A stretch of 64,000 nucleotides of DNA from an uncultured Allomuricauda sp. (GTDB taxonomy: Bacteria > Bacteroidota > Bacteroidia > Flavobacteriales > Flavobacteriaceae). Numbering within the stretch: the first letter of the stretch is position 1; each line of letters opens with the position of its first letter. The stretch spans positions 2,937,618 through 3,001,617 of the forward strand of contig OY781874.1 of the NCBI GenBank assembly GCA_963677115.1, in the 5' to 3' direction. A program made the position numbers and the translations under genes. The notes beneath the pieces are model-generated. The model searched no databases and was not told the DNA's origin. It worked only from the letters and a program-made list of their open reading frames with translations. Shown here piece after piece: positions 1 to 64,000 of this stretch.

Positions 1-2
1 CC

Positions 3-389
3 ACTGCGACAGTGGAGGAAGAAAGAACACTTAGGGAGTATTTTGCACAAGACGAGGTCGCTCCTCACTTGGAACAGTACAGGCCTATGTTCAGCTACTT
101 TTCCATGGCGAAGGAAGAAAAGTATACCAAGCAGGTACCATTAAAACCTAGAGTAAACTATTACAAGTGGCTATCCGTTGCGGCGGCAGTAGTTTTGACC
201 TTCGGTATTTATTTTGGTAATCAGTACCAAGAAACAAAACGGTTGGAGGAACAAAAAGCAGAATATGCTTACCAAGAAACCAAAAAGGCTTTTGAACTCT
301 TAGCGGAAAATTTTAACAAGGGTACCGAAAAAGTGGCCTATCTAAAAGAGTTCGAAGAGGCAAAAGACAAAATTTACAATAACAATTAA
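3..389 (+). CDS. 5'-truncated single-pass membrane protein, possibly anti-sigma-factor-like, upstream of the DUF4252 pair
   Basis: Frame is open from the window edge; one hydrophobic helix (WLSVAAAVVLTFGIYF) followed by a helical C-terminus; this arrangement ahead of DUF4252 genes is typical of Flavobacteriaceae. Confidence 0.55.
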   Translation, partial: TATVEEERTLREYFAQDEVAPHLEQYRPMFSYFSMAKEEKYTKQVPLKPRVNYYKWLSVAAAVVLTFGIYFGNQYQETKRLEEQKAEYAYQETKKAFELLAENFNKGTEKVAYLKEFEEAKDKIYNNN

Positions 390-402
390 AAAACGTAACA
401 AG

Positions 403-942
403 ATGAAAAAGTATATTTTAATCACAGTAATGGCACTATTGCCTTTGGCAGGTTTTTCACAATCCCTTTTTGATAAGTTTGAGGATTTGGATGAAGTTAC
501 ATCCGTGGTGGTAAACAAAAGTATGTTCAATCTGCTTGCAAAAATCGATGTGGAGGTAGACGATCCCGAAGCACAGGACTTTATGGATATAGCAAGTAGC
601 TTAAAAAGTCTAAAAGTGTTTACTACCGAGGACAAGAAAATCGGCAATGATATGAAGTCTTCGGTGGACAGCTACCTGAGGTCTTCAAAAATGGAGGAAT
701 TGATGAGGGTAAAGGACAAAGATGCCAATGTCAAATTCTATATCAAAGAAGGTAGGGATGCAGACCACGTTAGCGAGCTGCTTATGTTCGTGACGGGTTT
801 GGGAGATGTTGAGGCGAACGGCAGAAAGTTTGAAACGGTTATTTTGTCCCTTACTGGTGATATTGACCTGAACAAAATCGGTTCGTTGACCAAAAAGATG
901 AACTTGCCCGAAGAGCTCAACGAAGCAGGCAAGAAGAATTAA
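403..942 (+). CDS. DUF4252-like exported protein
   Basis: 179 aa, signal peptide ending AGFSQ, ELMRVKD and LSLTGDIDL motifs recalled for this family. Confidence 0.7.
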   Translation: MKKYILITVMALLPLAGFSQSLFDKFEDLDEVTSVVVNKSMFNLLAKIDVEVDDPEAQDFMDIASSLKSLKVFTTEDKKIGNDMKSSVDSYLRSSKMEELMRVKDKDANVKFYIKEGRDADHVSELLMFVTGLGDVEANGRKFETVILSLTGDIDLNKIGSLTKKMNLPEELNEAGKKN

Positions 943-1056
943 TCATACTACAGTTGACAATAGTAGGTGGGGTATTGTAACAAAATACAAGTAAAACCAA
1001 CTTATTATTGTCAACTGATTTTTTAGATTTCAGAATCAATCAAAAACATAGAGAAA

Positions 1057-1596
1057 ATGAAACAGATCATTAAAACCATGTTGGTGGCCGCTACGGTACT
1101 GTTGGCATCATGTGCTTCGCAGCCCAGTCTACAGGAATATTATGTGGACAATTCCGAGAATCCCAACTTTTTATCCATAGACGTGCCGGCAAGCATTCTA
1201 AAATTGAACGAGGAGGAATTGAACCCGACGCAAAAGGAAGCTATCGAATCGCTTCGTAAGTTCAATCTGTTGGCATTTAAGAAGAATGCCGACAACGAGG
1301 CGGACTACGAGATGGAAAAGAAAAAAGTACGTGAAATCCTTAAAGGAGATGATTTTGTGGAATTGATGAAAATCAATTCAAAATATGGCAAGGGAGTCAT
1401 TAAATACCTAGGTGACGAGGATGCCATTGATGAAGTCATCATTTATGGGGATAGTGAAGATAAAGGCTTTGCCTTGGTTCGTGTACTGGGAAAAAATATG
1501 AACCCGGCACACATTATCCAATTAATGCAGGCCATTCAAAAATCTGATTACAAAGGAGAAGGATTAGGAGAGATAGGAGATTTTCTTAAGGGTTAA
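1057..1596 (+). CDS. DUF4252-like lipoprotein
   Basis: Lipobox LASC, ELMK and FALVRVLG motifs; paralog of the preceding gene. Confidence 0.7.
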   Translation: MKQIIKTMLVAATVLLASCASQPSLQEYYVDNSENPNFLSIDVPASILKLNEEELNPTQKEAIESLRKFNLLAFKKNADNEADYEMEKKKVREILKGDDFVELMKINSKYGKGVIKYLGDEDAIDEVIIYGDSEDKGFALVRVLGKNMNPAHIIQLMQAIQKSDYKGEGLGEIGDFLKG

Positions 1597-1618
1597 TACC
1601 AACCTATTTAAAGATTTG

Positions 1619-1646
1619 AAAAGGGCGACATTTGTCGCCCTTTTTT
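1619..1646 (+). terminator. Intrinsic terminator
   Basis: gggcgac-attt-gtcgccc stem-loop followed by T6, with an A-run upstream. Confidence 0.8.
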
Positions 1647-1722
1647 GTTGTCTCACACAAAAAGTGACCTTCTTTAGTATATTAGTGTCTCAAAATAAGA
1701 ACGCTAACTAAACTAAGGTATC

Positions 1723-2538
1723 ATGGAAAAAGCACAGGAATGGTTCGATTATGCAATTGAATTGGCAAAAGAATTTGGTCCCAAACTAGTCACCGCACTC
1801 ATCATTTATTTGGTGGGTATGTGGGTTGTGAACAAAATTATTAAGGGTACCCGAAAGGTGATGTCCAAAAGTAAGTACGACCTATCTCTCCAGAAATTTT
1901 TACTGAATCTGTTTTCTTGGGCATTAAAGGTATTCTTGATAATCATTGTAATTTCGAGACTGGGGGTAGATGTCACCACCTTTGCCGCAGTGATAGCTGC
2001 TGCCGGGCTTGCTGTGGGCTTAGCGCTGCAAGGCTCGCTCTCCAATTTTGCCGGAGGTGTACTCATCATGATTTTTAAACCGTATAAAATCGATGACCTT
2101 ATTGAAGCACAAGGTGTTTTGGGCAAAGTAAAAGGCATCGAAATCTTTACCACAAAACTGGTGACCCCTCAAAACAGACTGGCCATTGTTCCCAACGGTG
2201 CCATGGCGAACGGGAACATTATCAACTACACTGCGGAAGGAAAAGTAAGGGTAGATGCCGTGGTTGGCGTGGGGTACGATGAGGATATCAAAAAAACCAA
2301 GGAAGTTTTATTAAAGGTGCTGACCTCCAACAAAAAAGTGCTCAAAGATCCGGCGCCTTCCGTAAATGTTTTGGAACTGGCGGACAGCTCCGTGAACTTT
2401 GCCGTTCGTCCCTATTGCAAACCGGAAGATTATTGGGATGTTTATTTTGCTACCTATGAAAACAGTAAACTTGCGTTGGATGAGGCGGGAATTGAAATTC
2501 CATACCCGCACCAAGTGGAAATCCATAAACAGGGATGA
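1723..2538 (+). CDS. mscS: Small-conductance mechanosensitive channel (MscS family)
   Basis: AAGLAVGLALQGSLSNFAGGVLI and PYKIDD motifs; C-terminal GIEIPYP. Confidence 0.92.
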   Translation: MEKAQEWFDYAIELAKEFGPKLVTALIIYLVGMWVVNKIIKGTRKVMSKSKYDLSLQKFLLNLFSWALKVFLIIIVISRLGVDVTTFAAVIAAAGLAVGLALQGSLSNFAGGVLIMIFKPYKIDDLIEAQGVLGKVKGIEIFTTKLVTPQNRLAIVPNGAMANGNIINYTAEGKVRVDAVVGVGYDEDIKKTKEVLLKVLTSNKKVLKDPAPSVNVLELADSSVNFAVRPYCKPEDYWDVYFATYENSKLALDEAGIEIPYPHQVEIHKQG

Positions 2539-2570
2539 ATTTTGCTCCCTTAAACTCATCAAAAGTTAAC

Positions 2571-2592
2571 TATTCCTGCCTTAGTAGGAATA
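2571..2592. terminator. Hairpin between mscS and the displaced purB 3' end (possible ancestral shared terminator)
   Basis: tattcct...aggaata inverted repeat between two convergent stops. Confidence 0.45.
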
Positions 2593-2599
2593 ACAAATA

Positions 2600-2706
2600 C
2601 TACACCCCAGTGTAATTCGCTGGGGTAATTTGTTTCAACTCAGCTTTAATATCATCTGAAACGTCCAAGGTCTCGATAAAATCGGCAATGGATTTTTGGT
2701 TGATTT
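2600..2706 (-). pseudogene. Orphan duplicate of the last 34 codons of purB (INQKSIADF...ITPANYTGV-stop)
   Basis: 2604-2706 is identical to 10358-10460; it ends GTG TAG where the intact gene ends GTT TAA; an in-frame TAA lies immediately upstream, so it is not translated. Confidence 0.9.
2604..2706. repeat. 103-bp perfect direct repeat, left copy (att-like)
   Basis: Base-by-base identity with 10358-10460. Confidence 0.95.
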
Positions 2707-3043
2707 ATCCCAATAAAGAATGGCATCCAAGCACTCTACAACCTTTACTCCCTCTTCCGCTTACAGCTAGGTTTTGTTTTTCCGAAAAGCATCTATATCA
2801 GATGTTTACTTTACTTCTAACAATAAAAATACTACATTTAAGCATCAAAAGCTTACAATAAACCTTTTTAGATTATTGATAAGCTATTTGTTTTTCAAGC
2901 CTGCCTAGGCAGATAACCCCCTTAGAAAACTTTCAACTTCTATTGTAAACCTTTTCGGTTGAGGACCCTAAGTTTTTAACCATGAAGGTTTGGTACGTAT
3001 TGTGGGTACGCTAAATCTTATTAACACTTAACCTATATTAATC

Positions 3044-3565
3044 ATGAAAAAACTACTGATTACCCTATGCCTGCTGGCGGTAAACGCCTGCAGCAACAAT
3101 GACGACAAACCCGTGAACCCAGTGGACTCCCTGCCGCCCATTACCCAAACGGGGGAGGATACGTTTGCATGCCTAATAAACGGCAAGCCCTTTTTTTCTA
3201 GTTATAAAAGGCGAGCTTCATATACATATACCGAAGATGGATATACCTTTTCAATAAGTGGCTCAAGATATGATGATGAAGGAATTAAAACAGTTAGCTT
3301 GGTGGGTTTGGATATTTCAAATTTAATTGAAGAAAAAAATTATTTATTAGAGTCTGAAATGAGTGGCAATTTTTATGGCAGGTACGCTATATACAATTCA
3401 GGTATAACAGCTTACTCTTCATCACATGATACCCCTGGTGTTTTAAACATTACTAAAATTGATTTGGATGAGGGCTTTGTTTCTGGAACATTTGAATTTA
3501 TAGCTAATGACGGAGAAGGAAATATTTTAAGTTTCACCGACGGCCGTTTCGACCTAGAATTTTGA
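3044..3565 (+). CDS. Variable lipoprotein A1 (DUF6252-like)
   Basis: Lipobox AVNAC; LPPITQTGEDTFACLING N-terminal block; SGTFEF...DGRFDLEF C-terminus; family name from recall. Confidence 0.7.
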   Translation: MKKLLITLCLLAVNACSNNDDKPVNPVDSLPPITQTGEDTFACLINGKPFFSSYKRRASYTYTEDGYTFSISGSRYDDEGIKTVSLVGLDISNLIEEKNYLLESEMSGNFYGRYAIYNSGITAYSSSHDTPGVLNITKIDLDEGFVSGTFEFIANDGEGNILSFTDGRFDLEF

Positions 3566-3597
3566 ACAGCTTAAAATCAACCACTTAAAAATTAAAG

Positions 3598-3631
3598 GCA
3601 GCATACCCCAAATCCATAAATTTTAAATCTA
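3598..3631 (+). repeat. 34-nt pre-gene element, copy 1
   Basis: GCAGCATACCCCAAATCCATAAATTTTAAATCTA, starting 40 nt before the ATG at 3638. Confidence 0.9.
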
Positions 3632-3637
3632 CAAATC

Positions 3638-4159
3638 ATGAAAAAACTACTGATTACCCTATGCCTGCTGGCGGTAAACGCCTGTAGCAACACCGATGAC
3701 AAGCCCGTGAACCCAGTGGACACCCTGCCGCCCATTACCCAGACAGGGGAGGATACGTTTGCATGCTTAATAAACGGCAAACCCTTTTTTTCTAGTAAAG
3801 ACAGAAGTGCATTTTATACCTATGCTGATGGTGCTTACACCTTGGGAATCAGTGGGACTAGAAATGATGATATTGGCTTAAGGTCAATTCTTTTAGCAGG
3901 AATCGATATTAAAGAAGGGATTAAAGAAGGAATCTGTCCACTTAATTCTGAAAATAGTGGAAGCTTTGACGCCACCTATCTTATAGATGGAGGAGTCACG
4001 CTGAATTCATCAACAACTGATGAGGCTCCAGGTATTTTAACTATCACTCGATTTGACCTAGAGGAATTTATTGTTTCGGGCACCTTTGAGTTTACGGTGG
4101 TAGATGATGAAGGTAATAAATACGAAATGACCGACGGCCGTTTCGACTTAGAATTTTGA
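3638..4159 (+). CDS. Variable lipoprotein A2 (DUF6252-like)
   Basis: Same conserved ends as A1, divergent middle. Confidence 0.7.
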   Translation: MKKLLITLCLLAVNACSNTDDKPVNPVDTLPPITQTGEDTFACLINGKPFFSSKDRSAFYTYADGAYTLGISGTRNDDIGLRSILLAGIDIKEGIKEGICPLNSENSGSFDATYLIDGGVTLNSSTTDEAPGILTITRFDLEEFIVSGTFEFTVVDDEGNKYEMTDGRFDLEF

Positions 4160-4191
4160 ACAGCTTAAAATCAACCACTTCAAAATTAAAG

Positions 4192-4225
4192 GCAGCATAC
4201 CCCAGATCCATAAACTTTAAATCTA
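4192..4225 (+). repeat. 34-nt pre-gene element, copy 2
   Basis: GCAGCATACCCCAGATCCATAAACTTTAAATCTA, 40 nt before the ATG at 4232. Confidence 0.9.
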
Positions 4226-4231
4226 TATAAT

Positions 4232-4966
4232 ATGAAAAGAACAATTTTTATTATGCTTTCCTTTTTCATCTTCCAGAGTTGTGAAAAGGACGATACCGCA
4301 TTGGATTGCCAAGCCGACTGCACTACTGTGCAGGGCCAAATAGTTACGGCCAAAGGAGAGCCCTTGCCCAATATATCTGTGGCTTTTGATCATTTTGTCA
4401 GCCAAGGAATTGGAAGTTCCCGTCGAAAAATCAAAGAAACAAGGACTGACGAGAATGGTTATTATACCATGAAATTTTTTATTAAAGATGATGAACTCGG
4501 TGTCGAAGCTGATGGACTTTTTGAATTGAATATCGATTACAGCAACCTTGATTCCAAGGTTTACATGAGTACAAATCAATATTATAAACACACGATGTAT
4601 TATTTGGATAAACGGGACACTACAATCGTTTTGGACTTCTATAACCCTAAAAAAGCCTATATCACGGTAAACCTCAATGGTTTTAATCCAAGTACTGAAG
4701 ATGATTATTTTAAGTTAGAATCATTTTTTCCTTCTGGAATAAAAAATGAGAAGAATAGTATATGGGGTTTTGATTATGTATTGGGTTATGGTACAAGTTA
4801 TAAAGCAACCTCGGCCAATTCTAAAATTGACAGTGTTTTAGTTGCGGAAAATGATAATAATTGGATCAGTATCCGGAGATGGAAGGGTGGTGTAAACTTG
4901 ATAGATGAGGACACTATTTTTTTTGTTCCGGAAAACAATTCAATTAAGCTGGATTTTATCTATTGA
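4232..4966 (+). CDS. Variable lipoprotein B1, unknown function
   Basis: Lipobox FQSC followed by EKDD; TVQGQIVT...GEPL resembles a carboxypeptidase-regulatory/prealbumin-like beta domain. Confidence 0.7.
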   Translation: MKRTIFIMLSFFIFQSCEKDDTALDCQADCTTVQGQIVTAKGEPLPNISVAFDHFVSQGIGSSRRKIKETRTDENGYYTMKFFIKDDELGVEADGLFELNIDYSNLDSKVYMSTNQYYKHTMYYLDKRDTTIVLDFYNPKKAYITVNLNGFNPSTEDDYFKLESFFPSGIKNEKNSIWGFDYVLGYGTSYKATSANSKIDSVLVAENDNNWISIRRWKGGVNLIDEDTIFFVPENNSIKLDFIY

Positions 4967-5006
4967 TGAAATACAAGACCATATACTATTTCTAACCATT
5001 TGTTAA

Positions 5007-5040
5007 GCAGCATCCCCCAGATCCATAAACTTTAAATCTA
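5007..5040 (+). repeat. 34-nt pre-gene element, copy 3
   Basis: GCAGCATCCCCCAGATCCATAAACTTTAAATCTA, 40 nt before the ATG at 5047. Confidence 0.9.
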
Positions 5041-5046
5041 CAAATT

Positions 5047-5553
5047 ATGAAAAAACTACTGATTACCCTATGCCTGCTGGCGGTAAACGCCTGTGGCAAC
5101 AATGACGACAAACCCGTGAACCCAGTGGACACCCTGCCGCCCATTACCCAAACGGGGGAGGATACGTTTGCATGCTTAATCAATAGAAAACCTTTTTTTT
5201 CCAGTTACAAGAGACGAGCTACTTACTCAGGAAATTCTATTAGTATAAGTGGTTCGAGACAGGATGATATGGGACTAAGATCTGTGTCTATTCAGGGTTT
5301 TAATCTAGAAATCATTGAGGAAGGCTTGTATGTGTTAGAATTAGAGAAAAGCGGTAGTTTCTTCGGAATTTACTTAGTTGATGGAGGACTCACACTTGAT
5401 ATTGGAACCTCTGATAATTTACCTGGTACGCTAACCATCACTCGATTTGATCTGGATGAATTTATCGTTTCGGGCACCTTTGAGTTTACGGTGGTAGATG
5501 ATGAAGGTAATAAATACGAAATCACAGACGGCCGTTTCGACTTAGAATTTTGA
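5047..5553 (+). CDS. Variable lipoprotein A3 (DUF6252-like)
   Basis: Conserved ends; shorter variable segment than A1, A2 and A4. Confidence 0.7.
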   Translation: MKKLLITLCLLAVNACGNNDDKPVNPVDTLPPITQTGEDTFACLINRKPFFSSYKRRATYSGNSISISGSRQDDMGLRSVSIQGFNLEIIEEGLYVLELEKSGSFFGIYLVDGGLTLDIGTSDNLPGTLTITRFDLDEFIVSGTFEFTVVDDEGNKYEITDGRFDLEF

Positions 5554-5585
5554 ACAGCTTAAAATCAACCACTTCAAAATTAAAG

Positions 5586-5619
5586 GCAGCATACCCCAGA
5601 TCCATAAACTTTAAATCTA
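5586..5619 (+). repeat. 34-nt pre-gene element, copy 4
   Basis: GCAGCATACCCCAGATCCATAAACTTTAAATCTA, 40 nt before the ATG at 5626. Confidence 0.9.
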
Positions 5620-5625
5620 CATAGT

Positions 5626-6144
5626 ATGAAAAAACTACTGATTACCCTATGCCTGCTGGCGGTAAACGCCTGTAGCAACAATGACGACAAACCCTTGAAC
5701 CCAGTGGACACCCTGCCGCCCATTACCCAAACCGGAGAGGATACATTTGCATGCTTAATAAACGGCAAGCCCTTTTTTTCCAGCAAAGACAGAAGAGCAT
5801 CTTATACGTTTACGGATGGCGCTTATACCTTGGGAGTAAGCGGTTCAAGAAATGACGAGATTGGATTGAGAACTATTTCAATACAGGGGATAGATGTTGC
5901 CCCATTAAACGAAGGTATTTATAATCTTGAATCTGAAAAAAGCGGAAATTTTAGTGGACTCTATGGAATAGATGGAGGTCTATTACTTGATGTAGGAACT
6001 TCTGATAATTTACCGGGTACGCTGACCATCACTCGATTTGATCTGGATGAATTTATCGTTTCGGGCACCTTTGAGTTTACGGTAGTAGATGATGAAGGTA
6101 ATAAATACGAAATCACCGAAGGCCGTTTCGACCTAGAATTTTGA
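5626..6144 (+). CDS. Variable lipoprotein A4 (DUF6252-like)
   Basis: Conserved ends; 5' variable part resembles A2, 3' part resembles A3. Confidence 0.7.
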   Translation: MKKLLITLCLLAVNACSNNDDKPLNPVDTLPPITQTGEDTFACLINGKPFFSSKDRRASYTFTDGAYTLGVSGSRNDEIGLRTISIQGIDVAPLNEGIYNLESEKSGNFSGLYGIDGGLLLDVGTSDNLPGTLTITRFDLDEFIVSGTFEFTVVDDEGNKYEITEGRFDLEF

Positions 6145-6176
6145 AAAACTCAAAGTCAACTAATTAAAAATTAAAG

Positions 6177-6210
6177 GCAGCATACCCCAGATCCATAAAC
6201 TTTAAATCTA
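6177..6210 (+). repeat. 34-nt pre-gene element, copy 5
   Basis: GCAGCATACCCCAGATCCATAAACTTTAAATCTA, 39 nt before the ATG at 6216. Confidence 0.9.
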
Positions 6211-6215
6211 CACTT

Positions 6216-6950
6216 ATGAAAAGAACAATTTTTATTATGCTTTCCTTTTTCATCTTCCAAAGTTGTGAAAAGGACGATACCGCTTTGGAATGCCAGACCG
6301 ACTGCACTACAGTGCAGGGCCAGATAGTTACGGCCAAAGGAGAACCCTTGCCCAACATACCTGTGGCTTTTGATTACCAATACATTCTTGGTATTGGTTC
6401 CAAAGTCAGAAGGATAAAAAAAATAACGACCGATAAAAATGGCAATTATAAAATGCAATTTTTTGTCAAGGACGAGGAACTTACCGGAGACGCTGGGGGA
6501 TATTTTGAATTGGTAATCGATTATAGCAACCTTGATTCCGAGGTTTACATAAGTACGGATAGTTATTACTCACTTGCAGTTGGACAGATTAGCAATCGTG
6601 ACACTACGATCACACTGGACTTTTATAACCCTAAAAAAGCCTATATCACGGTAAACCTCAATAGTTTTAATCCGAGTACTGAAGATGATTCATTTATTAT
6701 AAGATCATTTTACCCAACAGGGCGTAAGATTGGCCAAAATAGTTTATTGGATACTGAATATCAAATTGCACAAGGCACAGAGGTTAAAGCTAATTCAGTT
6801 AATACCATTTCAGACAGTGTTCTTGTAGCATTGGAAGACATCAACCGAATTGGTGTGAATAGGAGGAAAAACGGTGTGGAATTGGAGACTGAATACTATA
6901 CAATTTATGTGGACAAGAATAACGAAATAGAATTGAACTATAGTTATTAG
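6216..6950 (+). CDS. Variable lipoprotein B2, paralog of B1
   Basis: Nearly identical first 48 aa and internal RDTTI.LDFYNPKKAYITVNLN.FNPSTEDD block; same length (244 aa). Confidence 0.7.
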   Translation: MKRTIFIMLSFFIFQSCEKDDTALECQTDCTTVQGQIVTAKGEPLPNIPVAFDYQYILGIGSKVRRIKKITTDKNGNYKMQFFVKDEELTGDAGGYFELVIDYSNLDSEVYISTDSYYSLAVGQISNRDTTITLDFYNPKKAYITVNLNSFNPSTEDDSFIIRSFYPTGRKIGQNSLLDTEYQIAQGTEVKANSVNTISDSVLVALEDINRIGVNRRKNGVELETEYYTIYVDKNNEIELNYSY

Positions 6951-6981
6951 GGTGTTATATATAAAAAACATTTTTAATGGC

Positions 6982-7015
6982 GCAGCATCCCTCAAATCCA
7001 TAAACTTTAAATCTA
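6982..7015 (+). repeat. 34-nt pre-gene element, copy 6
   Basis: GCAGCATCCCTCAAATCCATAAACTTTAAATCTA, 40 nt before the ATG at 7022. Confidence 0.9.
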
Positions 7016-7021
7016 TAAATT

Positions 7022-10000
7022 ATGAAAAAACTACTGATTTGCTTGACATTATTGACCTGCTTTGGCCTCTCCGCCCAATTGCATATCGACCTTGAGGTCG
7101 CCGACCGCACCAACCAAGCGTTCAGCTTGTTGGACAAAAGCAAGGTTCCCCACAACATGCTACTGGATTATGGGTACGATTTTGTGGACGTGACCAACTA
7201 CGACGGCGTGCTCCGGGACAACAATTATCTAGTACCCTCCGTGTACCGCGACCTGTACAACAGTGTGGTCTCCATGCGTACCACCCTAACCGTGCCGGAA
7301 CTGGTGGACCCTATGCTCATGGAACAGGGGTGGAAGAGCACTTCCAAGACGGAGCTGAACAAACTGGGCAAAGGGGCCATGGCCTCGGCAGTGGTCCTCA
7401 ACGGCATGTACTACCAGTATGCCCGCTTTCGCCCCGATGCGTTGCAGAACGGCCTTATTGCGGTGGAGAACAACAAGTACCGCGATGTGTATGTGGGCAC
7501 GGAGTGGCAGGACCCCTACGAGGAAATGGAAGTGTTTGCTATGGCGCTACCCGTTACGCAGATCAGCAACTCCAAGGTGTCCGTGGTGCTGGGCAAAACG
7601 GATTGGCGCACCAACCAACCGGGCCTGGTGGACGAATTTGCCGTGGATTTTGGCGATGGCGGCGGGTTTGAGCCCATGTTGTTGGGCGTATCCGTAGATC
7701 ATTATTTTGAACAGGACGGGGAGTACGCGTGGACGTTTCGGCTAAAGCTCACGGACGGTACCTTTAAGTACTGCCGCACCCCGGTAAAGGTCACCGGTAA
7801 GGCCAAACAACAGACCCTGACGGCCCGTAACCCTGACTGCGATAAGAAACCCTGGGTAGAGACCATTACAGCCGCTAAGGGGTATATGGGGATAAAGGGA
7901 GTGGCCAATTTACAGATAGCCCCTGCCAAAGAATGTACTAAAATCCACAAACCCTTGATTGTTGTAGAAGGGTTTGATACGGGTTTGATGGGAAATGATC
8001 CAGAATGGGGTGATACACACCTTAAATCTTTTTTGGATGAGGTGAGGTTTAAGTCTCAAAGTCAAGAATTGCAAAACCTTATTACCGAAGACACCGAAGA
8101 AAGTTTTGACATCATCTACGTAAACTGGGAAGATGGCACCGATTGGCTGCAGCGCAATGCCTATGCCCTGGAGGCGGTGATAGAATGGGTGAACAACAAT
8201 AAGGAGGAAGATGCAGCGCCCAACGTTATCTTGGGCCAGAGCATGGGCGGGGTCATTGCCCGGTATGCCCTTCGCGATATGGAGAACAACAATGTGGACC
8301 ACGATACCAGCCTCTACATAAGCCACGATGCCCCGCACCAAGGTGCCCACGTGCCCCCCGGCTTTTTATTTGCCGCACGCCATGTGCTCAACGAGCTTAT
8401 TACCACGCCCATTGGCGATGTTACGGTAGCCGTTGCCAGTAATGAGTTTCCGGTGGACGATGCCCGCCAATTGATAGATAGGCCCGCTGTAAAGCAAATG
8501 CTCATCAATTATGTGGACTCCAATTACGAACTGAACAACACGGTGCACAAGGCATGGCAGACCGAGCTCAAGAACATGGGCTACCCGCAGCAAACACGCA
8601 ATATAGCCATCAGCAATGGTAGCCATTGCGCAGAAGGCTACGGGTTGGAACCCGGCAAAAGCCTTTTCTGGCTGCACGGTAGGGCCTCTACCAGCCTTAT
8701 TGGGGACTTCCTGCTCTTTCTTTATCCAGCCTTAGGAGGAATCCCCGGTGCGGCTTTTGGGGATATTCCTGCCGCTATACTGGGTTTTGTACCGGGAAAG
8801 ACCACCCTTAAAACGGATTTTCAGGCATGGGCCATACCAGGGAACGTAGAAGACTTGATTTATAAGGGATGGATCCAGTACGAAAAGAAAAGTTTATGGA
8901 TTTTGCCCATAACCCGCACCCTTACCAATAAAGCCATTAAATGGCAGGGAGAGAATGTGTATTGGGCAAATTTTCCGGGAGGGGCTATGCCGTTTATCAA
9001 TACTGTAGATGATTTTAATATAAATGACGAGGAAACTATAGTGGACTTTTTGTTGAATTATGATATCACCTTGGAAACACCCCCGGACCTTAATTTTATA
9101 CCCACGACCAGTGCCCTGGATGTAGGCGGCAATAATGTGGCACTTACCCAGGAAGACCATTACAGAGTCTATACCATGGATGCGGAACTACCGGATGGGC
9201 TAAAGATTCAATTTGATAATTTTGCCACCACTTACAATATTTCTGGGAAGAATACGGATCATATTTCCTTTAATAGGGCCAATGGCGATTGGTTGGCCGA
9301 TGAGCTTAAGAATGCAGGCACCGTTTTCGATTGTACATTTTTATGTGGTTCCAGTTTTGTGATCGAGGGAAGCAGCAAGCTTTGTGAACAAGAAATTTAT
9401 TTTGTGGATGTAAAGGGAGATATGCAGGTAGAATGGAGTTCCGATAACATGGAGGCAGCATTACCCAGCGACCCCAACAGCCCGGCAACATCGTTTACCA
9501 CCTCACCAAATTCCTATAACGAAACATTGACCATTTATGCCATTTTGACCTCCGAAAGCTGTGCAGGAGACCCCATAGTTCTGGAAAAAACTGTCCATGT
9601 GGGCAAGCCTGGGCTACCATCCAACTTATGGGGACCCGAAATTGTTTTAACAGGAGCTTTGGTCAAGTATTATGGCGGACCTGCAGAGGGGGCTGATTCT
9701 TATGAATGGTGGCTGCCCCATCCTTTTGAAGTAGTAGACCAGTTTGATTATTTTGGGGATAATTGGCAAATATTAAGTACCAATACCTATTATGATGTGG
9801 CCAATGTATTTACTGGATATGCAAAACATGAGGGGTTGGTACAGCTTATGGGCGTAAACGAGTGTGGGCGGGGACCTGCTATAACAATGCATGTAAAACA
9901 TGTCGGAGAGGGAGAAATTGGTGAAGGAGGTATTCCTTTGGAACAGAATCCAGGATACCAGTCGAACCCTAATTCAAATGAAACCGAGGATGGTGTAGTG

Positions 10001-10255
10001 ATCTATCCCAATACCGCAACGGACGAGGTAAACATCACCTTGGAATCCTCCATGGGTCCAGAAGGGATTGCTCCATCAAAAATCTTGGGTATAGCTGTAT
10101 ACCAACAGCTACAACAAGCACCTAAAAAGCAACTGATTTTTTCCTCACCTAAGACTTCAGCATTGATAGATGTCAGGGATTTAAATGATGGGTACTATTT
10201 TGTAGTGATAGAAACCGATAAAGGCCCGGTGACCAAAATTCTTTTGGTAAAATAA
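7022..10255 (+). CDS. T9SS type-A cargo protein with an alpha/beta-hydrolase (lipase/esterase-like) domain
   Basis: Signal peptide ending LSAQ; GQSMG nucleophile elbow at 8234-8248 (aa 405-409); IVVEGFD and DAPHQGA motifs; C-terminal IYPNT...DVRDLNDGYYFVVIETDKGPVTKILLVK sorting domain. Confidence 0.78.
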   Translation: MKKLLICLTLLTCFGLSAQLHIDLEVADRTNQAFSLLDKSKVPHNMLLDYGYDFVDVTNYDGVLRDNNYLVPSVYRDLYNSVVSMRTTLTVPELVDPMLMEQGWKSTSKTELNKLGKGAMASAVVLNGMYYQYARFRPDALQNGLIAVENNKYRDVYVGTEWQDPYEEMEVFAMALPVTQISNSKVSVVLGKTDWRTNQPGLVDEFAVDFGDGGGFEPMLLGVSVDHYFEQDGEYAWTFRLKLTDGTFKYCRTPVKVTGKAKQQTLTARNPDCDKKPWVETITAAKGYMGIKGVANLQIAPAKECTKIHKPLIVVEGFDTGLMGNDPEWGDTHLKSFLDEVRFKSQSQELQNLITEDTEESFDIIYVNWEDGTDWLQRNAYALEAVIEWVNNNKEEDAAPNVILGQSMGGVIARYALRDMENNNVDHDTSLYISHDAPHQGAHVPPGFLFAARHVLNELITTPIGDVTVAVASNEFPVDDARQLIDRPAVKQMLINYVDSNYELNNTVHKAWQTELKNMGYPQQTRNIAISNGSHCAEGYGLEPGKSLFWLHGRASTSLIGDFLLFLYPALGGIPGAAFGDIPAAILGFVPGKTTLKTDFQAWAIPGNVEDLIYKGWIQYEKKSLWILPITRTLTNKAIKWQGENVYWANFPGGAMPFINTVDDFNINDEETIVDFLLNYDITLETPPDLNFIPTTSALDVGGNNVALTQEDHYRVYTMDAELPDGLKIQFDNFATTYNISGKNTDHISFNRANGDWLADELKNAGTVFDCTFLCGSSFVIEGSSKLCEQEIYFVDVKGDMQVEWSSDNMEAALPSDPNSPATSFTTSPNSYNETLTIYAILTSESCAGDPIVLEKTVHVGKPGLPSNLWGPEIVLTGALVKYYGGPAEGADSYEWWLPHPFEVVDQFDYFGDNWQILSTNTYYDVANVFTGYAKHEGLVQLMGVNECGRGPAITMHVKHVGEGEIGEGGIPLEQNPGYQSNPNSNETEDGVVIYPNTATDEVNITLESSMGPEGIAPSKILGIAVYQQLQQAPKKQLIFSSPKTSALIDVRDLNDGYYFVVIETDKGPVTKILLVK

Positions 10256-10353
10256 AAGTAACTGCCTATCCACAGCAACCAAGATGGACTAGATTTTTGA
10301 TTTTGATTCATCTTGAGCAGAAATCTAAAGTCTCGAACTGGCAGAATTTTAGA

Positions 10354-11697
10354 TTAAACCCCAGTGTAATTCGCTGGGGTAATTTGTTTCAACTCAGCTT
10401 TAATATCATCTGAAACGTCCAAGGTCTCGATAAAATCGGCAATGGATTTTTGGTTGATTTTTTCGTTGGTACGCGTTAAACCTTTTAAGGCTTCGTATGG
10501 GTTGGGATAGCCCTCTCTTCGTAAAATGGTCTGAATGGCCTCGGCAACCACGGCCCAATTATCCTCTAAATCTTGCTCGAACTTGGATTGGTTCAGTACC
10601 AATTTGCCCAATCCTTTTAAAGTAGACTGGAAACCAACTATGGTATGTGCAAAAGGCACCCCCACATTTCGTAAAACAGTACTGTCCGTAAGATCACGTT
10701 GTAATCTGGAAATCGGGAGTTTGGCGGATAAATGTTCAAAAATGGCATTGGCCAAGCCCAAATTTCCTTCCGAATTTTCAAAATCGATAGGATTCACCTT
10801 GTGCGGCATGGCCGAAGAGCCAACTTCTCCTTTTTTGATTTTCTGTTTAAAGTAATCCATGGAAATGTAGGTCCAAAAGTCGCGATCCAAATCAATCAAA
10901 ATGGTGTTGATGCGTTTAAGGCAATCGAACAAAGCCGCCATATGGTCGTAGTGCTCGATTTGGGTAGTGGGGAAGGAGTGGTGCAAGCCCAGTTTCTCCT
11001 GTACAAACTGCTTTCCAAAGGCTCTCCAATCATTATTGGGATACGCCACCTTGTGTGCGTTGTAATTCCCTGTGGCGCCACCGAACTTAGCAGCACTGGG
11101 TATGTCGTTCAATAAATTGAACTGCTCTTTAAAACGTTCCACAAACACGTCGATTTCCTTGCCTAAACGGGTAGGGGAAGCGGGCTGACCGTGGGTCCTG
11201 GCCAACATAGGGATGTTTTTCCATGTCTTGGCCAGTTCCTTCAATTTTTCAAAAACCTCCAAATAGGAAGGAACGTACACATCGTTCATCGCCTCTTTGA
11301 TGGACAAAGGAATGGCCGTGTTGTTTATGTCTTGGGAAGTCAGTCCAAAGTGAATGAACTCCTTGTATTTCTGAAGGTCTAAAGCATCAAACTTTTGTTT
11401 GATGAAGTATTCCACGGCTTTTACATCGTGATTGGTAGTTTTTTCAATATCCTTGATGGCTTGGGCGTCTTCGGAAGAAAATTCTTGATAGATTTTCTGC
11501 AATTCGGGAAACAGCGCCGTATTGAAATCGGCCAATTGCGGCAAAGGGACTTCGCAAAGCGCTATAAAATATTCAATCTCTACTTGAACACGGTATTTGA
11601 TCAGGGCTTCTTCCGAAAAGTAGTCTTTTAAGGCTTTGGTTTTGTTTCTATATCTGCCGTCAATCGGCGAAATGGCGTTTAGTTGTGTCAGGGACAT
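10354..11697 (-). CDS. purB: Adenylosuccinate lyase
   Basis: LNAISPIDGRY N-terminus, TNHDVKAVEY, signature GSSAMPHKVNPIDFENSEGN; start moved to the ATG at 11697. Confidence 0.96.
   Translation of the reverse strand: MSLTQLNAISPIDGRYRNKTKALKDYFSEEALIKYRVQVEIEYFIALCEVPLPQLADFNTALFPELQKIYQEFSSEDAQAIKDIEKTTNHDVKAVEYFIKQKFDALDLQKYKEFIHFGLTSQDINNTAIPLSIKEAMNDVYVPSYLEVFEKLKELAKTWKNIPMLARTHGQPASPTRLGKEIDVFVERFKEQFNLLNDIPSAAKFGGATGNYNAHKVAYPNNDWRAFGKQFVQEKLGLHHSFPTTQIEHYDHMAALFDCLKRINTILIDLDRDFWTYISMDYFKQKIKKGEVGSSAMPHKVNPIDFENSEGNLGLANAIFEHLSAKLPISRLQRDLTDSTVLRNVGVPFAHTIVGFQSTLKGLGKLVLNQSKFEQDLEDNWAVVAEAIQTILRREGYPNPYEALKGLTRTNEKINQKSIADFIETLDVSDDIKAELKQITPANYTGV
10358..10460. repeat. 103-bp perfect direct repeat, right copy (inside the purB 3' end)
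   Basis: Identical to 2604-2706. Confidence 0.95.
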
Positions 11698-11743
11698 GGT
11701 CAAGAAAATTTTGAAAGGTTCAAAGATACTTAAACGCCATGGT

Positions 11744-12340
11744 TTAGACACCCAAATCGGCCAACTTATCCAGAGTTTTTTTTGCGCGGTTCCGGTATCC
11801 AGTGCTTCCGTTGGGGTAGCTATCTTCCAGAACTAGTTTGAGTTCGGAGTGGACCCAATCAAATTTTAATCCCAAATAGTACAGACTCGTCATTGCAAAA
11901 ACCTTGGGCGCCATATTCATAGGACCAATGAGCCAATCAAAACAAGCGGTCATTATTTTTTCCAATTGGTCATCTGTAATATTTTTAAGGAAATCGGACT
12001 TCTTTTTCTTAAAATAGGCCTCACAGAGCATTTCGCACACATGGGCAATGGGGCGAATACAGGATTCGGACTTTAATTCAGATAAACCGTTCACAAAATT
12101 ATCCATAAAAGGGAGGATGTAGTGTAGTTCCTTTCGCATCAAATGGTCAAAAGTCCAACTTGCATTAAAGGTACCTTTCTTGTCTTCCCATAAAATTTCT
12201 TGATAAAGCACTTGTGCCAATTGGGGTTCCTGCTGTAATTGAATAACCAATTCGTCAATCTGGACCTTGGAAATTCTCCCAGAATGAAGTGCGATATGAA
12301 GCTGCTCTTGCGTCACCAAAAAATCAATATATTTACTCAA
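11744..12340 (-). CDS. Conserved hypothetical helical-repeat protein
   Basis: All-helical pattern, C-terminal GYRNRAKK; no catalytic motif seen; the start may be the GTG at 12316. Confidence 0.6.
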   Translation of the reverse strand: MSKYIDFLVTQEQLHIALHSGRISKVQIDELVIQLQQEPQLAQVLYQEILWEDKKGTFNASWTFDHLMRKELHYILPFMDNFVNGLSELKSESCIRPIAHVCEMLCEAYFKKKKSDFLKNITDDQLEKIMTACFDWLIGPMNMAPKVFAMTSLYYLGLKFDWVHSELKLVLEDSYPNGSTGYRNRAKKTLDKLADLGV

Positions 12341-12349
12341 ATCCTGTAG

Positions 12350-12805
12350 GTGATGAAAATAGTGAAAAAAATAGCAATTGTCCTATTGATCGTATTGATC
12401 GGTATGCAATTTTACCGACCAGTAAAAAATAAGGCCGAAGGCGATTATGTAGCAGCCTTTGAAACGGATACCCAACCTTCGCCAGAAGTAAAAATAATTT
12501 TGGAAGCAGCCTGCTACGATTGTCATAGCGCCAACACGGAATATCCTTGGTACAATAATATTGCTCCTGTTTCTTACTGGTTGGCCGATCATGTTGAAGA
12601 TGGAAAGCGTCATTTAAATTTTTCCGATTGGGAAAATTACGATGCTAAAAAGAAGGATCACAAGCTGGAAGAGATAATCGAGGAGGTGAAGGAAGGTGAA
12701 ATGCCCTTGAACGAATATACTTGGACCCATGCTGATGCCAAATTGTCCGACGAGCAAATGCGTCTACTACTGTCCTGGGCAGAGGCCACCAGAGCTAATT
12801 ATTGA
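12350..12805 (+). CDS. Haem-binding (cytochrome c type) protein
   Basis: CxxCH motif (ACYDCHS), YPWY, G..HLNFS.W and EMP motifs; N-terminal membrane anchor. Confidence 0.8.
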   Translation: MMKIVKKIAIVLLIVLIGMQFYRPVKNKAEGDYVAAFETDTQPSPEVKIILEAACYDCHSANTEYPWYNNIAPVSYWLADHVEDGKRHLNFSDWENYDAKKKDHKLEEIIEEVKEGEMPLNEYTWTHADAKLSDEQMRLLLSWAEATRANY

Positions 12806-13490
12806 TAAGATTCTCCACCAAAACCGGTAGTCCCTTGGCAGCGGTTTTTGGGATTACGGTCAGGTTATCAAAATCTGTAGATCGAATGTTGGGCTTGGGG
12901 TCAATAAAGTATATTGGAGTCTGTTTTGGGGCATAATGAATCAAACTTGCCGCAGGATAGACTTGCATAGAGGTGCCCACTATAATCAAAATTTCGGCTT
13001 GTTGGGCAATCTGTACTGCGGTCTCCAACATGGGTACCATTTCGCCAAACCAAACAATATGTGGACGTAGCTGATGTCCGTTTTTGTCTGTATCGCCCAA
13101 AATCAAGTCCTTTTTCCAATCCAATATATGGTTTTCATCCATCGTGCTCCGCACTTTGAACAATTCTCCGTGCAAATGCACCACGTGGGAACTGCCGGCC
13201 TGCTCGTGCAGATTATCTACATTTTGAGTTATAATACTGACATCAAAAGCCTGTTCCAGTTCTGCCAATGCTAAATGACCTTTGTTTGGGACAACCTCCA
13301 ATAATTGTCTTCTCCTTTGGTTGTAAAATTCAAGTACAAGTTCTGGGTCTTTTGCAAACCCTTGTGGCGAGGCCACTTGCATCACATCATGGCCTTCCCA
13401 AAGGCCATTTTCGTCACGAAAGGTCTTAAGACCACTTTCGGCACTCATGCCAGCACCTGTTAACACAACTATTTTTTGTTTTTCCATCAT
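12795..13490 (-). CDS. cobB: NAD-dependent protein deacylase (sirtuin)
   Basis: GAGMSAESG, TQNVDNLHE, HG, LRPHIVWFGE and GTS..VYPAA motifs. Confidence 0.92.
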   Translation of the reverse strand: MMEKQKIVVLTGAGMSAESGLKTFRDENGLWEGHDVMQVASPQGFAKDPELVLEFYNQRRRQLLEVVPNKGHLALAELEQAFDVSIITQNVDNLHEQAGSSHVVHLHGELFKVRSTMDENHILDWKKDLILGDTDKNGHQLRPHIVWFGEMVPMLETAVQIAQQAEILIIVGTSMQVYPAASLIHYAPKQTPIYFIDPKPNIRSTDFDNLTVIPKTAAKGLPVLVENLINN

Positions 13491-14626
13491 TTATTTTTCC
13501 CCAACAGATTTAAAATTATGCTTTTGAACATAGAAATTCCAGTCGTAATTAGCTCATCCGGAAAATCATAGTCTGCATTGTGCAGGGCTGGAGTGGATTC
13601 ACCGGCCCCAATGCCGAACATTGAAGTTTTGTAGGATTTGGAAAACCAACCAAAATCCTCACCGAATTTAAACGGAACAGGACGTTCTACAGTTGGAAAA
13701 TTGTTGGATGAGGCAGCCTGTCTTACCAAGTGGGTACATTCGTTGTGAACGGAACTAGCCGGAAAATATTCCATCCAATCCAGTTTAGACCCCAAGTGCC
13801 ATTGTTTGCAAACCTTGTCCACAATCCCGGTTAATTTGGATTGCAGTTTCTTCATTTGGTCTGTGTTCCAAGTACGAAGCGTGTAATGCAATTCAGCATT
13901 TGCTGGTGAAATACCGTATGATGTTTGGCCCATTTTGAGGTGTATCGGTGTTACAATGGCAAATTTTGGGTCCATTGGTTCCGGCGCGTTCAATTTTGAT
14001 ATGCTTTGAACAATTTCAGCCAAGGCCAGAGCCGGATTTATGCCATTCTCAGGCTCTGATGCATGGGATTCTTTGCCTTTTAGCTGTATGGAAACACTTA
14101 TCACCTCTGCAGAAAATCCCTGTTCTGTGATGAGTATGCTGTGCAGTGGCACTTTGGGAATATTGTGCAAGGCGAAGACATAATCGGTCTGCAATCCTTT
14201 AAATTTTTTGTCCTTAACCATTCTCAGTGCTCCTTCACCGGTTTCCTCGGCCGGTTGAAAAAGTAAGATTATAGTTCCTGATTTTAAGTGGCTTACCGAC
14301 AGCCATTTTGCTATACCGGCCATAATGGTCATATGGCCATCATGCCCGCATTTGTGGGAGACTCCATTTGTATTGGACTTATGCGGAAAGGTATTGGTTT
14401 CCTGAATCGGCAATGCATCCAATTCGCATCTTAGGGTTATTCTGGGTCCGTTATCAGAGAATTTAAAAACTACCGCCATACCGGCACCTCCAATCCCTTC
14501 AATTATTTTGCTGGGGCTGTAGGGAGCAATAAATTCTTTTATGATATCCGCCGTTCCCTGTTCCCTGTTGGATAGGTCTGGGTCTGCATGCAATTTATGC
14601 CTTAATGCCACGAGTTGATTATCCAT
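13487..14626 (-). CDS. M20-family amidohydrolase
   Basis: RHKLHADPDLS, LRCELDALP, HKCGHDGH, FQPAEE, EDF and LHN motifs; start moved to the ATG at 14626. Confidence 0.88.
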   Translation of the reverse strand: MDNQLVALRHKLHADPDLSNREQGTADIIKEFIAPYSPSKIIEGIGGAGMAVVFKFSDNGPRITLRCELDALPIQETNTFPHKSNTNGVSHKCGHDGHMTIMAGIAKWLSVSHLKSGTIILLFQPAEETGEGALRMVKDKKFKGLQTDYVFALHNIPKVPLHSILITEQGFSAEVISVSIQLKGKESHASEPENGINPALALAEIVQSISKLNAPEPMDPKFAIVTPIHLKMGQTSYGISPANAELHYTLRTWNTDQMKKLQSKLTGIVDKVCKQWHLGSKLDWMEYFPASSVHNECTHLVRQAASSNNFPTVERPVPFKFGEDFGWFSKSYKTSMFGIGAGESTPALHNADYDFPDELITTGISMFKSIILNLLGKNK

Positions 14627-16376
14627 TGGCAGCTGGTTTTCTTGATTGAAGCCATCCATTATGATTGCTGGCTGCTTGTTCTGCCCATTGTGTGATGCGC
14701 GGTCCAAAACATTCCAATATGGCATCAACACCGATGACGGTTCCTTTGGCCAGACGTCCAAGTAGTGCGATGGGCAAGGTGTTTTCAGATGTATCCAATA
14801 TATATCCGTGGTCATCCGTGGCAACACCGAGTTCATCATGAACGGCTTGAATCATCCCATCCGACAGCATATTTCTTACCAACGAAGATGTTACTTCCTT
14901 TATTTTGGGCTGGTCCATTACCGAGTCCACCATGATGTTGACCGTTATTGACTTGTTAGGATTTGCCAACCTCCAACCGTCATCTACCAGTTCAATTTCA
15001 GGATTGTTCACATAGTCTAAATTAAGCACACCGGCTTTTTTTAGGGCAATCAATTGTTGAATGGCCTCTACCGGAGGTCCGTAAGAGTATCTTTTGGTAG
15101 ATTCATCCAACATTATGACCTTGGCAAAAACATTATCTGGGCATGCACTATAAGAAAGCTGTTTATATATCGAAGGTTGACAATGTCGCCAAACCTGTCC
15201 AATACAAAAATCCAAGCTAATCGCATGTTGTCCCGTGGCCATGCCTACGAAACTTTCCATCATGGCCCCCACAGGCTCATCCTGAGGCACAATTGCGGGG
15301 TCATCCAAAGTTGGATCTTTTAGCCATTTTTTGATGATATCTTCTATCCTGGGTTGTTCGAGTTGGTTGGGGTTGATGTTCTTGGGCAGTTCCAAGAAAA
15401 TATCCGCAGCGATCGGAGCGAATGCATCAAGCAAAAAACCAATATCCTCCGCAGTTTTTTGGGTATCTCCGTTTCCGATCAGGATTTCAAAATTATCCAA
15501 TTGTGTGGCTGAAGGGGCAAACCAATCGTCTATTTCTTTATTTAATGGCTTTGGAACCGGGGGCAGGCCATCCAACGAAAAAGGAACTAATAGATTTTCA
15601 ATCTTTTGGATTGGAGCGTAGGTAAATTCCCGGGTTTTCTTGTTCTCGATTTGAAAATCACCAAATTCTTTCGCTATTCGGCGCGCCACGTCGATCATGG
15701 TAAGGCCAAACCCTCGTATTCCGATGATACTTTTGGAGTCCAGATGTTGACTGGACAAAATATTGGAAAGGGGATAGGCGTTTTGGAAGAGACTAATTCC
15801 GTTGTGGTTGTCCACATGATTCTGCCATTTGGCCATTTGGCCAGAAATTTTGGTAGGTTGGTGTCCTATAGTCAGTAAAATTTCGTCAAAATCACCGTAG
15901 GTATTGTTGCTTGTGCATATATTGATTTTTTTATTTTCCATTAGTTGAAGTTCATGCACTTTGTCTATACGCATAGTAGCGTATCCTTTTTCCACCAAGG
16001 GGTCGATCAAAGAACAGAACCTTTGGTTCAGATATTTGCCGATTTTACGCCGAGGGGGATAGGCATCCACCTCTCTGGATATATTATGATCTATCCAATC
16101 ATGGTAAGATGGGAATGATGGAATGTTGAATTCTTTGAAACGGATTTCTTTTCTTTCATCGAGTTCCAAAATCCGTTCGGTGATGTTTATCCAATTGGAG
16201 CTGGACTGGGCGGTATCGTATACATGACCTCCACCAAAATTCCCGGAAGCCTCGAACAAGGTAAAATGGAGGTTTTTAAAGCTGTTTTTCTTTATCAATT
16301 GAGCGACCAAGCACTCCAAGGCATATCCACCCCGTGGACCAATACCTATAATACCAAGGTTGCGTTTATCGGCCAT
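14619..16376 (-). CDS. FAD/NAD(P)-binding oxidoreductase (NAD_binding_9-like)
   Basis: IIGIGPRGGYALE dinucleotide-binding motif, LLTIGH, second Rossmann motif RGFGLTMIDV. Confidence 0.75.
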   Translation of the reverse strand: MADKRNLGIIGIGPRGGYALECLVAQLIKKNSFKNLHFTLFEASGNFGGGHVYDTAQSSSNWINITERILELDERKEIRFKEFNIPSFPSYHDWIDHNISREVDAYPPRRKIGKYLNQRFCSLIDPLVEKGYATMRIDKVHELQLMENKKINICTSNNTYGDFDEILLTIGHQPTKISGQMAKWQNHVDNHNGISLFQNAYPLSNILSSQHLDSKSIIGIRGFGLTMIDVARRIAKEFGDFQIENKKTREFTYAPIQKIENLLVPFSLDGLPPVPKPLNKEIDDWFAPSATQLDNFEILIGNGDTQKTAEDIGFLLDAFAPIAADIFLELPKNINPNQLEQPRIEDIIKKWLKDPTLDDPAIVPQDEPVGAMMESFVGMATGQHAISLDFCIGQVWRHCQPSIYKQLSYSACPDNVFAKVIMLDESTKRYSYGPPVEAIQQLIALKKAGVLNLDYVNNPEIELVDDGWRLANPNKSITVNIMVDSVMDQPKIKEVTSSLVRNMLSDGMIQAVHDELGVATDDHGYILDTSENTLPIALLGRLAKGTVIGVDAILECFGPRITQWAEQAASNHNGWLQSRKPAANG

Positions 16377-16537
16377 TTAGTTTACACCAACTTTTGGATG
16401 TATTTTATGTTAGTTGTCATTCATTTTCCGGACGTTCGATCATGGATTTCACTTCTTTGATCTCTTTTCTTTGTGCCTTAATAATTTTTTGCGCCAACTT
16501 TCGCCTTTGCCCTGCCAATAAAACCGATTTGAATCAA

Positions 16538-17545
16538 TTAGTTTGCCCCAATTCCCTCAAAAGTTATCTTAATTGGTTTTATAGTGCCATCTGGGTTAAA
16601 TTCCATTTTATCCATGCACGTTACGCGATGGTCACGGTCTTGGTTGGGAATGGGTCTTCTGTGGTAAACGATGATCCATTCGTCCGTCCCCGGTTTGTTG
16701 ATTACGGAATGATGTCCTGCACCAGTCGCAATGTCTCCTTCGCTTGATTCTAGAATGGTCCCGATTCGTTCATACGGTCCGGTAGGCTTATCGGACATGG
16801 CGTAGGCTACTTTATAGCTGCCATCGGTCCAGTTCCCTTCGGACCACATAAAATAATAAATCCCTTTTCTTAAAAACATAAACGGACCTTCCACATAGCC
16901 TTCGGGAGTAATTTCTTTGAACAGGTTACCATTTTCCCATGGTTCAAAGCCTGTAAAATCGGCATTGAGTTTCCCCAAGTTGCAATGGCTCCATCCTCCG
17001 TAGAAGAAATAATAGGTGCCGTCCACGTCTTTAAAAACAAATTGGTCGATAGGTTGTGCGTTGTTATAAAAGTCAGAAATCAACGGTTCACCGAGGTAAT
17101 CTTCAAAAGGGCCTCCTGGATTATCCGCTACCGCTACTCCTATGCCCCCATAATGGTTGATGTCGTTATTTGGGTCGTAGGAACTTCTCCCGGGGCGTTG
17201 GATATCGTTGGCGCCAAAAAACAAATAGTATTTACTGTCTTTTTCAATAATGGAGGGAGCCCAAAGTGCCTGTCTAAGCCATTTAATTTTGGTGGTGTCC
17301 AAAATACGCTCGTGCTTTTCCCAATTTACCAGGTCCTTGGATGAAAAAGCATCAAAATGCAGTTGCTTGTCATAGTCATCCGAAAAGGTGGGGTAGACCC
17401 AATAGGTATCGCCAAAAACGGCACCCTCAGGGTCCGCATACCATCCCTCAAAAATGGGGTTGTTGTGTTTTTCTTTGGATTGTTGTGCAGGCAGCCCGAT
17501 CACAAATAGAAGAAAAGCTGTGAAGGATATGATTTTTGTATTCAT
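16538..17545 (-). CDS. Exported glycoside hydrolase family 43
   Basis: Signal peptide; NPIFEGWYADP, LWAP, ID, EGP and GHHS motifs of the five-bladed propeller. Confidence 0.88.
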   Translation of the reverse strand: MNTKIISFTAFLLFVIGLPAQQSKEKHNNPIFEGWYADPEGAVFGDTYWVYPTFSDDYDKQLHFDAFSSKDLVNWEKHERILDTTKIKWLRQALWAPSIIEKDSKYYLFFGANDIQRPGRSSYDPNNDINHYGGIGVAVADNPGGPFEDYLGEPLISDFYNNAQPIDQFVFKDVDGTYYFFYGGWSHCNLGKLNADFTGFEPWENGNLFKEITPEGYVEGPFMFLRKGIYYFMWSEGNWTDGSYKVAYAMSDKPTGPYERIGTILESSEGDIATGAGHHSVINKPGTDEWIIVYHRRPIPNQDRDHRVTCMDKMEFNPDGTIKPIKITFEGIGAN

Positions 17546-17625
17546 ATTAGCTGAGATATTTCTTTTGGGTTTAAGTTTTAATTTTGACCTAAGATAGCAT
17601 TTCCAATTTTCCCTATCTTGGTTTT

Positions 17626-18279
17626 ATGTTTGATTTTGATTTATTGGCGTATCTGGAAACCTATCTCACAGAAGAACGAAAACAACGTTTTTGGGATGTT
17701 CTCCGGCAACGGACCAGGCATATGACCATCGCTGTTGAAGATATATATCAGTTGCACAATACCAGTGCAATTCTACGTAGTTGTGACGCTTTCGGGGTAC
17801 AGGACCTGCACGTGGTGGAGAACCGGTTTGGCAAACGTCTGGACAAGAATATTGCCATGGGCGCCGAACAATGGGTGGACGTTCACCGGTATAAAACTGT
17901 GACGGCCTGTATGTCCACATTGAGGAACGATGGTTACCGAATTATTGCAACAACGCCCCACAACGATTCCACTTTACTGCACGACTTTTTCCCAAAGCAG
18001 AAATGCGCCATCTTTTTTGGAACCGAGAGAAAGGGATTGTCCAAGGAAGTATTGCAGCAGGCGGATGGTCTCCTCAAAATTCCCATGGTCGGTTTTTCGG
18101 AGAGTTTGAATGTTTCCGTTTCCGCCGCGATAATCATTCAACAATTGTCGCAAAAAGTACGTGAGTCCCATATGGAATGGCAATTATCTGAAATAGAGGT
18201 TCTTGAAAAACGGTTGGACTGGACCAAGAAATCCATAAAGGACGTCGATGGTATTATTAAAAGATATGTTAAACAGTAA
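17626..18279 (+). CDS. trmH: SpoU/TrmH-family RNA methyltransferase (probably tRNA Gm18)
   Basis: HNTSAILRSCDAFG, FFGTERKGLS and IPMVGFSESLNVSVSAA motifs. Confidence 0.82.
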   Translation: MFDFDLLAYLETYLTEERKQRFWDVLRQRTRHMTIAVEDIYQLHNTSAILRSCDAFGVQDLHVVENRFGKRLDKNIAMGAEQWVDVHRYKTVTACMSTLRNDGYRIIATTPHNDSTLLHDFFPKQKCAIFFGTERKGLSKEVLQQADGLLKIPMVGFSESLNVSVSAAIIIQQLSQKVRESHMEWQLSEIEVLEKRLDWTKKSIKDVDGIIKRYVKQ

Positions 18280-18323
18280 AATATTTTTGTACTTTTAATT
18301 GTTAATCAATCAATTACGTTGTT

Positions 18324-18851
18324 GTGATAGTCCTCTACGTTGTATTGTCATTGGTAGTGCTGACGCTTATTTTAGCTTCCATTGCCCCCAAGAATTATAA
18401 TGTTTCTCGATCGATAGAGCTCAAGCGGCCCAAAAAAGTGGTTTTTACCTATCTCAAATTCTTGAAAAACCAAGATGAATGGTCCCCCTGGGCAAAGCGT
18501 GACCCCAATATGCAAACGGAGTTCACGGGAATGGATGGAGAGGTCGGAGCTATCAGTAAATGGAAAGGCAACAAAGATGTGGGAGAGGGAGAGCAAGAAA
18601 TCACCAAGATTGTGGAAGGCGAGCGAATTGAAAGTGAGCTTAGGTTCTTAAAGCCTTTTAAATCGACTTCCGATGCGTATATCGAAACCATTGAGGTGGG
18701 AACCGATAGAACCAAGGTCATCTGGGGCTTTTCGGGAAAAAATGTGTTTCCCATGAGCATTGTAATGCTTTTTATGAGCATGGACAAAGCGGTAGGAAAG
18801 GATTTTGAAGAAGGTTTGGCAAGTTTAAAGCAAAATTTAGAAAACAGTTAG
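18324..18851 (+). CDS. SRPBCC-family protein
   Basis: N-terminal TM helix, WSPW, GVGEQEI-like motif, C-terminal GKDFEEGLASLK helix. Confidence 0.8.
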   Translation: MIVLYVVLSLVVLTLILASIAPKNYNVSRSIELKRPKKVVFTYLKFLKNQDEWSPWAKRDPNMQTEFTGMDGEVGAISKWKGNKDVGEGEQEITKIVEGERIESELRFLKPFKSTSDAYIETIEVGTDRTKVIWGFSGKNVFPMSIVMLFMSMDKAVGKDFEEGLASLKQNLENS

Positions 18852-18854
18852 ATC

Positions 18855-19235
18855 ATGGATTATAATATGGTGGGTTGGTTCGAGATTCCGGTCGAAAACA
18901 TGGAACGAGCAAAGAAGTTTTACGAAGCTGTTTTTCGAGTAGAAATAAGTTTGCAGGATTTTGAAGGCACTAAAATGGGATGGTTTCCTGCCGATCATGG
19001 AAAACCTGGCGCTTCGGGTTCATTGATTCAAAATAAAGATTGGTACAAACCAAGTAAAAGTGATGGAGCATTGATTTATTTCAATAGTTTGGATGTTCAG
19101 AAGGAACTCGACCGTATCGAGCCGAATGGAGGCGAAATTCTTCAGCGGAAGACCCAAATTAGTCCCGATATAGGTTTTATGGCGGTATTTTTGGATTCGG
19201 AAGGAAACCGAATAGCATTACATTCCAGACAATAA
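18855..19235 (+). CDS. VOC/glyoxalase-family protein
   Basis: WFEIPV...RAKKFY, GFMAVFLDSEGNRIALH. Confidence 0.85.
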   Translation: MDYNMVGWFEIPVENMERAKKFYEAVFRVEISLQDFEGTKMGWFPADHGKPGASGSLIQNKDWYKPSKSDGALIYFNSLDVQKELDRIEPNGGEILQRKTQISPDIGFMAVFLDSEGNRIALHSRQ

Positions 19236-19238
19236 GGT

Positions 19239-20921
19239 CTATTCAAAGAGTTCCAGCAGCGCGATGTCAAAATCATTTTCCAAAATAACCTTACCATTGG
19301 CCACCGTAACTTTAGTATCGGAGTAGGTATCGTACAATACGGTGCCGTCACCAAAAAAGCCTTTTACCCAAAGTGACTTCTTGCCTTTGGGCAAATCCAG
19401 TCCCACAACTACTTTGTCGCGATATTCCCCTTTCTCATAGGTTCTGGAAAACACGTAGGGAGATTTACCCAGACGCTTGTGTTTACCTGCTCCGATTGCA
19501 GGGTGATTGGCCCTGAACCTTCCCAATTTTTGCCAATGCTCGTGAATTTTTTGTGTTTCGGGCAAACTGTCCAAATCTTCCCAATTCATAAAGGAGCGTA
19601 GGGTGGCGTCACCTTCTGTTCCTTCAATGGTCAGGCTGCGTGCCGTTTCATCACCATAATATACTTGTGATGCCCCGGGGGTGAGCAACAGCACATTTGC
19701 GGTCCTATATGGTTTTGTTCTGTCTTTGTCATACGGAGCGCCATCATCATGGGAGGTCAAATAGTTCAATACACTTTTAGACTGAAGTTTGGTGTGCAGC
19801 AATTTGCTGTATTTTTTGAAGATGGATTCATAATCATTGTCCGCATCATTCTTTAATTCAAAATTGATGAGACTTTTAAAGCCATAATCAAAGAAGTCCA
19901 CTTTTTTGTCTCCAAAGTCAAATTCACGACCGCTTGAAATACCATAGTTGTATACTTCCCCTACCATGTAGAAAGGATTATCGTCCATGACTTTGTTCTC
20001 GTGCTTCTTTTTCCACATTTCAAACGTATAATTGGCTTCTTTGTGAAGATCTGCCCAAGCATTTTCGTTAACATGCTTTACCGTGTCAACTCGAAAACCG
20101 TCAACGCCAAAATCATTGATATAGTCGGTCAACCACTTGATAATATAGTAACGGGGAGCCCTTGGATAGCCTGTACGTTCAAAAAACAATTGGAGCTCAT
20201 CGAGCTCTTTGCTCAAACGACCTTCTTCTTTCCATTTTGCCAAAAGTGCATCGGGAAGCTCCACATCTTCATCGGACTCTGTAAGGATATCGGGCAGGTT
20301 TGCCACCAAGGTACATTCCGTGGTATTCTCGTAGGTGGTAAATTCACAGGTTGGGCCGGTTCTGACCCAATCATCCGGCCATACGGGGTCTTTATCCGTA
20401 ACGGGACCGGTATGGTTGAGTACCACGTCCAAAATTATCCTGATGCTTTTACCATGTGCTGTTGCCACAAGTTTTGAAAGGTCTTCCTTAGTGCCGAAAT
20501 TAGGGTCTATCGCAGTCCAGTCCTTGGCCCAATACCCGTGGTAACCATAGGTTTTTCCCGTACCCTCATCGGTTCCGCCGTGGATTTGTTCTACCACAGG
20601 TGTCAACCAAATGGCATTGATGCCCAAGTCGGTAAAATATCCTTCTTCGATTTTTTTTGTGATTCCCTGAATGTCGCCGCCTTCAAAACCTCTCAGTACT
20701 CCGGTTTCTTCGGTTCGGTCAAAGTTGACATCGTTGTTGGGGTTTCCGTTATTGAAACGGTCGGTCAGCAAAAAGTAGATATTGGCACCTTCCCAAACAA
20801 AGGGAACGTCCTTTTTGGGGGTTTCTTGTGGAACTACCTGCGTGGTTTGCTGCTTTTTTTCAACTTTCTTGCAGCCAATAAAAACGGAAAAAATGGACAA
20901 AACAACAAGCAGTTTTTTCAT
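19239..20921 (-). CDS. Alpha-amylase family (GH13) lipoprotein
   Basis: Lipobox FIGC; GYHGYW, DVVLNH, GFRVDTVKH, GEV and SHD catalytic regions. Confidence 0.9.
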   Translation of the reverse strand: MKKLLVVLSIFSVFIGCKKVEKKQQTTQVVPQETPKKDVPFVWEGANIYFLLTDRFNNGNPNNDVNFDRTEETGVLRGFEGGDIQGITKKIEEGYFTDLGINAIWLTPVVEQIHGGTDEGTGKTYGYHGYWAKDWTAIDPNFGTKEDLSKLVATAHGKSIRIILDVVLNHTGPVTDKDPVWPDDWVRTGPTCEFTTYENTTECTLVANLPDILTESDEDVELPDALLAKWKEEGRLSKELDELQLFFERTGYPRAPRYYIIKWLTDYINDFGVDGFRVDTVKHVNENAWADLHKEANYTFEMWKKKHENKVMDDNPFYMVGEVYNYGISSGREFDFGDKKVDFFDYGFKSLINFELKNDADNDYESIFKKYSKLLHTKLQSKSVLNYLTSHDDGAPYDKDRTKPYRTANVLLLTPGASQVYYGDETARSLTIEGTEGDATLRSFMNWEDLDSLPETQKIHEHWQKLGRFRANHPAIGAGKHKRLGKSPYVFSRTYEKGEYRDKVVVGLDLPKGKKSLWVKGFFGDGTVLYDTYSDTKVTVANGKVILENDFDIALLELFE

Positions 20922-21019
20922 GTATCGGGATTTTGTCTAAAGCTATAAAATGCATATGTAACTATGAAATTTCTTTATATCCATTTTAAACAATCCCCAA
21001 TGTATTATTACGGTCGAAA

Positions 21020-21802
21020 TTATTGATTGCGGTTGAGCACTTTATACTCTTCATAACAGCTAGAAATCGCATCCAGTATCTGGAGATCGTTCGCTGTTTT
21101 GATAAAGGATTTTGAATAGTTGCAATTGTTGAGAATGTCCTCAATGTCCACCTTTTCCAATTGAAGAAGCTCGGTGAGGGTCTCCCTGTCAAATTTTGAG
21201 GCCAAAAGGTCCCGAATATTGTCATCTTCCTTAATTTGACGAAGCTTGCGCATCTGTCTTGGTTTTTTGCCAAAAAGATTACGCAATAGATCTGCAGGAT
21301 TAAGAATAGCGCCAAGCACTTTGGTAACGGCACTGGGGCTTTTGTTACCGGCCTCGTAACTGGTGTTTAGACCGGATATGCTGTATTGGTATGCATTGTT
21401 TACCGGAAGGTTCTTCACATCTATTTCCAGATATCCGGTAAGTTGATACGGTGTAACCACAACTTCTTCAAGGGCATAGGCCAACTCGGTCAGGGCAATT
21501 TCTGTGTCCCCAAATCGGAACATATCGTTGGTTACCCTCACTTTTTGCGTTTTAAAACCGAGATAGGAGAAGTACAGCGTATCGTTTACCGCGGCGGGTA
21601 TGGTAAATTTTCCATCCTGGTTGGTAATGGTTCCCTTTACCTGATTGAGGTTGACCACGTGCACACTCTCCAAGGGGTATTCGGTTTGGGCGTTGATTAC
21701 CGTAGCGGTAAAATCCTTTAGTTCTTGCGCTTTATCACCTTCAACTTGTGAAAAACCGAGCAATGGTATTAGGGACAATAGTATAAGTAGTACTCTTCTC
21801 AT
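21020..21802 (-). CDS. Exported protein with a carboxypeptidase-regulatory-like domain
   Basis: Signal peptide; GTITNQDGKF, DTLYFSYLGF, LEEVVV. Confidence 0.72.
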   Translation of the reverse strand: MRRVLLILLSLIPLLGFSQVEGDKAQELKDFTATVINAQTEYPLESVHVVNLNQVKGTITNQDGKFTIPAAVNDTLYFSYLGFKTQKVRVTNDMFRFGDTEIALTELAYALEEVVVTPYQLTGYLEIDVKNLPVNNAYQYSISGLNTSYEAGNKSPSAVTKVLGAILNPADLLRNLFGKKPRQMRKLRQIKEDDNIRDLLASKFDRETLTELLQLEKVDIEDILNNCNYSKSFIKTANDLQILDAISSCYEEYKVLNRNQ

Positions 21803-21877
21803 GCAATCTTTGTGGTGATAAAAATACTAAACAAAGAAAAATAAACAGGAGAGACTTCCCATTTAATATAGAATTAA

Positions 21878-23635
21878 CTAATAAAATCCCTGTTTCTTTT
21901 TGCCTCCTTTTTTTCCGTAGCCTCCTTTTTTTCCACCTTTATAGGAGTTGCCGCCCTTGCGATGGCCTCCTCCGCCGCCTTTTCGGCCACGACGTTTTTT
22001 TCCTCCTTTTCCACCGCCACCGGCACCTGGATTCTTGGAAACTTCTACATTGATAAAACGTCCTTCCAATTTAAAATCGGTAAAGGTTTGAAGGATAAGC
22101 TCAGTAAGTTGGGCATCGGTATTGAAGAAAGAGAAAGTGTCCTTGGTGTCTACATTGTAAACATCTTCTTTTTCCAAGTTCAAGGTGTCCCGAAGGAAAT
22201 CTTTCAGGCTCATCCAATCATAGCCGTCACGTTCCCCAACATTGATAAAGTATCGAACGGAACCTTCGGATGGGATATCTCCTTTAGAAGTTCCCCTTTC
22301 CCTCCCGGAATCCTGACTGTTGAGGTCTTTGGATTTGCTGTAGTAATTGTAAAACTGTGTAAATTCGACAGAAACAATTTTTTTGATGAGCTCGTCCCGG
22401 TCAATGCCTTCCAAAACATCGTTAATGGCAGGCAGGTAACTCTCAATTTCTTTATTGATTTTTGTTTCCTTGATCTTATTGGCCAAGTGATACAATTGAA
22501 TCTCGCAGATTTCAATGCCGTCCGGAATATTTTTGGACAAGAACTCTTGTTGAATTTTTTTCTCGATGGCCTTGATCTTTCTCAATTCCGAACGAGTAAT
22601 GATAACCATGGAGATTCCAGATTTACCGGCACGCCCTGTACGTCCACTTCGGTGGGTATAGGTCTCGATTTCATCAGGCAATTGATAGTTGATCACGTGG
22701 GTTATATCGTCCACATCGATACCTCGAGCAGCCACATCAGTGGCAACCAACATCTGCACTTGTTTTTTACGGAATGAGTTCATTACCAAATCTCTTTGGT
22801 TTTGACTCAGGTCACCGTGCAAAGCTCCAGCGTTGTACCCATCTTCGATAAGTTTTTCTGCCACACGTTGGGTATCCCGTTTGGTTCTACAGAACACAAC
22901 GGAGAAGATACCTGGATTGGCATCGGCCAAACGTTTTAGGGCTGCATAGCGGTCACGACCGCCCACTACATAATATTCGTGTTGTACGGTAGATGCTCCG
23001 GCATTTTTGGAACCCACAGTGATCTCTATTGGGTTGTTCATGAACTTTTTGGCAATCGTAGCCACTTCCTTGGGCATTGTTGCAGAAAAAAGCCATGTGA
23101 ATTTTTCTTGTGGGGTGTTGGATAAAATGTCCTTGATGTCTTCATAGAAGCCCATGTTCAACATTTCATCGGCTTCGTCCAATACGCAATAATCGATTTT
23201 GGAGATGTCGACCATGTTTCGGCCGATCATATCCTTCATACGGCCAGGCGTTGCCACAATAATTTGTGCACCCCTTTTTATTTGTCTGGCCTGTTCCGTA
23301 ATGCTGGCACCACCATAAATGGCAACAACATTAAGTCCTTTAACGTATTTGGAATAAAGTTTTAGTTCGTTGGTAATCTGTAAACAGAGTTCCCGAGTAG
23401 GAGAGAGAATCAATCCTTGGGTGGTTCTACTGTCATGTTGGATTTTTTGAATCATCGGAAATCCAAAGGCAGCGGTTTTACCCGTTCCTGTTTGCGCCAA
23501 GGCGACCAAATCGGTTTCTTGATCTAATAAAATCGGGATTGATTTTTCTTGTACTTCAGAGGGGGATTCAAATCCAAGGTCGGAAATAGCATCCAATAGG
23601 GGTTGATCTAACCCCAAGGCTTCAAATTTTGTCAT
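21878..23635 (-). CDS. deaD: DEAD-box RNA helicase (DeaD/CsdA type, DbpA-like C-terminal domain, G/K-rich tail)
   Basis: AQTGTGKT, PTREL, DEAD, SAT, ARGID, HRSGRTGR motifs. Confidence 0.88.
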   Translation of the reverse strand: MTKFEALGLDQPLLDAISDLGFESPSEVQEKSIPILLDQETDLVALAQTGTGKTAAFGFPMIQKIQHDSRTTQGLILSPTRELCLQITNELKLYSKYVKGLNVVAIYGGASITEQARQIKRGAQIIVATPGRMKDMIGRNMVDISKIDYCVLDEADEMLNMGFYEDIKDILSNTPQEKFTWLFSATMPKEVATIAKKFMNNPIEITVGSKNAGASTVQHEYYVVGGRDRYAALKRLADANPGIFSVVFCRTKRDTQRVAEKLIEDGYNAGALHGDLSQNQRDLVMNSFRKKQVQMLVATDVAARGIDVDDITHVINYQLPDEIETYTHRSGRTGRAGKSGISMVIITRSELRKIKAIEKKIQQEFLSKNIPDGIEICEIQLYHLANKIKETKINKEIESYLPAINDVLEGIDRDELIKKIVSVEFTQFYNYYSKSKDLNSQDSGRERGTSKGDIPSEGSVRYFINVGERDGYDWMSLKDFLRDTLNLEKEDVYNVDTKDTFSFFNTDAQLTELILQTFTDFKLEGRFINVEVSKNPGAGGGGKGGKKRRGRKGGGGGHRKGGNSYKGGKKGGYGKKGGKKKQGFY

Positions 23636-23750
23636 AGCGGTGTAAATACCTTAAATCGCAAATATGTTTGTGTTGTATAGAGCGATTTTAGTAATTCCCG
23701 TTCAAGCCCATCACAACACCTTGCCCATACCGGCGGCGTTAATAAAGCGG

Positions 23751-23758
23751 CAAAGGTA
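23751..23758 (-). promoter_or_regulatory. Bacteroidota -7 promoter box for the helicase gene
   Basis: TACCTTTG matches TAnnTTTG, about 115 nt upstream of the ATG. Confidence 0.5.
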
Positions 23759-23780
23759 CACTTATTTTGATCGGTGCAAG

Positions 23781-24362
23781 CTAAGTGGCGTTCTTTTTTA
23801 AGAATTGCACCAATTTTTGGATGGCCCTGCCTCGATGACTTATAGCGTTTTTGGTCTCGGGAGGCAGTTCACCAAAGGTTTTGTCGTATCCATTGGGCAT
23901 AAAAATAGGGTCGTAGCCAAAACCACCTTTTCCATGGAGTTCCGTGGTGATTTTACCTTCCACAACACCATCAAAGGTGAAACTTTCGCCTCGGAGGTTT
24001 AAATGGACGGCTGTTTTAAAGTGTGCCGAACGGTCGGTAGCCTCCTTAAGTTGGGATAATAATTTGGCCATATTGTCCCCAGGGTGCTTTTGTTCACCGG
24101 CGTATCTTGCCGAATAGACTCCCGGAGCTCCGTTCAAGGCACCCACCAACAAACCGGTGTCGTCGGAAAAACAATTCAAACCATAGGTTTGGGTCACATA
24201 ATCCGCTTTGATCTTTGCGTTTTCTTCCAGGGTATCGCCGGTTTCGGGAATGTCATCAAAACATTCGATATCCTTTAAGGATAATAGCTCAATGTTTTTA
24301 GGGAGCAATTGCTGAACTTCTTTCAGCTTATGGTCGTTATGTGTAGCAAAAACTAGTTTCAA
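23781..24362 (-). CDS. rdgB: Non-canonical purine NTP pyrophosphatase
   Basis: FATHN..K, DDTGL, PGVYSARYAG, GFGYDPIF, SHRGRA. Confidence 0.92.
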   Translation of the reverse strand: MKLVFATHNDHKLKEVQQLLPKNIELLSLKDIECFDDIPETGDTLEENAKIKADYVTQTYGLNCFSDDTGLLVGALNGAPGVYSARYAGEQKHPGDNMAKLLSQLKEATDRSAHFKTAVHLNLRGESFTFDGVVEGKITTELHGKGGFGYDPIFMPNGYDKTFGELPPETKNAISHRGRAIQKLVQFLKKNAT

Positions 24363-24421
24363 ATCAAAAAGGGTGCTATTTGAGGTTCAAAAGTAGTAAT
24401 TTCGAGGTTTAATCCATTGAT

Positions 24422-24874
24422 ATGAAAATGAAAGTGCCACCAGCTTTGGTGATGTTGATCTTTGTGGGCGTCATGTTCGCTTTGGACAGGTTTTTACCTG
24501 TGGGCGAATTCGATTTTTTCGGAAAGGACCTACTCACATGGTTCTTATTTGGCCTCGGTATTGTGATCATTTTGGTCTCAATCATCCAGTTTTCCATCAA
24601 AAAAACTACGGTAGACCCTTTGAATCCGGAAAAAGCAAAGAAATTGGTAACCAATGGCATTTATAATTTCACACGTAACCCCATGTATCTGGGTATGCTC
24701 CTCTTTTTGTTGGCCTATGGTCTTCATCTGGGAAACGCATTCAATACTTTGGTTGCAGCGGGTTTTGTTTCGTATATGAACCATTTTCAGATCAAGCCGG
24801 AAGAAAAGGCTCTCAAAAAAATGTTCGGTCAGGAATATAATATCTATTGTAAGCTTACAAGACGCTGGTTTTAA
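24422..24874 (+). CDS. Isoprenylcysteine/phospholipid methyltransferase-family membrane protein
   Basis: LVTNGIYNFTRNPMYLG and EEKAL...FG.EY motifs. Confidence 0.85.
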   Translation: MKMKVPPALVMLIFVGVMFALDRFLPVGEFDFFGKDLLTWFLFGLGIVIILVSIIQFSIKKTTVDPLNPEKAKKLVTNGIYNFTRNPMYLGMLLFLLAYGLHLGNAFNTLVAAGFVSYMNHFQIKPEEKALKKMFGQEYNIYCKLTRRWF

Positions 24875-25032
24875 GAACGGACAATTAAAAAAATCTCTTT
24901 TTTGGGTATCATTTAAAACAAATCGTAACGGATTTTTGATTTATCCGTAAATGTGTAAGGTTTTTGATAAGTTCCGATTCTAAGGATGGAATTAATGTTT
25001 AGTTTTACGCTTTAATTTTTTTGAAACGACCG

Positions 25033-26925
25033 ATGGTAGAGACAGGACGCAAATATGTGTTCGATTTTGATAGTACGCTCACACGTGTTGAGGCGTTGGA
25101 TGTTTTAGCGGAAATGACCCTGCAAGGCAATCCTAAAAGGGACGAAATTGTGAAGGAAATCCAGAAAATCACCAATTTGGGGATTGATGGGGATATTTCT
25201 TTCACGGAATCTTTGGAACGAAGAATCCGCTTGTTGAACGCCAATAAAAGTGATTTGGAGGCTTTGGTGAAGGAACTACGTCAAAAAATCTCAAAATCGA
25301 TAGAGGCGAACAAGCAATTTTTTCATGAGTTCTCAGAAGATATTTATGTGATTTCCTGTGGTTTTAAAGAATTTATAGACCCCATTGTTGAAGAATACAA
25401 CATTCCATCCGATAGGGTATATGCCAACACCTTTACGTTTGATGCCGATGGAAATATCATCGGTTTTGACGAAACGAATGTTTTGGCCTCCCACAACGGA
25501 AAAATAGAATGTTTAAAAAACTTGGATTTGGAAGGTGAGGTCCAGGTAATAGGCGACGGTTATAGCGATTATGTAATGCGCGAGGCCGGAATAGCCCATA
25601 AATTTTTCGCTTACACCGAAAACGTGCATCGAGAAAAGGCGGCAAGCAATGCCGACCACGTTACACCGAATTTAGATGAATTTTTATATATAAACGATTT
25701 GCCAAGAAACTTATCATACCCCAAGAACAGAATCAAGATCCTTTTACTGGAAAATGTTCACACTGCAGCTTTTGACAATCTTTCGGAAGAAGGATTTTCA
25801 GTAGAGTTAATTAAGACCAGTCTCTCCGAAGATGAATTGATCGAGCGTATAAAAGGCGTTCATGTGTTGGGAATACGCTCCAAAACACAGGTCACCCAAA
25901 AAGTGCTGGATGCCGCTGATAAATTAATGGTTGTGGGCGCATTTTGTATTGGTACCACCCAAATAGACTTGGATTATAGTAAAAAGAAGGGTGTGGTGGT
26001 CTTCAATGCGCCTTATAGTAACACCCGTTCCGTGGTGGAACTTGCCATAGGACAAATCATTATGTTGATGCGCAGCATTTTTCCTCGTAGTACCGAGATC
26101 CATAATGGAGAGTGGAACAAGACCGCTGCGGGTTCTCAAGAGGTCCGTGGTAAAAATCTTGGTATCGTAGGTTACGGTAACATAGGTAAGCAAATGTCTG
26201 TTTTGGCAGAAGCCATGGGGATGAAAGTGTACTATTATGATGTGGATGATCAGTTGGCTATCGGAAACGCCATAAAATGTAATACCTTGGAAGATCTATT
26301 GAATGTTTCCGACGTGGTTACATTGCATGTTGATGACAATAAGGCCAATAAAAACTTCATTGGGGAGCGTGAGATCAACCAAATGAAGGATGGAGCCAAA
26401 CTTATTAACCTATCGAGGGGATTCGTGGTGGATATCGATGCGTTGGCATCTGCCTTAAAAAGTGGTAAATTGGGCGGTGCGGCCGTAGATGTTTATCCTT
26501 CAGAGCCACGTAGCAATGGTGAGTTCCAAACTCCTTTGCAAGGCCTTTCCAATGTGATACTTACCCCGCATATTGGAGGTAGTACCGAGGAGGCACAACG
26601 GGATATTGCGGATTTTGTGCCCAATAAAATTATGGATTACATCAATACCGGAAACACGGTTGATGCCGTGAACTTTCCAAATATAAGGTTGCCCAAACAG
26701 AACAAGGCGCATCGATTCCTGCACATTCACCGCAATGTTCCGGGCATTATGGCCAAGATCAATGAGATATTGGCTCAATACGGTCTCAATATTTCAGGTC
26801 AGTACCTTTCAACCGATAGTGAAGTAGGTTATGTAATCACTGATTTGGACAAAGAATACGACAAGGATGTGATCAAAGCCCTCAAAAAAATAGAGAATAC
26901 CATCAAGTTTAGGGTGCTTTACTAG
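25033..26925 (+). CDS. serA: Phosphoglycerate dehydrogenase with an N-terminal HAD phosphoserine-phosphatase-like domain and C-terminal ACT domain
   Basis: FDFDSTL and GDGYSD HAD motifs; GIRSKT, FCIGT, GIVGYGNIG, TPHIGGST..AQ; H.H.NVPG ACT domain. Confidence 0.9.
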   Translation: MVETGRKYVFDFDSTLTRVEALDVLAEMTLQGNPKRDEIVKEIQKITNLGIDGDISFTESLERRIRLLNANKSDLEALVKELRQKISKSIEANKQFFHEFSEDIYVISCGFKEFIDPIVEEYNIPSDRVYANTFTFDADGNIIGFDETNVLASHNGKIECLKNLDLEGEVQVIGDGYSDYVMREAGIAHKFFAYTENVHREKAASNADHVTPNLDEFLYINDLPRNLSYPKNRIKILLLENVHTAAFDNLSEEGFSVELIKTSLSEDELIERIKGVHVLGIRSKTQVTQKVLDAADKLMVVGAFCIGTTQIDLDYSKKKGVVVFNAPYSNTRSVVELAIGQIIMLMRSIFPRSTEIHNGEWNKTAAGSQEVRGKNLGIVGYGNIGKQMSVLAEAMGMKVYYYDVDDQLAIGNAIKCNTLEDLLNVSDVVTLHVDDNKANKNFIGEREINQMKDGAKLINLSRGFVVDIDALASALKSGKLGGAAVDVYPSEPRSNGEFQTPLQGLSNVILTPHIGGSTEEAQRDIADFVPNKIMDYINTGNTVDAVNFPNIRLPKQNKAHRFLHIHRNVPGIMAKINEILAQYGLNISGQYLSTDSEVGYVITDLDKEYDKDVIKALKKIENTIKFRVLY

Positions 26926-26949
26926 CCTCTAGTAGAGATAATGGGACAT

Positions 26950-27026
26950 AAGAATCAAGAGCCAAGACCGTAACTGGATAATCAAAGGTCTTTTATCTTG
27001 TCTCTTAGGGCGAAGCGGTCTTTTAT
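26950..27026. repeat. Inverted AAGA-heptamer arrays plus an 18-nt dispersed motif
   Basis: aagaatc-aagagcc-aagaccg, then the complementary gtcttttatcttgtctctt; ggcgaagcggtcttttat is 16/18 identical to 59125-59142. Confidence 0.5.
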
Positions 27027-27030
27027 TGGA

Positions 27031-27504
27031 CTACTGATGATGATAGGGTTCGTTCCGGAGAATGGTGAACCCTCTATAAATCTGTTCCACAATAAATAAT
27101 CGCACCATTTGGTGGGAAAAGGTCATTTTGGACAAACTTATTTTACCTGAGCTCTTGGCATAGACGGCATCACTAAATCCATAAGGACCTCCAATGACAA
27201 GGACAAGGTTTTTAATGCCGCTGTTCATCTTTTTTTGAAGAAACTGTGCAAAGTCCATCGAACTGTATTGCTTGCCCTTTTCATCCAGCAGTATCAAAGT
27301 GTCCGTGGGTTGCAATTGAGCTAGAATAAGCTCCCCCTCCTTATCCTTTTGTTGGGTTTCAGAAAGATTTTTTCGGTTTTTAATGTCAGGAATGATGTCA
27401 ATTTGAAACTTGATGTAATGCTTTAGCCGTTTCTCGTAAACGGTTATAAGTTCTTCAAGTTCAGACTTGTCGGTTTTTCCAATGGCGATTAAAGTAATCT
27501 GCAT
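27031..27504 (-). CDS. rlmH: 23S rRNA (pseudouridine1915-N3)-methyltransferase
   Basis: LDEKGK, IGGPYGF, LSKMTFSHQMVRL..EQIYR...I....PYH. Confidence 0.94.
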   Translation of the reverse strand: MQITLIAIGKTDKSELEELITVYEKRLKHYIKFQIDIIPDIKNRKNLSETQQKDKEGELILAQLQPTDTLILLDEKGKQYSSMDFAQFLQKKMNSGIKNLVLVIGGPYGFSDAVYAKSSGKISLSKMTFSHQMVRLFIVEQIYRGFTILRNEPYHHQ

Positions 27505-27596
27505 GCCCAAAAATAAACGTTTCAGCTTAAATTAAGGGTATGCAAGTCGTGGACAACGAACAATGTTTTTACTATTTTCGTTAAAAGCTCAATTGG

Positions 27597-28454
27597 ATGA
27601 TTTCCGAAGAACAATTTCAAAACGAACTGGATTTGATCATTGCCAATGCCGTAAGAGAAGACGTTGGTGATGGAGACCATAGCTCCTTGGCTTGCATTCC
27701 TGCGTCCGCACAAGGAAAGGCAAAACTTCTCGTAAAAGATGAAGGTGTGATCGCCGGAGTGGCATTTGCCAAAAAAGTATTCCATTATGTAGACCCTGGC
27801 CTGACCATGGAAATTTTGGTGGATGATGGCGCACAAGTGAAGTACGGGGATATTGTTTTTTATGTGGAGGGAAGCTCCCAGAGCATATTAAAAGCAGAGC
27901 GCTTGGTGCTAAATGCCATGCAGCGTATGAGTGCCATTGCCAGCAAGACTCAGGATTTTGTATCCCTACTGGATGGCACGGACACCAAGATTCTGGACAC
28001 GCGTAAAACCACCCCTGGAATTAGGGCCTTGGAAAAGTGGGCCGTCAAAATAGGGGGGGGCGAGAACCATAGGTTTGCCCTGTACGATATGATCATGCTC
28101 AAGGATAACCACATCGATTTTGCGGGCGGAATCACCAAGGCCATCCAAAAAACACAAGATTATTTAAAGAATAATGGGAAAGACCTAAAAATCATAGTGG
28201 AAGCCAGAAATTTGGACGAGGTCGAAGAAATACTGAAATCTGATGGCGTATATCGTATTCTATTGGATAATTTTGATTATGATGAAACCCGAGAAGCTGT
28301 CAAACGAATAGGGGATAAATGTCTAACAGAATCTTCGGGAGGAATAACCGAGGATACGATTCGAAAATATGCGGAATGTGGTGTCAACTATATTTCTTCG
28401 GGTGCACTTACCCATTCCGTTTACAATATGGATTTAAGTTTAAAAGCCGTTTAA
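27597..28454 (+). CDS. nadC: Quinolinate phosphoribosyltransferase
   Basis: EDVGDGD, DTRKTTPG.R, HRF.L.D..MLKDNH, LLDN, SGGI. Confidence 0.95.
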   Translation: MISEEQFQNELDLIIANAVREDVGDGDHSSLACIPASAQGKAKLLVKDEGVIAGVAFAKKVFHYVDPGLTMEILVDDGAQVKYGDIVFYVEGSSQSILKAERLVLNAMQRMSAIASKTQDFVSLLDGTDTKILDTRKTTPGIRALEKWAVKIGGGENHRFALYDMIMLKDNHIDFAGGITKAIQKTQDYLKNNGKDLKIIVEARNLDEVEEILKSDGVYRILLDNFDYDETREAVKRIGDKCLTESSGGITEDTIRKYAECGVNYISSGALTHSVYNMDLSLKAV

Positions 28455-29438
28455 ATGTCAGCAGGCATCGAAGAGCAGTTGGAAAAAATACCTGTCATCA
28501 GTTGGGTGGTCCGGTTGATGAAAAAGATAAAGCTGAAAGCTTTTGAAGGACTCTCTTTGTACGACCTCATTGAAATGTATTTGGTTGGAATCGTAAAGGG
28601 AACCCTTTCGGCAAGGGCCAGTTCCATTGCCTTTAGCCTGTTTTTGGCACTGTTTCCGTTGCTTATCTTTATGGTGACGCTGATTCCGTTTATTATTCCC
28701 TATGTTAGTGTGGGAAACGAGAATTTTGACGCCCAGTTTTTAGATTTTTTAGAATCTTTTTTACCTTCGGCAACGAGTGAGTACTTTGGGGAGATTTATC
28801 AGCAAATCAAGGATCAGAAGCAGGGGGGGTTATTGTCGTCTGCTTTTATTTTATCCATTTTTTTGGTGGCCAATGGGGTAAATGCCATTTTCGGGGGATT
28901 CGAAAATTCGTACCATGTGGAACTTACCCGTAATTTTTTCCGTCAGTATGCCTATGCACTTATGGTTGGGTTGATTCTTTCCATTTTATTGATCGTAGGG
29001 GCCGTTGCCTTTGTGTATTTCGAATTTTACATTGTGGAATATACCAGCGAGTATCTTGGAAGAAGACTGGTGGGCTACGATGTGGAAAAAGGGGATACGG
29101 TGGGCATACAAATCGCCAAAGTGTTGTTTTTCTTGTTTCTATCCTATTTAACAACCGCGATCCTGTACTATTTTGGAACGGCGGAAGGGAGAAATGCCCG
29201 CTTTTTTTCAGCGGGAGCCCTTATGACAACTCTATTGTTCTTGCTTACCTCTTATCTTTTTGGTATTTACGTGGATAAATTTGCCCGATATAATGAACTT
29301 TACGGGGCGTTGGGCGGATTATTGATCTTAATGGTGTTTATTTGGTTAAATTCGAATATCTTATTATTAGGTTTTGAACTGAACGCAACTTTAAATTCAT
29401 TAAAAAAACGACATGAAAGGCAGAAAAATGAGGAATAA
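28455..29438 (+). CDS. YihY/BrkB-family membrane protein
   Basis: AFSLFLALFP, YNELYGALGGLLILMVFIW. Confidence 0.88.
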   Translation: MSAGIEEQLEKIPVISWVVRLMKKIKLKAFEGLSLYDLIEMYLVGIVKGTLSARASSIAFSLFLALFPLLIFMVTLIPFIIPYVSVGNENFDAQFLDFLESFLPSATSEYFGEIYQQIKDQKQGGLLSSAFILSIFLVANGVNAIFGGFENSYHVELTRNFFRQYAYALMVGLILSILLIVGAVAFVYFEFYIVEYTSEYLGRRLVGYDVEKGDTVGIQIAKVLFFLFLSYLTTAILYYFGTAEGRNARFFSAGALMTTLLFLLTSYLFGIYVDKFARYNELYGALGGLLILMVFIWLNSNILLLGFELNATLNSLKKRHERQKNEE

Positions 29439-29862
29439 ATGGATCTATCCGCTGTGTTTTCTGCTATGCCAGATAACATGGTCCCAGACGGTTTTTGGAA
29501 AGTGGAAAACCATTGATGATAGAAATGGGGTGGAAAAGGCCATTATAGAGATCTACAAGGAAGATGGAATGCTGCACGCAAAAGTGGTCAAGATTTTGGA
29601 AGAGGGAAAAAAAGGTGCGCTTTGCACCAAATGCGATGGAGAGAAAAAGAACAAACCTATTCTCGGCATGACAATTATGGACGATTTCGAGGAACATAAA
29701 GATGGTGTTTACAAGGGCGACACCCTATTTGATCCCGAACAGGCAATGACCTTTCGGGGAAAGGTATGGCTGGATGAGGACAATGTGAATCGCCTGAAAG
29801 TAAGAGGGTATTTGGCATTTTTGCATCGAACCCAGACATGGCATAGGGTAGAAGAGAATTAG
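29428..29862 (+). CDS. DUF2147-family exported protein
   Basis: GKWKTID, PILGM, G...DP, LKVRGY.....RTQTW.R. Confidence 0.82.
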   Translation: MRNKWIYPLCFLLCQITWSQTVFGKWKTIDDRNGVEKAIIEIYKEDGMLHAKVVKILEEGKKGALCTKCDGEKKNKPILGMTIMDDFEEHKDGVYKGDTLFDPEQAMTFRGKVWLDEDNVNRLKVRGYLAFLHRTQTWHRVEEN

Positions 29863-29865
29863 GTT

Positions 29866-32325
29866 ATGGATTATTTTTTGGATGTTGTTCTTCCCATTCC
29901 TTTGGAAAGACTCTTCACGTATAAAATTACGCAGGGCGAAGCGGATTTTATCAAGGAAGGAATGCGCGTGGCCGTTCCTTTTGGAAAATCAAAAATTTAT
30001 ACTGCTTTGGCCTATAGAGTGCATCAAAACGCTCCTGATGCCTACGAACCCAAGGAAATATATCAAATTCTTGATGAGAAACCTGTTGTGACTCCAGTGC
30101 AGTTGAAGCATTGGGAATGGGTGGCCAAATATTACATGTGTACTTTGGGAGAAGTCATTAGGAGTGCCCTGCCTAGCGCTTTTATGTTGGAGAGCGAAAC
30201 ACTGATTTTGCCCAATAAAAATGCGGATGTGGATGAAGCGGAGCTTACCGATGACGAATTTTTAGTGTTCGAGGCCCTGCAGCATCAAACCGCCTTAAAA
30301 ATCTCCGAGGTCAGTGATATCGTTGACAAAAAAGGGGTGTTGAAGCTTATAAATATGTTGGTACAAAAGGGTGTGGTGCTCCAAAAAGAAGAACTGTACG
30401 AGCAATACAAGCCAAAACTGGTACGCTATGTGAAACTTTCGGAAAAATATACGGAGGAAGAACAATTGGCGGAACTGTTGAACGAACTTACCCGAGCGCC
30501 CAAGCAAAGCCAAGTAGTACTTTCTCTTTTTCAGCTAAAATCCAAAAAAGGAAACAAGCCTATTGCCATTGCCGAACTGGAAAATGAGAGCAGGGCTTCC
30601 CGAGCGGTCATAAAGTCGCTTATCGATAAAAATATTTTGGAAGAATACCACATCAGAAAGGATAGGGTGGATTTTGACGAGCGTTCGGAGGCATCACGCC
30701 ATATTGATTTAAATGAATATCAGCAGCAAGCTTTAGAGAGCATCAACAAAGGCTTCGCAGAAAAAAAACCAGTGCTTTTGCACGGCGTCACATCATCAGG
30801 AAAAACGGAGGTCTATGTGAAACTCATTCAAAAATGTTTGGATGAGGGGAAACAGGCGCTTTACTTGCTGCCAGAAATTGCATTGACTTCACAATTGATC
30901 AATCGACTGAGGCAATATTTCGGACATCAAGTATCTGTTTATCATTCAAAATACAGTATCCACGAAAGGGTGGAGGTGTGGAACAATGTGTTGGCGAATG
31001 CTGAAAAAGCCCAGATTGTAATCGGTGCACGGTCGTCCCTATTTCTTCCCTTTACCAATTTAGGTTTGGTGGTGGTTGATGAAGAACACGAAAGTTCTTT
31101 TAAACAGTTTGACCCTGCGCCACGATACCACGCCAGGGATGCTGCTGTGGTCTTGGCGGCACTTCATGGAGCAAATATTGTATTGGGGTCTGCTACCCCA
31201 AGTATAGAGAGTATGTACAATGCCAGAACAAAAAAGTATGGATATGCCTCCATTACCAATAGGTTCGGGGATGTATTGATGCCGGACATCAATTTGGTGG
31301 ATATCAAAGAGGCGACCCGTAAACGTAGGATTAAAGGGCATTTTTCGGAAATTTTGATCAAGGCCATAACAGAGGCGTTGGAGGAGGGGGAACAAATCAT
31401 TCTTTTTCAAAATAGAAGAGGTTTTGCCCCGGTGGTGGAATGCACAACCTGCGGACATGTGGCCCAATGTCCCAATTGCGATGTGAGTTTGACCTATCAT
31501 CAGCATAGAAATCAATTGCGTTGTCACTATTGCGGTTATCACATGGCTTTGCAGCAAGCTTGTTTGGCCTGTGGAAGTTCTACTTTGGATAACAAGGGGT
31601 TCGGTACGGAACAGGTTCAGCAGGAATTGGGGCAGTTGTTCCCTGATGTTTCGGTAGGGCGGATGGATTTGGACACCACAAGAGGTAAATATGCGTATGA
31701 AAAAATAATATCATCTTTTGAAAACCAAGAGATGGATATTTTGGTGGGCACCCAGATGGTGACCAAGGGGCTGGACTTTAGAAATGTGAGCTTGGTAGGC
31801 ATCATGAATGCGGATTCTATGCTCAACTTCCCCGATTTTAGGGCGCATGAGCGAAGTTTTCAAATGCTCACACAGGTTGCGGGTAGGGCAGGGCGTACGC
31901 AAAAACGAGGTAAGGTACTCATTCAGACCTATAACCCGTACCATCAGATTCTACAGCAGGTGACCACGAACAATTACGATAAAATGTTCGAAGAGCAGTT
32001 TTATGAAAGGGAGCAGTTCAAATACCCGCCTCTGGTAAGGCTTGTCAAGGTTACCCTAAAGGATAAGGATTTCAATAAATTGAACGAGGCCGCAGATTGG
32101 ATGGCGGGCTCGTTGCGGAATGTATTGGGCCCAAACATTCTTGGTCCCGAATATCCCCCTGTGGCTCGAATCAGAAGGGACTATTTAAAAAATATAATGG
32201 TCAAAATACCTCGGAAACAGCCTTTGGCACAAACAAAAAATAGCATTAAAAGAATTGAGAAATCTTTTAATGCTATTTCCAAGTATAAAAGTGTAAGACT
32301 GGTCTACAATGTGGACCACATATAA
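29866..32325 (+). CDS. priA: Primosomal protein N'
   Basis: GVTSSGKTEVY, DEEH, NRRGF, two CxxC pairs, GTQMV.KGLDF, QV.GRAGR. Confidence 0.95.
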   Translation: MDYFLDVVLPIPLERLFTYKITQGEADFIKEGMRVAVPFGKSKIYTALAYRVHQNAPDAYEPKEIYQILDEKPVVTPVQLKHWEWVAKYYMCTLGEVIRSALPSAFMLESETLILPNKNADVDEAELTDDEFLVFEALQHQTALKISEVSDIVDKKGVLKLINMLVQKGVVLQKEELYEQYKPKLVRYVKLSEKYTEEEQLAELLNELTRAPKQSQVVLSLFQLKSKKGNKPIAIAELENESRASRAVIKSLIDKNILEEYHIRKDRVDFDERSEASRHIDLNEYQQQALESINKGFAEKKPVLLHGVTSSGKTEVYVKLIQKCLDEGKQALYLLPEIALTSQLINRLRQYFGHQVSVYHSKYSIHERVEVWNNVLANAEKAQIVIGARSSLFLPFTNLGLVVVDEEHESSFKQFDPAPRYHARDAAVVLAALHGANIVLGSATPSIESMYNARTKKYGYASITNRFGDVLMPDINLVDIKEATRKRRIKGHFSEILIKAITEALEEGEQIILFQNRRGFAPVVECTTCGHVAQCPNCDVSLTYHQHRNQLRCHYCGYHMALQQACLACGSSTLDNKGFGTEQVQQELGQLFPDVSVGRMDLDTTRGKYAYEKIISSFENQEMDILVGTQMVTKGLDFRNVSLVGIMNADSMLNFPDFRAHERSFQMLTQVAGRAGRTQKRGKVLIQTYNPYHQILQQVTTNNYDKMFEEQFYEREQFKYPPLVRLVKVTLKDKDFNKLNEAADWMAGSLRNVLGPNILGPEYPPVARIRRDYLKNIMVKIPRKQPLAQTKNSIKRIEKSFNAISKYKSVRLVYNVDHI

Positions 32326-32331
32326 AAAGCA

Positions 32332-33024
32332 CTATACGTTTGCCAGCGCCTCGGCCAACTCAGTCTTTTTGTTTCTACTTAAAGGAATCTGTCTGCCCCC
32401 TACTTCAACATTCTTGCTGTTGAATTTCTCAATCTTCTCCAGATTCACAATGTATGATTTATGGATACGCAGAAATTTTTCGGCAGGCAACTGCTTTTCG
32501 AAAGATTTCATGGTGGAAAGTATTACAATATTGGCTTCATCTGTAACCAATTTAATGTAATCGCCCAAAGCTTCTATCCATTTAATATCGTTTAAGATAA
32601 CCTTACGCTTTTTAAGGTTGCTCTTCACAAAGATGTGCTCTTCGTCTTCATCAACACGGTTCATTTGCTCGTATTTGGCAACAGCTCTTTTCACGGAAGC
32701 TTCAAAACGGGCCAAGGTAATTGGTTTATGAAGATAATCGGTAACGTCGTAATCGAACGCTTTAAGTGCATAATCAGGCTTTCCTGTGATAAGGATGACC
32801 TGTGGTGGGTTCTCTAGGGCCTCTAAAAGATCGAAACCGCTGATAATCGGCATTTCAACATCTAAGAAGATAAGGTCTATCTCGTGGTTTTTCAGGCCAT
32901 TTTTGGCTTCGATAGCATTGCTGTATTCAGCAACCAAGGCTAGGTGTGGATGATTGTTGACCAACTTTGCAACGGCCATGCGCTGCATCGAAGAATCGTC
33001 TACAATTATACTTTTTAATTTCAT
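32332..33024 (-). CDS. LytTR-family response regulator
   Basis: Receiver domain (VDD, FLDVEMP, KP) plus FLRIHKSYIVN LytTR domain. Confidence 0.92.
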   Translation of the reverse strand: MKLKSIIVDDSSMQRMAVAKLVNNHPHLALVAEYSNAIEAKNGLKNHEIDLIFLDVEMPIISGFDLLEALENPPQVILITGKPDYALKAFDYDVTDYLHKPITLARFEASVKRAVAKYEQMNRVDEDEEHIFVKSNLKKRKVILNDIKWIEALGDYIKLVTDEANIVILSTMKSFEKQLPAEKFLRIHKSYIVNLEKIEKFNSKNVEVGGRQIPLSRNKKTELAEALANV

Positions 33025-33205
33025 AGAATGGGGTGATTTGTAGGGTTTTAAATCATCGGCAAATTACATAAAAAACCCGTTTAGGAGCAACAAAAGATGT
33101 AAACATGGTGTATTTTGTTGTGTAAATTGCCATATGTGTTATTTGAGTTTATTAGATTTTTTACTGTTGATAACTCATGTAGTTAAACGAAGTTTTTTTA
33201 CTTTT

Positions 33206-33237
33206 CTTGCAGGGTGAAAGAAATATTATTAATTTTG
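33206..33237 (+). promoter_or_regulatory. Bacteroidota housekeeping promoter of rpsF-rpsR-rplI
   Basis: cTTG, 20-nt spacer, TAATTTTG. Confidence 0.6.
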
Positions 33238-33260
33238 CGCTCCTTTAAAAATATATTATA

Positions 33261-33599
33261 ATGAACCATTACGAAACTGTTTTCATTTTGAATCCCGTTC
33301 TGTCTGAGACACAGATAGAGGAAACAGTCAAGAAATTCGAGGATTTCTTGATTAAGAATGGTGCCAAAATGGTCTCCAAAGAAGATTGGGGACTTAAAAA
33401 ATTGGCCTATCCCATTCAGCACAAGAAAAGTGGATTTTACCACTTGTTCGAATTCCAGGCACCAGGTGAGGCCATCAGCCCTTACGAGTTGGAATTTAGA
33501 AGAGATGAGCGCATTATGCGTTTCCTGACCGTTAAATTGGACAAGCATGCAATTGCTTGGGCGGAAAAAAGAAGAAACAAACTAAAAGCAAAGGCATAA
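33261..33599 (+). CDS. rpsF: 30S ribosomal protein S6
   Basis: [19 protein letters not shown]. Confidence 0.97.
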
Positions 33600-33603
33600 G
33601 GGT

Positions 33604-33900
33604 ATGGCATCTATTGAGCAACAAGCAAAATCGAAAAAAGACGGGGAAATCAGATATTTGACCCCGCTTAACATTGAGACCAGCAAACAAAAGAAGTATT
33701 GTAGGTTCAAGAAGTCAGGTATCAAGTATATTGATTACAAAGACCCGGATTTCTTGATGAAATTGGTGAACGAGCAAGGTAAATTGCTTCCAAGAAGACT
33801 TACAGGTACTTCCTTGAAATACCAAAGAAAAGTGGCGCAGGCCGTAAAACGTGCCCGTCACCTAGCGTTAATGCCGTATGTTGGCGATATGTTGAAATAA
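33604..33900 (+). CDS. rpsR: 30S ribosomal protein S18
   Basis: [28 protein letters not shown]. Confidence 0.97.
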
Positions 33901-33913
33901 AAAACACCAGAGA

Positions 33914-34366
33914 ATGGAACTTATTCTAAAAGAAGATGTACAGGATTTGGGATTTAAGGATGATATCGTTACCGTAAAGAACGGTTACGGCAGAAACTTC
34001 CTAATCCCACAAGGTTTGGCCGATTTGGCTACACCATCCGCCAAAAAAGTTTTGGCCGAGAACCTTAAGCAAAGAGCTCACAAGGAGAAAAAAGTTATTG
34101 ACGAGGCTACTAAGATTGCCGATGCGTTGAAACAATTGGAAATCAAAATCGCCGCTAAGGCCGGTGCCGGAGATAAATTGTTCGGTTCTGTGACCAATAT
34201 CGACCTTGCTGCTGCTTTGGACAAAGAAGGACACCAAATCGACAGAAAATTCATCAATATCAAAGGTGGAGCTGTTAAAAGAGTTGGTCCTTACGAAGCG
34301 ATTATCAGATTGCATAGGGAAGTCGTAGTTGAATTCCCATTTGAAGTGGTTGCGGAAGCAAACTAA
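33914..34366 (+). CDS. rplI: 50S ribosomal protein L9
   Basis: VKNGYGRNFLIP, KLFGSV, LHREV. Confidence 0.97.
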   Translation: MELILKEDVQDLGFKDDIVTVKNGYGRNFLIPQGLADLATPSAKKVLAENLKQRAHKEKKVIDEATKIADALKQLEIKIAAKAGAGDKLFGSVTNIDLAAALDKEGHQIDRKFINIKGGAVKRVGPYEAIIRLHREVVVEFPFEVVAEAN

Positions 34367-34384
34367 ACTTCTAAACATATGGAA

Positions 34385-34417
34385 TAAAAAACCCGAGCAA
34401 TTTGCTCGGGTTTTTTT
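34385..34417. terminator. Bidirectional intrinsic terminator
   Basis: aaaaaacccgagca-att-tgctcgggttttttt between convergent genes. Confidence 0.85.
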
Positions 34418-34441
34418 ATGGTGATATTGATTAGACTGGCC

Positions 34442-34906
34442 TTACTGCTGTTTTTCCAAAGCTGCTCTTAACCGTCCCTGTAGTTCTGTATCACTTTGCA
34501 ATGCCATGGCAATGGTTTGGTACCTTTCCATGCTCAGGCCCTCATTGCCGATAATCTCTTCGATTTGCTGGGTGAAGCCTACCTGCATCTGCTGTATGTC
34601 GTTCATTAATTTTCCAAAGCGTTCCTTTTCCTCATCACTGGCATCTACCGTTTTTTCGGGAGAAGCGGCAGCTTGGTACATTTCGTTGAATCGGTTGGCC
34701 TCAAAACCACTTTCTTCAACGGTTTTCATTACTTTTTGCTGCGCTTCCATATTCACTTTTTGGATGTCTTGGAAAGCAGAAGCTATCTTGTTCAGTTCTG
34801 TATCGCTGACCTCTACCTGCTCTTGGGCGTTTATTTGGGAAAAAGCGGCCGCACCAATGGTTGCAATACAAACCATGAACGTTTTCATTGATTTCAAAAA
34901 TGTCAT
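34442..34906 (-). CDS. DUF4168-like exported protein
   Basis: Signal peptide; VSDTEL.K.A.A; GLSMERY..I...LQ.D..L. Confidence 0.72.
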   Translation of the reverse strand: MTFLKSMKTFMVCIATIGAAAFSQINAQEQVEVSDTELNKIASAFQDIQKVNMEAQQKVMKTVEESGFEANRFNEMYQAAASPEKTVDASDEEKERFGKLMNDIQQMQVGFTQQIEEIIGNEGLSMERYQTIAMALQSDTELQGRLRAALEKQQ

Positions 34907-35077
34907 TTTATCTTCTTTTTAATACATGTTAATTTCCGAAACTACAATATTTAAAAAGGCTTGCCAAACATTCAAGGTTAAGGTAAACTTAAAGCGAAGA
35001 CATCCAAACAATAGATTTGGTGGTTTTCTTGGCCTAAAAACGAAGGGGTTCTGACTTACCTTTTATATTTTTGCAGC

Positions 35078-35551
35078 ATGAAGTACAGACGACTGACAAA
35101 GGAGCAATTAGAGGAGCTCCATCCAGAATTCATCAACTTTTTGGCTACCCAGTCCATTACTGCGGAGGAGTGGGATGCCCTTAAAAAGGAAAAACCAGAG
35201 GTGGTCGAGGAAGAAATCGACGTTTTTAGTGATTTGATATGGGAAGGTGTCCTGAACAAGGTGGAATATCTTGAAAATGTTTCCGAAAGGCATATGCACC
35301 TGTTCCATTTAACGGATAAGGAAATGAAGTTGCTTTCCGTTAAAATCCTAAACCCGGAAATTGACCTAAGGACCGAGGTGGGCTTTGGCTGGTTCAAGCG
35401 TAATTACCAGTCCGATTTTGTAGAATATCTTACAGCCTCCAAGGCCTATGGAGAGGATAAGAACGTGGACAAGTTTGAAATCATCAAGCAAGGTGCCGTT
35501 ATCACCAAAGGGGCACTATACCGATGGTTTGAGCAGATCGTGGAACACTGA
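35078..35551 (+). CDS. Conserved hypothetical protein (DUF6495-like)
   Basis: MKYRRLTKEQLEELHPEFINFLA N-terminus recalled from Flavobacteriia. Confidence 0.68.
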   Translation: MKYRRLTKEQLEELHPEFINFLATQSITAEEWDALKKEKPEVVEEEIDVFSDLIWEGVLNKVEYLENVSERHMHLFHLTDKEMKLLSVKILNPEIDLRTEVGFGWFKRNYQSDFVEYLTASKAYGEDKNVDKFEIIKQGAVITKGALYRWFEQIVEH

Positions 35552-35565
35552 TTAGTGGTCAATAA

Positions 35566-35593
35566 AGATTTCTCACATTCGTTCGAAATGACA
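35566..35593 (-). repeat. REP-like half element
   Basis: Reverse strand reads gtcatttcgaacgaatgtgagaaatct and shares GTCATTTCGA with the palindrome inside prmC. Confidence 0.5.
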
Positions 35594-35628
35594 CTTGTCG
35601 AATAGCTGCAAACATTCCGTAAACCCCT

Positions 35629-35636
35629 TATATTTG
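35629..35636 (+). promoter_or_regulatory. -7 promoter box for hisS
   Basis: TATATTTG 20 nt before the ATG. Confidence 0.5.
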
Positions 35637-35655
35637 CACTAGAATTTAACACTAT

Positions 35656-37044
35656 ATGGCAAAGAAACCATCCATACCCAAAGGAACCCGCGATTTTTCA
35701 CCAGCAGAGGTGGCCAAACGTAACTATATCACCCAAACCATAAAAAAGCATTTCGAAACCTATGGTTTCCAGCCGATAGAAACCCCATCTTTCGAGAATT
35801 CGGAGACCCTGATGGGAAAATATGGGGATGAAGGCGACCGTTTGATTTTTAAAATCTTGAATTCAGGGGATTTTATTTCCAAAGTGGATGATGTGACCTA
35901 CAGTTCCAAGAATTCTGCTTCACTGACCCCTAAAATCTCTGAAAAGGCGTTGCGTTACGACCTTACGGTACCTTTCGCCCGTTACGTGGTGATGCATCAG
36001 AATGAAGTCGATTTCCCTTTCAAAAGGTATCAGATCCAGCCCGTGTGGCGTGCCGACCGTCCTCAAAAAGGGCGTTTTCGCGAGTTTTATCAATGTGATG
36101 CCGATGTGGTGGGAGCGGACTCTTTGCTTCAAGAAGTGGAGTTTGTACAATTGTATGATGCTGTTTTTACCGATTTGGGCCTGAAAGGAGCCACCATCAA
36201 AATCAATAACCGAAAAATACTTTCTGGAATTGCGGAAGTAATCGGTGCACAGCATTTATTGGTCGATTTTACCGTCGCTCTGGACAAATTGGACAAGATT
36301 GGAGAGGAGAAGGTTAAGGCTGAAATGATGGAAAAAGGTATTTCCGAAGGAGCGATTACCAAAGCCCAGCCATTATTTGATATGACGGGTACTGCTTCCG
36401 AGCAGTTGGAAAAACTAAAAACCATCCTTGCCGATTCCGAAGTGGGAATGTTGGGCATTTCCGAACTGGAAGAGATTATCTCCACCGTGGACATGGTCGG
36501 TTTGCAATCCGCCAGTTTGCAGTTGGATGTTACCCTTGCCCGTGGCCTCAACTATTATACAGGTGCTATTTTTGAAGTGGCAGCACCCGAGGGCGTAAAA
36601 ATGGGCTCCATTGGCGGCGGCGGTCGGTATGATGATCTTACGGGCATTTTTGGACTCAAGGATGTGAGCGGGGTGGGTATTTCCTTCGGATTGGATCGTA
36701 TTTACTTGGTTTTGGAAGAATTGAACCTGTTTCCGGATAGTCTGGATTCCTCCTTGGACCTACTCTGCCTGAATTTTGGGAAGAGAGAAGCAATGGCAGC
36801 CTTAAAACTGGTCTCTGGACTGCGAAAACAAGGATTGCGTGCCGATTTATACCCTACGGATACTAAAGTGCAGAAACAGTTTAAGTATGCCGATAAAAGG
36901 GGAGTGCCGTACGTGATTCTTTTGGGAGAGCAAGAGTTGACGGATGGCAAATTTGTGGTCAAGAACATGAAAACCGGCGACCAAAAGCAGTATGCTCTCG
37001 ATGCACTCCAGGAATTTGCAGAAAAAGTCAAGTCCGACTTTTAA
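35656..37044 (+). CDS. hisS: Histidine--tRNA ligase
   Basis: PKGTRDF, LRYDLTVP, GRFREFYQCD, RGLNYYTG, GGGRYD. Confidence 0.97.
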   Translation: MAKKPSIPKGTRDFSPAEVAKRNYITQTIKKHFETYGFQPIETPSFENSETLMGKYGDEGDRLIFKILNSGDFISKVDDVTYSSKNSASLTPKISEKALRYDLTVPFARYVVMHQNEVDFPFKRYQIQPVWRADRPQKGRFREFYQCDADVVGADSLLQEVEFVQLYDAVFTDLGLKGATIKINNRKILSGIAEVIGAQHLLVDFTVALDKLDKIGEEKVKAEMMEKGISEGAITKAQPLFDMTGTASEQLEKLKTILADSEVGMLGISELEEIISTVDMVGLQSASLQLDVTLARGLNYYTGAIFEVAAPEGVKMGSIGGGGRYDDLTGIFGLKDVSGVGISFGLDRIYLVLEELNLFPDSLDSSLDLLCLNFGKREAMAALKLVSGLRKQGLRADLYPTDTKVQKQFKYADKRGVPYVILLGEQELTDGKFVVKNMKTGDQKQYALDALQEFAEKVKSDF

Positions 37045-37576
37045 TTGCTTTAATAATGGTTTTGTAATAGGTAGGACCGTGAGGTACATATTTGCCCACG
37101 CTTGCCAGGCCCCAGGTTTCTTCGGCAAACTTAAAAAGTGGAACCAGGGCCAAATCATCTACCTCACTTTCCTGTTTGTTGAGTTGATTCAAGGGAACGC
37201 GTAATTTGCACAAAAAAATGTGGTGTAGTTCGGCATCGGTAAAATCTTTGGATATTTTATGAATGGCCTTGAAGGTGTCCAGCGGCTCCAACTCGGATTC
37301 CGATACCATAAGTCCAACCTCTTCCGCCACCTCTCTTATGGCAGCGTCAACAATATTTTCTCCCGCCGAAACATGCCCTGCCACCGAAACATCCCAAAGA
37401 GAAGGATGCGTGGCCTTGTTTTTACTCCTTTGTTGTATTAAAACCCGGCCATCTGAAGTGTACAACCATATATGGACCGTTGGGTGCAACAGGCCTTTTT
37501 GGTGTGCTTCGGATTTTAAACAAGATTGCCCAGTAGGTTTTCCTTGGTCGTCCAAAATGTCAACTAGCTCATCCAT
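37028..37576 (-). CDS. NUDIX hydrolase (IPP-isomerase-like)
   Basis: AGHVSAGE...AAIREVAEEVG Nudix box; H..GLLH, QQRS. Confidence 0.85.
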   Translation of the reverse strand: MDELVDILDDQGKPTGQSCLKSEAHQKGLLHPTVHIWLYTSDGRVLIQQRSKNKATHPSLWDVSVAGHVSAGENIVDAAIREVAEEVGLMVSESELEPLDTFKAIHKISKDFTDAELHHIFLCKLRVPLNQLNKQESEVDDLALVPLFKFAEETWGLASVGKYVPHGPTYYKTIIKAIKSRT

Positions 37577-37655
37577 ATTACCTAAAGATAAGAAATTGTC
37601 ATATCGAGGGCTGCCATGTTAACATATTATTTTTTAAGATGACCCTACCTATACT

Positions 37656-37736
37656 TGTCATTTGGAAGGAGTATGGTGACTGAGGAATCTCTCCTATATT
37701 GAGTAGTGGGGATTCTTCCCTGCGTTCAGAACGGCA
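37656..37736. repeat. Degenerate REP-like palindromic doublet
   Basis: tgtcatttgga...gaggaatctc / gggattcttc...ttcagaacggca imperfect nested inverted repeats. Confidence 0.45.
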
Positions 37737-37742
37737 ATCAAC

Positions 37743-37780
37743 AAAAAAGCATCGTTGCCCATTCTGGGCAACGATGCTTT
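37743..37780 (-). terminator. Intrinsic terminator of the M42 gene
   Basis: aaagcatcgttgccc-attct-gggcaacgatgcttt, with T6 on the minus strand. Confidence 0.85.
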
Positions 37781-37804
37781 ATAACTTATTTTCAGTTCAA
37801 TCAG

Positions 37805-38893
37805 TTAATCAAAATAACTGAAGGTTTCTCCATCCTTAATGTTCAACAAGGTTTCATAAATCAAACGGATAACATTCTCTACATCATCTTTATGAACGGT
37901 TTCCACTGTGGTGTGCATATAGCGAAGCGGCAATGAAATCAATGCAGATGCAACACCGCCATTACTGTAGGCGAAAGCATCGGTATCGGTACCGGTGTAT
38001 CGAGAGGATGCATTACGTTGAAACGGAATCTTGTTGGCCTCTGCGGTTTCTAAAATACGTTCGCGCAACTTGTTCTGCACGGCAGGCGCATAAGAAATAA
38101 CAGGTCCATCGCCTATTTTGGTCTCTCCCTCTGTCTTTTTATTGATCATCGGGGTAGTAGTGTCGTGGCATACATCCGTTACTATCGCTACGTTCGGTTT
38201 AATGGTCTGCGTGATCATTTCGGCACCACGTAGGCCAATTTCCTCTTGTACGGAATTGGTGATGTACAATCCAAAAGGTAGTTCCTTTTTGTTCTCTTTG
38301 AGCAAACGGGCCACTTCGGCAATCATAAAACCACCCATGCGGTTGTCCAACGCTCTACAAACGAATTTATCCTTGTTCAAAATATGGAATTGATCGGGAT
38401 AAGTGATCACGCACCCTACGTGAACGCCCATTTTCTCAACTTCCTCTTTGTCCTTGGCACCTATGTCTATAAAAATGTTGTCCAATTTGGGAGACTGCTC
38501 CTTTTCTTTGTTTCTGGTATGGATGGCCGGCCAGCCAAATACACCTTTTACAATACCGTTTTTAGTGTGGATATCCACCCATTTGGATGGTGCTATCTGA
38601 TGATCGCTACCGCCGTTTCGGATAACGTAAAGCAAACCTTCATCGGTAATATAGTTGACGTACCAAGAAATTTCATCGGAATGCCCTTCGATCACGACCC
38701 TGTATTTCGCATCTGGATTGATAACCCCTACGGCAGTTCCATAAGTGTCCGTGATAAACTCGTCCACATAGGGTTTTACGTAGTCCATCCAAATTTTCTG
38801 ACCTTCCCATTCATAGCCCGTCGGGGATGGATTGTTCAGGTATTTTTCTAAAAACTCAAGGGATTTTTCGTTAATGATTTTCTCTTTTGACAT
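37805..38893 (-). CDS. M42-family metallo-aminopeptidase
   Basis: GH.DE, RALDNR, QEEIG, TDV, TGTD, PLRYMHT. Confidence 0.9.
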   Translation of the reverse strand: MSKEKIINEKSLEFLEKYLNNPSPTGYEWEGQKIWMDYVKPYVDEFITDTYGTAVGVINPDAKYRVVIEGHSDEISWYVNYITDEGLLYVIRNGGSDHQIAPSKWVDIHTKNGIVKGVFGWPAIHTRNKEKEQSPKLDNIFIDIGAKDKEEVEKMGVHVGCVITYPDQFHILNKDKFVCRALDNRMGGFMIAEVARLLKENKKELPFGLYITNSVQEEIGLRGAEMITQTIKPNVAIVTDVCHDTTTPMINKKTEGETKIGDGPVISYAPAVQNKLRERILETAEANKIPFQRNASSRYTGTDTDAFAYSNGGVASALISLPLRYMHTTVETVHKDDVENVIRLIYETLLNIKDGETFSYFD

Positions 38894-38992
38894 GTATCTG
38901 ATTTAGAACACAAACTTAAGAATATTCACTTTTATTTAATAACCAAATCACACCTTTATACTTACTTTTGGCAAGACTTTTGAGAAAGGAAT

Positions 38993-39715
38993 ATGATGCT
39001 ACGTATCTGTTTTTTAGTTGTTTTCTTAATGATTAATGGCTTTGGATGGGCCCAGGGATCGAAAGAAGACTCTCATAAAACTTCAATGGACTCCATAGCC
39101 AATGATTCCATAGAGGATTACTATGTTCGATTCGAAGGGGATTCCATTTTGATGAGTTCCATTGAGCTGGAAGAGGTCTATATTTTCGGAAAATTGGACT
39201 TTGCCAGCCGTGAGGATAAATTACGATACTACATTCTTAGAAGAAAAACCCTCAAGGTATATCCTTACGCTAAATTGGCCGCTGAACGACTGGTGGAGCT
39301 GAACGATAGTCTACAACATATCAAAAAGCGCAGGCATCAAAGACGATATACGCGAAAGGTTCAAAAATATATAGAAGGTGAGTTCTCCGAAGAACTTAAA
39401 AAGCTTACCCGTACCGAAGGGCAGATTTTGGTAAAATTGATTCACCGTCAAACAGGAACCACCGCTTTTGATTTGGTCAAAGACTTACGTAACGGTTGGC
39501 GTGCTTTTTGGTACAATACCACGGCCAGTTTGTTCAAGATCAGTTTAAAAGAAGAGTTTCGGCCAGAAGAAGTACACGAAGATTACTTGATAGAGGATAT
39601 TTTACAACGGGCCTTTGCAGCCCGTCGGTTGGAGCGTCAAAAATCGGTTTTGGATTATGATTATGCCCAACTTTCCAATAAATGGAAAAATCAACCTCCC
39701 AATACGGGCAATTAG
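38993..39715 (+). CDS. DUF4294-like exported protein
   Basis: KVYPYAKLA, ELKKLTRTEGQILVKLIHRQTG. Confidence 0.78.
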   Translation: MMLRICFLVVFLMINGFGWAQGSKEDSHKTSMDSIANDSIEDYYVRFEGDSILMSSIELEEVYIFGKLDFASREDKLRYYILRRKTLKVYPYAKLAAERLVELNDSLQHIKKRRHQRRYTRKVQKYIEGEFSEELKKLTRTEGQILVKLIHRQTGTTAFDLVKDLRNGWRAFWYNTTASLFKISLKEEFRPEEVHEDYLIEDILQRAFAARRLERQKSVLDYDYAQLSNKWKNQPPNTGN

Positions 39716-39948
39716 TCTTTTTGTTTCTTGCCGAAAACAGCCTCCATTACAATACTTACCGACCTAAACCCTAGGTAAATGGCCAAAACTGCGCAAATAA
39801 TGCCTAAAATCAAAACAGGCCAATAAAAGGAGTGACCCTCATTTTTGAATGCTTCGTAAATCAAAAATGGTCCCATAAACATGGCAAGTACCGTGTAGCC
39901 AAACGATTTTATTCCCTTTACCAGAAGTTCCTTATTGGTTCGCCTCAT
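39712..39948 (-). CDS. Small two-TM membrane protein (DUF6095-like)
   Basis: 78 aa; TNKELLVKG, MF.GP, two hydrophobic helices. Confidence 0.65.
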   Translation of the reverse strand: MRRTNKELLVKGIKSFGYTVLAMFMGPFLIYEAFKNEGHSFYWPVLILGIICAVLAIYLGFRSVSIVMEAVFGKKQKD

Positions 39949-40005
39949 AGGGCCAAAATAGGAATATTAGCTTATATTTAGAGGGAATAGCATAAAAAAT
40001 TGGCC

Positions 40006-41325
40006 ATGGAAATTCTAGTTCTTGGGATTGTTGTCCTCTTCATCATAATTGCGACTGTAAGATTTAAAATGCATCCCATATTTTCTTTGACCATTGCCGC
40101 TGTGGCTTCAGGTTTTTTGTTGGGACTAGCCCCAAAGAATATGATGTCCATAATGGCGGAAGGGTTCGGCAATACGCTTTCGGGCATCGGATTGGTCATT
40201 GCGTTCGGTACCGTAATCGGTATTTATTTGGAAAAGACTGGCGGCACACAAGTGTTGGCCAATAGTATTTTAAAACTTATCGGGTTAAAACACGCTCCCT
40301 TGGCCATAAATTTAGCTGGATTTGTTATTTCTATTCCAGTGTATTGTGATTCTGGGTACATTATTCTTTCTTCTTTAAATAAAGCCATCAGCAAAAAAAC
40401 AGGTATTCCTGCGCTGGTTTTTGCCATTGCCTTGGCAACAGGACTATATGCTGCCCACGTATTTGTTCCTCCAACACCGGGACCCTTGGCAGCAGCTGCC
40501 ATTTTAGGAGCTGATTTGGGAATGGTGCTGATTTTTGGACTCTTGGTTGCCATACCTGTTTCCATTTCAGGGTATTTTTGGGCACGGTTCATTGGACAAT
40601 CATTGCAGGAGGATGAATCCGATGATATGATTGAAACACCGGAAGAGGTAGCCTCAAACGTAAAGCCTTTTCAAGCTTTTCTGCCCTTGCTCATTCCCAT
40701 AATTCTGATTGCGATGAAATCTGTAGTGGATTACCCGACCCACCCTTTGGGTGAAGGAATGGTATTCCAAGTTTTCAGTTTTCTGGGCAGCCCGGTAATT
40801 GCATTGTTAATTGGTGTTTTCTTTGCCTTTGCCTTGGCCGGAAATGTTCCTTCGGATGAGAAAAAAGGGTGGGTGCCCGAAGCGTTCAAACAGGCTGGGG
40901 CCATTGTGCTCATTACGGGAGCAGGGGGTGCTTTTGGTGCCATTCTAAGAACCATGGATATTGCGGCCATTGTTAATTTGGAATCCAGCACCGGAATAGG
41001 TGGGCTTTTGATCGCTTTTGCCATTGCAGCCGTGCTCAAAACGGCCCAGGGTTCCTCCACGGTTGCCATCATCACCACATCGGCAATTATAGCCCCATTG
41101 TTGGAAACCTTTGGTTTGGTTTCCATTACCGATAAGGCCTTGGCTGTTCTAGCCATTGGGGCAGGGGCGATGACGGTCTCCCATATCAACGATAGTTATT
41201 TTTGGGTGGTTTCCCAATTTTCGAGCATGAAGGTGAAAACGGCACTTCGGGGACATACCCTCGGTACGTTGGTTCAGGGAATTGTGGGTATTTTGATGAT
41301 ACTATTGCTATATGCGCTTGTATAG
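40006..41325 (+). CDS. GntP-family permease
   Basis: IPVYCDSG, VPPTPGP, GAGGAFG, AQGSSTVA, SH.NDS.FW. Confidence 0.9.
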   Translation: MEILVLGIVVLFIIIATVRFKMHPIFSLTIAAVASGFLLGLAPKNMMSIMAEGFGNTLSGIGLVIAFGTVIGIYLEKTGGTQVLANSILKLIGLKHAPLAINLAGFVISIPVYCDSGYIILSSLNKAISKKTGIPALVFAIALATGLYAAHVFVPPTPGPLAAAAILGADLGMVLIFGLLVAIPVSISGYFWARFIGQSLQEDESDDMIETPEEVASNVKPFQAFLPLLIPIILIAMKSVVDYPTHPLGEGMVFQVFSFLGSPVIALLIGVFFAFALAGNVPSDEKKGWVPEAFKQAGAIVLITGAGGAFGAILRTMDIAAIVNLESSTGIGGLLIAFAIAAVLKTAQGSSTVAIITTSAIIAPLLETFGLVSITDKALAVLAIGAGAMTVSHINDSYFWVVSQFSSMKVKTALRGHTLGTLVQGIVGILMILLLYALV

Positions 41326-41333
41326 TTCAGGAG

Positions 41334-42227
41334 TTATTCAATTATAAGGCTGCGCCTATATTCCTGAACCACGGCAAAGTAGCCCAACGCAAAATCATTA
41401 GGGCTTTCCACATCGTCAATTCCCGTAACATTTTCCGAACCAGTAATATCAAAAACGTTTCCGCGAACTGTGGCCACGGGTGTCTGAAAAGGCCCTCCAC
41501 CATTGCCCGTCTGTTCCAATACCAGGTCCATGTAGTTATAAAAGCCTTGAGTCGCCCCTAAAATGCTTACGGTTATTTCATCTCCAGGTTGGGTTTTTTT
41601 ATCATAAAAAAAGGAAAACTCAAACTGTCGGCCCTGGAAAAATTCGTCTTCCACCGTTTGAAATTCACCGAACATAAAATCGAACACATAAAAGTTATCT
41701 GTGCTCCCATCATCAGTAAATGTTACCTTGACCTCTGTTTGCTCTTCATCAAAAAACACTTCGTCACCTTGTTCCAGGTTGTCCAGAGGTACTGTGGGCG
41801 CATACTCGGTCTGGGCAAAATAATATTTGTCTTGATAATTAATTTCCAAAATGAATACCGTTCCCAGTTCGGCGGCCGATGTAGGTATACGTTGGTCCGT
41901 TGGCAAATTTTGGTCTGGAATATAAATTCCCGAGCCCGGTGCTTCCTCAACTAAGGATGATGTGGCTAGGTCCTCAAACGTTCCCTGGTTGTTCAATTGA
42001 CCATAGGATATGGTCACGTTTTCTGCTTGCACAGGCTGGTTTTCTTCGAAAAAGATACTGCTGGTCCTAAGCCCTATACGGACATTTATGAATTGTTGTT
42101 CCTTGTCCACCCGCAAAACTGCATCAACTACCAATTTGGATTCGGTTTCCGGTAAATCAACATCAACAACATCCTCACAGGCACCGAGTATCAGGGCAAT
42201 AAAAATGTAGTTCAGTAGCTTTTTCAT
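41334..42227 (-). CDS. DUF4249-like lipoprotein, partner of the TonB-dependent receptor
   Basis: Lipobox LGAC-EDV; P..VRGN...ALGYF C-terminus; lies downstream of the receptor gene. Confidence 0.78.
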   Translation of the reverse strand: MKKLLNYIFIALILGACEDVVDVDLPETESKLVVDAVLRVDKEQQFINVRIGLRTSSIFFEENQPVQAENVTISYGQLNNQGTFEDLATSSLVEEAPGSGIYIPDQNLPTDQRIPTSAAELGTVFILEINYQDKYYFAQTEYAPTVPLDNLEQGDEVFFDEEQTEVKVTFTDDGSTDNFYVFDFMFGEFQTVEDEFFQGRQFEFSFFYDKKTQPGDEITVSILGATQGFYNYMDLVLEQTGNGGGPFQTPVATVRGNVFDITGSENVTGIDDVESPNDFALGYFAVVQEYRRSLIIE

Positions 42228-42231
42228 GCCG

Positions 42232-44607
42232 TTAAAATTTAAAATTATAGGTCACCGAAGGGATAATCCCAAAAATGGAGGTGCGAACGGCTTCGTTTCT
42301 GCCCGTATCCTCGTTCTCCCTAAAATTAATGGATGCTGCATTTTTACGATTGTATGCATTGTATATGCTGAACACCCATTCGGATTGAACCTTCCTTTGT
42401 TTGTTGCGTTTTGGTGTCAAAACAGCGGAAATATCCAGTCTGTGGTAATCGGGCAAACGCTCTTCGTTCCTTAGGCCATAATAGGGCACGGTAACATCTT
42501 CAAACTCAAATTGACCAATCGGGTAATTGGTAGGTTGCCCTGTTTGATAGATGAAATTCGCATTGAAACTCCATTTTTCATTCAGCTCAAAACTACCATA
42601 GAAAGAAAGGTCGTGGGTTTTATCATACGGGGTATTGTACCATTCCCCCATATTTATTCCGGTTTCCAAATCGGACCTGCCTGGGGTTCTTTGCTCGGAT
42701 TTGGATAGTGTATAGGCCAACCAGCCCGTAACTCGGCCTTCATTTTTTCGGAGCAAAAGCTCCAGTCCGTAAGCTCTGGCCTCACCATTCAATATAACCT
42801 GTTCTATGGCATCATTGGCAATAAGGTTGGCACCGTCGATATAATCTATCCTATTTTGTATGGTCTTGTAAAATGTTTCCGCCTCCAAACTGTAGGCACC
42901 CGCTTTGATATTCCTAAAATAACCAATGGCATATTGGTCCAACAGCTGTGGTTCCACGAATGGACCGCTGGGGGTCCATACATCCAAGGGAGTAGGGGAG
43001 TTTGTATTTGAAATAAGATGGAGGTACTGTGCCAATCGGGTATAACTGGCCTTTATGGAATTATTTTCCTTAAAGGTGTAGGACATTGAAATCCTTGGTT
43101 CCAGATTAAAAAAGGTTTCGAGCGTTTTGCTTCTGCCCGGATTTATTGTATCTAATGGGTTTGCTTCTCCATACGTCTGGGTAAAAGCATCAAATTCCAC
43201 AGCATTATCATCCGCATAAACAAAAAACGCATCCTGTCCCAACCTGCTAAATTGACTTGCCCTTAATCCATATTCCACACTTAGATTATCCGTGATTTCT
43301 TGTTCCACATCAATATAAGCTGCATTTTCGTTGGCATATTTTTTTGTGAGCTGATCTTCCACGATTCCGGAATCGGGGCTATTGGGCACTATTTTCCCCG
43401 GATTAAAAACATAGTAGATACTGTTTATCCCGTAGTTCAACTGGAGTTTATTGCCCAAGTAGTGTTTTAGGTCATATTTCAGGTTAAAGTTTTGGATGCC
43501 GGAGTTCCACTCAAACCCCACAAAATCAAGCTCTAGGCCATAATAATAATCGGAATAAATGAGCGATAGATTGGAAAAGAGTTTATCGGAGAACAAGTGG
43601 TTCCATCGCAAATTACCAACGGCATTTCCATATTCGTTCACAAAACGGTCGCTTACATTGAAAAGATCTCGACCGAAGTATCCAGAGAGGAAGATACTGT
43701 TGTTCTTGTTGATTCTATGTGTGATTTTGGTATTGAGGTCATAGAAATAGGCCTTGTTTTCTATATCAAATAATGGGAGAAACAAATGAGCATACGATGC
43801 CCTTCCGCCAGCTAGAAACGAAGTCTTGTCTTTTTGTATGGGACCTTCAATCAATAATCTGCTTGCAACCGCCCCTATACCACCGTTTACCTTGAATTGC
43901 TTGCTATTTCCTTCTTTTTGGAAGATATCGAGTACCGAGGATACCCTTCCGCCATATCGTGCAGGGATTCCTCCTTTAAAGAGTTTTACATCCTTTATAG
44001 CGTCCGGATTGAATACCGAAAAGAAGCCGAACAGATGGGAGGAATTGAACACCGTTGCTTCATCCAAAAGGATAAGGTTTTGGTCGGCGGCCCCACCGCG
44101 TACATTAAAACCGGAAGAAGCTTCACCGGCACTGGTGACACCAGGTAAGAGCAAAAGCGATTTTATTACATCGGACTCACCTAAAACTACAGGGATTTCC
44201 TTGATTGTGTTTGAGGACAATGAGGTAACGCTCATCTGGGGTTTGCGAATGTCCAGTTTTTCCACATTGTCCGTGACCACGACTTCCTGTAGCTCCTCGG
44301 TCTTCTCGGTCAGATTAAAGTCTTGTTTTACATTTTGGTTAAGGGTGATGGTTTGTATGACTTCCCGAAAACCCAGATAGCTCACTGCGATTTGATATTC
44401 GCCTTGGGGAAGAGTGATGGAATAAAAACCGTATTCGTTGGTAGTGGTTCCCGTTTTTAACTCTGATACGGCAACCGTTACACCAATAAGGGATTCGTTG
44501 CTGGATGCTTCAAAAACAGTACCGCTCAGGGTATACTTTTCTTGTGCATGCATCACAAAAAAATGCCCAAACAGGGCTAGCAAAAATGCAAGATAATGTC
44601 TGGGCAT
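42232..44607 (-). CDS. TonB-dependent outer-membrane receptor
   Basis: Signal peptide, N-terminal TTTNEYGFYS, plug motif LLLPGV...VRGG, C-terminal TYNFKF. Confidence 0.92.
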   Translation of the reverse strand: MPRHYLAFLLALFGHFFVMHAQEKYTLSGTVFEASSNESLIGVTVAVSELKTGTTTNEYGFYSITLPQGEYQIAVSYLGFREVIQTITLNQNVKQDFNLTEKTEELQEVVVTDNVEKLDIRKPQMSVTSLSSNTIKEIPVVLGESDVIKSLLLLPGVTSAGEASSGFNVRGGAADQNLILLDEATVFNSSHLFGFFSVFNPDAIKDVKLFKGGIPARYGGRVSSVLDIFQKEGNSKQFKVNGGIGAVASRLLIEGPIQKDKTSFLAGGRASYAHLFLPLFDIENKAYFYDLNTKITHRINKNNSIFLSGYFGRDLFNVSDRFVNEYGNAVGNLRWNHLFSDKLFSNLSLIYSDYYYGLELDFVGFEWNSGIQNFNLKYDLKHYLGNKLQLNYGINSIYYVFNPGKIVPNSPDSGIVEDQLTKKYANENAAYIDVEQEITDNLSVEYGLRASQFSRLGQDAFFVYADDNAVEFDAFTQTYGEANPLDTINPGRSKTLETFFNLEPRISMSYTFKENNSIKASYTRLAQYLHLISNTNSPTPLDVWTPSGPFVEPQLLDQYAIGYFRNIKAGAYSLEAETFYKTIQNRIDYIDGANLIANDAIEQVILNGEARAYGLELLLRKNEGRVTGWLAYTLSKSEQRTPGRSDLETGINMGEWYNTPYDKTHDLSFYGSFELNEKWSFNANFIYQTGQPTNYPIGQFEFEDVTVPYYGLRNEERLPDYHRLDISAVLTPKRNKQRKVQSEWVFSIYNAYNRKNAASINFRENEDTGRNEAVRTSIFGIIPSVTYNFKF

Positions 44608-44699
44608 TCGATTGTTTTTTTAAAAGTAAACAATTATAGGGCAGCGAAAAAACGAATTTGGCTACCTGAGATTATTTTAACATTATTGGTGGATAAAAT

Positions 44700-44729
44700 A
44701 AAAGGCAGCCATTAAAGGGCTGCCTTTTT
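44700..44729 (-). terminator. Intrinsic terminator of icd
   Basis: aaaaggcagcc...ggctgcctttt. Confidence 0.8.
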
Positions 44730-44752
44730 ACTGTTACTTATGTTTATCTTGA

Positions 44753-46972
<2,220 letters not shown>

Positions 46973-46997
46973 TTATATGTATTTGTTTGAGCGGTTG

Positions 46998-47005
46998 CAA
47001 ATATA
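46998..47005 (-). promoter_or_regulatory. -7 promoter box for icd
   Basis: TATATTTG on the minus strand, 25 nt before the ATG. Confidence 0.5.
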
Positions 47006-47545
47006 CGATATATGGATGGTGAAGTACGAATGGAAGTGACTAAAAGTGTGGACTTTTAGTAAGATTTTGTTAAAAAACAAAAGCCATTTCCTTGTTTTTA
47101 CCAAGGAGATGGCTTTCAGAATGGACCCAAGATTTGTTTGGTGGTACCAAAACTTGTAACCTATTTGATTACATCTTTTGTCCTTTCGACGTTTGCTTTG
47201 CTATGTGCTTAATTATGGAATCAAGCTTCATTTGCAAAGTATACTGTTGTATTTCTACAATTTTATCAAAATGAAAAATTGCTCTTCCATCCGCACATAA
47301 AATCTATTATTTCTCATTAGGTCTTGCCTAAGCGCCTCCCAAATCAAAATTCCTTTTGTGATCAGTAGTGTTACCAATTAAAAGGGAATACGCAGCTTTA
47401 AAGAACGTCAACTTTAAATCAATATCATCGTGATGGTATCACAATCATATCTTTGTCTAAAGTAGGTTGTAAAATCAAATTTTGCAATTTTACAAGGCAT
47501 TAAAAATCAACACGATATGAACCAAGGTTATTAACAATTGTTCAT

Positions 47546-47575
47546 AAAAAAAGCACCCTGAAAAGGGTGCTTTTT
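47546..47575 (-). terminator. Intrinsic terminator of rplS
   Basis: aaaaagcaccct-gaaa-agggtgcttttt. Confidence 0.85.
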
Positions 47576-47594
47576 AGTCTCGTAGGAATATGGA

Positions 47595-47945
47595 TTATCC
47601 CTTAATTTCTTTGATACGGGCCTTTTTACCGGTAAGACCTCTAAAGTAGAAGATTCTTGATCTACGTACTTTACCTTTTTTGTTTACTTCCACTCTTTGC
47701 AAAGCTGGCATGTTTACCGGGAAAATTCTTTCCACACCTACAGTACCGGACATTTTGCGAATAGTAAACGTTTCTGTTGCACCACTTCCTCTACGTTGTA
47801 TCACAACACCTTTAAAGAACTGGGTACGTGTTTTTTCACCTTCCTTGATTTCGTAATAAACAGTGATGGTATCACCAGCTGAAAATTTTGGAAATTCTTT
47901 TTTTGGAACAAATTCGTCTTCAACAAATTTAATTAAGGATTCCAT
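47595..47945 (-). CDS. rplS: 50S ribosomal protein L19
   Basis: F..GDT, R.Q.F.GVVI, VGVERIFP, GKVRRS. Confidence 0.97.
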   Translation of the reverse strand: MESLIKFVEDEFVPKKEFPKFSAGDTITVYYEIKEGEKTRTQFFKGVVIQRRGSGATETFTIRKMSGTVGVERIFPVNMPALQRVEVNKKGKVRRSRIFYFRGLTGKKARIKEIKG

Positions 47946-47969
47946 TTTATGTTTTTTAAATGTTTTTGC

Positions 47970-48007
47970 AAAACCAACTTACACGGACCTCGTCAGAGGT
48001 TGATTTT
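47970..48007 (-). promoter_or_regulatory. Candidate L19 ribosomal-protein leader hairpin
   Basis: aaaatcaac...gttggtttt stem in the 5' UTR between the promoter box and the rplS ATG. Confidence 0.45.
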
Positions 48008-48014
48008 GAGATTG

Positions 48015-48045
48015 CAAAAGTAATCTAATATTTAGAAATAGCAAG
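48015..48045 (-). promoter_or_regulatory. Housekeeping promoter of rplS
   Basis: cTTG, 19-nt spacer, TACTTTTG on the minus strand. Confidence 0.6.
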
Positions 48046-48065
48046 TTGTTTTTTGCCTTTTCGAT

Positions 48066-48749
48066 TTATTTTTCCAAAAGATCGGGCCTTCTTTGTTGTG
48101 TACGTTCCAGAGCTTGTTGTTCCCGCCATTTTTCAATTTTGGGAAAGTTACCGCTCAGTAGAATTTTGGGAACTTCCATTCCTTTGTATTCCGCAGGTCT
48201 GGTGTACACAGGTGGCGCCAACAAATTATCTTGGAACGTATCCGTTAGGGCAGAGGTTTCATCGTTCAATACGCCGGGCAACAACCGTATTAGGGCATCA
48301 CATAAAATGGCAGCAGCCAATTCACCACCGGACAATACATAATCACCTATGGAAATTTCACGGGTCACGAACATGTCCCTGACCCTTTGGTCTACACCTT
48401 TATAATGGCCGCACAGCACAATGATGTTCTTTTTCATTGAAATTTCATTGGCCATCCCCTGATTTAAGGTTTTTCCGTCCGGGGTCATATAAATGACTTC
48501 ATCGTACTCCCTTTCCGATTTGAGTTGGGAAATGCATTTGTCGATGGGTTCTATCATCATCACCATACCGGCTCCGCCTCCAAACTGGTAATCGTCCACT
48601 TGTTTGTAGTTCCCTATGGAATAATCCCTCAAATTATGAAGATGTACCTCGACCAATCCTTTCTCTATGGCTCTTTTTAAAATAGAGGCTTCAAAGGGAC
48701 TTTTTAAAAGCTCGGGGAGTACGGTAATAATGTCAATCCGCATGGACAT
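48066..48749 (-). CDS. trmD: tRNA (guanine37-N1)-methyltransferase
   Basis: [41 protein letters not shown]. Confidence 0.96.
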
Positions 48750-48806
48750 TGTAGCTATGTATTGATTTGGCGCAAAAGTAAGGAATGCTTGTAATAACTC
48801 CCTATA

Positions 48807-48845
48807 AAAATAAAGGCTTCCGAGAAAGAAGCCTTTATTTTTATT
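48807..48845 (-). terminator. Intrinsic terminator
   Basis: aaaataaaggcttc...gaagcctttatttt. Confidence 0.75.
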
Positions 48846-49452
48846 TTTTCTGCTTGTTCAGTTCGTCCTGAAGCTGTCTGCTTATTTTCTGCTCGCGCTC
48901 CAGAGCCCTTCTCCTGTGATTTTGATATTCTTCTTCCAGTTCGGCAAGGGCCGATTTGGCCTCCTGTGTCAAAAAGTTACTGTTTCTAAATCTGTAAATA
49001 AAGAATAATAGGAGCAACAAGAGCCCAAAAATAATGGACCAAAGGATAAAGTTATAGGTTCCCTTGCTTATTAGTAAACCAAAGAAAGAAATGCTGTCTT
49101 TTTCTTCGGTAACACTGTTCAATTTATTGGTGGTTTCCTGCAGTTTGCCGTTCAGGTCTTCTATTTCTGCATCGTTCGCCGTAATGGTTTCGGATAAATC
49201 CTTAATGGTCTTATTGGCGGTCTCGATGGAATCAAATATATTTTCCTTTGTTTTATATAGGTCGGTAATCTTCACCACCTCATACTGGATGCCATTGGCC
49301 CTATAATTGCCCGACTTACGTTCCAATTCTTTAAACTGTCCTCTAAGGCTGTTGTCGGTTTGTTCTGTTGATTCTTCTTCCTGCGCATGTAAGGACAAGG
49401 CAGGGATCAGTAAGGCTAAGGCAAATAAAATGCGTAAATGCTTCATGTTCAA
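48841..49452 (-). CDS. Exported coiled-coil protein with a C-terminal TM helix
   Basis: Signal peptide ending LHAQ, heptad-rich middle, hydrophobic helix, cytoplasmic coiled-coil tail. Confidence 0.65.
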
Positions 49453-49553
49453 TAATGTTCTCGTATTAAATATAGATTATGGGTGGGGCGAAATTACATC
49501 AATATACCTAATTTAAAAAAAGAAAATCAGTTCAAAGAACAATTCGTGCCCTA

Positions 49554-51002
49554 TTAATAATACGTATAACGCCTAACTTTTGCGATATATTTTGCCAATC
49601 GTACAACTTGATGTGAGTAACCGTACTCGTTATCGTACCAAATATACAATACTACATTTTTTCCGCCGGGAGCCACAATAGTGGCCTTACTGTCATAAAT
49701 TGATGGTGCTGTGGCACCTACAATGTCCGAGGAAACCAGTTCGTTGCTCAGCGCATACTTGATTTGCTCCACCAAATCACCTTCCAATGCATATTTTTTT
49801 ATGATGGTATCAATGCCTTCTTTTGATGTCTTGTTCTTTACTTCTAAGTTTAAGATGGCAAGTGAGCCATTGGGTACGGGAACCCTTATGGCGTTCGAGG
49901 TCAGTTTTCCCTTTAATGATGGCAGTGCCTTGGCGACTGCAGAACCAGCACCTGTTTCGGTGATCACCATATTTAGTGCTGCTGCACGGCCACGACGGTA
50001 CTTATCGTGCATATTGTCCACCAAATTTTGGTCATTGGTATAGGCGTGGATGGTCTCCAAATGCCCTTTTTTAATGCCCAAAGAATCCTCTATTACTTTT
50101 AAGATAGGGGTTATGGCATTGGTGGTGCATGAAGCTGCCGAATATATTTTGGTCTTGTCCGGATCAAAATCCTTGTGATTTACACCGTGGACTATATTGG
50201 GAACCTCTTTTCCGGGGGCGGTCAACAATACCTTGCCGGCCCCTTTTGATTTCAGATGTCGAGATAGTTCCTTGTTGTCCCTAAAGGCACCGGTGTTATC
50301 AATAACCAAAGCGTTTGCAATGCCATATTTGGTATAATCGATATCTTCGGGTTGCTTGGCATTGATGATCTTTACGGTGGTGCCATTAATAATGAGCGCT
50401 TGTTTTTCTAAATCAATATCCACAGTTCCGGTAAAAGGTCCGTGCACCGAATCGGTTTTAAGGAGTGCGGCTCTTTTTTCCAAAACTTCCCTGTTCATTT
50501 CTCCGCGGACTACAATGGCACGCAATCGCAACTGACTACCTCGGCCTGTTTTGGCCATGAGTTCGCGCGCTACCAAACGGCCAATACGTCCAAAACCATA
50601 AAGGACCACATCTTTTGGGTCGATGGCTTTTGAGGTTTGGGCTTCCTTAAGTTTGTCAATAACAAAAGCCTTTACATTTAAATGGGCGTTCTGGCTGGAA
50701 TTGTACTCGTAAGTCAACTTGCCGATATCGAGTTTGGCAGGGGGAAGGTTAAGGTCGTTGATGGCCCTTAGAATTTCCACAGAGTCGAAAATGGACATGG
50801 GTTTTTGCACAAACTCCCCGGCGTATTCGTGCAGGTTGATAATGTCGCTTACATTTTTGTCGATGATTTGATTTTTGAAGAGAACCACCTCGATGGCCTT
50901 GTCGTACCAAAGGTCGCTTATGATTTTTATGAATTCGGTAGTGGCTTTGCGTCTATCTGCCTGAAAGGCAAGTTCTTTTTCGTAAGATAAATTGTCGTTC
51001 AT
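49554..51002 (-). CDS. gap: Glyceraldehyde-3-phosphate dehydrogenase, long form with an N-terminal extension
   Basis: YGFGRIGR, SAASCTTNA, WYDNEYGYS. Confidence 0.9.
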   Translation of the reverse strand: MNDNLSYEKELAFQADRRKATTEFIKIISDLWYDKAIEVVLFKNQIIDKNVSDIINLHEYAGEFVQKPMSIFDSVEILRAINDLNLPPAKLDIGKLTYEYNSSQNAHLNVKAFVIDKLKEAQTSKAIDPKDVVLYGFGRIGRLVARELMAKTGRGSQLRLRAIVVRGEMNREVLEKRAALLKTDSVHGPFTGTVDIDLEKQALIINGTTVKIINAKQPEDIDYTKYGIANALVIDNTGAFRDNKELSRHLKSKGAGKVLLTAPGKEVPNIVHGVNHKDFDPDKTKIYSAASCTTNAITPILKVIEDSLGIKKGHLETIHAYTNDQNLVDNMHDKYRRGRAAALNMVITETGAGSAVAKALPSLKGKLTSNAIRVPVPNGSLAILNLEVKNKTSKEGIDTIIKKYALEGDLVEQIKYALSNELVSSDIVGATAPSIYDSKATIVAPGGKNVVLYIWYDNEYGYSHQVVRLAKYIAKVRRYTYY

Positions 51003-51082
51003 GGATAAAGGTTGCGGTTGTAATGATTAATTTCGGGGCTAAATTATATATTTCAAACGTTTTCGTAAAACATATTAGATAT

Positions 51083-51111
51083 AAAAAAGGCGCCTTGTTA
51101 CAGACGCCTTT
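51083..51111 (-). terminator. Intrinsic terminator of the HtrA gene
   Basis: aaaggcg...cgccttt with an A6 run (T6 on the minus strand). Confidence 0.6.
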
Positions 51112-51131
51112 AAGTGTTTTTTTAGCACTTT

Positions 51132-52532
51132 TTATTGAAGTATCATGTGTTCTTTTTCACCATCTTCATTGATCATGGTAAAACTGGTCCGTCCGTATCG
51201 GGATATTTCTCCAAAGCGTTCCTTGGCATCATCAATATTGTTGATGGGTTCGCCATCCAATTCAATAATAACCTTATTGGTCAAACCATATCGGGAGTAA
51301 CCCTGTGGTACATCAATGATTTTTACGCCTTTGGATACACCAAACTTCTTTTTATCTTCTTTGGTCAAGTTTTTAACGGTAAAAGAAGTAGCTGGCAGGA
51401 TTACACTGTTCTGCTTCTTTAAGGTTATATTTTTCACGATACTTTTACCATCTCGATCCAATGTTAATTGAATCACATCGCCGGGCCTTTTAGCAGAAAG
51501 GTATCCTGTAAGCTCGGAAAATTTAGCAACATCGACGTTATCTATCTTTTTGATGATATCACCTTTTACTAAACCAGCATCGGAAGCTCCCGACTCTTCT
51601 TCCACACTAGAAACATAAACGCCTTCCAAGTCTTCAATGCCCATTTCCATGGCAACTTCAGGGTTTAGGTTTCCACCTCTAATGCCCAACAATCCTTTTT
51701 GGACATTTCCGAACTCCATAATATCCTCTACAACCTTTTTGGCAATATTGCTGGGAACCGCAAAGGCGTATCCGATGTAAGAACCCGTCTGTGATGTAAT
51801 TGCAGTATTTATACCTATAAGGTCCCCGTTTGTATTCACCAACGCTCCACCACTGTTTCCAGGATTAACGGCAGCATCGGTCTGTATAAAGGATTGTGCG
51901 CCAGTTGGAGAAAGAGATCGTGCTTTTGCACTCACTATTCCAGCAGTTACGGTAGAGGTAAGGTTGAATGGATTGCCAACGGCAAGTACCCACTCGCCAA
52001 TTTTTGCATTATCGGAATCCCCGAAAGCCAAATAGGGCAATGCGTCCTCGGCATCGATTTTTAAAAGGGCGATGTCCGAGTCGGCATCGGTTCCGATTAC
52101 TTCGGCCTCGTATGATTTATTGTTGTTCAATACCACTTCCAGTTGGCTCGAGTTGGCAATAACGTGATTGTTGGTCACGATATAACCGTCTGGGGAAATA
52201 ATCACTCCGGAACCAGTTCCTACCTGTGGGGTCTGTTTACGTTCATAACCATAAAAGAACTCGGCAATACTGGATGGTCCCCTACTGCTCATGGTCATAT
52301 TTTTTACGTGTACCACGGAGTTCACCGTTTTTTCGGCCGCGGAAGTAAAATCAACCTCATTGATTCCGGCCCCTCTTGGCGAAGTATCCAAATTACTCGT
52401 CGTTACAAAAGGCACTTCTTCTTGCGAAGCGACCCATTTATAGCTTTCTTTCTCAAAAAATAATTTGTAGGCTCCCAGTGTAATGGCCCCTGCAAATACG
52501 GACACAAGGAATAAATTAGCTATTTTCTTCAT
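51132..52532 (-). CDS. htrA: HtrA/DegP-family serine protease with PDZ domain(s)
   Basis: GSGVII, TNNHVI, DIALL, IQTDAAVNPGNSGGAL. Confidence 0.92.
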   Translation of the reverse strand: MKKIANLFLVSVFAGAITLGAYKLFFEKESYKWVASQEEVPFVTTSNLDTSPRGAGINEVDFTSAAEKTVNSVVHVKNMTMSSRGPSSIAEFFYGYERKQTPQVGTGSGVIISPDGYIVTNNHVIANSSQLEVVLNNNKSYEAEVIGTDADSDIALLKIDAEDALPYLAFGDSDNAKIGEWVLAVGNPFNLTSTVTAGIVSAKARSLSPTGAQSFIQTDAAVNPGNSGGALVNTNGDLIGINTAITSQTGSYIGYAFAVPSNIAKKVVEDIMEFGNVQKGLLGIRGGNLNPEVAMEMGIEDLEGVYVSSVEEESGASDAGLVKGDIIKKIDNVDVAKFSELTGYLSAKRPGDVIQLTLDRDGKSIVKNITLKKQNSVILPATSFTVKNLTKEDKKKFGVSKGVKIIDVPQGYSRYGLTNKVIIELDGEPINNIDDAKERFGEISRYGRTSFTMINEDGEKEHMILQ

Positions 52533-52641
52533 AATTCATTAACAATTTAACATTAAGCTTTATCAAAATTAAAAACTTTCAATTTTTGGCTAAGTCGGTT
52601 TAACGCTGTTTTAACTCCAAAAAAAACCTTAAAAAACCCCA

Positions 52642-52649
52642 TATATTTG
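52642..52649 (+). promoter_or_regulatory. -7 promoter box for dapF
   Basis: TATATTTG 18 nt before the ATG. Confidence 0.45.
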
Positions 52650-52666
52650 TTCCTTTGTAGATAACT

Positions 52667-53449
52667 ATGGAACTACAGTTTTTTAAATACCAAGGAACGG
52701 GAAACGATTTTGTAATTATTGACAATCGCCAGGATATATTTCCCAAAAACAATACCAAACTTGTGGCAGAACTCTGCGACAGAAGGTTTGGCATTGGAGC
52801 AGATGGTTTGATACTGCTCGAGAATGACAAAGTGTCTGATTTTAAGATGGTTTATTACAATGCAGATGGAGCAGAAAGCAGCATGTGCGGTAACGGAGGT
52901 CGCTGTTTGGTGGCCTTTGCCCATTATTTGGGGGTGATAGAAAGGGAGGCAACCTTTAATGCGGTCGATGGTTTGCACCATGCAACGGTAGATGGACATA
53001 TGGTTAATTTGAAGATGATAGACGTGGACAAGATCCACGAGAAACAAAACCATAGCTTCTTGGATACTGGTTCTCCTCACCATGTGCAAATGGTGAAGGA
53101 ACTGAATAAATTTGATGTGCAAAAGGAAGGAAAAAGACTCCGCTACGGAATTTATGGCGAGTCAGGGAGCAATATCAACTTTGTGGAGCAGACCAAGGAC
53201 AATGCTTTTGATGTACGCACCTATGAAAGAGGCGTGGAGGGAGAGACCTTTTCCTGTGGCACAGGGGTGACGGCCGTGGCCTTGGCCATGTATGAGTCGG
53301 GAAAAACCGCTGCAAATGAGGTCCATATACATACCATCGGAGGCGATTTGACCATTTCTTTTGAGAAAAAGGAGGGGAACTACAGCAATATCTTTTTAAA
53401 AGGACCTGCCGTTCAGGTATTTAAAGGAACCATCGAATGCTCAATCTAA
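52667..53449 (+). CDS. dapF: Diaminopimelate epimerase
   Basis: KYQGTGNDF, GIGADG, MCGNGGRC, TGSPH, ERGV..ET..CGTG. Confidence 0.96.
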   Translation: MELQFFKYQGTGNDFVIIDNRQDIFPKNNTKLVAELCDRRFGIGADGLILLENDKVSDFKMVYYNADGAESSMCGNGGRCLVAFAHYLGVIEREATFNAVDGLHHATVDGHMVNLKMIDVDKIHEKQNHSFLDTGSPHHVQMVKELNKFDVQKEGKRLRYGIYGESGSNINFVEQTKDNAFDVRTYERGVEGETFSCGTGVTAVALAMYESGKTAANEVHIHTIGGDLTISFEKKEGNYSNIFLKGPAVQVFKGTIECSI

Positions 53450-53970
53450 AAGGAGAACACGTTTATTTGCGGGCCTTGGAGCCTACCGACCTCGATTTTC
53501 TGTACAAATTGGAAAACGATACATCGGTATGGGAGGTGAGCGGTACGCTGAAACCTTACTCGAAAAAAGTACTGCAATTGTATCTGGACAATGCCCACAG
53601 GGATATTTATGATGTAAAGCAATTGCGTTTGTGCATCAGTAATCATCAAGATCAGTGTATTGGCTTGATCGATTTGTTCGATTTTGACCCGAAACACCAA
53701 AGGGCCGGTATTGGAATCATCATTGTGGAACCTGCGGACCGAAACAAAGGTGCAGGAGCAGAAGCATTGTCATTATTGTGTGATTATGCCTTCTCCACTT
53801 TGGATCTACATCAATTATACGCCAATATCTTGGAGGACAACGAGGCCAGCATCCATCTCTTTCAAAAAATGGGTTTTGAAAAAATAGGTATTAAAAAAGA
53901 ATGGATAAGGACCAACCAAGGGTTCAAGAACGAAATAATATATCAAAAGATAAAATCGGATGAATCTTAA
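53437..53970 (+). CDS. GNAT acetyltransferase (RimJ/RimL/SpeG-like)
   Basis: LRALEP.D, RNKGAG.EAL, LHQLYA.I...N.ASI.LF. Confidence 0.85.
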   Translation: MLNLKGEHVYLRALEPTDLDFLYKLENDTSVWEVSGTLKPYSKKVLQLYLDNAHRDIYDVKQLRLCISNHQDQCIGLIDLFDFDPKHQRAGIGIIIVEPADRNKGAGAEALSLLCDYAFSTLDLHQLYANILEDNEASIHLFQKMGFEKIGIKKEWIRTNQGFKNEIIYQKIKSDES

Positions 53971-55003
53971 AAAAGTGCTTTGGGCAACGGCCATTCTTGG
54001 GTTGTTGATTTGTGGTTTTATAGTGTATCAAATCTATAGTGCCATTTTTAGCCCCAATACCCAGTTCAATAATGACGAAGCGTTTGTTTATATAGAAACT
54101 GATGCTTCCTTTTCTGATGTAAAATCGTCATTGGAGCCTTTGCTGAAGGATATGTCCACTTTTGAAACTGTGGCCAAGCGTAAAGGATACATTGCCAATA
54201 TCAAAGCTGGAAAATACGCACTCAAAAAAGGGATGGACAATAATGAAATTATAAACACTCTGCGCAGTGCCAATATACCGGTTCAAGTATCCTTCAATAA
54301 TCAAGAATCGTTGGCCTTGTTGGCAGGAAGGATTGCCGAGCAAATTGAAGCGGATAGTTTATCGCTCCTCCAAACCTTCAATGACTCTGCTTTTTTGAAG
54401 GAAACCAAATTTGATGACGATACAAAATTGTCGATGTACATTCCAAACACCTACGAGTTTTTCTGGAATACCGATGCGAAGAGTTTTAGGGACAGAATGC
54501 GAACCGAATATGATCGTTTCTGGAATTCTGACCGGTTGCATAAAGCTAAAAACCTTGGTTTGTCCCCCAATGAGGTTACGGCCTTGGCGGCCATAGTTCA
54601 AAAAGAAACCGCTAAAGTAGATGAGCGCCCCCGGGTTGCTGGCGTATATTTAAATAGAATACGTAGGGGAATGCTGCTTCAGGCGGACCCCACGGTAATC
54701 TATGCCATCAAAAAAGAGACAGGCAATTACGATACCATAATAAAGCGGGTACTTTTCCGTGACCTGGAAATGGATTCTCCATATAATACGTATAAATATG
54801 CAGGGGTTCCCCCGGGGCCGATAACCATGCCGGACATCACTTCCATAGATGCCGTTTTGAACCCGGAAAAACACGATTATCTCTATTTTGTGGCCGATGT
54901 TTCCAACTTCGGGTACCACATGTTTGCCAAAACTTTGGCGCAACACAACCGTAATAAGATGCAGTATACCCGATGGTTGAATCAACAAAGAGTGCTGAGA
55001 TAA
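53960..55003 (+). CDS. mltG: Endolytic transglycosylase
   Basis: LAAIVQKET, LQADPTV.Y, SPYNTY..G.PPGPI, YLYFVA. Confidence 0.94.
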   Translation: MNLKKVLWATAILGLLICGFIVYQIYSAIFSPNTQFNNDEAFVYIETDASFSDVKSSLEPLLKDMSTFETVAKRKGYIANIKAGKYALKKGMDNNEIINTLRSANIPVQVSFNNQESLALLAGRIAEQIEADSLSLLQTFNDSAFLKETKFDDDTKLSMYIPNTYEFFWNTDAKSFRDRMRTEYDRFWNSDRLHKAKNLGLSPNEVTALAAIVQKETAKVDERPRVAGVYLNRIRRGMLLQADPTVIYAIKKETGNYDTIIKRVLFRDLEMDSPYNTYKYAGVPPGPITMPDITSIDAVLNPEKHDYLYFVADVSNFGYHMFAKTLAQHNRNKMQYTRWLNQQRVLR

Positions 55004-55154
55004 GGTTCTTTGTCGTTGATTTTCATCTATTTAACGTATTTTAAGGCTGATTTAAGAAATCTTTATGAGCTTTAGGGTGCCCTTTAACTTATCTCCGTCT
55101 ATATTTGCCGGCCAAATTGATTTTTGATACGTATATAGTATCGAAATCACAAAT

Positions 55155-55808
55155 ATGAACATTATGAAAAGATGGATAGGTTTTGTACTACATCTTGCCA
55201 TGATCGTAGTTTTGACAAGTTTTGGTTCCTATACCGTAATGAAAAAGGAGACTGTTGAAATTCCCGATTCATTGAAGGTAACGGCCAATTTGGAAATCTT
55301 TGCACCGCAGGTTTCCGTTGAGCTTCTTGACGAGGACGAGGTAACCCCTCCTTTTCTGGGAAAAGCCTACAATGGCTTTAAGGAAGCACTTGCTTTCAAG
55401 GAATCCCAGGGCAAATATCAAAGAGTAAATACATTGGGTTATTTGGGCAAATACCAGTTTGGTAGCAGCACATTAAATTTGATGGGAGTTTACGATATGG
55501 ATGAATTTTTGGACAACCCAAAACTTCAGGAAAAGGCCTTTGTGGCCAATATTGCCCGTAACAAATGGATTTTGAGGAGGGATATCAAGCGTTTCAACGG
55601 AAAAACTATTGGAGGTATCAAAGTAACCGAATCCGGCATTTTGGCCGCGGCACATTTGGCCGGAGCAGGCAATGTCAAGAAGTACCTACGATCATATGGA
55701 CAAAACGATGTAACTGATGCCTACGGAAGTAGTATATCTTATTACATGAAAAAATTTGCGGGATATGATATTTCTAATATCAAACAGCGGAAAAACGCAA
55801 AAGTCTAA
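55155..55808 (+). CDS. Exported protein with a lysozyme/lytic-transglycosylase-like domain
   Basis: N-terminal hydrophobic segment; ALAFKESQG and GYLGKYQFG; LAAAHLAG. Confidence 0.6.
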   Translation: MNIMKRWIGFVLHLAMIVVLTSFGSYTVMKKETVEIPDSLKVTANLEIFAPQVSVELLDEDEVTPPFLGKAYNGFKEALAFKESQGKYQRVNTLGYLGKYQFGSSTLNLMGVYDMDEFLDNPKLQEKAFVANIARNKWILRRDIKRFNGKTIGGIKVTESGILAAAHLAGAGNVKKYLRSYGQNDVTDAYGSSISYYMKKFAGYDISNIKQRKNAKV

Positions 55809-55829
55809 TTGGTACAGATGAATTAAACT

Positions 55830-55859
55830 AAAAAAAGCCCCGAATTTCGGGGCTTTTTT
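55830..55859. terminator. Bidirectional intrinsic terminator
   Basis: aaaaaagccccga-att-tcggggctttttt. Confidence 0.88.
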
Positions 55860-56586
55860 ATGCTTGTATAATATAAATCGTCGGTCTTTTGTCCAGGTCT
55901 ACCTCTATTTCGCTCCATTCATGCGCGCTTTTTGTTGAGATAAACTCTGTGGGCAAGGTAATATCACAAGCAATGCAAAGTCGGGTGGACTTCTGTAATG
56001 TTTTTACGAGTTCCTTTACCAATTTATTGTTGCGGTAAGGTGTCTCCATAAAAATTTGGGATTGCCCTTTTTCTCTGGATAGTCTTTCCAAACTTTTTAC
56101 CATTTTCTTGCGTTCGGTATTATCGATGGGCAAATAACCATTGAATGCAAAGTTCTGCCCGTTCATGCCACTGCTCATCATGGCCATCAAAATAGAGGAG
56201 GGGCCCACCAACGGTACCACTTGTATTCTTTTTTGATGAGCTACACGAACTACATCGGCTCCTGGGTCTGCAATGCCCGGGCATCCTGCTTCGGACAAAA
56301 TTCCAATATCATGTCCATGGATACACGGATCCAAAAAACCAGGGATGTCCTCTGGATTGGTGTATTTGTTCAGAGATTGTAAATGGAGGTCAGGTTGCGA
56401 TTTGCTCGGGCTTACACGTTTTATAAAACGTCTGGCCGTTTTTTCGTTTTCCACAATATAGTGGTCAATACGTTCTATGGTTCCCTTTACCGAAATGGGC
56501 AGGACTTCCAAAGGAGCATTGTCTCCCAAAGTTGTGGGAATCAGATAGATTTTGCCCACTACCAAACCAGGTTTTACCTCTTCCAT
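55858..56586 (-). CDS. RsmI-like tetrapyrrole-fold SAM methyltransferase
   Basis: LSEAGCPGIADPG, PLVGPSSI, F.F.GYLP, F.ETPYRN. Confidence 0.85.
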   Translation of the reverse strand: MEEVKPGLVVGKIYLIPTTLGDNAPLEVLPISVKGTIERIDHYIVENEKTARRFIKRVSPSKSQPDLHLQSLNKYTNPEDIPGFLDPCIHGHDIGILSEAGCPGIADPGADVVRVAHQKRIQVVPLVGPSSILMAMMSSGMNGQNFAFNGYLPIDNTERKKMVKSLERLSREKGQSQIFMETPYRNNKLVKELVKTLQKSTRLCIACDITLPTEFISTKSAHEWSEIEVDLDKRPTIYIIQA

Positions 56587-56590
56587 GGGC

Positions 56591-57043
56591 TTAATTTAGC
56601 TTTTTCGCAATTGCCTCACAAGCCTTGTCGATCATTTGGTATACATTTTCAAAGCCATCATCACCTCCATAGTAGGGGTCAGGAACCTCTTTAATCCCTA
56701 ATTCAACTTCGCTCAGTAACAATTTTACCTTGTTGGTTTCTTCTTGGTTTGAAGCAAGACTGGCCACATCGGAAAAATTACTTCGGTCCATCACATAGAT
56801 ATAATCGAACTCGAAAAAATCTTGCATGGAAAATTTTCTACACTTTTGATTCCTGATATCTAGACCATGTTTTTGGGCCACGGCAATAGAGCGTTTATCG
56901 GGCGGATTGCCCACATGATAACCAGCAGTACCTGCGGAATCCACAAAAACAGTATCAGAATCGACTTTGGATTGCAAAATGCCTTCGGCCAAAGGTGACC
57001 TGCAAATGTTTCCTAAGCAGATCATCAAAACTTTGGTTTTCAT
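56591..57043 (-). CDS. Low-molecular-weight protein-tyrosine phosphatase
   Basis: CLGNICRSP P-loop, DSAGT, VPDPYY. Confidence 0.94.
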   Translation of the reverse strand: MKTKVLMICLGNICRSPLAEGILQSKVDSDTVFVDSAGTAGYHVGNPPDKRSIAVAQKHGLDIRNQKCRKFSMQDFFEFDYIYVMDRSNFSDVASLASNQEETNKVKLLLSEVELGIKEVPDPYYGGDDGFENVYQMIDKACEAIAKKLN

Positions 57044-57059
57044 AAATGAGTTGTGAAAA

Positions 57060-58484
57060 TTAAGAGAACTTCTTGCTCAGGTCCTCGATGTACTTTCTGA
57101 ATTGCTTATCGGTCTCTGCAAGATTGTCCACTGTTTTACAGGCATGGAGCACAGTTGCATGATCACGTTTTCCAATTTGTGAGCCAATGCTCGCCAATGA
57201 AGCCTTGGTGAATTTTTTTGCAAAGAACATGGCCAATTGTCTTGCTTGAACAATGTGGCGTTTTCTTGTTTTGGATTGTAGTGTGGCCACATCCATTTCA
57301 AAGTAATCCGATACTACTTTTTGAATGTAATCAATGGATACTTCACGCTTGGTATTTTTTACGAACTTTTCCACTACTTGTTGGGCCAATTCCAAAGTAA
57401 CCTCGCGTTTATTGAAAGATGATTGTGCAATCAAGGAAATGATAGCACCTTCCAACTCACGGATATTGGTCTTGATGTTCTTGGCCACATGGTCAATGAT
57501 CTCTTCGGGCATTTCAACACCGTCTCGGTACAACTTGTTCTTTAAGATGGACACGCGGGTTTCGTAATCAGGACTTTGCAGTTCTGCGGATAGCCCCCAT
57601 TTAAAACGGGAAAGCAAACGCTGTTCAATGTCCTGCATATCCACAGGAGCCTTGTCCGATGTCAAAATCACTTGCTTGCCATTTTGGTGCAAGTGGTTGA
57701 ATATGTGGAAGAATACATCTTGCGTTCCAGATTTACCGGACAGGAATTGTACATCATCAATAATAAGTACATCTATCAATTGGTAAAAGTGGATGAAATC
57801 GTTTCGGGTATTCTTTTTTACGGACTCTATATATTGCTGGGTAAATTTCTCGGCAGAAATATAAAGTACCGTCTTTTCAGGGTACTTGTCTTTAATTTCA
57901 ACACCAATGGCATGGGCCAAGTGGGTTTTTCCCAACCCTACACCACCAAAAACCAATAGTGGGTTAAAGGATGTCCCTCCCGGTTTGTTGGCCACGGCCA
58001 TGCCGGCCGACCTTGCCAAACGGTTGGAGTCACCTTCCAAGAAATTGTCGAAATTATAGTTCGGGTTTAACTGGGATTCAATTTTAATGTTTCGAATACC
58101 GGGGATGACAAATGGATTTTTAAGCTCTGGACTTTTGGAAGTGATCGGCACATCCAATTCTTGTGGTCCTACGGGCGAACGGTTAGAACTTGGAATCTGT
58201 TCCGTGAAAGGTTCCTTGTTACCGTATTTGTTTTCCATTTTTATAACGTAGATCAGCTTGGCGTTGGCACCCAACTCGCGGGTCATGGCAACTTTTAAAA
58301 GCTTCACGTAATGTTCTTCGAGCCATTCGTAGAAAAACTTACTGGGTACTTGGATGCTGAGCGCCTTATCCGTCAACTTGATAGGCTTGATAGGCTCAAA
58401 CCAAGTTTTGAATGCCTGCGGTTGGATGTTATCTTGGATAAAAGCCAAACAGTTGTTCCATACGGAATTAGCAGTAGCACTCAT
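57060..58484 (-). CDS. dnaA: Chromosomal replication initiator
   Basis: NPL..FGG.GLGKTHL, IIDDVQF, RL.SRF.WG, RELEGA, R.H.TV.HA. Confidence 0.97.
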   Translation of the reverse strand: MSATANSVWNNCLAFIQDNIQPQAFKTWFEPIKPIKLTDKALSIQVPSKFFYEWLEEHYVKLLKVAMTRELGANAKLIYVIKMENKYGNKEPFTEQIPSSNRSPVGPQELDVPITSKSPELKNPFVIPGIRNIKIESQLNPNYNFDNFLEGDSNRLARSAGMAVANKPGGTSFNPLLVFGGVGLGKTHLAHAIGVEIKDKYPEKTVLYISAEKFTQQYIESVKKNTRNDFIHFYQLIDVLIIDDVQFLSGKSGTQDVFFHIFNHLHQNGKQVILTSDKAPVDMQDIEQRLLSRFKWGLSAELQSPDYETRVSILKNKLYRDGVEMPEEIIDHVAKNIKTNIRELEGAIISLIAQSSFNKREVTLELAQQVVEKFVKNTKREVSIDYIQKVVSDYFEMDVATLQSKTRKRHIVQARQLAMFFAKKFTKASLASIGSQIGKRDHATVLHACKTVDNLAETDKQFRKYIEDLSKKFS

Positions 58485-58685
58485 AGAAGTTTTTCCTTGT
58501 TTTAATGGTTAGCTTTAAACTTAAGAGTAAGCATCTAAAGGATTATAGGATGCTTATTGGATGCGACAAATATGTGAACAAATCTTTTAAAAAAAAAATG
58601 ATTTTGTCATTGAAAGTTTTGTTTTTTTTTCGCATGTTGCTCTCAAAATAAGCAAGCCTCTAAATATATAATTTTTCAGTTAAAA

Positions 58686-59084
58686 ATGGGTCTAAATTCA
58701 TATTCTTTTCGGGTTCGGTATGCAGAAACCGACCAAATGGGGGTTGTTTACCATGGAAACTATGCTCAGTATCTTGAAATGGGTCGAGTGGAATGGTTGA
58801 GAGCTTTGGGAATCACCTACAAAAGCATGGAAGATAATGGTATTATGTTACCCGTAATTTCCTTACATATTGATTATAAAAAATCTGCGTTGTATGATGA
58901 TTTACTAACGGTACGTACCCGATTAAAATCCAAGCCCATGGTGAAGATAGAATTCGATTATGAACTTTTGAACGAAGATGGTGAATTACTGGCCACCGCA
59001 AACACGGTTTTGGCATTCATGGATAAATCTACAGGGCGACCTATTAAATGCCCCGATTATATATTGGAAAAATTGGAGAATTGA
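58686..59084 (+). CDS. YbgC/FadM-family acyl-CoA thioesterase
   Basis: VRYAETDQMGVVYHGNY. Confidence 0.9.
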   Translation: MGLNSYSFRVRYAETDQMGVVYHGNYAQYLEMGRVEWLRALGITYKSMEDNGIMLPVISLHIDYKKSALYDDLLTVRTRLKSKPMVKIEFDYELLNEDGELLATANTVLAFMDKSTGRPIKCPDYILEKLEN

Positions 59085-59090
59085 TTTTTT

Positions 59091-59142
59091 TCAGGAGTCA
59101 GGAGTCTTTGTTCATGTGTCTAGCGGCGCAGGGGTCTTTTAT
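59091..59142. repeat. Heptamer doublet plus the 18-nt dispersed motif
   Basis: tcaggag x2; ggcgcaggggtcttttat is 16/18 identical to 27009-27026. Confidence 0.45.
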
Positions 59143-59164
59143 CCAACAGAAAAGTGGTTCTGCG

Positions 59165-59779
59165 TCAATCTATCATGGTAATGTTCACATTGTGCATTTC
59201 ATCGAAAAGTTGAAAAACTTCTTCCGATTCACTTAATCGAACCGAAATTATAAGCTCACAATCCAATTCCATCTTTTGGGAAACAATGTCCAAGTCTTTT
59301 TGTTTGATGGTTCGCATCACAATATCCATGGCCGGATATTCAAATTGTAAACGCATTTGTGCTTTAATGACTTTCTTTACAATCTTGGCGTTTTCCAAAG
59401 CCATTTGCGCAGCGGTTTTGTAAGCCTGTATCAGTCCGCCCACCCCAAGTTTAGTGCCCCCGAAGATTCTAGTGACCGTAATCAGCACATTGGTCACATC
59501 AAAAGATTGGATTTGGCCATAAATCGGCATTCCTGCTGAATTGTTCGGCTCACCATCATCATTGGCCCTGTATGTTGGGCTTTTGGTTCCCAATTGCCAA
59601 GCATAGCAAACGTGATTGGCCGTATGGTATTTTTTTCGGAGTTCCTCTACAATCGGTTTTACGTCATTTTCCGAAGCAATGGGATGGACCGCTGAGTAGA
59701 ATTTGCTTTTTCGGTCCTTATATAAAATCTCCGGGGAAGTTTTGGTAACGGTCCTATAAACATCATCTTTTTTCTCCAT
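59165..59779 (-). CDS. YigZ/IMPACT-family protein
   Basis: KSKF, DDGEP...AG.PI, TR.FGG.KLG.GGLI.AY. Confidence 0.92.
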   Translation of the reverse strand: MEKKDDVYRTVTKTSPEILYKDRKSKFYSAVHPIASENDVKPIVEELRKKYHTANHVCYAWQLGTKSPTYRANDDGEPNNSAGMPIYGQIQSFDVTNVLITVTRIFGGTKLGVGGLIQAYKTAAQMALENAKIVKKVIKAQMRLQFEYPAMDIVMRTIKQKDLDIVSQKMELDCELIISVRLSESEEVFQLFDEMHNVNITMID

Positions 59780-60642
59780 CAGAACAAAGCTACCAATATT
59801 ATACTCAAAACGGCGAGGACAACACCTCCCCAGTTTTTTGGACTGAGTTTCTCCTTAAAGAACAAAATTCCCAAAAGGGTGGAGAACATCACAATGGCAA
59901 CGTTGTTTAAGGTAAAGATGGCAGCGCTGCTCAAAATTTCCGACCTCAGCGCACGCAGCAAAAAGTAAATGGAGAAGTAATTGGGCACCCCAAGGGCAAT
60001 TCCACCCACAATATTTTTCAGGTTGATTTTTAAGGGAGATTTTATTGCCTTTATTCCGATAAAGATAAACCCGGTCAAAGCTGCACAACCAAAGATCATG
60101 GAAGAGAAGACAGGAATCTCTTGGTCGGTCAAATGGATTTCCTCAAAATATTGAATACTGGTATCGATGACACCCGACCCCAGAAACACCAATAGGGGTA
60201 GTATAAGCGCTTTTCGGTTTATCTTGATGCTTTTTTCTTTAATGGAGGCCAGATACACGGCCACCAGAGCCAATAGAATTCCAATAATTTGAAGTGCACT
60301 TAACTGTTCCCCATAAAGCACTACGCCCATCACTACGGGAATGGCCAACGACATTTTAGTGGCCACCGATGCCACCGAAACTCCTGAAACCTGTGCCGTT
60401 CGGGCCATCAAATTGAAAATCACAATAAAAAGGACACCTAATAATACAGGACCGATGAGCCAAGGCTTATTGGTAAGGTCGCTCACACCAACAGGGCCAT
60501 CGTACAAAAAGAACCCCACGGCACAGGCAACCACATAGTTGGTGATAATGGCGTAAAGCGTCTGGATTTTAAAGACATCGAATAGTTTAAAGGCCACAAA
60601 AATCAAGGTAGAGCTCAGAACGCTCAAGGTCAGGTATACCAT
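59779..60642 (-). CDS. DMT/EamA-family transporter
   Basis: About ten hydrophobic helices in two repeats. Confidence 0.82.
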   Translation of the reverse strand: MVYLTLSVLSSTLIFVAFKLFDVFKIQTLYAIITNYVVACAVGFFLYDGPVGVSDLTNKPWLIGPVLLGVLFIVIFNLMARTAQVSGVSVASVATKMSLAIPVVMGVVLYGEQLSALQIIGILLALVAVYLASIKEKSIKINRKALILPLLVFLGSGVIDTSIQYFEEIHLTDQEIPVFSSMIFGCAALTGFIFIGIKAIKSPLKINLKNIVGGIALGVPNYFSIYFLLRALRSEILSSAAIFTLNNVAIVMFSTLLGILFFKEKLSPKNWGGVVLAVLSIILVALF

Positions 60643-61245
60643 TTACAATTTTGATTTTAGTTGGGTGATATCCTCTTTGCCCACTTGCAAGTTCCAGACA
60701 TTGATTCCCAATTCCGCTGCAGCATCGGTATTTTCCCTAACGTCATCCACAAAAAAAGTTTCCTCGGCAACAAGATTGTTTTCTTGCAATACGAAATCAA
60801 AAATTTCCGAATCCGGTTTGCGCATCCCAATTTCATAGCTCAAATAAAACTTATCAAAAGCGTTTTTGAATCGATTGAACCGAGATGTTCCCATTTGCTC
60901 CTTCACACATTCCATATGCAAGTCGTTGGTGTTGCTCAGCAATATCATTTTATATGGATTTTCCATCGCCAACTGCTCTATGAATTCTAACCGATGTTCT
61001 GGAAAATCCAAAAGAATGGAGTTCCATGCTTGCGTTAAATACTCCCTGCTGGCTTTGGGAAAATGAGCTGAAACTTTATCCAAGAAATCAGAAGAAGCCA
61101 TAATCCCTTTCTCGTAATCCTGAAACAAGCTTTCCAGGTTAGGAGTGACTTCGGTAAATCCGTGCTGCACCATTGCCTTTGCCGTGGCAGGTTTATCCAG
61201 ATTGATGAGGACGTCGCCAAAGTCGAGTATAACATTTTTAATCAT
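60643..61245 (-). CDS. HAD-family phosphatase (YihX-like)
   Basis: ILDFGDVL, LSNTN, RKP...IF, FVDD...N. Confidence 0.88.
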   Translation of the reverse strand: MIKNVILDFGDVLINLDKPATAKAMVQHGFTEVTPNLESLFQDYEKGIMASSDFLDKVSAHFPKASREYLTQAWNSILLDFPEHRLEFIEQLAMENPYKMILLSNTNDLHMECVKEQMGTSRFNRFKNAFDKFYLSYEIGMRKPDSEIFDFVLQENNLVAEETFFVDDVRENTDAAAELGINVWNLQVGKEDITQLKSKL

Positions 61246-62290
61246 TGGTGTAAAAGGATAAAGTGTCGGTCACTATTTTTTCTTGATGCTGTAAAGTTCC
61301 CTGTAATTTGGGAGCGGGCAACCCTTTTTCAAAACAAACGGCACCTTTAAAAACACGAGCTTCGTCCCACAAATTCGCATCCAAAAAAGTTTGAAGCGTT
61401 TTTGCCCCTCCTTCAACAATTAAGCTGGTAATGTTGTGTTGATGGAGAACATTGCAGATTTGCTGGGCCAATGGTTTTGAAAAATCAACACCAACATATT
61501 CAATACCTTTTATATATGCTGATTTATCGCTTACCTGCGTCAAAACAATGGTTTGAGTAGATGCATCCAAAACGTGAAAGCTCGAATCAATTTTCAAATC
61601 CCGATCCAGAACAATGCGGATGGGGTCCTTGCCCGCCCAGTTTCGGGTCGTCAATTTAGGGTTGTCCTCCAAAACGGTGTTGGTTCCCGCCAAAATGGCC
61701 TGTTCTTGGCTTCGCCATTGGTGGACCAACTGTTTGGAAAGGGAATTCGTAATCCAAAAAGGTTCTGGATTATTACTTCGTTCAGCGGCGTCCGGTGCCA
61801 AAAAACCGTCATCGGACTCCGCCCACTTTAAAATAATATAGGGTCGTTTCTTCTCCTGAAACGTCAAAAAACGTTTGTGATGTTCCCTACATTCACCTTC
61901 CAGAATACCCACAGTGACCTTGCAGCCAGCATCCTCCAATTTTTTGATGCCTTTACCGGCTACTTTATCGTGTGGGTCCTGTAAGCCGATATAAACTTCT
62001 TTGAGTTGGTGCTTGGCAATCAAATCAGCGCAAGGGGGTGTTTTTCCGTAGTGGGAGCAAGGCTCCAACGTAACATATAGCGAAGCTTCTTTCAACAGCC
62101 CCTTGTCTTTTACCGAGTTGATGGCATTCACTTCGGCGTGCGGACCTCCGTAGGGACTCGTAAAGCCTTCACCAATAATTTTTTGATTGTGAACAATCAC
62201 GCACCCCACCATAGGGTTTGGAGCGGTGGTTCCCAGCCCTTTTTTGGCCAGTTCTATACAACGAAGGATGTATTTTTGATGTATATTCAC
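61238..62290 (-). CDS. ribD: Bifunctional riboflavin deaminase/reductase
   Basis: PNPMVG, HAE, VTLEPCSH.GKTPPC, VEGG; start moved to the GTG at 62290. Confidence 0.95.
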   Translation of the reverse strand: MNIHQKYILRCIELAKKGLGTTAPNPMVGCVIVHNQKIIGEGFTSPYGGPHAEVNAINSVKDKGLLKEASLYVTLEPCSHYGKTPPCADLIAKHQLKEVYIGLQDPHDKVAGKGIKKLEDAGCKVTVGILEGECREHHKRFLTFQEKKRPYIILKWAESDDGFLAPDAAERSNNPEPFWITNSLSKQLVHQWRSQEQAILAGTNTVLEDNPKLTTRNWAGKDPIRIVLDRDLKIDSSFHVLDASTQTIVLTQVSDKSAYIKGIEYVGVDFSKPLAQQICNVLHQHNITSLIVEGGAKTLQTFLDANLWDEARVFKGAVCFEKGLPAPKLQGTLQHQEKIVTDTLSFYTND

Positions 62291-62321
62291 CCCGCAAAAA
62301 TAGAACATTAAAAACAGAAAA

Positions 62322-62807
62322 ATGGGAGATACGGTGATTCGTGAAATAACCTCCGAAGACAACCCACAGGTGGCCCAAGTAATACGAAAGGTTTTTGAGG
62401 ATATGGGCATTCCCAAAGTGGGCACCGCTTATGCCGACAAAGCCTTGGACGATATGTATTCCAATTATAACGTGCCAAATGCGGCTTATTTTGTGGTGGA
62501 GCACGAAGGGCGGATAATTGGCTGTGCAGGTGTGGCGCAATTGGACAACTATGATGGAAACGTCTGTGAACTTCAAAAAATGTACTTTTTGGAGGAGGCT
62601 AGGGGCAAAGGCCTTGGCGCTAAAATGATCGAAGCTTGCTTGAACAAGGCCAAGGAGTTTGGTTTTGAGTCTTGTTATTTGGAAACCATGCCCTATATGG
62701 AAGCGGCCCAAAAACTGTACAAAAAGAATGGTTTTGATTATATCGATGCCCCAATGGGCAACACGGGACATTATTCCTGCCCTGTTTGGATGCTTAAAAA
62801 ACTATAA
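62322..62807 (+). CDS. GNAT acetyltransferase
   Basis: ELQKMYF...ARGKGLG, YLET, A..LY.K.GF. Confidence 0.88.
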   Translation: MGDTVIREITSEDNPQVAQVIRKVFEDMGIPKVGTAYADKALDDMYSNYNVPNAAYFVVEHEGRIIGCAGVAQLDNYDGNVCELQKMYFLEEARGKGLGAKMIEACLNKAKEFGFESCYLETMPYMEAAQKLYKKNGFDYIDAPMGNTGHYSCPVWMLKKL

Positions 62808-63745
62808 TGCTCTTAAAAGAAGTCAAAGACATTTTTCATAAAGAACTGGGAAAAATTTATCCCAAAGAGGAAATAGATTCCTTTTTCTACTCCTGCATTG
62901 AACACTACCTACAATTGGAGCGATTCATTTTGGCAATTCGGCCAGAGTTAACATTGACCAAAGAAGAAGAACAGCCCCTTTTTGAAGCAATGTCCCAATT
63001 GAAGTTGGAAAAACCCCTTCAATATATTTTGGGAACGGCCCATTTTATGGATTTGGAGCTTCAGGTTGATGAAAATGTGCTGATTCCGCGTCCAGAGACC
63101 GAAGAATTGGTGCAATGGATTTTGGATGATTTCAGATTTCAGAACTCAGAAGTCAGAAATCAGAAGGGGGAAGAGTTTAAATTGGACGCTGAGCGGAGTC
63201 GAAGCGTCATTTCGACTTCGCTCAATGACCATCCTTTGACCATTCTTGACATAGGAACAGGAAGCGGTTGTATTGCCATTGCCTTGGCAAAAAACCTTCC
63301 CAATGCCAAAGTATATGCCTTGGATATTTCCGAAGGTGCATTGACGGTTGCTCAGAAAAATGCGGAAGCCAACGAAGCGGCTATCACGTTTTGGAATCAA
63401 AACATTCTTAATCCCGAATTTGATTCGGAACTTGTTTTTGATGTAATCGTATCCAACCCGCCCTATGTCAGGGAGTTGGAAAAGAAAGAGATTCAAAGAA
63501 ATGTAAAAGATTTTGAGCCGGACACCGCTCTTTTTGTTGCAGACGAAGACCCGTTGATTTTCTATAAAGCCATAATCAATTTTTCGGAACGGCATCTACA
63601 AGGGAATGGAAGCCTATACTTCGAAATCAATCAATATTTGGGAGAGGAGACCAAAGCACTTTTCAATGCCCGTAATTTTTCGGAAATTGAACTGCGAAAA
63701 GATATGTTTGGCAACAATAGAATGCTAAAAGCCATTAAAAAATGA
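62807..63745 (+). CDS. prmC: Release-factor glutamine methyltransferase carrying an in-frame repeat-derived insert
   Basis: PLQYILG, VLIPRPETEELV, LDIGTGSGCI, SNPPY. Confidence 0.94.
   Translation: MLLKEVKDIFHKELGKIYPKEEIDSFFYSCIEHYLQLERFILAIRPELTLTKEEEQPLFEAMSQLKLEKPLQYILGTAHFMDLELQVDENVLIPRPETEELVQWILDDFRFQNSEVRNQKGEEFKLDAERSRSVISTSLNDHPLTILDIGTGSGCIAIALAKNLPNAKVYALDISEGALTVAQKNAEANEAAITFWNQNILNPEFDSELVFDVIVSNPPYVRELEKKEIQRNVKDFEPDTALFVADEDPLIFYKAIINFSERHLQGNGSLYFEINQYLGEETKALFNARNFSEIELRKDMFGNNRMLKAIKK
63131..63229. repeat. 5 x NTCAGA(A/T) heptamer plus a REP-like doublet inside prmC
   Basis: Heptamers at 63131-63165; tgagcggagtcgaa (63190-63203) pairs with ttcgacttcgctca (63211-63224). 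Confidence 0.75.
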
Positions 63746-64000
63746 ACATCCACGATAAAATAACCTCTCTACGTGCGGAGCTAAGGGAGCACAACTATAA
63801 ATATTACGTGCTCGATGAGCCGTCCATTTCCGATTTTGAGTTTGATATGAAGTTGAAGGGACTTCAAAAACTGGAAGCGGAACATCCCGAATTTTACGAT
63901 CCAACTTCGCCTACCTTGCGAGTGGGCGGGATGGTGACCAAAAACTTTGAGACCGTTCCTCATGAGCATCGCATGTATTCGCTGGACAATTCATATTCCA
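63742..64000 (+). CDS. ligA: NAD-dependent DNA ligase, N-terminus (runs off the window; missing from the ORF track)
   Basis: Manual translation MNIHDKITSLRAELREHNYKYYVLDEPSISDFEFD...SPTLRVGG...H.HRMYSLDN; ATGA overlap with the prmC stop. Confidence 0.93.
   Translation, partial: MNIHDKITSLRAELREHNYKYYVLDEPSISDFEFDMKLKGLQKLEAEHPEFYDPTSPTLRVGGMVTKNFETVPHEHRMYSLDNSYS

Follow-up and report, generated by a model that had tools for sequence, protein, structure and literature searches.

A recombining array of lipoprotein genes upstream of a predicted T9SS-secreted hydrolase gene between mscS and purB of an uncultured Allomuricauda sp.

Gene content of the mscS-purB interval

The window analysed here, a stretch of 64,000 nucleotides from an uncultured Allomuricauda sp., carries between the housekeeping genes mscS and purB an operon that comprises the gene for a large, predicted secreted lipase-like enzyme and six duplicated lipoprotein genes upstream of it. 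The ORF list for positions 2604-10460 contains seven co-oriented genes, all on the + strand, in the order A1-A2-B1-A3-A4-B2-C. A1 (3044-3565) and A2 (3638-4159), each coding for 173 aa, A3 (5047-5553, 168 aa) and A4 (5626-6144, 172 aa, modelled as an all-beta fold with a pLDDT of 90) encode putative lipoproteins of one family. B1 (4232-4966) and B2 (6216-6950) code for lipoproteins of 244 aa; B1 has a weak CarboxypepD_reg-like N-terminal domain, and B2 is an old paralogue of B1 with a 5' end homogenised with that of B1. C (7022-10255) encodes a putative secreted hydrolase of 1,077 aa. The remaining ORFs of at least 50 aa all overlap these genes and look spurious, and no recombinase, RT or cas candidate is present among the ORFs of 2604-10460. 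The array block is flanked by mscS, DUF4252, ECF sigma factor, purB and SIR2 genes, with purB (Pfam Lyase_1 and ASL_C) located on the minus strand at 10354-11697/11751.

The Bacteroidota promoter consensus is TTTG-N19-21-TAnnTTTG, and a candidate promoter of this type for the operon is found on the + strand at 2810-2840, consisting of TTTA (2810-2813), a 19-nt spacer and TACATTTA (2833-2840). Its counterpart in a related locus, L081, reads TTTG-N19-TACATTTA, and the promoter site is conserved in five species. A conserved non-coding leader (2820-2950, + strand) starts with AACAATAAAAATACTACATTTAA, contains the palindrome CTGCCTAGGCAG at 2901-2912 and ends with GATAACCCCCTTAGAAAACTTTCAAC; it is common to L170, L171, L081 and L085 and missing from L087/L088.

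Comparison of A with the NCBIfam model NF052634 ('Riean_0653 family') gave 145.5 bits (cut-off 57) over positions 1-172 of the 176 in the model, and with Pfam PF19765 (cut-off 27.2 bits) A1 scored 30.2 and A3 27.2 bits, with A2 and A4 just under. These profile matches assign A to the DUF6252 / NF052634 Riean_0653 family. Published lipoprotein export signals comprise C-X-K-(D/E)2, SDDDD and SDDFE (PMC5080379). The mature N-terminus of B, C-E-K-D-D, fits the first of them, and that of A is C-S-N-N-D-D, the family consensus being C-(N/S)-N-D-D-D, so that both A and B carry a predicted surface-export signal at positions +2 to +6 of the lipobox Cys. Aligned as DNA, the four A genes share 77-100% identity over their first ~150 nt and only 20-77% in the middle (~nt 180-400), and the final ~100 nt of A2, A3 and A4 together with the spacer are 83-100% identical. 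Since the same pattern runs through the entire DUF6252 family, the conserved ends reflect in part a structural constraint on that family, in addition to any local effect of the cassettes. The N-terminus of B1 is identical to that of B2, and its C-terminal half is nearer to a B protein of another species.

C starts with a signal peptide, MKKLLICLTLLTCFGLSA, read from the sequence and ending in LSA in front of a Q. It contains a PKD-like domain (~aa 201-247), a predicted alpha/beta-hydrolase core with the invariant motifs GQSMGG (aa 405-410, nt 8234-8251) and SHDAPHQG, and Ig-like domains (~aa 780-960). In the 26 C sequences compared, GQSMGG is the same throughout, as are D436 and several of the His residues. 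A T9SS type-A C-terminal sorting domain is located at aa 994-1072 (nt ~10001-10237), where PF18962 matches with E = 3.8e-5 and 24.3 bits, just below the 27-bit cut-off; the profile of the C family matches the solved T9SS sorting domains 8qb1, 8glk and 8glj, and many C homologues either have a PF18962 match or bear the name 'T9SS type A sorting domain-containing'. The combination of a Por_Secre_tail of ~80 aa with a Sec signal identifies C as predicted T9SS cargo with a type-A sorting domain. PF07819 (PGAP1) matches C below threshold (E = 0.0038) and is recorded for several homologues, and a search for a solved structure or fold match of the catalytic core returned none. We base the hydrolase assignment on these sub-threshold matches and the invariant GxSxG motif and refer to C as PGAP1-like. 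An earlier note on this DNA had described the seven co-oriented genes, the lack of a recombinase, RT or cas gene, lipoproteins with constant ends and variable middles, and a T9SS hydrolase; the gene order and the lack of those genes agree with our ORF check, the constant ends hold at both protein and DNA level, and the conserved GxSxG and sorting domain point to a T9SS-type secreted alpha/beta hydrolase.

Repeated sequences around and within the array

The array is bracketed by a perfect direct repeat, 2604-2706 and 10358-10460 being identical at 103/103 bases (0/100 shuffles matched), as the earlier note had stated. The right copy is the functional purB 3' end and the left copy, which starts 66 nt past the mscS stop codon, is a displaced one. 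On the minus strand the left copy ends in GTG TAG and live purB in GTT TAA; the last codons are synonymous, and the stop codons differ. The repeat holds an imperfect palindrome, and the first 23 nt of the left copy (2604-2626) form, on the + strand, a terminator-like hairpin with a T-rich tail directly after mscS, just as the + strand hairpin at 10358-10380 is terminator-like for C. In a strain with 1-2% flank divergence both copies stay identical at 103/103 bases. Shorter or more diverged purB-end copies occur in L081, where a ~111-nt copy brackets an esterase gene only and leaves C outside, and in L001, where an ImmA/IrrE + DUF4411 pair lies behind a ~30-nt copy. Among 87 purB loci such duplications are confined to three closely related lineages, with repeat lengths of 30, 33, 103 and ~111 nt, and no integrase-bearing element at purB was seen in these 87 loci.

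A second repeat, a 34-nt element with the 16-nt core GCAGCATACCCCAAAT, precedes six of the seven genes, A1 being the sole exception, which agrees with the earlier description. The copies, all on the + strand, are located at 3598-3631, 4192-4225, 5007-5040, 5586-5619, 6177-6210 and, with one mismatch, 6982-7015, and each stops 6-7 nt short of the ATG. The 64-kb window holds no further copy, and none arose in shuffled sequence. Across 2.45 Mb the core is restricted to these arrays, always on the coding strand and in at least four species. The last copy and the first 18 nt of C are of the A type here, and the same-species locus L170 carries a different version; in L170 the 3' half of the element co-varies with the 5' end of the downstream gene, as expected of an initiation region. 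RNAalifold predicted 0 base pairs for the element in 15 spacers from 6 loci. Because it is unstructured and its core is limited to these arrays, the element looks regulatory rather than attC-like. It may be a transcription or translation-initiation signal that moves with each unit and adds homology for recombination. We rejected it as a recombinase site, given zero predicted base pairs and the absence of a recombinase from 2604-10460.

Recombination and history of the array

Comparison of the window with the same-species locus L170 revealed a different gene order, A1-A3-B1-Anew-B2'-A1-C instead of A1-A2-B1-A3-A4-B2-C, with the joints in the conserved ends; the set of A genes turns over while C stays 96.5% identical. 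Further joints are seen in Logan contigs of other strains, the Logan material being assembled contigs only. Within the A and B genes nucleotide identity switches abruptly between 87-100% and 20-60%, and the breakpoints lie inside the 100-250 nt of near-identical coding ends, not only at the 34-nt element. Because breakpoints in near-identical gene ends are what recombination between paralogues predicts, these joints indicate that the array does shuffle between strains by ordinary homologous recombination. In this species the lipoprotein part has evidently expanded through tandem duplication, the unit being [A-A-B] and ~2 kb long. RecA-type recombination among near-identical stretches (5' ends, 3' ends, spacers) homogenises the gene ends by gene conversion and makes copy number, order and middle segments of the lipoprotein genes differ between strains. 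Such a locus resembles the vlp/vsp families of Mycoplasma and the opa/pil-type families of Neisseria in its conserved 5' regions with signal peptides, its variable centres, its mosaic alleles and the change of copy number and order through recombination of conserved ends; in contrast to those families there is no sign of phase variation or silent donor cassettes, as all copies look expressible from their sequences and are tied to an enzyme gene.

The interval between mscS and purB contains C homologues of 61-76% identity in at least six other Flagellimonas/Allomuricauda lineages, accompanied by 0-5 copies of A, 0-2 of B and in some cases further genes. In L081/L089, L085, L086, L087, L088, L170, L171 and L172, C occupies this site in the company of varying partner genes, and the site is empty in the more distant relatives L002, L003, L012, L013, L023 and L047. 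The earlier note had proposed this comparison, and empty sites, other cargo and altered cassette number and order were all found, even within the species. The divergence between the C alleles of different species (61-76% amino acid identity) is deep and roughly equal, with purB of L081, L085 and L086 being 90-95% identical to that of the window. The GC content of C is raised in every Flagellimonas/Allomuricauda locus examined and thus does not point to a recent acquisition by this genome. The A, B and C genes are under purifying selection that is weaker than on the flanks (dN/dS of 0.22-0.29 for the array block and of 0-0.05 for the flanks). As most members of the sub-clade have the A/B-C block without the long repeat (L085, L087, L088 and L171 at the same site), the block arose before the repeat and is hence not a discrete, recently mobile element. 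The best explanation is a chromosomal, vertically inherited, fast-evolving accessory operon at the mscS-purB hotspot in one sub-clade of Flagellimonas/Allomuricauda. For an old locus to be framed by a perfect 103-bp repeat, a recent event or ongoing gene conversion is required. The repeat is probably a scar left in the purB 3' end by a Campbell-type insertion or replacement, and it is probably retained since its hairpin would terminate mscS on the left and C on the right, gene conversion keeping the copies identical.

Two explanations by mobile elements have to be weighed against this history. CIMEs are integrase-less elements between att sites that are mobilised in trans by an ICE, and like CIMEs and other islands at the 3' ends of housekeeping genes, the integrase-less block lies between direct repeats of a gene end that restore the gene. 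The 103-bp repeats would then be attL and attR, used in trans by a tyrosine or serine recombinase at the purB 3' end, and the varied cargo would stem from repeated site-specific insertions. The perfect repeats around the whole block, the different stop codon of the left copy, as for a displaced original gene end, the palindrome and the unrelated cargo bracketed by purB-end copies in L081 (esterase cassette) and L001 all fit this idea. We nevertheless regard it as unlikely, as a cognate ICE was not found, the block and its flanks contain no recombinase, the block predates the long repeat, the L081 repeat encloses the esterase gene and not C, the duplications are limited to three close lineages among 87 loci, with no integrase-bearing element seen at purB in any of them, and repeat lengths differ between lineages. 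Capture of cassettes as in integrons or rAID-1, with the 34-nt element as an attC-type site that reorders unrelated cassettes, is already disfavoured and appears very improbable. Co-oriented arrays of small genes, a repeated intergenic motif and strain-variable content are shared with integrons and Bacteroidales rAID-1, and one array-specific element kept across species does precede genes of three unrelated families whose order varies by strain. Integrons, however, have an IntI integrase with attI beside the array and, at the 3' ends of their cassettes, structured and imperfectly palindromic attC sites. Here an IntI or XerD-like recombinase is absent from the ORFs of 2604-10460, the element has neither palindrome nor the secondary structure of attC, only three gene families take part, two of which are simple sets of paralogues rather than unrelated immunity genes, breakpoints are not confined to the element, and its 3' half co-varies with the downstream 5' end in L170. 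The definition of rAID-1 calls for a XerD-like tyrosine recombinase at the 5' end and, after it, two or more co-oriented low-GC genes with repetitive spacers (10.1101/471110); the present locus has co-oriented genes with such spacers, but mscS precedes the array. Of the earlier interpretation, the variable hotspot, the T9SS hydrolase and a link between A and C stand. The 'island' does not, since the block is orthologous and syntenic across the sub-clade, mostly without the long repeat; nor does a cassette-like, integron-like new diversifying system, as dedicated machinery is unneeded where tandem duplication, unequal crossing-over and gene conversion explain the mosaic breakpoints.

Possible functions of the A-C pair

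In 53 of 62 metagenomic loci, with C identities ranging from 25% to 67%, the gene directly upstream of C is a co-oriented A, the median distance between the two being 37 nt, which bears out the functional link between A and C that had been suspected. In a reverse look-up, the A protein of Flavobacterium dankookense (P0287) was found adjoining a 1,043-aa PGAP1/Por_Secre_tail protein. A and C, the latter of ~1,070 aa, are a conserved two-gene pair that is widespread in Flavobacteriia yet hitherto unstudied. Where A is present there are 1-5 diverged copies per locus, and, depending on the strain, the neighbour of C is an A or a B gene; ~15% of the C genes have no adjoining A, L081/L089 having B only, and L169 contains a solitary A gene.

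An accessory, RecA-shuffled operon in which the surface lipoproteins A and B work with a secreted esterase/lipase-like C is the best explanation for these observations, one we hold with about even confidence. Since both have acidic export-signal-like N-termini, A and B are probably surface-exposed, and they may cooperate with C on the cell surface, either docking the enzyme or capturing its hydrophobic substrate or product, with their exposed variable halves being under diversifying pressure. Sus-like/PUL systems are similar in that an enzyme gene is, by prediction, co-transcribed with lipoproteins bearing acidic export signals and in that expansion of paralogues yields variable binding surfaces. 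They differ in the SusC/SusD pair, as no such genes adjoin the module in the window, L081, L085, L167 or L170-L172, and C is esterase/lipase-like T9SS cargo, not a glycoside hydrolase.

A serious rival, which we consider possible rather than probable, takes C as a T9SS-exported antibacterial or membrane-attacking lipase, like the T6SS effectors Tle4/TplE, with A, and in some strains B, as cognate and orphan immunity lipoproteins and the array as a store of immunity alleles that counter the diverged C proteins of competitors. Tle4/TplE-Tli4 and tandem Tli arrays likewise combine a secreted PGAP1-like GxSxG hydrolase with adjoining small envelope lipoprotein genes, both fast-evolving. The tight A-C synteny, the diverged A copies, which are replaced from strain to strain beside a C of 96.5% identity, the divergence of C relative to purB in the relatives measured, the raised dN/dS and the solitary A gene are consistent with this rival, as is a Gelidibacter locus (L168) with degenerate A/C copies beside an Rhs-like C-terminal toxin fragment and LRR/HEAT proteins. 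The diverged A copies, the deep divergence of C, the turnover between strains and the degenerate copies beside Rhs are accounted for by an arms race no less well than by nutrient capture. On the other hand, C would be exported via Sec and T9SS rather than T6SS, its flanking genes (mscS, DUF4252, ECF sigma factor, purB, SIR2) offer no VgrG/Hcp/PAAR context, and a literature search turned up no T9SS effector-immunity system. The lipoprotein gene lies upstream, and its product is predicted to be surface-exposed; for A, no similarity to Tli was detectable, a fold comparison matched none of the known immunity proteins, and PADLOC returned no hit. Not every C has an adjoining A, its neighbour is inconsistent, and its multi-domain PKD/Ig architecture is typical of degradative T9SS cargo. 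Moreover, the one experimental result for the A family is that disruption of its namesake, Riean_0653, in Riemerella lowers haemolysis and is complemented in trans (PMC7881567), which suggests a positive rather than protective role that does not fit a pure immunity protein. This phenotype may not carry over to the array locus, as Riean_0653 itself may lack a C-type neighbour. The reading of A and B as surface partners of C further draws on the purifying selection on the A, B and C genes, on the confident all-beta model of A, on a gene for an OmpW-sized beta-barrel at the head of the operon in L081 and L171 and, in L081, on the esterase gene after C.

The gene array and the duplicated purB end

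ORF calling between mscS (1723-2538), the left neighbour, and purB, the right neighbour on the minus strand (Pfam Lyase_1 and ASL_C), yielded the seven co-oriented genes that the earlier note had read from the sequence, all on the + strand within 3044-10255: the lipoprotein genes A1 (3044-3565), A2 (3638-4159), B1 (4232-4966), A3 (5047-5553), A4 (5626-6144) and B2 (6216-6950), followed by C (7022-10255), which encodes a putative PGAP1-like T9SS hydrolase. The perfect 103-bp repeat of the purB 3' end was recovered as well (2604-2706 = 10358-10460, 103/103 bases), as were six copies of a 34-nt element, each 6-7 nt before an ATG, and neither a recombinase gene nor any other credible ORF is present within 2604-10460. 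Upstream of mscS (12-1596) lie genes for an ECF sigma factor, an anti-sigma-like protein and two or three DUF4252 lipoproteins; this cluster, conserved next to mscS also in the same-species strain L170 and the comparison loci L081 and L085, is present in empty-site genomes too and is thus not part of the array. An Rfam scan of 1-14000 (E up to 1) returned only weak terminator-like, sRNA-like matches near 1547-1663, which are explained by a strong terminator at 1618-1645, and none for the 34-nt element or the leader ahead of A1.

We compared the purB loci of 80 species representatives. In several genera the site is empty, with purB and mscS convergent and about 50-80 bp apart, and in other Flagellimonas/Allomuricauda genomes and metagenome contigs C homologues with 61-76% identity occupy the same mscS-purB site, accompanied by differing partner genes. 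Read from mscS to purB, the order is A-C in L085, A-A-A-A-C in L087 and L088, OMP-A-A-A-C in L171, A-A-A-x-x-A-A-C-x in L172 and OMP-B-B-C-[purB fragment]-esterase in L081 and L089; the L086 contig begins at C. Empty sites and changes in array number and order, for which the earlier note had proposed this comparison, were both seen in relatives, as was other cargo. Its reading of the locus as an island has to be revised, since the occurrence of C at the same site across the sub-clade indicates that the A/B-C block is an old hotspot resident and not peculiar to the window genome.

The closest species representative, Allomuricauda sp. CAU 1633 (L001), carries another two-gene insert in place of the array. 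This 2.2-kb insert (L001:11360-13540) encodes a 384-aa ImmA/IrrE-type metallopeptidase with HTH (Peptidase_M78; CapP/RmrA-like matches in PADLOC) together with a DUF4411 protein of 190 aa, the two resembling a toxin-antitoxin or defence pair. It has the purB end on one side and, beside mscS, a ~30-nt copy of that end on the other. In L081 (13328-14865), and likewise in L089, C is followed on its right by a single-gene cassette for an esterase (PF00756, 314 aa), with a further ORF of 42 aa. The cassette has the true purB end on one side and, on the other, a purB 3' fragment of ~111 nt and ~90% identity; this fragment is a second, independent duplication of the purB end. Just outside the purB stop codon we observed a REP/MITE-like palindromic element of ~60 nt (TGTCACATCGAGCGCAGTCGAGATGTC...TCTCGACT.CGCT.GAAC.GACA; L081:7487-7545 and 13262-13320, L171:14980-15040, L086:3255-3315), which is duplicated together with the purB end in L081 and absent from the window. 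A large serine recombinase gene (L170:19934-20507; Resolvase, Recombinase and Zn_ribbon_recom) abuts a SIR2 gene ~3 kb beyond purB in L170; its position in the window is taken by an M20 peptidase gene (13487-14839), suggesting that the recombinase belongs to a separate integrative element absent from the window.

The left repeat copy starts 66 nt past the mscS stop codon. On the + strand the repeat opens with a hairpin and a T-rich tail, and a terminator scan flags both copies. At empty sites the same hairpin lies within the last purB codons, facing the convergent mscS, so that any insert between the two genes parts them from the hairpin common to their ends. The left copy ends in GTG TAG versus GTT TAA in the live purB, identifying it as a genuine displaced purB end. 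Fuzzy matching among 87 loci detected purB-end duplications in three closely related lineages only, the window species including L170 (103 bp), L081 (a ~33-nt copy beside mscS and the ~111-nt, 90%-identical copy after C that brackets the esterase) and L001 (the ~30-nt copy); L085, L087, L088 and L171 contain the block without the long repeat. The repeat may have originated by Campbell-type or homology-facilitated insertion or replacement at the purB end, nothing pointing to a trans-acting integrase, and the mscS-side copy would have been kept as a terminator. As both copies are identical (103/103) in two strains that differ by 1-2% elsewhere, they may be held identical in the window species by gene conversion. 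The locus illustrates how a coding-region hairpin of two convergent genes gets duplicated upon insertion between them.

Recombination and putative expression signals in the array

The constant ends and variable middles described earlier for the lipoproteins are evident in the DNA of the A genes too: in the identity profile the first ~150 nt are 77-100% identical, the middles show 20-77% nucleotide identity, and the last ~100 nt plus spacer of A2, A3 and A4 are 83-100% identical. Family-wide, an N-terminal LPPxTQTGxxTFxCLINGxPF and a C-terminal SGTFEF...GRFD motif are kept and the middle is variable, indicating that the conserved ends are partly a structural property of the family.

Strain L170 shares about 98-99% nucleotide identity with the window in the flanking genes. 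Its array reads A1-A3-B1-Anew-B2'-A1copy-C versus A1-A2-B1-A3-A4-B2-C in the window, with middle segments not found in the window and a different C 5' end, and Logan contigs, which break at repeats and drop rare variants, revealed additional joints in three further strains. Identity changes abruptly between near-complete and near-random, and these changes are located in identical tracts of 100-250 nt, the outcome expected of tandem duplication, unequal crossing-over and gene conversion. The array has probably grown by tandem duplication of a unit of about 2.0 kb ([A-A-B] twice), with unequal crossing-over and gene conversion between the copies. These processes would suffice, making dedicated machinery, and with it the new diversifying system postulated in the earlier note, unnecessary. 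B1 and B2 are old paralogues, and the C-terminal half of B1 being nearer to the B of another species while its 5' end is identical to that of B2 is evidence of gene conversion. The dN/dS values of the island genes (0.22-0.29 versus 0-0.05 for the neighbours) indicate purifying selection that is weaker than in the neighbours. Whatever the role of its proteins, the locus may serve as a natural example of ordinary recombination between conserved gene ends building a strain-variable surface-protein array. A hypervariable patch is also present in C (~7793-8058, about aa 258-346), just ahead of the hydrolase core; it is 87-92% identical to L170 or unalignable, versus 97-100% for the rest of C, and a 69-nt segment of it is replaced in the sequencing run X7.

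Outside its six array copies the 34-nt element does not occur in the 64-kb window, and its 16-nt core GCAGCATACCCCAAAT (up to 2 mismatches) was found within 2.45 Mb of sequence exclusively in array spacers, without exception in coding-strand orientation, at least four species being represented. The core is more conserved than the proteins, which argues that it is functional. Zero base pairs were predicted for fifteen spacers from six loci, arguing against an attC-like site, and the 3' half of the element exists in two versions that match the start of the downstream gene, as expected of an initiation region. From this pattern we infer an internal promoter, operator, translation-initiation or RNA-processing signal. 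Having neither a recombinase nor structured repeats, the array differs from integrons and rAID-1 as defined in 10.1101/471110, and its likeness to a CIME is limited to the flanking repeats.

Ahead of the first array gene five species have a conserved non-coding leader (2820-2950 in the window), which the window has in common with L170, L171, L081 and L085. A candidate promoter at 2810-2840 (TTTA-N19-TACATTTA; TTTG-N19-TACATTTA in L081) matches the Bacteroidota consensus well. Transcription of the operon probably starts from it, which would give a 5' UTR of about 200 nt. The leader, which contains the palindrome CTGCCTAGGCAG at 2901-2912, could be an operator or a cis-regulatory RNA. A sigma-70 promoter scan was uninformative (23 sites versus 21 expected), this promoter type being wrong for Bacteroidota. 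The only matching RNA-seq runs share their sample with genomic runs and have flat depth, and therefore look genomic.

The A, B and C families and the A-C pair

In C a signal peptide and a PKD-like domain precede a predicted alpha/beta-hydrolase core, in which the motifs GQSMGG and SHDAPHQG are invariant; Ig-like domains and a T9SS type-A C-terminal sorting domain follow. The PGAP1 matches of the core are sub-threshold only, PDB sequences matched nothing except the sorting domain and PKD, and Foldseek of the whole-C model against the PDB returned Ig/FN3 arrays only, which are uninformative on the catalytic core. The raised GC of C was rejected as a sign of recent transfer: it is raised in all Flagellimonas/Allomuricauda loci examined, so that composition is no indicator of recent import.

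A belongs to Pfam DUF6252, and its full-length match to the 'Riean_0653 family' of NCBIfam (NF052634) scores 145.5 bits (cut-off 57). Its AlphaFold model, based on a 36-sequence alignment, is confident and all-beta (pLDDT 90); a Foldseek search of the PDB gave nothing significant (best E = 0.05, TM below 0.3), and a sequence search of the PDB gave noise only. B is a 244-aa lipoprotein with a weak match to a CarboxypepD_reg-like N-terminal domain. Published Bacteroidota lipoprotein export signals are C-X-K-(D/E)2, SDDDD and SDDFE (PMC5080379); the mature N-terminus of B (C-E-K-D-D) fits the first and that of A (C-S-N-N-D-D) is similar to the other two, so that both lipoproteins are predicted to be surface-exposed. 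A-type proteins form more than 1,250 and C-type proteins at least 493 clusters at 90% identity, B about 260 clusters at 50% identity. PADLOC had no match for A, B or C, and a literature search for DUF6252 yielded no publication.

A metagenome scan with the C alignment yielded 80 loci (25-67% identity). Among the 62 C genes whose upstream sequence spans 650 nt or more, a co-oriented A gene lies directly upstream in 53 (median gap 37 nt), with one A copy in 40 loci, two in 9, three in 2 and four in 2. Of the co-occurrence of all three families that had been suggested for checking, the pairing of A with C stood; B was found in Flagellimonas loci alone. Entire A-C modules are in some cases tandemly duplicated (L115, L129, L135, L152 and L166). 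In the reverse look-up, an A protein of Flavobacterium dankookense is followed by a 1,043-aa PGAP1/Por_Secre_tail protein and one of Mangrovimonas is solitary. Gelidibacter (L168) has A genes in alternation with C genes that are truncated; the product of one of these is 432 aa long and matches C with E = 1e-55. The Riemerella homologue is not among the 120 matches listed for the A-family query P0238. The A-C pair is widespread in marine and freshwater Flavobacteriia and unstudied. In the Gelidibacter algens locus (L168:1-12375) the degenerate A/C copies are preceded by the gene of a large protein that runs into the locus edge (more than 1,800 aa; DUF7379, LCAT, CHAT and TPR domains). Behind them come an ORF that resembles an Rhs C-terminal fragment and opens with an Rhs-core-like motif (...GRLYEPVVHRFLMPDNFVQDP...), and genes for proteins with LRR and HEAT repeats; the cluster has the look of a collection of decayed toxin and immunity genes.

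Possible roles of the lipoproteins

On this evidence A and C act together, in a manner for which two main readings may be given. The reading we prefer, at or just short of an even chance, is that the lipoproteins are surface partners of C, as suggested by the export signals of A and B, the beta-barrel-like fold predicted for A, the OmpW-sized barrel and esterase genes at the locus in relatives, and the architecture of C, which is of the degradative-enzyme type. The sole phenotype found for the A family also counts for a partner role: in Riemerella anatipestifer haemolysis is much reduced in mutants with a transposon in Riean_0653 (four independent insertions), a copy of the gene in trans complements the defect, and the protein, once purified, has no haemolytic activity of its own (PMC7881567), the loss upon disruption indicating a positive role. 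A literature search on the neighbours of Riean_0653 found nothing, and neither lipases nor hydrolases are named as cargo in a review of T9SS in R. anatipestifer. If the lipoproteins dock C or capture its products, particle-degrading bacteria would have a Sus-like scheme of a new kind, directed at ester or lipid substrates; SusC/D, which define Sus-like loci, are absent from the array.

Alternatively, C might be a toxin and the A lipoproteins its immunity proteins. C is of lipase class, its alleles are deeply divergent, the multiple diverged A copies turn over between strains, and toxin remnants neighbour the A/C copies in Gelidibacter; we consider this reading less likely than the partner role but a strong competitor to it. 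The array differs from T6SS Tle-Tli pairs in having no T6SS link, and a literature search for T9SS effector-immunity systems returned nothing relevant. Slightly more doubtful still is that the DUF6252 and PGAP1-like pair constitutes the first T9SS-dependent effector-immunity system, in which T9SS would export a lipase toxin and polymorphic, surface-exposed lipoprotein immunity genes would gather beside it in recombining banks and reach a hotspot that the terminal hairpin of purB marks. Were the lipoproteins immunity proteins, contact-independent bacterial warfare would extend to T9SS, and a demonstration of toxicity that depends on T9SS and of protection by A would make the locus considerably more important. 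Roles other than partner or immunity protein take up the remaining probability. The description that suits the locus best is that of a new and uncharacterised form of a familiar theme, namely a secreted enzyme with cognate envelope lipoproteins, expanded here into an array of recombining paralogues in a chromosomal hotspot.

The R. anatipestifer haemolysis screen in which Riean_0653 was found (PMC7881567, Table 1) had one other complemented gene, Riean_0790. Its product is an outer-membrane protein with a CarboxypepD_reg domain, to which class the weak match in B belongs. The screen also struck purB (Riean_0391); both links are probably coincidences.

Follow-up and report, generated by a model that had tools for sequence, protein, structure and literature searches.

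The duplicated purB gene end of an uncultured Allomuricauda: a probable case of gene-end displacement and gene conversion at a hotspot without mobile elements

In the genome of an uncultured Allomuricauda sp., the 3' end of purB is found twice without a single mismatch, once in the functional gene and once beside mscS, and an island is located between the two copies. The original prediction for this locus interpreted the repeat as an attachment site, and its perfect identity as a sign of either recent insertion or ongoing recombination. Thus the questions are how the second copy arose and what keeps it identical to the gene end. Here we analyze the locus within a stretch of 64,000 nucleotides, hereafter called the window, which is placed in Flagellimonas/Muricauda/Allomuricauda by the names of its homologues. 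The explanation that we regard as reasonably probable is that mscS-purB is a mobile-element-free hotspot, where an old purB-anchored insertion displaced the gene end and gene conversion keeps the copies identical. The case combines known kinds of phenomena, namely an integrase-free hotspot, gene-end displacement, and concerted evolution.

The repeat and the island between its copies

The copies at 2604-2706 and 10358-10460 are identical at 103 of 103 nucleotides, synonymous positions included, with a start-to-start spacing of 7754 nt (Table 1). Extended to the stop codon (2600-2706 versus 10354-10460), the repeat comprises 107 nt and contains two differences, one at the wobble position of the final Val codon (GTG in the left copy, GTT in the right copy) and one in the stop codon (TAG and TAA, respectively). 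The base-for-base match, its loss at the last codon and stop, and the hairpin at 2571-2592, which is recovered by fold prediction, are thus as originally described. Both copies spell the same 34 PurB residues, that is, the old end equals the new one. The left copy has no start codon and is directly preceded by an in-frame stop, and therefore is a non-coding orphan. Besides the paralogous island genes, the 64-kb window contains no further long repeat, and an exact match of 103 nt in 64 kb cannot have originated by chance.

The same duplication is found in independent sequence data. The mscS-repeat-island junction is present with the exact 103 nt in ENA metagenome contigs L001 and L002, and the island-repeat-purB junction in L004 and L005; these contigs were assembled with k=141 from two independent ENA metagenome samples and are 98.7-99.6% identical to the window. 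In sequencing run X7, which represents a strain 98-99% identical to the window, a 103-nt unitig identical to the window is covered at 78x and the four flanks at 39-53x. Runs X1-X4 contain 94% of the window's words, and their unitigs are interrupted 30 nt into the repeat from either end of each copy (2633, 2677, 10387, and 10431), as expected of a true repeat. These breaks of short-read graphs are the point in favor of an assembly artefact, the left copy being a misjoin, but with both junctions spanned by k=141 contigs from two independent metagenomes, the repeat unitig at about twice the flank depth, and the same structure in at least three lineages, the misassembly that was named in the original prediction as a refutation is contradicted and practically inconceivable. 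In X1-X4, the depth of the island equals that of the flanks, and no sizeable empty-site or amplified subpopulation is seen by read depth in these runs (k=31 unitigs, too short to bridge 103 nt). The excision or amplification through the repeat that had been suggested is therefore possible in principle but not visible in the read depth.

The context of the two copies points to the direction of the displacement. The outer flank of the left copy (the hairpin 2571-2592 and the sequence ACAAATA) is homologous to the purB-downstream spacer of the relatives L121, L114, L125, and L107, in which the site is empty; local alignment scores to this spacer are 16-19 for the outer flank of the left copy versus 5-9 for that of the right copy. 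Since the left flank matches the native purB-downstream spacer and the right flank does not, the comparison supports the left copy as the displaced native purB end, which would have stayed in its native context beside mscS. The earlier view of the orphan as a displaced ancestral gene end gains support from the same homology.

Table 1. Coordinates of the features at the mscS-purB locus of the window
Feature	Position	Strand	Basis and remarks
mscS	1723..2538	+	Pfam MS_channel domains; left core gene of the hotspot, convergent with purB at empty sites
Native mscS-purB spacer with A/T-rich hairpin 2571-2592	2539..2599		Fold and homology to spacers of relatives
Orphan purB 3' end (stop and ~35 codons), non-coding; exact part 2604-2706	2600..2706	-	Present in L001, L002
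G/C-rich hairpin ACCCCAGTG-TAATT-CGCTGGGGT followed by AATTTGTTTC	2604..2636	+	Terminator scan; fold z = -4.2
Junction and 101-nt lineage-specific spacer	2707..2807		No homologue in L086, L089, L091, L092
Left island end, non-coding and conserved, with motif AACAATAAAAATACTACATTTAA	2808..2955	+	72-75% identity to island-left regions of L086, L089, L091, L092
Six lipoprotein genes	3044..6950	+	Four DUF6252 (3044, 3638, 5047, 5626), two 244-aa CarboxypepD_reg-like (4232, 6216)
1077-aa secreted protein	7022..10255	+	PKD-like, PGAP1-like alpha/beta-hydrolase, and T9SS C-terminal sorting domain stretches
Right-end spacer of the island	10256..10353		Differs from the native purB-downstream sequence
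Functional purB, 447 aa	10354..11697	-	Pfam Lyase_1 and ASL_C; last 107 nt (10354-10460) are the right copy

Between the copies lie 7.65 kb with seven genes, all on the plus strand and directed at purB. The lipoprotein genes constitute a three-gene unit of ~2 kb (DUF6252, DUF6252, 244-aa protein) in two copies, and the copy number of this unit varies between strains and lineages, with joints 5602>7073, 4711>3016, and 3203>5424 in X7 and X11-X13. For the 1077-aa protein, for which all Pfam hits are below the curated cut-offs, 493 homologues were found, many of them named T9SS type A sorting domain proteins, and the look-up of the exact protein gave no match. At the left border, the junction sequence ATCCCAATAAAG is identical in X7, X10, X11, and X12, and the lineage-specific spacer, together with the same junction, is common to the ~10% diverged lineage of X11 and X12. 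The conserved non-coding left end next to it is probably a promoter or regulatory region of the island.

Of the seven island genes, six follow a conserved leader of ~58 nt (GCAGCATACCCCAGATCCATAAACTTTAAATCTA...ATG), and these six belong to non-homologous families (DUF6252, the 244-aa proteins, and the 1077-aa protein); the leader occurs in the range 2982-7040, with copies at 3598, 4192, 5007, 5586, 6177, and 6982. These six genes also have similar signal peptides, and in L089 the first gene of the island is likewise preceded by such a motif; the leader is possibly a shared promoter or translation-initiation module. The G+C content within the gene for the 1077-aa protein (7200-9000) is 0.50-0.57 versus 0.42 for the window, and many spurious long ORFs are found there on both strands. 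Elsewhere in the window, the only Rfam match is the L19-Flavobacteria ribosomal protein leader at 47975-48002, upstream of trmD/rplS (34.1 bits, gathering score 31.5). An M20 peptidase ORF (13487-14839) and an NAD_binding_9 ORF (14619-16376) overlap by ~220 nt as listed; since the peptidase of L004 is called as 378 aa, the long N-terminal extension of the window's peptidase is probably untranslated.

The mscS-purB locus in related genomes

In a scan of a genome collection the best PurB match had 92% identity, and closer relatives were found through homologues of the 1077-aa island protein. Genes mscS and purB are convergent and adjacent in outgroup genera (Croceitalea, Saonia, Maribacter, and others), and mscS is adjacent to purB in L007, L009, L017, L018, L028, L050, and at least 13 Flagellimonas-like metagenome loci. 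The direct mscS-purB adjacency on which the original prediction depended is thus found, both in outgroups and in metagenomes. The Flagellimonas-like loci with an empty site are as close to the window as those with an island (80-87% nucleotide identity of purB), and the spacers of empty sites vary from 30 to 379 nt, some of them being occupied by REP-like palindromes.

At the same locus, flanked by mscS and purB, L086, L089 (F. nanhaiensis), L090, L092, and L099 have orthologues of the island. The large island protein is 63-76% identical among species, the 1077-aa protein matches its counterparts in orthologous islands of other species at 63-68%, PurB of the same relatives is 91-96% identical, and the number of lipoprotein genes differs among the orthologous islands. 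Other loci carry other cargo, namely an IrrE-type peptidase with a DUF4411 protein in L006, a DUF1963 protein in L119, and a beta-lactamase-family protein in L097; an esterase gene is added beside purB in L086, besides the island, and an amidohydrolase is further cargo at the locus in L092. The gene content between the same two core genes is variable and includes no mobility genes, which is the pattern of mobile-element-free hotspots. None of ~120 loci has the cargo genes of relatives (esterase, DUF1963, and others) beside purB, and thus no donor configuration was seen among them.

Some further observations concern individual relatives. In Allomuricauda sp. CAU 1633 (L006, 11524-13247), the IrrE/Peptidase_M78-type protein has 384 aa and an HEXXH motif and adjoins the DUF4411 (PIN-like) protein; this pair looks like a toxin-antitoxin or defence module. 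In a JGI metagenome contig (L091, 7998-12983), a T9SS/lipoprotein island with a ~35-nt purB-end remnant leftmost is located between a histidine-utilisation operon and imuB/dnaE2. Since mscS and purB are not nearby in this contig, either the island moved together with the hairpin or its flanks were rearranged. REP-like palindromes with the core TCGAGCGCAGTCGAGA, often in the form GTCAYNTCGAGCGCAGTCGAGA..., occur in mscS-purB spacers and at island borders of relatives (L086 7494-7540 and 13297; L090 3262; L091 7743 and 12997-13331; spacers of L118, L103, and L114). The "empty" spacers of 213-379 nt hold up to several copies and the 64-kb window none. As candidate island termini in L086, L090, L091, and L092, these palindromes were rejected, because they are found also in the empty mscS-purB spacers of relatives and are absent from the window.

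Remnants of purB ends accompany the other inserts as well. Two serial orphans are present in L086, one of 116 nt, located between the island and the esterase gene and 91% identical to the organism's own purB, and one of ~35 nt that adjoins mscS. A decayed orphan of ~92-125 nt is found with the DUF1963 cargo of L119, and an orphan of ~97-100 nt with the beta-lactamase-family gene of L097; remnants of ~35-45 nt are found in L006, L091, and L092. The short remnants always retain the stop, the hairpin ACCCCNG-N9-CNGGGGT, and the T-rich tail, and all repeat segments overlap the hairpin. Counted from the stop, the inner ends of the long orphans are at -107 (window), -116 (L086), -97 to -100 (L097), and -92 to -125 (L119), and the four independent ends fall into a range of ~25 nt (~92-116 nt from the stop). 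Judging from these remnants, gene-end displacement apparently recurs at this locus with other cargo, in at least four separate insertions, each leaving an orphan.

The hairpin in the coding end of purB may have a function of its own. Together with AATTTGTTTC, positions 2604-2626 score as a plus-strand intrinsic terminator, and the hairpin of the right copy (10358-10380) is positioned to terminate the convergent island operon. The G/C-rich stem with 6-7 pairs is restricted to the clade, the same residues being encoded by A/T-richer codons in other Flavobacteriaceae. As relatives with empty sites and spacers of 30-43 nt have no second hairpin between mscS and purB, the purB coding end is probably the terminator of the convergent gene. 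Once DNA has been inserted, transcripts of mscS would end at the left copy and those of the island operon at the right copy, and such a role of each copy would explain retention of the hairpin part in every orphan.

Entry of the island with or without a recombinase

About half of bacterial gene-transfer hotspots have no evidence of mobile elements, about a quarter have no integrase or transposase, and the route of entry is debated; in hotspots that lack mobile elements, gene content is renewed through recombination at the core genes on either side (PMC5635113). Homology-facilitated illegitimate recombination was held responsible for the displaced gene ends, and the orphaned 3' regions that they leave, in rhs, CDI, and T6SS effector-immunity loci (PMC5361080). 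For the mscS-purB locus, we infer that incoming DNA was probably anchored by homology in the conserved purB gene, independently of an integrase, and that either its other end was joined illegitimately in a homology-facilitated recombination or a circle entered by single-crossover insertion-duplication. A purB end would have come with the incoming piece, pushing the last ~107 nt of the native gene beyond the insert to the side of mscS. Afterwards, intrachromosomal gene conversion, presumably RecA-dependent, would have overwritten the orphan repeatedly with the sequence of the functional gene end, which would account for the zero mismatches, synonymous sites included. The limits of identity coincide with the ends of homology, at 2706/2707 and immediately before the last-codon and stop differences. 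In addition, the orphan and purB would provide homology arms for the exchange of cassettes between lineages.

The main alternative is a true attachment site, where a tyrosine or serine recombinase, either lost or acting in trans, would insert modules at the 3' end of purB, each module bringing a replacement end; the crossover would be situated either in the 7-9-7 inverted repeat specific to the clade or at a distance of ~100-115 nt from the stop. The layout is indeed the classical one, in which the inserted DNA is flanked by the intact target gene and, opposite to it, by an orphan gene end, and empty sites exist. Moreover, the serial orphans of L086 resemble tandem accretion, the hairpin is present in all repeat segments, has the form of a core site, and occurs only in the clade with insertions, and the inner ends cluster at -92 to -116. 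However, of the features that define integrative islands, direct repeats of the target end and an unoccupied site in relatives are present at this locus, and an integrase gene is not. Pfam revealed no integrase or transposase in the seven island ORFs, in 40 further ORFs of the window (housekeeping genes only, dnaA among them), or in the cargo of relatives, where the original prediction proposed to look for integrases next to purB; overall, six cargo types and ~35 related loci contain no recombinase gene. Both the inner and the outer ends of the duplicated segment vary between events, no motif common to the cargo-side flanks of independent orphans was found, and a terminator would explain the hairpin just as well.

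Other searches bear on the same question. The tRNA scan detected no tRNA genes, Rfam gave no match in the region, and in the literature searched the purB 3' end was not described as a target of integration. A degenerate 103-nt pattern had no match in a metagenome contig collection, and no attB-like or attP-like contig of this lineage was seen there; a shorter hairpin pattern yielded 32 loci, 7 of which are unrelated terminators or chance matches. Thus the claim of an attachment site is supported in part, by the gene-end repeats and the empty sites, but not by a recombinase gene in the island, in the window ORFs analyzed, or in the related cargo. We consider an attachment site unlikely, and less likely than homology-driven displacement.

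A related and still more doubtful possibility is that the hairpin is the recognition site of a trans-acting or host recombination system that inserts recombinase-less, co-oriented cassettes serially, each with a replacement end. If true, a housekeeping gene would have nucleated an integron-like array of cassettes at this locus, and both the clustered orphan ends and the serial orphans would be accounted for. The clustered inner ends could reflect a preferred site, as clustering is not obviously predicted by random illegitimate joints. An integron in the proper sense was rejected, since the region contains no integrase and no match to a curated RNA or structure. Gene dnaA (57060-58484, minus strand) places the probable replication origin ~47 kb from the hotspot; a Xer-dependent IMEX at the terminus-located dif was rejected, given that the locus is origin-proximal and the repeat is a purB coding end.

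Age of the duplication, identity of the copies, and known parallels

The homology-driven displacement of an old purB end, followed by gene conversion, makes a statement about age that can be compared with the lineage represented by X11 and X12. Compared with the window, the flanks of this lineage have only 89-90% identity (mscS, 102 differences over 974 nt; purB, 168 over 1520 nt), yet the borders of its repeat (2604 and 2706) and its island junction (ATCCCAATAAAG...) are unchanged, and a 69-nt unitig at summed depth is common to both of its copies. Within genomes, the copies differ at 0 of 103 sites in the window, 0 of 103 in X7, and 1-2 of 103 in X11/X12 (sites 2609 and ~2637), the latter copies having been pieced together from ends of k=31 unitigs and not from a contiguous assembly. 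Between the lineages, the copies of X11/X12 and those of the window differ at 13 of 103 sites. For comparison, the purB 3' ends of different species differ by 10-20%, and the orphan of L086 has drifted to 91%. As the same junction and borders occur in a ~10% diverged lineage with its own repeat sequence, the duplication is old; as the copies match within a genome and differ between lineages, their identity is due to gene conversion and not to recent insertion. By this comparison of sequences, the orphan follows the purB of its own lineage, which constitutes concerted evolution.

The same lineage provides evidence of exchange through the hotspot. Identity between the window and X11/X12 is ~89% in the body of mscS, 98-99% from ~2509 to ~6054, and ~90% thereafter, and inside the 98-99% stretch a patch of 39 nt (2637-2675) has the sequence of X11's own purB. 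The stretch at 98-99% identity indicates a recent exchange between lineages through the hotspot, and the simplest reading of the patch is that the orphan was converted from purB after this exchange. We rejected the idea that a window-type circle had integrated into the X11/X12 lineage in the Campbell manner, as the right copy and the right end of the island in this lineage are of the X11 type.

Selection on the orphan as a terminator or regulatory element might preserve its identity to purB with no recombination involved, and the terminator-like hairpin part is indeed kept in all decayed orphans, sometimes with an improved T-run. Yet this signal is confined to ~35 nt, the remaining ~70 nt decay or vanish in other lineages, and the X11/X12 orphan tracks the lineage-specific synonymous changes of purB, which is not expected from selection on a non-coding copy; such selection is a highly improbable cause of the identity. 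A recent insertion, with the zero mismatches as a sign of youth, would agree with the 103/103 identity at synonymous positions too and with the unchanged island in all related strains at 98-99% identity, but in view of the same junction and borders in a lineage with 89-90% identical flanks, the 13 lineage-specific changes present in both copies, and the orthologous islands at the same locus in other species, it is barely credible. Of the two causes of identity offered originally, recombination is thus borne out by copies that track their own lineage, and recent insertion is not.

Several known systems resemble the locus in part. Islands inserted by recombinases at the ends of protein-coding genes include the SGI1-type islands at the trmE 3' end (PMC8409611) and those of dusA-specific integrases (PMC4482086). 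The locus shares with integrase-borne islands, ICEs, and IMEs the duplicated gene end as flanking direct repeats, the intact target, and the empty site in relatives. In contrast to them, it lacks genes for an integrase, an excisionase, or transfer, the island is old and keeps its synteny across species, independent duplicated segments end differently, and the identity of the repeat seems to be kept by conversion rather than being a sign of a recent crossover. It is also similar to mobile-element-free hotspots and to minimal mobile elements (MMEs; the concept as used in PMC1175089) in having alternative gene sets or none between the same core genes and no mobility genes, and in homologous recombination tracts that enter from the flanks, such as the 98-99% stretch (~2509-~6054). 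The difference from the hotspots and MMEs described is the duplication of a flanking gene end, each long-lived insert here being bounded by an orphan purB end. The displacement described in rhs, CDI, and T6SS loci (PMC5361080) has in common with it a conserved anchor gene whose end is replaced, an old end left downstream with a piece of coding sequence, and the accumulation of serial orphans (two in L086); however, the new end there is a different toxin domain, whereas here the purB end is synonymous and it is the genes after it that are new.

Duplicate tuf genes and rRNA operons are known examples of dispersed repeats that evolve in concert through gene conversion. As in these, the copies at the mscS-purB locus are identical within a genome and diverged between lineages, and a mosaic patch matches the donor copy; in contrast, a gene of an essential pathway is paired here with a non-coding fragment of itself, 103 nt in length, that lies on the far side of an island at a distance of 7.75 kb. 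Clusters of attC sites with no integrase are known as CALIN. The similarity of the locus to integron cassette arrays and CALIN is one of resemblance only, and concerns co-oriented, promoter-poor cassettes, each followed by a hairpin-containing repeat, with no integrase nearby; unlike these systems, the locus has no IntI, its 7-9 bp stem lies inside a coding sequence and is not of the attC type, and Rfam gives no match.

The mscS-purB locus keeps the scars of its history, with at least four apparent insertions at one housekeeping gene end, orphans that can be dated, and one orphan that still seems to be homogenised with its parent. For annotation, it teaches the caution that a perfect repeat of a gene end does not by itself identify an attachment site or a recent insertion. 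It also appears to be a natural case of gene conversion between a gene and its own 103-nt non-coding fragment. Overall, the locus offers a concrete and testable model of gene gain with no integrase.

Follow-up and report, generated by a model that had tools for sequence, protein, structure and literature searches.

The four tandem lipoprotein genes described here (A1 to A4) most probably combine ends in concerted evolution with old core types that are exchanged as blocks, a reading to which we assign a probability of about 0.78; this figure refers to the evolutionary mechanism and not to function. The genes lie in a 64,000-nucleotide stretch of DNA from an uncultured Allomuricauda sp. (the window). 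They are mosaics of segments with incongruent histories, and their cores have been replaced as blocks and are under purifying selection. Such an evolutionary pattern is already known, and the gene family is uncharacterised. In the array and just upstream of it are found two DUF4252 lipoprotein genes, the A genes, the genes of a second lipoprotein family (B) and a hydrolase gene, and the four A open reading frames have exactly the coordinates given in a preliminary description of this DNA. The features are as follows:

2601-2706, strand not given: orphan copy of the purB 3' end, 99% identical to 10355-10460.
3044-3565, + strand: A1, NF052634/DUF6252 lipoprotein, core type alpha (constant 5' part 3044-3202, GC3-rich block 3074-3163, core 3203-3433).
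3566-3637, + strand: spacer between A1 and A2, 72 nt, including a 34-nt motif at 3598-3631.
3638-4159, + strand: A2, core type delta, core about 3797-4042.
4232-4966, + strand: B1, second lipoprotein family, 244 aa, weak CarboxypepD_reg-like N-terminal domain.
5047-5553, + strand: A3, core type gamma, core about 5206-5421, 5 codons shorter.
5626-6144, + strand: A4, core type beta, core about 5785-6015.
6216-6950, + strand: B2, paralogue of B1.
7022-10255, + strand: hydrolase gene, 1077 aa, directly downstream of the array.

The two copies of the purB 3' end, at 2601-2706 and 10355-10460, flank the entire array together with the hydrolase gene.

All four A proteins belong to the Riean_0653 family (NCBIfam NF052634, cut-off 57 bits), with scores of 145.5 (A1), 143.7 (A2), 136.8 (A3) and 145.5 bits (A4), and each aligns over model positions 1-176 of 176. 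Against Pfam PF19765 (DUF6252), with its gathering threshold of 27.2 bits, A1 scores 30.2, A3 27.2, A4 25.2 and A2 22.3 bits, and a precomputed DUF6252 match is present on many homologues. The proteins are recognisable as lipoproteins by their N-terminus (MKKLLITLCLLAVNAC) and a lipobox, the Cys16 of which is invariant in 42 aligned homologues. The residues that follow the cysteine are rich in D and E (C-SNNDDK, C-SKEEAPKD, C-SNDDKPEN, C-NNDDNG) and fit the lipoprotein export signal motif of Bacteroidota, in which acidic residues come within a few positions of the lipidated Cys. To judge from their sequences, the A proteins are probably tethered to the cell surface. The AlphaFold2 model of A4 (pLDDT 90) is all-beta, with 11 strands. 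Among solved structures this model had no significant neighbour (best E 0.05, TM below 0.3), a sequence search of the PDB and a search with defence-system and immunity models gave no match, and a literature search on DUF6252 found no paper.

The contrast between near-identical ends and divergent middles with indels, as first described, holds for all four A genes. DNA identity is 87-100% at the two ends (codons 1-50; the final codons with the spacer) and 33-70% in the middles; in 10-codon windows across the four copies, it is 0.77-1.00 in codons 1-50 and 0.33-0.70 in codons 51-130, and A3 is short by 4+1 codons relative to the other A genes. A single homogenised junction unit runs from the last codons of A1, across the 72-nt spacer, to codon ~53 of A2. 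The 3' end is itself a mosaic: A3 and A4 share 0.83-1.00 identity from codon ~121, A2 matches them from codon ~131 onward, and A1, diverged up to that point, has in common with the other 3' ends only the last ~9 codons (TDGRFDLEF) and the spacer. At synonymous sites, pS among the A genes is 0.16-0.25 in codons 1-52 versus 0.63-0.79 in the core (Fisher p about 1e-5 to 9e-5 in the two pairs tested). The B genes follow the same pattern, with 94% identity between B1 and B2 over codons 1-53 and 53-72% beyond. Further, at multi-copy loci from many genera, co-resident paralogues are closer in the 5' part than in the core in 41 of 41 tabulated. Within the converted tract, synonymous and non-coding sites included, paralogues resemble one another more than orthologues do, and the reverse is found outside it, which is the signature of concerted evolution.

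The proposal that middles are swapped between homologous anchors is borne out by segment-tree incongruence, block replacement, cores that are less diverged than their surroundings, and metagenome combinations. In the tree of codons 1-52, genes cluster by lineage with three label changes, the minimum possible, which none of 200 shuffles matched. In the core tree, genes cluster by type across lineages, and the nine lineage-label changes are no better than shuffled. Five core types (alpha, beta, gamma, delta and epsilon) are common to several Flagellimonas-group species. AU tests, for which the groups were named post hoc once the sequences had been seen, reject lineage clades on the core data (p 1.5e-7 and 7e-6) and type clades on the 5' data (p 2e-32 and 7e-40). 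Paralogues that differ in type but share a genome are 0.88-0.95 alike over codons 1-48, and same-type genes across species 0.62-0.85; over codons 57-128, same-type cross-species genes are closer than co-resident paralogues in most 8-codon windows. The label hypervariable, earlier applied to the cores, is too strong: they constitute discrete conserved types.

Cores move as blocks, and two near-identical strains have different cores at matching array positions. The window and the related locus L001 have a purB dS of 0.05, about 5% synonymous difference. Their arrays read alpha-delta-B-gamma-beta-B and alpha-gamma-B-epsilon-B-alpha, with delta facing gamma and gamma facing epsilon at matching positions; these orders come from public assemblies spanning ~260-nt repeats, at which Logan contigs break, and mis-assembly could affect cassette order, not cassette content. 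The expected mosaic breakpoints were found by blastn between the two, with homology breaking at codons 53/54 and ~127-136; at the A2 position, where L001 has a gamma core, homology restarts at 4043. The A3 core is identical to that of the second L001 gene and differs from the L083 core by two synonymous changes and one non-synonymous change, and genes of the A4 type (beta) also occur in L002, L003 and L082.

Between diverged strains or species, cores are far less diverged than flanks. For example, L002 and L003 differ at 12 of ~55 synonymous sites of the beta core, against a purB pS of 0.85 (Fisher p 7e-20), and the window and L083 differ at 3 of ~110 core sites versus 193 of 709 in the hydrolase gene (p 1e-10). 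L005 and L084 have identical alpha cores, yet their 5' ends differ at 12 of ~36 synonymous sites (background 50/716; p 9e-6). In metagenome contigs, the four cores occur in varied combinations, each 0-3 mismatches from the window (about 99% identity or more). As to direction, an incongruent tree is compatible both with homogenised ends and with imported cores, and both processes probably occur.

The base composition of the genes is also uneven. The earlier hand counts of GC were exact (32/60 at 3121-3180 and 14/60 at 3301-3360), but the description of both constant ends as GC-rich was too broad, applying only to a 90-nt block, codons 11-40 (56-62% GC, GC3 0.67-0.79); the rest of the constant sequence (codons 1-10 and 41-53, the 3' constant part and the spacer) does not exceed the window mean of 42% GC. 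The core is a compositional outlier, its GC3 of 0.21-0.28 lying below that of every one of the 503 background windows of 78 codons in the 64-kb stretch. The contrast at synonymous sites is real and regional. Amino-acid composition accounts for part of it only, the GC expected from the amino acids being 0.49-0.51 versus 0.56-0.61 observed for the block and 0.42-0.46 versus 0.32-0.39 for the cores. Selection for preferred codons at conserved residues is ruled out because GC3 tracks site conservation in no region. GC-biased gene conversion is a candidate cause with which the regional order (5' > 3' > core) fits, the gene-level link being weak (rho 0.10, not significant, for the 5' part; 0.22-0.28 for the 3' part). 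Several antisense frames over the block are open in its GC-rich versions, and these antisense open reading frames were therefore judged a by-product of composition.

Much of the contrast between ends and middle at the protein level is family-wide. Among 120 homologues from many genera, entropy is 0.6-1.5 bits in conserved regions versus 2.2-3.5 bits in the middle, and the family signature motifs sit in the hairpin at the N-terminus and in the three final strands. The 5' identity does not come wholly from recombination, since this region also encodes the most conserved motif of the family, LPPITQTGxNTFxCLINGKPF. Because the ends are also the conserved regions of the family, it might be argued that recombination is absent and that purifying selection on the signal peptide, tether and strands explains the ends, the middle being less constrained. 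This is already contradicted by the near-identity within a genome, which extends to synonymous sites and the non-coding spacer, and it is most improbable given that signal peptides follow the genome rather than the core type, that the tree incongruence is strongly supported and that, among the window, L001 and L083, synonymous dS is higher in the 5' ends (0.06-0.22) than in the cores (0-0.04). The preliminary description itself favoured foreign cores, hypervariable through positive diversifying selection for phage, predator or toxin recognition. The low core GC3, the transfer of cores between lineages and the differing array content of close strains are all in keeping with that view; however, the evidence on both origin and selection makes it improbable. 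The five types form a single clade (SH-aLRT 99) of 18 Flagellimonas-group genes and one gene from an unclassified MAG, which argues against foreign origin, and the low GC3 is present in every species of the group despite saturated interspecies dS. Nor does dN/dS indicate diversifying selection: region-wise core omega is 0.05-0.34, with between-type values unreliable because between-type dS is saturated. The cleanest same-type pair gives 0.12 and pooled close pairs about 0.25 (38 synonymous versus 30 non-synonymous differences), and same-type cores are near-identical across strains instead of fast-changing. The cores are therefore under purifying selection.

A dedicated machine, such as a diversity-generating retroelement, a shufflon or invertase, integron-type capture or slipped-strand phase variation, is scarcely credible as the source of the variation, although the layout is cassette-like, the 34-nt motif is repeated before six genes, and a run of T7-T8 sits at the constant/variable boundary, with an extra T in one low-depth metagenome contig. 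Between 2500 and 10500, neither inverted repeats of note nor repeats or structures of a retroelement, shufflon or integron were found, and no recombinase was matched among the open reading frames tested to 17.5 kb, including four large downstream ones (12,795-17,545). Every copy is a full-length gene, with no silent cassettes, and the cores, which are conserved from species to species, differ from one another by 30-67% and carry indels, unlike the adenine-focused pattern of retroelements. The spacers are unstructured, whereas attC sites are structured: no RNA structure was predicted in them (z-scores +0.2 to +1.0), a consensus fold over 12 species reaches -6.7 kcal/mol with almost no covariation, and a 205-nt fold gave a z of -0.18, so no RNA structure accounts for the conserved spacer or the GC-rich block.

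On the favoured reading of concerted ends and exchanged cores, each A gene consists of two kinds of module with separate histories, and recombination among the four copies is what holds their ends near-identical. The junction module extends from the last codons of one gene, through the 72-nt spacer, to codon ~53 of the gene that follows; this final stretch encodes a signal peptide, the lipobox Cys16, a predicted disordered tether and, lastly, a beta-hairpin, the first of the fold. The junctions would be homogenised within a genome by homologous recombination of the repeats (gene conversion or unequal crossing-over), probably of the ordinary RecA type, and the 3' third of the gene is homogenised less and more patchily. 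The core, at codons ~54-130, contributes six beta-strands with their loops and exists as at least five discrete types of ancient divergence, which most probably arose inside the Flagellimonas group and have persisted across its species under purifying selection, perhaps maintained by balancing or frequency-dependent selection. Being alike, the junctions would serve as homology arms, through which whole cores could be replaced, gained, lost or passed between strains and species, so that even near-identical strains hold different sets.

The function of the A proteins may be linked to that of the neighbouring hydrolase. The product of 7022-10255 has both a signal peptide and a T9SS C-terminal sorting domain; it also gives a weak PKD-like match and contains an alpha/beta-hydrolase region (GQSMGG). 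Across Bacteroidota, the family is usually encoded immediately before a T9SS alpha/beta-hydrolase of ~1,000-1,100 residues, as in 51 of 70 informative loci. Between one and seven divergent A copies accompany a single hydrolase gene, and 15 arrays have no hydrolase gene nearby. A classical polymorphic toxin is not what the hydrolase resembles, as its identity is fairly even (0.33-0.92 per 40-residue window, with the maximum at the catalytic region) and only a recombining patch of ~25 residues (~321-347, at about 7982-8062) is hypervariable between close strains. Hydrolase fragments at other loci are mostly N-terminal pieces. No match to a Tli or Tle family was found, and the literature yielded no description of a T9SS lipase with partner lipoproteins. 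The sole experimental datum on the family comes from Riemerella, in which four independent transposon mutants and complementation showed that Riean_0653 is needed for haemolysis; the purified protein was not haemolytic (PMC7881567). A helper role fits this datum better than immunity.

That the A proteins are such helpers (anchor, activator or foldase) or surface ligand binders, with types for different substrates, has close to an even chance. Besides the haemolysis result, it is favoured by the predicted all-beta fold, the matches to which, all non-significant, include surface-lipoprotein beta-barrels, and by the hydrolase not being polymorphic in the manner of classical toxins. The number of divergent copies per hydrolase gene, the strain-level presence and absence of types, the 15 arrays that lack a nearby hydrolase gene and the recombining hydrolase patch are, however, hard to explain in this way. 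The leading guess, a tentative one with a less than even chance, is that the A proteins might be immunity-like or docking partners of the hydrolase, whose specificity surface is the variable half of their fold. It is rather unlikely, though conceivable, that the array is a library of swappable specificity cassettes whose surface lipoproteins act on variants of a lipase-type weapon exported by the T9SS, by neutralising or docking them, with the hydrolase patch as the matching surface.

Several known systems offer parallels. The outer membrane protein paralogues of Helicobacter pylori (babA/babB, sabA/sabB, hopM/N) reportedly undergo concerted evolution and likewise have near-identical 5' and 3' ends with a divergent middle; through gene conversion their ends stay homogeneous and their middles trade places between loci, and strains differ in the middle at a given locus. 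Those genes are dispersed and encode porin-like adhesins, whereas the A genes are adjacent in one array with common spacers, encode small lipoproteins of types that cross species and are coupled to a T9SS hydrolase gene. In Neisseria opa genes, a conserved framework surrounds discrete variable segments, which recombination reshuffles both within a strain and from strain to strain. Unlike the A array, which has no evident phase-variation repeat or host immune context and a core omega well below 1, opa is phase-variable via a pentamer repeat and under immune selection. T6SS lipase effectors (Tle) are said to be paired with immunity lipoproteins (Tli), and Bacteroidales to carry orphan immunity arrays. 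The resemblance lies in genes for small lipoproteins that stand, singly or as several divergent tandem copies, beside a gene for a GxSxG lipase-type hydrolase, with some arrays lacking the hydrolase gene and content differing among strains; here, in contrast, the hydrolase has a T9SS C-terminal domain, the lipoprotein genes lie upstream, and the family's one experimental datum indicates a positive role. Integron cassette arrays also have short genes, repeated sequence between them and content that varies by strain, but the A locus has no integrase match (open reading frames tested to 17.5 kb) or structured attC-like sites, and its exchange unit is a gene interior bounded by coding homology instead of a whole promoterless cassette.

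These findings describe for the first time, in evolutionary terms, an uncharacterised family of lipoproteins, which is common in Flavobacteriaceae, occurs also in other Bacteroidota and is tied to a large T9SS hydrolase. Two evolutionary regimes meet, in clean and quantifiable form, within one 520-bp gene, the ends evolving in concert within a genome and the middles being long-lived cross-species alleles that change hands as blocks; the regional GC contrast at synonymous sites could in addition serve as a fine-scale test of GC-biased gene conversion. Should the A proteins indeed neutralise or dock hydrolase variants, the locus would represent the first case of an effector-immunity system that uses the type IX pathway for delivery, and its immunity diversity would stem from exchange of blocks within genes, not from acquisition of whole genes. 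If the core types are recognition specificities, the locus would be a tractable system in which to study how marine Bacteroidota maintain and trade recognition diversity.

The array and hydrolase region consists of six small genes on the plus strand followed by one large gene. Four of the small genes (A1-A4) belong to one lipoprotein family and two (B1, B2) to a second.

3044-3565, plus strand: A1, lipoprotein gene
3638-4159, plus strand: A2, lipoprotein gene
4232-4966, plus strand: B1, second lipoprotein family
5047-5553, plus strand: A3, lipoprotein gene
5626-6144, plus strand: A4, lipoprotein gene
6216-6950, plus strand: B2, second lipoprotein family
7022-10255, plus strand: hydrolase gene, 1077 codons
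about 7982-8062: hypervariable patch of the hydrolase (residues ~321-347), markedly different even from L001, the locus of a near-identical strain
3028-3186, 3592-3780, 4992-5183 and 5580-5786, minus strand: antisense ORFs over the A genes

Each of the four A proteins (168-173 aa) opens with a signal peptide and lipobox (MKKLLITLCLLAVNAC); the acidic stretch following the lipidated Cys resembles the surface-export signal of Bacteroidota, and the B lipoproteins continue from the lipobox as C-EKDD. Against NCBIfam NF052634 ("Riean_0653 family protein"; cut-off 57) all four A proteins reach 137-146 bits, and their scores against Pfam DUF6252 fall on either side of the threshold. The hydrolase carries an N-terminal signal peptide, a weak PKD-like match, a GQSMGG nucleophile motif flanked by weak alpha/beta-hydrolase matches (PGAP1-like, LCAT, DUF676) and a T9SS C-terminal sorting domain scoring slightly below the Pfam threshold. 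In the Flagellimonas-group loci with enough upstream sequence (the window, 3-1596; L001-L003; L081), two to four DUF4252 lipoprotein genes, together with genes for an ECF sigma factor and a 144-aa protein, precede the array.

The preliminary description of near-identical ends around a divergent middle with indels is accurate. In 10-codon windows, DNA identity among the A genes is 0.77-1.00 over codons 1-50 and falls to 0.33-0.70 over codons 51-130, where A3 also has one deletion of 4 codons and one of 1 codon. The 3' part is a mosaic in its own right: A3 and A4 become nearly identical at codon ~121, A2 matches both from codon ~131 on, and A1 has no more in common with the others than its final nine codons and the spacer. 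Since the proportion of differing synonymous sites (pS) is 0.16-0.25 in codons 1-52 versus 0.63-0.79 in the core, and the non-coding spacer is conserved too, the contrast exceeds what protein constraint yields. B1 and B2 repeat the pattern, with 94% identity in codons 1-53 and 53-72% in the remainder. At the constant/variable boundary of A1 (3190) stands a T run, T7 in A1, A2 and A4 and T8 in A3, which is in frame in all four genes; in one sediment-metagenome contig of low depth (3.8) the A1 run is longer by one T, which would shift the frame and may reflect slippage, a pseudogene or an error in sequencing.

Within one gene, two histories can be read. When the A genes of five lineages were sorted on core sequence, five types emerged, namely alpha (including A1), delta (A2), gamma (A3), beta (A4) and epsilon (none in the window), each occurring in several species. 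Conversely, signal peptides and tethers are genome-specific: all window copies carry MKKLLITLCLLAVNACSNNDDKP, all copies of L002, a homologous locus in another genome, carry MKKVLIALY(I/V)L(A/T)LSGCS, and further genomes have versions of their own. A maximum-likelihood tree of codons 1-52 groups the genes by lineage with three label changes, the minimum possible and reached by 0 of 200 shuffles, whereas the tree of codons 53-130 groups them by type, with nine lineage label changes, like shuffled labels; codons 131-172 are intermediate. In AU tests, for which the groups were named post hoc with the sequences already seen, core data rejected lineage clades (p 1.5e-7, 7e-6) and 5' data rejected type clades (p 2e-32, 7e-40). 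A positional profile of identity, with no boundaries set beforehand, gave the same division: through codon 48, similarity is higher among co-resident genes of different types than among same-type genes across species, over codons 57-128 the reverse holds in most windows, and the 3' part is mixed.

The suggestion that segments are swapped between homologous anchors is borne out by four independent observations on core exchange. The window and L001 are nearly one strain (dS 0.05 for purB, 0.06 for mscS), yet their array orders are alpha-delta-B-gamma-beta-B and alpha-gamma-B-epsilon-B-alpha, respectively, public assemblies being surer for cassette content than for order because contigs assembled from short reads end at the ~260-nt junction repeats. 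In blastn comparison, collinear homology of 96.6-98.6% ends at codon 53/54 and resumes at codon ~127-136 in the second and fourth genes, whose cores differ. Comparison of L002 with L003 gives 12 differences at ~55 synonymous sites in the beta core, whereas purB is saturated (pS 0.85; Fisher p 7e-20). Similarly, the window and L083 show 3 differences at ~110 synonymous sites in their delta and gamma cores against 193 of 709 in the adjoining hydrolase gene (p 1e-10). In another instance, L005 and L084 have identical alpha cores, but their 5' ends show 12 differences at ~36 synonymous sites (p 9e-6); 7% of synonymous sites differ in their hydrolase genes. Three metagenomes hold cores in differing sets, each core 0-3 mismatches from that of the window: delta is missing from one, which has alpha, gamma and beta, and another contains solely alpha and beta. 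Thus, both processes act: the ends are homogenised with their resident neighbours, and the cores travel between lineages.

Other parts of the preliminary description fared less well. The cores had been called hypervariable, but they are not fast-changing; they are types. A foreign origin is not supported by the core-region tree of 159 family members, in which a single clade (SH-aLRT 99) unites all five types and consists of 18 genes of the Flagellimonas group plus one from an unclassified MAG. Diversifying selection had been proposed as well and is likewise unsupported: core dN/dS by region lies at 0.05-0.34, with 0.12 for the cleanest pair of the same type, and seven independent close pairs pooled (38 synonymous, 30 non-synonymous core differences) give about 0.25. 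Selection on the cores is clearly purifying, though more relaxed than on housekeeping genes (0.02-0.05). From the long life of the types and their presence or absence at strain level, we infer that balancing or frequency-dependent selection keeps the set.

The two hand counts of GC in the preliminary description were exact, and its GC-rich constant ends come down to one 90-nt block (codons 11-40), the remaining constant sequence being of average or low GC. The contrast resides in codon choice: GC3 is 0.67-0.79 in codons 11-40 (expected 0.48; top 1-3% of background windows) and 0.21-0.28 in the cores (expected 0.46; below all 503 background windows). It is present in 25 of 25 A genes from nine Flagellimonas-group loci, between whose species synonymous divergence is saturated, and in weaker form in the B genes (GC3 0.47-0.49 in codons 1-53, 0.31-0.37 in the remainder); it is regional and independent of site conservation. 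Because GC declines from the 5' part through the 3' part to the core in parallel with the degree of homogenisation, GC-biased gene conversion suggests itself; however, the gene-level correlation is weak, and other converted stretches lack high GC. No RNA structure accounting for the block was found. The antisense ORFs (52-68 codons) over the GC-rich 5' block of each A gene are interpreted as a side effect of the GC-rich codons; in other species, multiple antisense frames are likewise open across this stretch.

The A-gene family is common among Flavobacteriaceae, with further members in genomes labelled Cytophagales, Cyclobacteriaceae, Chitinophagaceae and Mucilaginibacter. A survey of 80 loci from 79 contigs found 0-7 A-gene copies per locus. 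Among the 70 informative loci, 51 have a hydrolase homologue whose start lies no more than 400 nt downstream of an A gene, and in four more, the window among them, it lies near but beyond this limit; fifteen arrays have no nearby hydrolase gene. In one Flagellimonas-group lineage (L081 10049-11308, L082 4708-5967), the gene at the hydrolase's position codes for no more than 419 residues, which means that the large protein is truncated or replaced there. In several genera (L021, L044, L051, L053, L057, L058, L072, L077), short ORFs alternate with the A genes; the majority correspond to the N-terminal ~100-260 residues of the hydrolase, the L051 ones to residues ~280-410, and they look like broken copies or debris of unequal crossing-over. 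As the locus adjoins purB throughout the Flagellimonas/Muricauda/Allomuricauda group and has mscS on the opposite side in most loci with the upstream flank covered, the array is a long-standing chromosomal locus.

A 106-nt direct repeat (99% identical; 2601-2706 and 10355-10460) flanks the array plus hydrolase gene, and consists of the purB 3' end and an orphan copy of it. This duplication is also found in L001 and is missing from L002, and in L003 (14581-14685) a different small insertion adjoins purB and carries its own purB-end copy; the purB end thus looks like a recurrent insertion point. The only terminator-like hairpin within 2540-7100 (2604-2626) lies in the upstream repeat and is therefore positioned after mscS on the plus strand; its sequence recurs in the downstream repeat, ~100 nt past the hydrolase stop. 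The 34-nt motif GCAGCATMCCYCARATCCATAAAYTTTAAATCTA occurs six times in the window (3598, 4192, 5007, 5586, 6177, 6982; chance expectation zero), ~40 nt 5' of the ATG of A2, B1, A3, A4, B2 and the hydrolase gene and absent before A1. L002 and L003 gave no match at up to six mismatches, and the motif-bearing spacers fold no better than shuffled sequences.

An AlphaFold2 model of A4 (42-sequence alignment) is confident and all-beta (pLDDT 90, pTM 0.80), with eleven strands, a disordered tether to about residue 30 and no significant likeness to solved structures. Family-wide conservation falls on a loop and hairpin (residues 30-51) and on the final three strands (131-171), and the six strands between them vary; if the strands run as a meander, the variable residues would make up a single continuous half of the fold. 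Conservation of the hydrolase is fairly even except for the ~25-residue patch directly after EGFD(S/T)GL: in the 150-nt window spanning it, identity between the whole window's sequence and L001 drops to 69%, compared with 93-100% in neighbouring windows. The patch is common to otherwise unrelated alleles, and L084 carries an L003-like patch inside an L005-like hydrolase gene, so this segment recombines too.

Only one NF052634 member, Riean_0653, has been studied experimentally. Four transposon mutants and complementation showed that it is needed for haemolysis in Riemerella anatipestifer, and the recombinant protein by itself is not haemolytic (PMC7881567). The multiplicity and discrete types of the A proteins, the arrays lacking a hydrolase gene and the variable hydrolase patch suggest that A proteins may bind the hydrolase as specific partners. 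Our leading, albeit tentative, guess from these sequence patterns is an immunity-like role toward it; helper and ligand-binding roles are, taken together, about as likely. The array itself is well explained if its junctions evolve in concert around old, exchangeable core types, and the finding is real. Concerted ends with exchangeable middles are familiar from other bacterial surface-protein families, and are new for the NF052634 family and for this locus.

Follow-up and report, generated by a model that had tools for sequence, protein, structure and literature searches.

Why should one and the same 34-nt sequence stand shortly before the start codons of six successive bacterial genes, when these genes belong to three types that show no similarity to each other? 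The question is raised by an array of seven co-directional genes in a Muricauda/Allomuricauda-like flavobacterium, which we analysed within a window of 64 kb (the whole stretch of DNA under study). A preliminary description had offered three candidate functions for the element: a recombination crossover site, an RNA processing or stabilising signal, and a portable translation-initiation module. The last of these fits best, given the fixed geometry relative to the ATG, the lack of G from −24 to −7, the unstructured RNA and the non-homologous genes downstream. Judging from the sequence, we assign a probability of about one half to the explanation that the element serves every internal cistron of a single polycistronic mRNA as its 5' leader and Shine-Dalgarno (SD)-independent initiation region.

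The element and the gene array

Searching the window with the degenerate 34-nt consensus yielded exactly six exact matches, all of them on the plus strand (Table 1), compared to 0/100 dinucleotide-preserving shuffles with a match; the chance expectation is nil. Thirty of the 34 positions are invariant among the six copies and variation is confined to positions 8, 11, 14 and 24. Five copies begin 40 nt ahead of the ATG; copy 5 begins 39 nt ahead, since 5 nt instead of 6 separate the end of the element from the ATG there. Number, location and invariance of the copies, as given in the preliminary description, were hence confirmed by exact matching. Each of the six copies is followed, after a gap of 5-6 nt, by the ATG of a lipoprotein or secretory signal peptide. 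Before the A genes and C, identity runs 18 bases further through the ATG, yielding a 58-nt repeat family (D3), and identity of copy 6 with the copies preceding A genes extends through ATGAAAAAACTACTGATT. In front of the first gene, A0, stands a partial copy that consists of the start-proximal 3' half alone and lacks box 1, the conserved core of the 5' half. Upstream of it, a look-alike at 2908-2942 was non-significant in the search with profile R1 (4.4 bits, E 3.7). Consensus and profile searches found the element nowhere else in the 64-kb window and the other genes there are devoid of such a box, so it is not a general requirement for initiation. A search of the source isolate's contigs at 80% likeness yielded nothing beyond the six copies already known and two partial matches of ~35 nt to the start-proximal half.

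Genes of type A code for DUF6252/Riean_0653-family lipoproteins, genes of type B for lipoproteins with a CarboxypepD_reg-like N-terminal domain, while C encodes an alpha/beta-hydrolase/PKD protein of 1077 aa that carries a C-terminal T9SS sorting domain. BLASTP detected no mutual similarity among the three types at 1e-3, in agreement with the earlier view that they are non-homologous. The array spacers measure 71-80 nt. Their upstream halves after B1 and B2 had been described as different, and flank comparison found them unrelated there; the upstream flank of copy 3, for example, has no relation to the flanks that follow A genes.

Table 1 Features of the array and its borders (positions in the window).
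Feature	Coordinates	Strand	Remarks
Left copy of 106-nt direct repeat	2601-2706	.	Family D8; 99% identical to 10355-10460
Upstream leader region of array	2707-3043	+	Kept in L022, L023, L025, L026
Partial element copy	3013-3038	+	Before A0 (3044); profile R1 10.6 bits, E 0.043, model positions 21-45
Seven co-directional genes	3044-10255	+	ORFs; between mscS and purB
A0	3044-3565	+	
Element copy 1	3598-3631	+	Before A1 (ATG 3638); exact consensus match; profile R1 39.2 bits, E 4e-11
Box 1 core of copy 1	3600-3613	+	AGCATACCCCAAAT
A1	3638-4159	+	
Element copy 2	4192-4225	+	Before B1 (ATG 4232); exact consensus match; profile R1 46.1 bits
B1	4232-4966	+	
Element copy 3	5007-5040	+	Before A2 (ATG 5047), after B1; exact match; profile R1 37.0 bits
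A2	5047-5553	+	
Element copy 4	5586-5619	+	Before A3 (ATG 5626); exact consensus match; profile R1 42.4 bits
A3	5626-6144	+	
Element copy 5	6177-6210	+	Before B2 (ATG 6216); exact consensus match; profile R1 40.8 bits
B2	6216-6950	+	
Element copy 6	6982-7015	+	Before C (ATG 7022), after B2; exact match, repeat family D3; profile R1 27.8 bits
C	7022-10255	+	
Right copy of 106-nt direct repeat	10355-10460	.	True purB 3' end

The array, which a 106-nt direct repeat borders on both sides, constitutes an insertion/deletion located between mscS and purB. The left copy of this repeat is a duplicated purB 3' end including the terminator hairpin (2604-2626 in the terminator scan). On the right copy, purB converges from the opposite strand, and a terminator-like hairpin (10358-10380) is located where transcription of C could end. 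The upstream leader region contains the conserved sequence AATAAAAATACTACATTTAA at 2820-2841, the TAcaTTTA of which resembles a sigma-A −7 box, and a regex match to an ECF-like TAACC-N15-CGTA at 2977-2999.

Conservation in relatives

The element recurs in syntenic arrays of Muricauda/Allomuricauda/Flagellimonas relatives, where it precedes four non-homologous gene families, and is thus conserved in the homologous loci of other species. A module of genome-wide or even Bacteroidota-wide use found no support, as the copies are restricted to this single locus. Across 12 loci with ~50 listed copies, the distance from the first base of box 1 to the ATG is 31-35 nt (mode 33; 38 in L026) and the 3' half stops 5-7 nt short of the ATG, the same placement relative to the start codon as in the window, while the spacers are 60-126 nt long and carry lineage-specific hexamer arrays. 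Box 1 is tied to the downstream ATG and not to the upstream stop codon, and always stands in sense orientation relative to the genes.

The two halves differ in their conservation. Between lineages, identity of box 1 is 0.80 compared to 0.34-0.48 at the (saturated) 4-fold synonymous sites of gene C, and upstream of C all 14 of its 14 bases are identical in L022, L023, L025, L029 and L032. Identity of the 3' half amounts to 0.79 within and 0.51 between lineages; this half evolves in concert within each genome. The six copies in L026 stand before genes from four families without mutual homology (A, B, D and C) and have in common an extra stretch of ~4 nt between the boxes and an MKN start. Box 1 and box 2 are separated by 14-19 nt, with 4 additional nt in every copy of L026. 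In L023, the element is missing before the first A gene, which begins 4 nt downstream of the gene ahead of it. In the distant arrays L053 and L061, spacers of ~20 nt read CTATTAAAATCTATAAAAA-ATG immediately after the stop codon, which suggests that the 3' half has deep roots; visual inspection of distant gene-family members also revealed a junction of the form AACTnTTAAAATCTA-N5-ATG, similar to the 3' half.

RNA composition and transcription signals

G accounts for 7.5% of the spacers compared to 21.8% of the window, and for 0% of the positions from −24 to −7. The 50-nt windows from −45 to +5 have minimum free energies of 0 to −2.8 kcal/mol and rank among the least structured 2-14% of windows; the antisense folds at −11.5 to −16.9 kcal/mol compared to −1.3 to −7.7 kcal/mol for the sense strand. 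No Rfam family reached its threshold in the array and no conserved pairing was predicted. The stretch TTTAAATCTA of the element ends at −7 and SD complementarity is absent, as is ATG from five of the six spacers. Adenines, read from the six copies, occupy −3 in 5/6, −12/−13 in 5/6 and −6 in 1/6. In Flavobacterium, a non-SD core TAAAAA is found ~7 nt from the start (PMC6028130), and adenines at −3, −6, −12 and −13, low structure and avoidance of AUG have been described along with mostly leadered mRNAs, A at −6 being a positive determinant in F. johnsoniae (PMC6847099). The sequencing runs that hold the source sequence are genomic DNA only; metatranscriptome contigs of a relative, possibly of DNA origin, span the element.

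A regex scan of the plus strand with published motifs (PMC9723704) found TAnnTTTG, TAnnTTGY, the sigma-54 pattern GG-N10-GC and the ECF pattern AAC...CGT in none of the spacers; TTG is missing from 5/6 spacers and CGT from all of them. The absence of these boxes and the non-rigid spacing speak against a known flavobacterial promoter (sigma-A, SM5 variant, sigma-54 or ECF). The array has no convincing internal terminator: the terminator scan gave 4 matches compared to 8.7 in shuffled sequence, and the sole plus-strand match inside the array (8006-8024, in the coding region of C) is weak, with a 7-bp stem and 3 GC pairs.

A proposed leader for each internal cistron

We propose that one mRNA encodes the whole array, i.e. 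the lipoproteins A and B as well as the T9SS-secreted hydrolase C. Because Bacteroidota ribosomes do not use SD pairing, each cistron would need an unstructured, A-rich, G-poor and AUG-free landing region, and the 3' half (CCATAAAYTTTAAATCTA, ending at −7) may recruit ribosomes in this manner. The 5' half (core AGCAUACCCCAAAU, ~−33) would then lie at the upstream edge of the region covered by the 30S subunit. It may represent a clade-specific, sequence-conserved box, either a standby or enhancer site for the ribosome or bS1, or a site at which a sequence-specific regulator docks. Since mere lack of structure leaves 14 conserved bases unexplained, box 1 should be recognised by a specific partner. 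Gene conversion and unequal recombination among the array members would keep the copies of one genome alike, and could likewise have brought the element before genes that are not homologous.

Alternative explanations

Box 1 might serve a regulator. A trans-acting post-transcriptional factor docking there, for instance a G/U-rich sRNA or a single-strand RNA-binding protein, could switch all cistrons of the array together, which overlaps with the leader function rather than excluding it. We consider this conceivable, though unlikely: the sequence-specific conservation of box 1 is far above neutral, the box is C/A-rich, predicted to be single-stranded and always sense-oriented, and GcvB acts at just such C/A-rich elements, but a complement to box 1 was not found in the 64-kb window, nor an extended complement in the contigs of the source genome, and we know of no regulator of this kind in the clade. 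The antisense of the element also weakly resembles FopS (19.7-21.3 bits), and the FopS sRNAs of Bacteroides pair with mRNAs for outer-membrane proteins at their start regions, e.g. susC (PMC11697453). It is quite unlikely that the element acts as an intercistronic signal for RNA processing or stability, at which an endonuclease would cut near the 5' edge and release monocistronic mRNAs with uniform 40-nt leaders. The sharp 5' boundary (GCAGCAT), which is independent of the upstream gene, and the A/U-rich RNA with its predicted single-strandedness would suit such a site. A 40-nt leader is also within the normal range of flavobacterial 5' UTRs, of which the median is 24 nt, with 5.5% of mRNAs being leaderless (PMC9723704); a cleavage site, however, would not require the anchoring of box 1 to the downstream ATG. 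Could each copy be an internal promoter for a sigma factor of a new type, with box 1 upstream, AAYCTA downstream and leaderless or very short-leader mRNAs? The two-box layout at ~−33 and −7 from the A of the ATG does echo the −33/−7 spacing of Bacteroidota promoters. Yet neither box resembles TTTG/TAnnTTTG, TAnnTTGY, the sigma-54 −24/−12 or the ECF AAC/CGT elements, the classical promoter of the ECF sigma gene nearby, TGTAACA-N16-CGTC, differs from the element, and promoters do not tolerate a distance between boxes that varies by several nucleotides and is extended in every L026 copy. Leaderless mRNAs make up merely ~4-6% in Bacteroidota and the strand-specific depletion of G points to a role at the RNA level, which together render a promoter highly improbable.

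The remaining explanations concern the way in which the copies came about. A functionless passenger, the copies of which remain similar owing to recent duplication and to gene conversion within the array, would account for the clear mosaicism and exchange between close strains, for lineage-specific variants common to all copies, and for the fact that spacers following A genes are, in the window, conserved over their full length to the same degree as the element. We regard it as very unlikely, since box 1 is kept across lineages in which synonymous sites are saturated, its flanks diverge completely and even gain microsatellites, and gene conversion, which acts inside one genome, cannot keep a sequence constant from species to species. 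Site-specific recombination at a cassette site, or FopS-like antisense sRNA genes on the minus strand, appear hardly probable at all. The expectation of a crossover site was right in a weak sense only, insofar as the element marks the ends of homology blocks shared with a 98%-identical relative (the block with L022 starts exactly at copy 3, 5007), and an indel flanked by a direct repeat would suit such a site, but the blocks likewise end at other conserved gene segments, with strain breakpoints also within the conserved 5' and 3' parts of A genes. Moreover, of eight inverted-repeat pairs reported in 2500-10500, not one is located inside the element; the closest (I1) is a spacer segment just upstream of it, of which two copies match each other at 72%. 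There is also no recombinase-sized ORF among the array ORFs. Exchange at the element is thus ordinary homologous exchange or gene conversion and not the work of a dedicated site. As for an antisense sRNA, three copies gave minus-strand matches to FopS (RF04319) below threshold (19.7-21.3 bits compared to a gathering score of 56; E 4.9-9.7), which speaks against a FopS gene there. By eye, no sigma-A promoter (TTG-N19-21-TAnnTTTG) was seen on the minus strand upstream of the hairpin, and the predicted minus-strand terminator hairpin is weak (5-6 bp, G-U-rich) and not conserved in L023, L025 and L034. The element together with ATGAAAA resembles the start regions of FopS/GibS targets, in which ..TTAAATCTA-N6-ATGAAAAA is paired by the FopS 5' seed (Rfam RF04319; PMC11697453), and for this reason the full-length FopS model can be aligned to the minus strand. 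The element would be a FopS target-like sequence rather than an sRNA gene.

Comparison with known systems

With integron attC sites, CRISPR repeats and REP/BIME repeats, the element has in common that short repeats stand between genes and that neighbouring genes vary between strains. In contrast to these classes, it is non-palindromic, keeps a fixed distance to the start codon and has its copies separated by whole genes of 0.5-0.7 kb, and neither an integrase nor a cas gene is present among the array ORFs. An attC site is contradicted by the lack of inverted repeats in the element, the unstructured plus strand and the absence of a recombinase-sized ORF from the array ORFs, and a CRISPR array by start-to-start spacings of 579-815 nt with a complete gene per interval, compared to unique spacers of 25-50 nt; the earlier statement that the element is neither palindromic like attC nor a CRISPR repeat was borne out in both parts. 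A dispersed repeat of the REP/BIME/MITE kind is contradicted by the confinement of the copies to one locus in the contigs of the source isolate.

The plastid IEE is an intercistronic expression and processing element of polycistronic mRNAs. Like it, the present element is a unit of ~40-50 nt repeated between cistrons, which, as far as the sequence alone tells, could set uniform monocistronic 5' ends. The epsilon sequence of T7 gene 10 (UUAACUUUA) and the target sites of GcvB are single-stranded, A/U- or C/A-rich and located upstream of the ribosome-binding region. The stretch AAACUUUAA in the 3' half resembles epsilon, a likeness of only 8-9 A/T-rich bases, and box 1 is C/A-rich in the manner of GcvB targets; unlike at these sites, no SD follows downstream of the present element. 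Our leader hypothesis finds a close parallel in the SD-independent initiation regions of Bacteroidota, which likewise lie directly before start codons, including those of internal cistrons, without an SD, and share the A-rich core ending ~7 nt from the ATG, low predicted structure and avoidance of AUG. Of their adenines, those at −3 and −12/−13 occur in 5/6 copies each and that at −6 in 1/6. These known regions are, however, loose compositional signals of ~20 nt, whereas the element is a unit of 34-48 nt with a defined sequence and possesses an extra C-rich box at −33, which different species share and which is restricted to a single array.

Results

A degenerate 34-mer matches the window exactly at six positions, all on the plus strand (see table), against none in 100 shuffled sequences, which agrees with the six copies counted in the preliminary description. 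Four positions vary among the copies, leaving the 30 of 34 reported as invariant, and each copy begins 39-40 nt before an ATG, as had been described. The genes behind them belong to three families without mutual BLASTP similarity at 1e-3, so that their reported non-homology holds: three A paralogs encoding 168-173-aa lipoproteins (DUF6252 / NCBIfam Riean_0653 family), two paralogous B genes for lipoproteins of 244 aa whose N-terminal domain is CarboxypepD_reg-like, and gene C, for a 1077-aa protein in which an alpha/beta-hydrolase core (GQSMGG) is accompanied by a PKD domain and a C-terminal T9SS sorting domain. The first gene of the array, A0, is also an A gene, the fourth, and is preceded by the start-proximal half of the element only (element profile E 0.04). 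Within D3, a repeat family of the window, identity extends 18 nt into the coding sequence before the A genes and C. Altogether, seven co-directional genes with spacers of 71-80 nt form the array, flanked by mscS and the convergent purB. A stretch of the leader region upstream of A0, conserved in the loci L022, L023 and L025 of relatives, resembles the element by eye; with a profile score of 4.4 bits (E 3.7) it was rejected as a seventh copy.

Features of the array and its surroundings (window coordinates)
Feature	Position	Strand	Remark
mscS	1723-2538		flanking gene
106-nt direct repeat, left copy	2601-2706		duplicate past mscS
Terminator-like hairpin	2604-2626		past mscS
Conserved leader stretch	2820-2841		candidate array promoter
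Leader stretch similar to element	2908-2942		rejected as seventh copy
ECF-type-like stretch	2977-2999		45 nt before first array gene
Partial element	3013-3038		start-proximal half, before A0
Array	3044-10255		seven genes
A0	3044-3565		first array gene
Stretches just past lipobox Cys codons	3056-3110, 4280-4300		A and B, respectively
TAnnTTTG inside A genes	3160, 3754, 5163, 5742		within codons of conserved EDTFAC motif
Element copy	3598	+	ATG 3638 (A1, 3638-4159)
Element copy	4192	+	ATG 4232 (B paralog)
Element copy	5007	+	ATG 5047 (A paralog)
Element copy	5586	+	ATG 5626 (A paralog)
Element copy	6177	+	ATG 6216 (B paralog)
Element copy	6982	+	ATG 7022 (C, 7022-10255)
Weak terminator-like match	8006-8024	+	in C; 7-bp stem, 3 GC pairs
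purB	10354-11751		convergent
106-nt direct repeat, right copy	10355-10460		true purB 3' end
Terminator-like hairpin	10358-10380		past C
L19-Flavobacteria leader	47975-48002	-	RF03130, 34.1 bits

Neither A nor C had a sequence match in the PDB. The confident AlphaFold model of A1 (pLDDT 88.9) is an all-beta barrel of 11 strands, for which a structural search of the PDB returned no significant match (best E 0.02); judged from this model, the fold may be uncharacterised. C shows weak matches to the PGAP1, LCAT and DUF676 lipase-like families and always follows a lipoprotein array, including in the distant Flavobacteriaceae loci L041, L043, L061 and L106. Past the lipobox Cys, the sequence reads C-S-N-N-D-D-K-P in A and C-E-K-D-D-T in B; we take these acidic residues to resemble the Bacteroidota lipoprotein surface-export signal, by analogy with which both proteins may be exposed at the surface.

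Contigs from DNA runs of the source isolate, searched at 80% likeness, yielded only the six known copies and two partial matches of ~35 nt each to the start-proximal half. A scan of 185,579 species genomes, a collection that leaves out the source genome, with the 3' 20-mer of the element produced 21 single hits that are all chance matches (six of them fall within the coding sequence of a single conserved gene of Ignavibacteria and related MAGs), and a scan of viral contigs gave one chance hit. Homologs of A were found in Allomuricauda, Muricauda and Flagellimonas, where the syntenic order runs ECF sigma, anti-sigma and DUF4252 genes, mscS, A/B-type lipoprotein genes in differing number, C and purB; in every one of these loci a version of the element precedes each array gene and C. 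A protein-based metagenome scan added 80 further loci, with the element only in the closest clade (L030-L034), and the profile detected none in more distant arrays across 455 kb. Box 1, the 5' box of the element, is absent from window genes outside the array, whose leaders are ordinary and often carry a TAnnTTTG box ~25-33 nt before the ATG. Rfam holds no family for the element, the only above-threshold Rfam family in the window being an L19-Flavobacteria ribosomal-protein leader; literature searches on the motif and on DUF6252 returned nothing relevant, and no rRNA genes lie within the 64-kb window. The wider search that the preliminary description had proposed thus recovers the element in homologous loci of related species but nowhere else: as far as these comparisons reach, it is private to this locus, an accessory one of a single clade, yet conserved between species.

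The consensus of 33-35 distinct aligned copies reads aAAagcAGCATACCCCAAAT..t(0-4 nt)taAaC.tTtAAcCtATa.AaA-ATG. Its best conserved block is box 1 (AGCATACCCCAAAT), 0.80 identical between lineages compared with 0.34-0.48 at four-fold synonymous sites of gene C in the same lineages and 0.40 in the flank immediately upstream; before C, it is identical at 14/14 positions in L022, L023, L025, L029 and L032. Since this identity holds between lineages, it is not a product of within-genome gene conversion, and the comparison indicates purifying selection on box 1. For the 3' half, identity is 0.79 within lineages versus 0.51 between them, and its versions are lineage-specific (CCATAAACTTTAAATCTA in the window, CATTAATCCCTTAACCTA in L023, CATTTATTAACCATTTAACCTA in L026). 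In L026, all six copies have ~4 additional nt between the boxes and an MKN start in common, and the genes behind them come from four families without homology to one another: A, B, C and a new type, D. This pattern is that of a non-coding module in concerted evolution across unrelated genes. In the distant arrays L053 and L061, the spacers measure only ~20 nt, with CTATTAAAATCTATAAAAA-ATG directly past the stop codon, and look like the 3' half by eye, although the whole-element profile detects nothing there. Given this likeness, the 3' half appears to be old in the gene family, while box 1 is a clade-specific addition. We also compared the ending ...QYIP-stop of L053/L061 with the in-frame QHTPNP-stop of the window and rejected the idea that box 1 is left over from the C-terminus of an ancestral A gene, as the likeness is by eye only and the present stop already aligns with the Y/F position of the family.

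Box 1 starts 31-35 nt before the ATG (mode 33; 38 nt in L026) and the 3' half ends 5-7 nt before it, whereas whole spacers range from 60 to 126 nt among loci; the geometry couples the element to the downstream start codon. In L029 and L031, the spacers have gained (CTTGAA/CTTGCA)n hexamer arrays on the upstream side of box 1; those of L031 (6529-6586, 7833-7872 and 8468-8519) have 7-10 units, lie immediately 5' of the box and fill the upstream half of the spacer. In the window, the spacers contain 7.5% G compared with 21.8% overall, and positions -24 to -7 lack G entirely. Predicted folding energies from -45 to +5 are 0 to -2.8 kcal/mol, which ranks this stretch with the least structured 2-14% of the region's 50-nt windows; over ~95 nt, the sense strand reaches -1.3 to -7.7 and the antisense strand -11.5 to -16.9 kcal/mol. 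ATG is absent from 5/6 spacers. Flavobacterial start regions lack an SD (Shine-Dalgarno) sequence and have an A-rich core TAAAAA ~7 nt from the start, also at internal cistrons (PMC6028130); they combine weak structure and avoidance of AUG with adenines at -3, -12 and -13 on mostly leadered mRNAs (PMC6847099), with a median 5' UTR of 24 nt and 5.5% leaderless mRNAs (PMC9723704). The composition, low predicted structure and scarcity of ATG seen in the spacer RNA are among these published hallmarks.

None of the array spacers contains a motif of the known promoters (sigma-A, SM5, sigma-54 and ECF; searched as TAnnTTTG, TAnnTTGY, sigma-54 -24/-12 and ECF AAC...CGT), and TTG is missing altogether from 5/6 spacers. 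A scan for terminator-like hairpins gave 4 matches versus 8.7 in shuffled sequence; hairpins lie past mscS and past C, and the sole plus-strand match inside the array is weak, so that no convincing internal terminator was found. From both absences we infer one transcription unit, presumably transcribed from the 337-nt region upstream of A0. A stretch of this leader, AATAAAAATACTACATTTAA, is conserved in the window, L022, L023, L025 and L026, and its TAcaTTTA resembles a sigma-A -7 box, making it a candidate array promoter. Further downstream, TAACC-N15-CGTA resembles an ECF-type promoter at the level of a regular-expression match only. The neighbouring ECF sigma gene, seen in full in L022, L023 and L025, has TGTAACA-N16-CGTC upstream of itself. 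Every A gene contains a perfect TAnnTTTG, the -7 box consensus, without TTG at -33, which is probably coincidental.

L022 and the window are 98% identical in their flanks and differ in gene order, and their A genes are mosaic. Homology blocks between them begin and end at the element (e.g. window 5007-5635 = L022 8569-9198), but also in the conserved 5' (~160 nt) and 3' (~115 nt) parts of the A genes, and the strain breakpoints sought in the preliminary description were therefore found at the element without being confined to it. Variant bases of box 1 go with the upstream gene (C at position 8 after B genes) and those of the 3' half with the downstream gene, and exchanges thus often resolve between the halves. 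With near-identical ends and a variable middle that is mosaic between 98%-identical strains, the A paralogs (window 3044-6144; L022 8015-11934) look like a diversifying family of likely surface lipoproteins. The array is bracketed by a 106-nt direct repeat (99% identical), the right copy of which comprises the true purB 3' end and the hairpin after C. In biofloc runs, mscS of a commoner relative adjoins the purB side without the array between them (joint 5741->11842 in L031), marking the array as a present/absent island. L022 carries a large serine recombinase gene (18542-20269; Resolvase/Recombinase/Zn_ribbon) past a SIR2 gene, whereas the window has large minus-strand ORFs in the position of the recombinase gene; this may be another strain-specific insertion nearby.

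Discussion

We suggest, with a probability of about one half, that the element is a shared leader of internal cistrons for SD-independent initiation. Each copy would serve as the leader of one internal cistron, its 3' half being the SD-independent ribosome-binding region and box 1 a sequence-specific upstream site where the 30S footprint has its upstream edge. For the ribosome or bS1, box 1 might be a standby or enhancer site; alternatively, a regulator might dock on it. Gene conversion would keep the copies alike and carry the module to new array members.

A role of box 1 purely as a regulator docking site overlaps with the leader reading and, taken by itself, seems unlikely. Less likely again is an RNA processing signal. 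Among the sequencing runs, X1-X4 are genomic DNA of the isolate at a uniform depth of ~100x and X30-X32 low-depth DNA; metatranscriptome contigs of a 93-95% relative from biofloc carry the element joined to both upstream spacer and downstream coding sequence, and as they cover the flanks at higher depth too and bridge convergent genes, they may stem from DNA. We consider it improbable that the element is a pure passenger, a reading to be set beside the concerted evolution of the 3' half and the selection on box 1. A promoter is more improbable still: known motifs are missing, the box-to-box distance varies (14-19 nt), and the classical ECF promoter of the neighbouring sigma gene is unlike the element.

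The least credible readings are a recombination site and an antisense sRNA. Exchange does occur at the element, as the crossover site considered earlier would have it, but it is driven by homology, no array ORF is of recombinase size, and the exchange at the array reads as ordinary homologous recombination. The element has no inverted repeat, its copies lie a gene's length apart and all are found at one locus, which dismisses attC and CRISPR repeats, as already stated in the preliminary description, and REP sequences as well. The only trace of a known RNA family in the array is minus-strand matches to the Bacteroides sRNA family FopS (RF04319), which remain below threshold (19.7-21.3 bits vs 56) and miss its defining features; no sigma-A promoter was seen on reading the minus strand, and the hairpin there is weak. 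FopS sRNAs carry 5' seeds complementary to the start regions of mRNAs for outer-membrane proteins (PMC11697453), and the matches are explained by the resemblance of the element plus ATGAAAA to such a start region.

A bolder version of the leader reading, which we regard as doubtful, is that box 1 (AGCAUACCCCAAAU, ~-33) is a dedicated, sequence-specific recruitment or control signal read by bS1, another protein or an sRNA, marking every cistron of a surface-lipoprotein/T9SS-cargo operon for joint translation or silencing and spread to acquired genes by short-patch gene conversion. If true, box 1 would be a locus-private SD substitute for ribosomes unable to pair with an SD. Should it be a mere compositional landing pad, the finding would be an ordinary operon leader.

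How start codons are chosen without an SD in Bacteroidota is only partly understood, and the known determinants, adenines and lack of structure, are loose. The array offers a natural case in which a defined ~45-nt leader is reused before four unrelated gene families, with a 14-nt box constant across species and a start-proximal part co-evolving within each genome. It is hence a test object for sequence-specific upstream enhancers or regulator sites in SD-blind bacteria and possibly an expression part for marine Flavobacteriaceae, and it documents a non-coding module that evolves in concert across non-homologous genes in a variable array of likely surface-lipoprotein genes. As an SD-less leader, the element is of a known kind, within which it is unusual in its defined sequence, its reuse before unrelated genes and its conserved C-rich box at -33.
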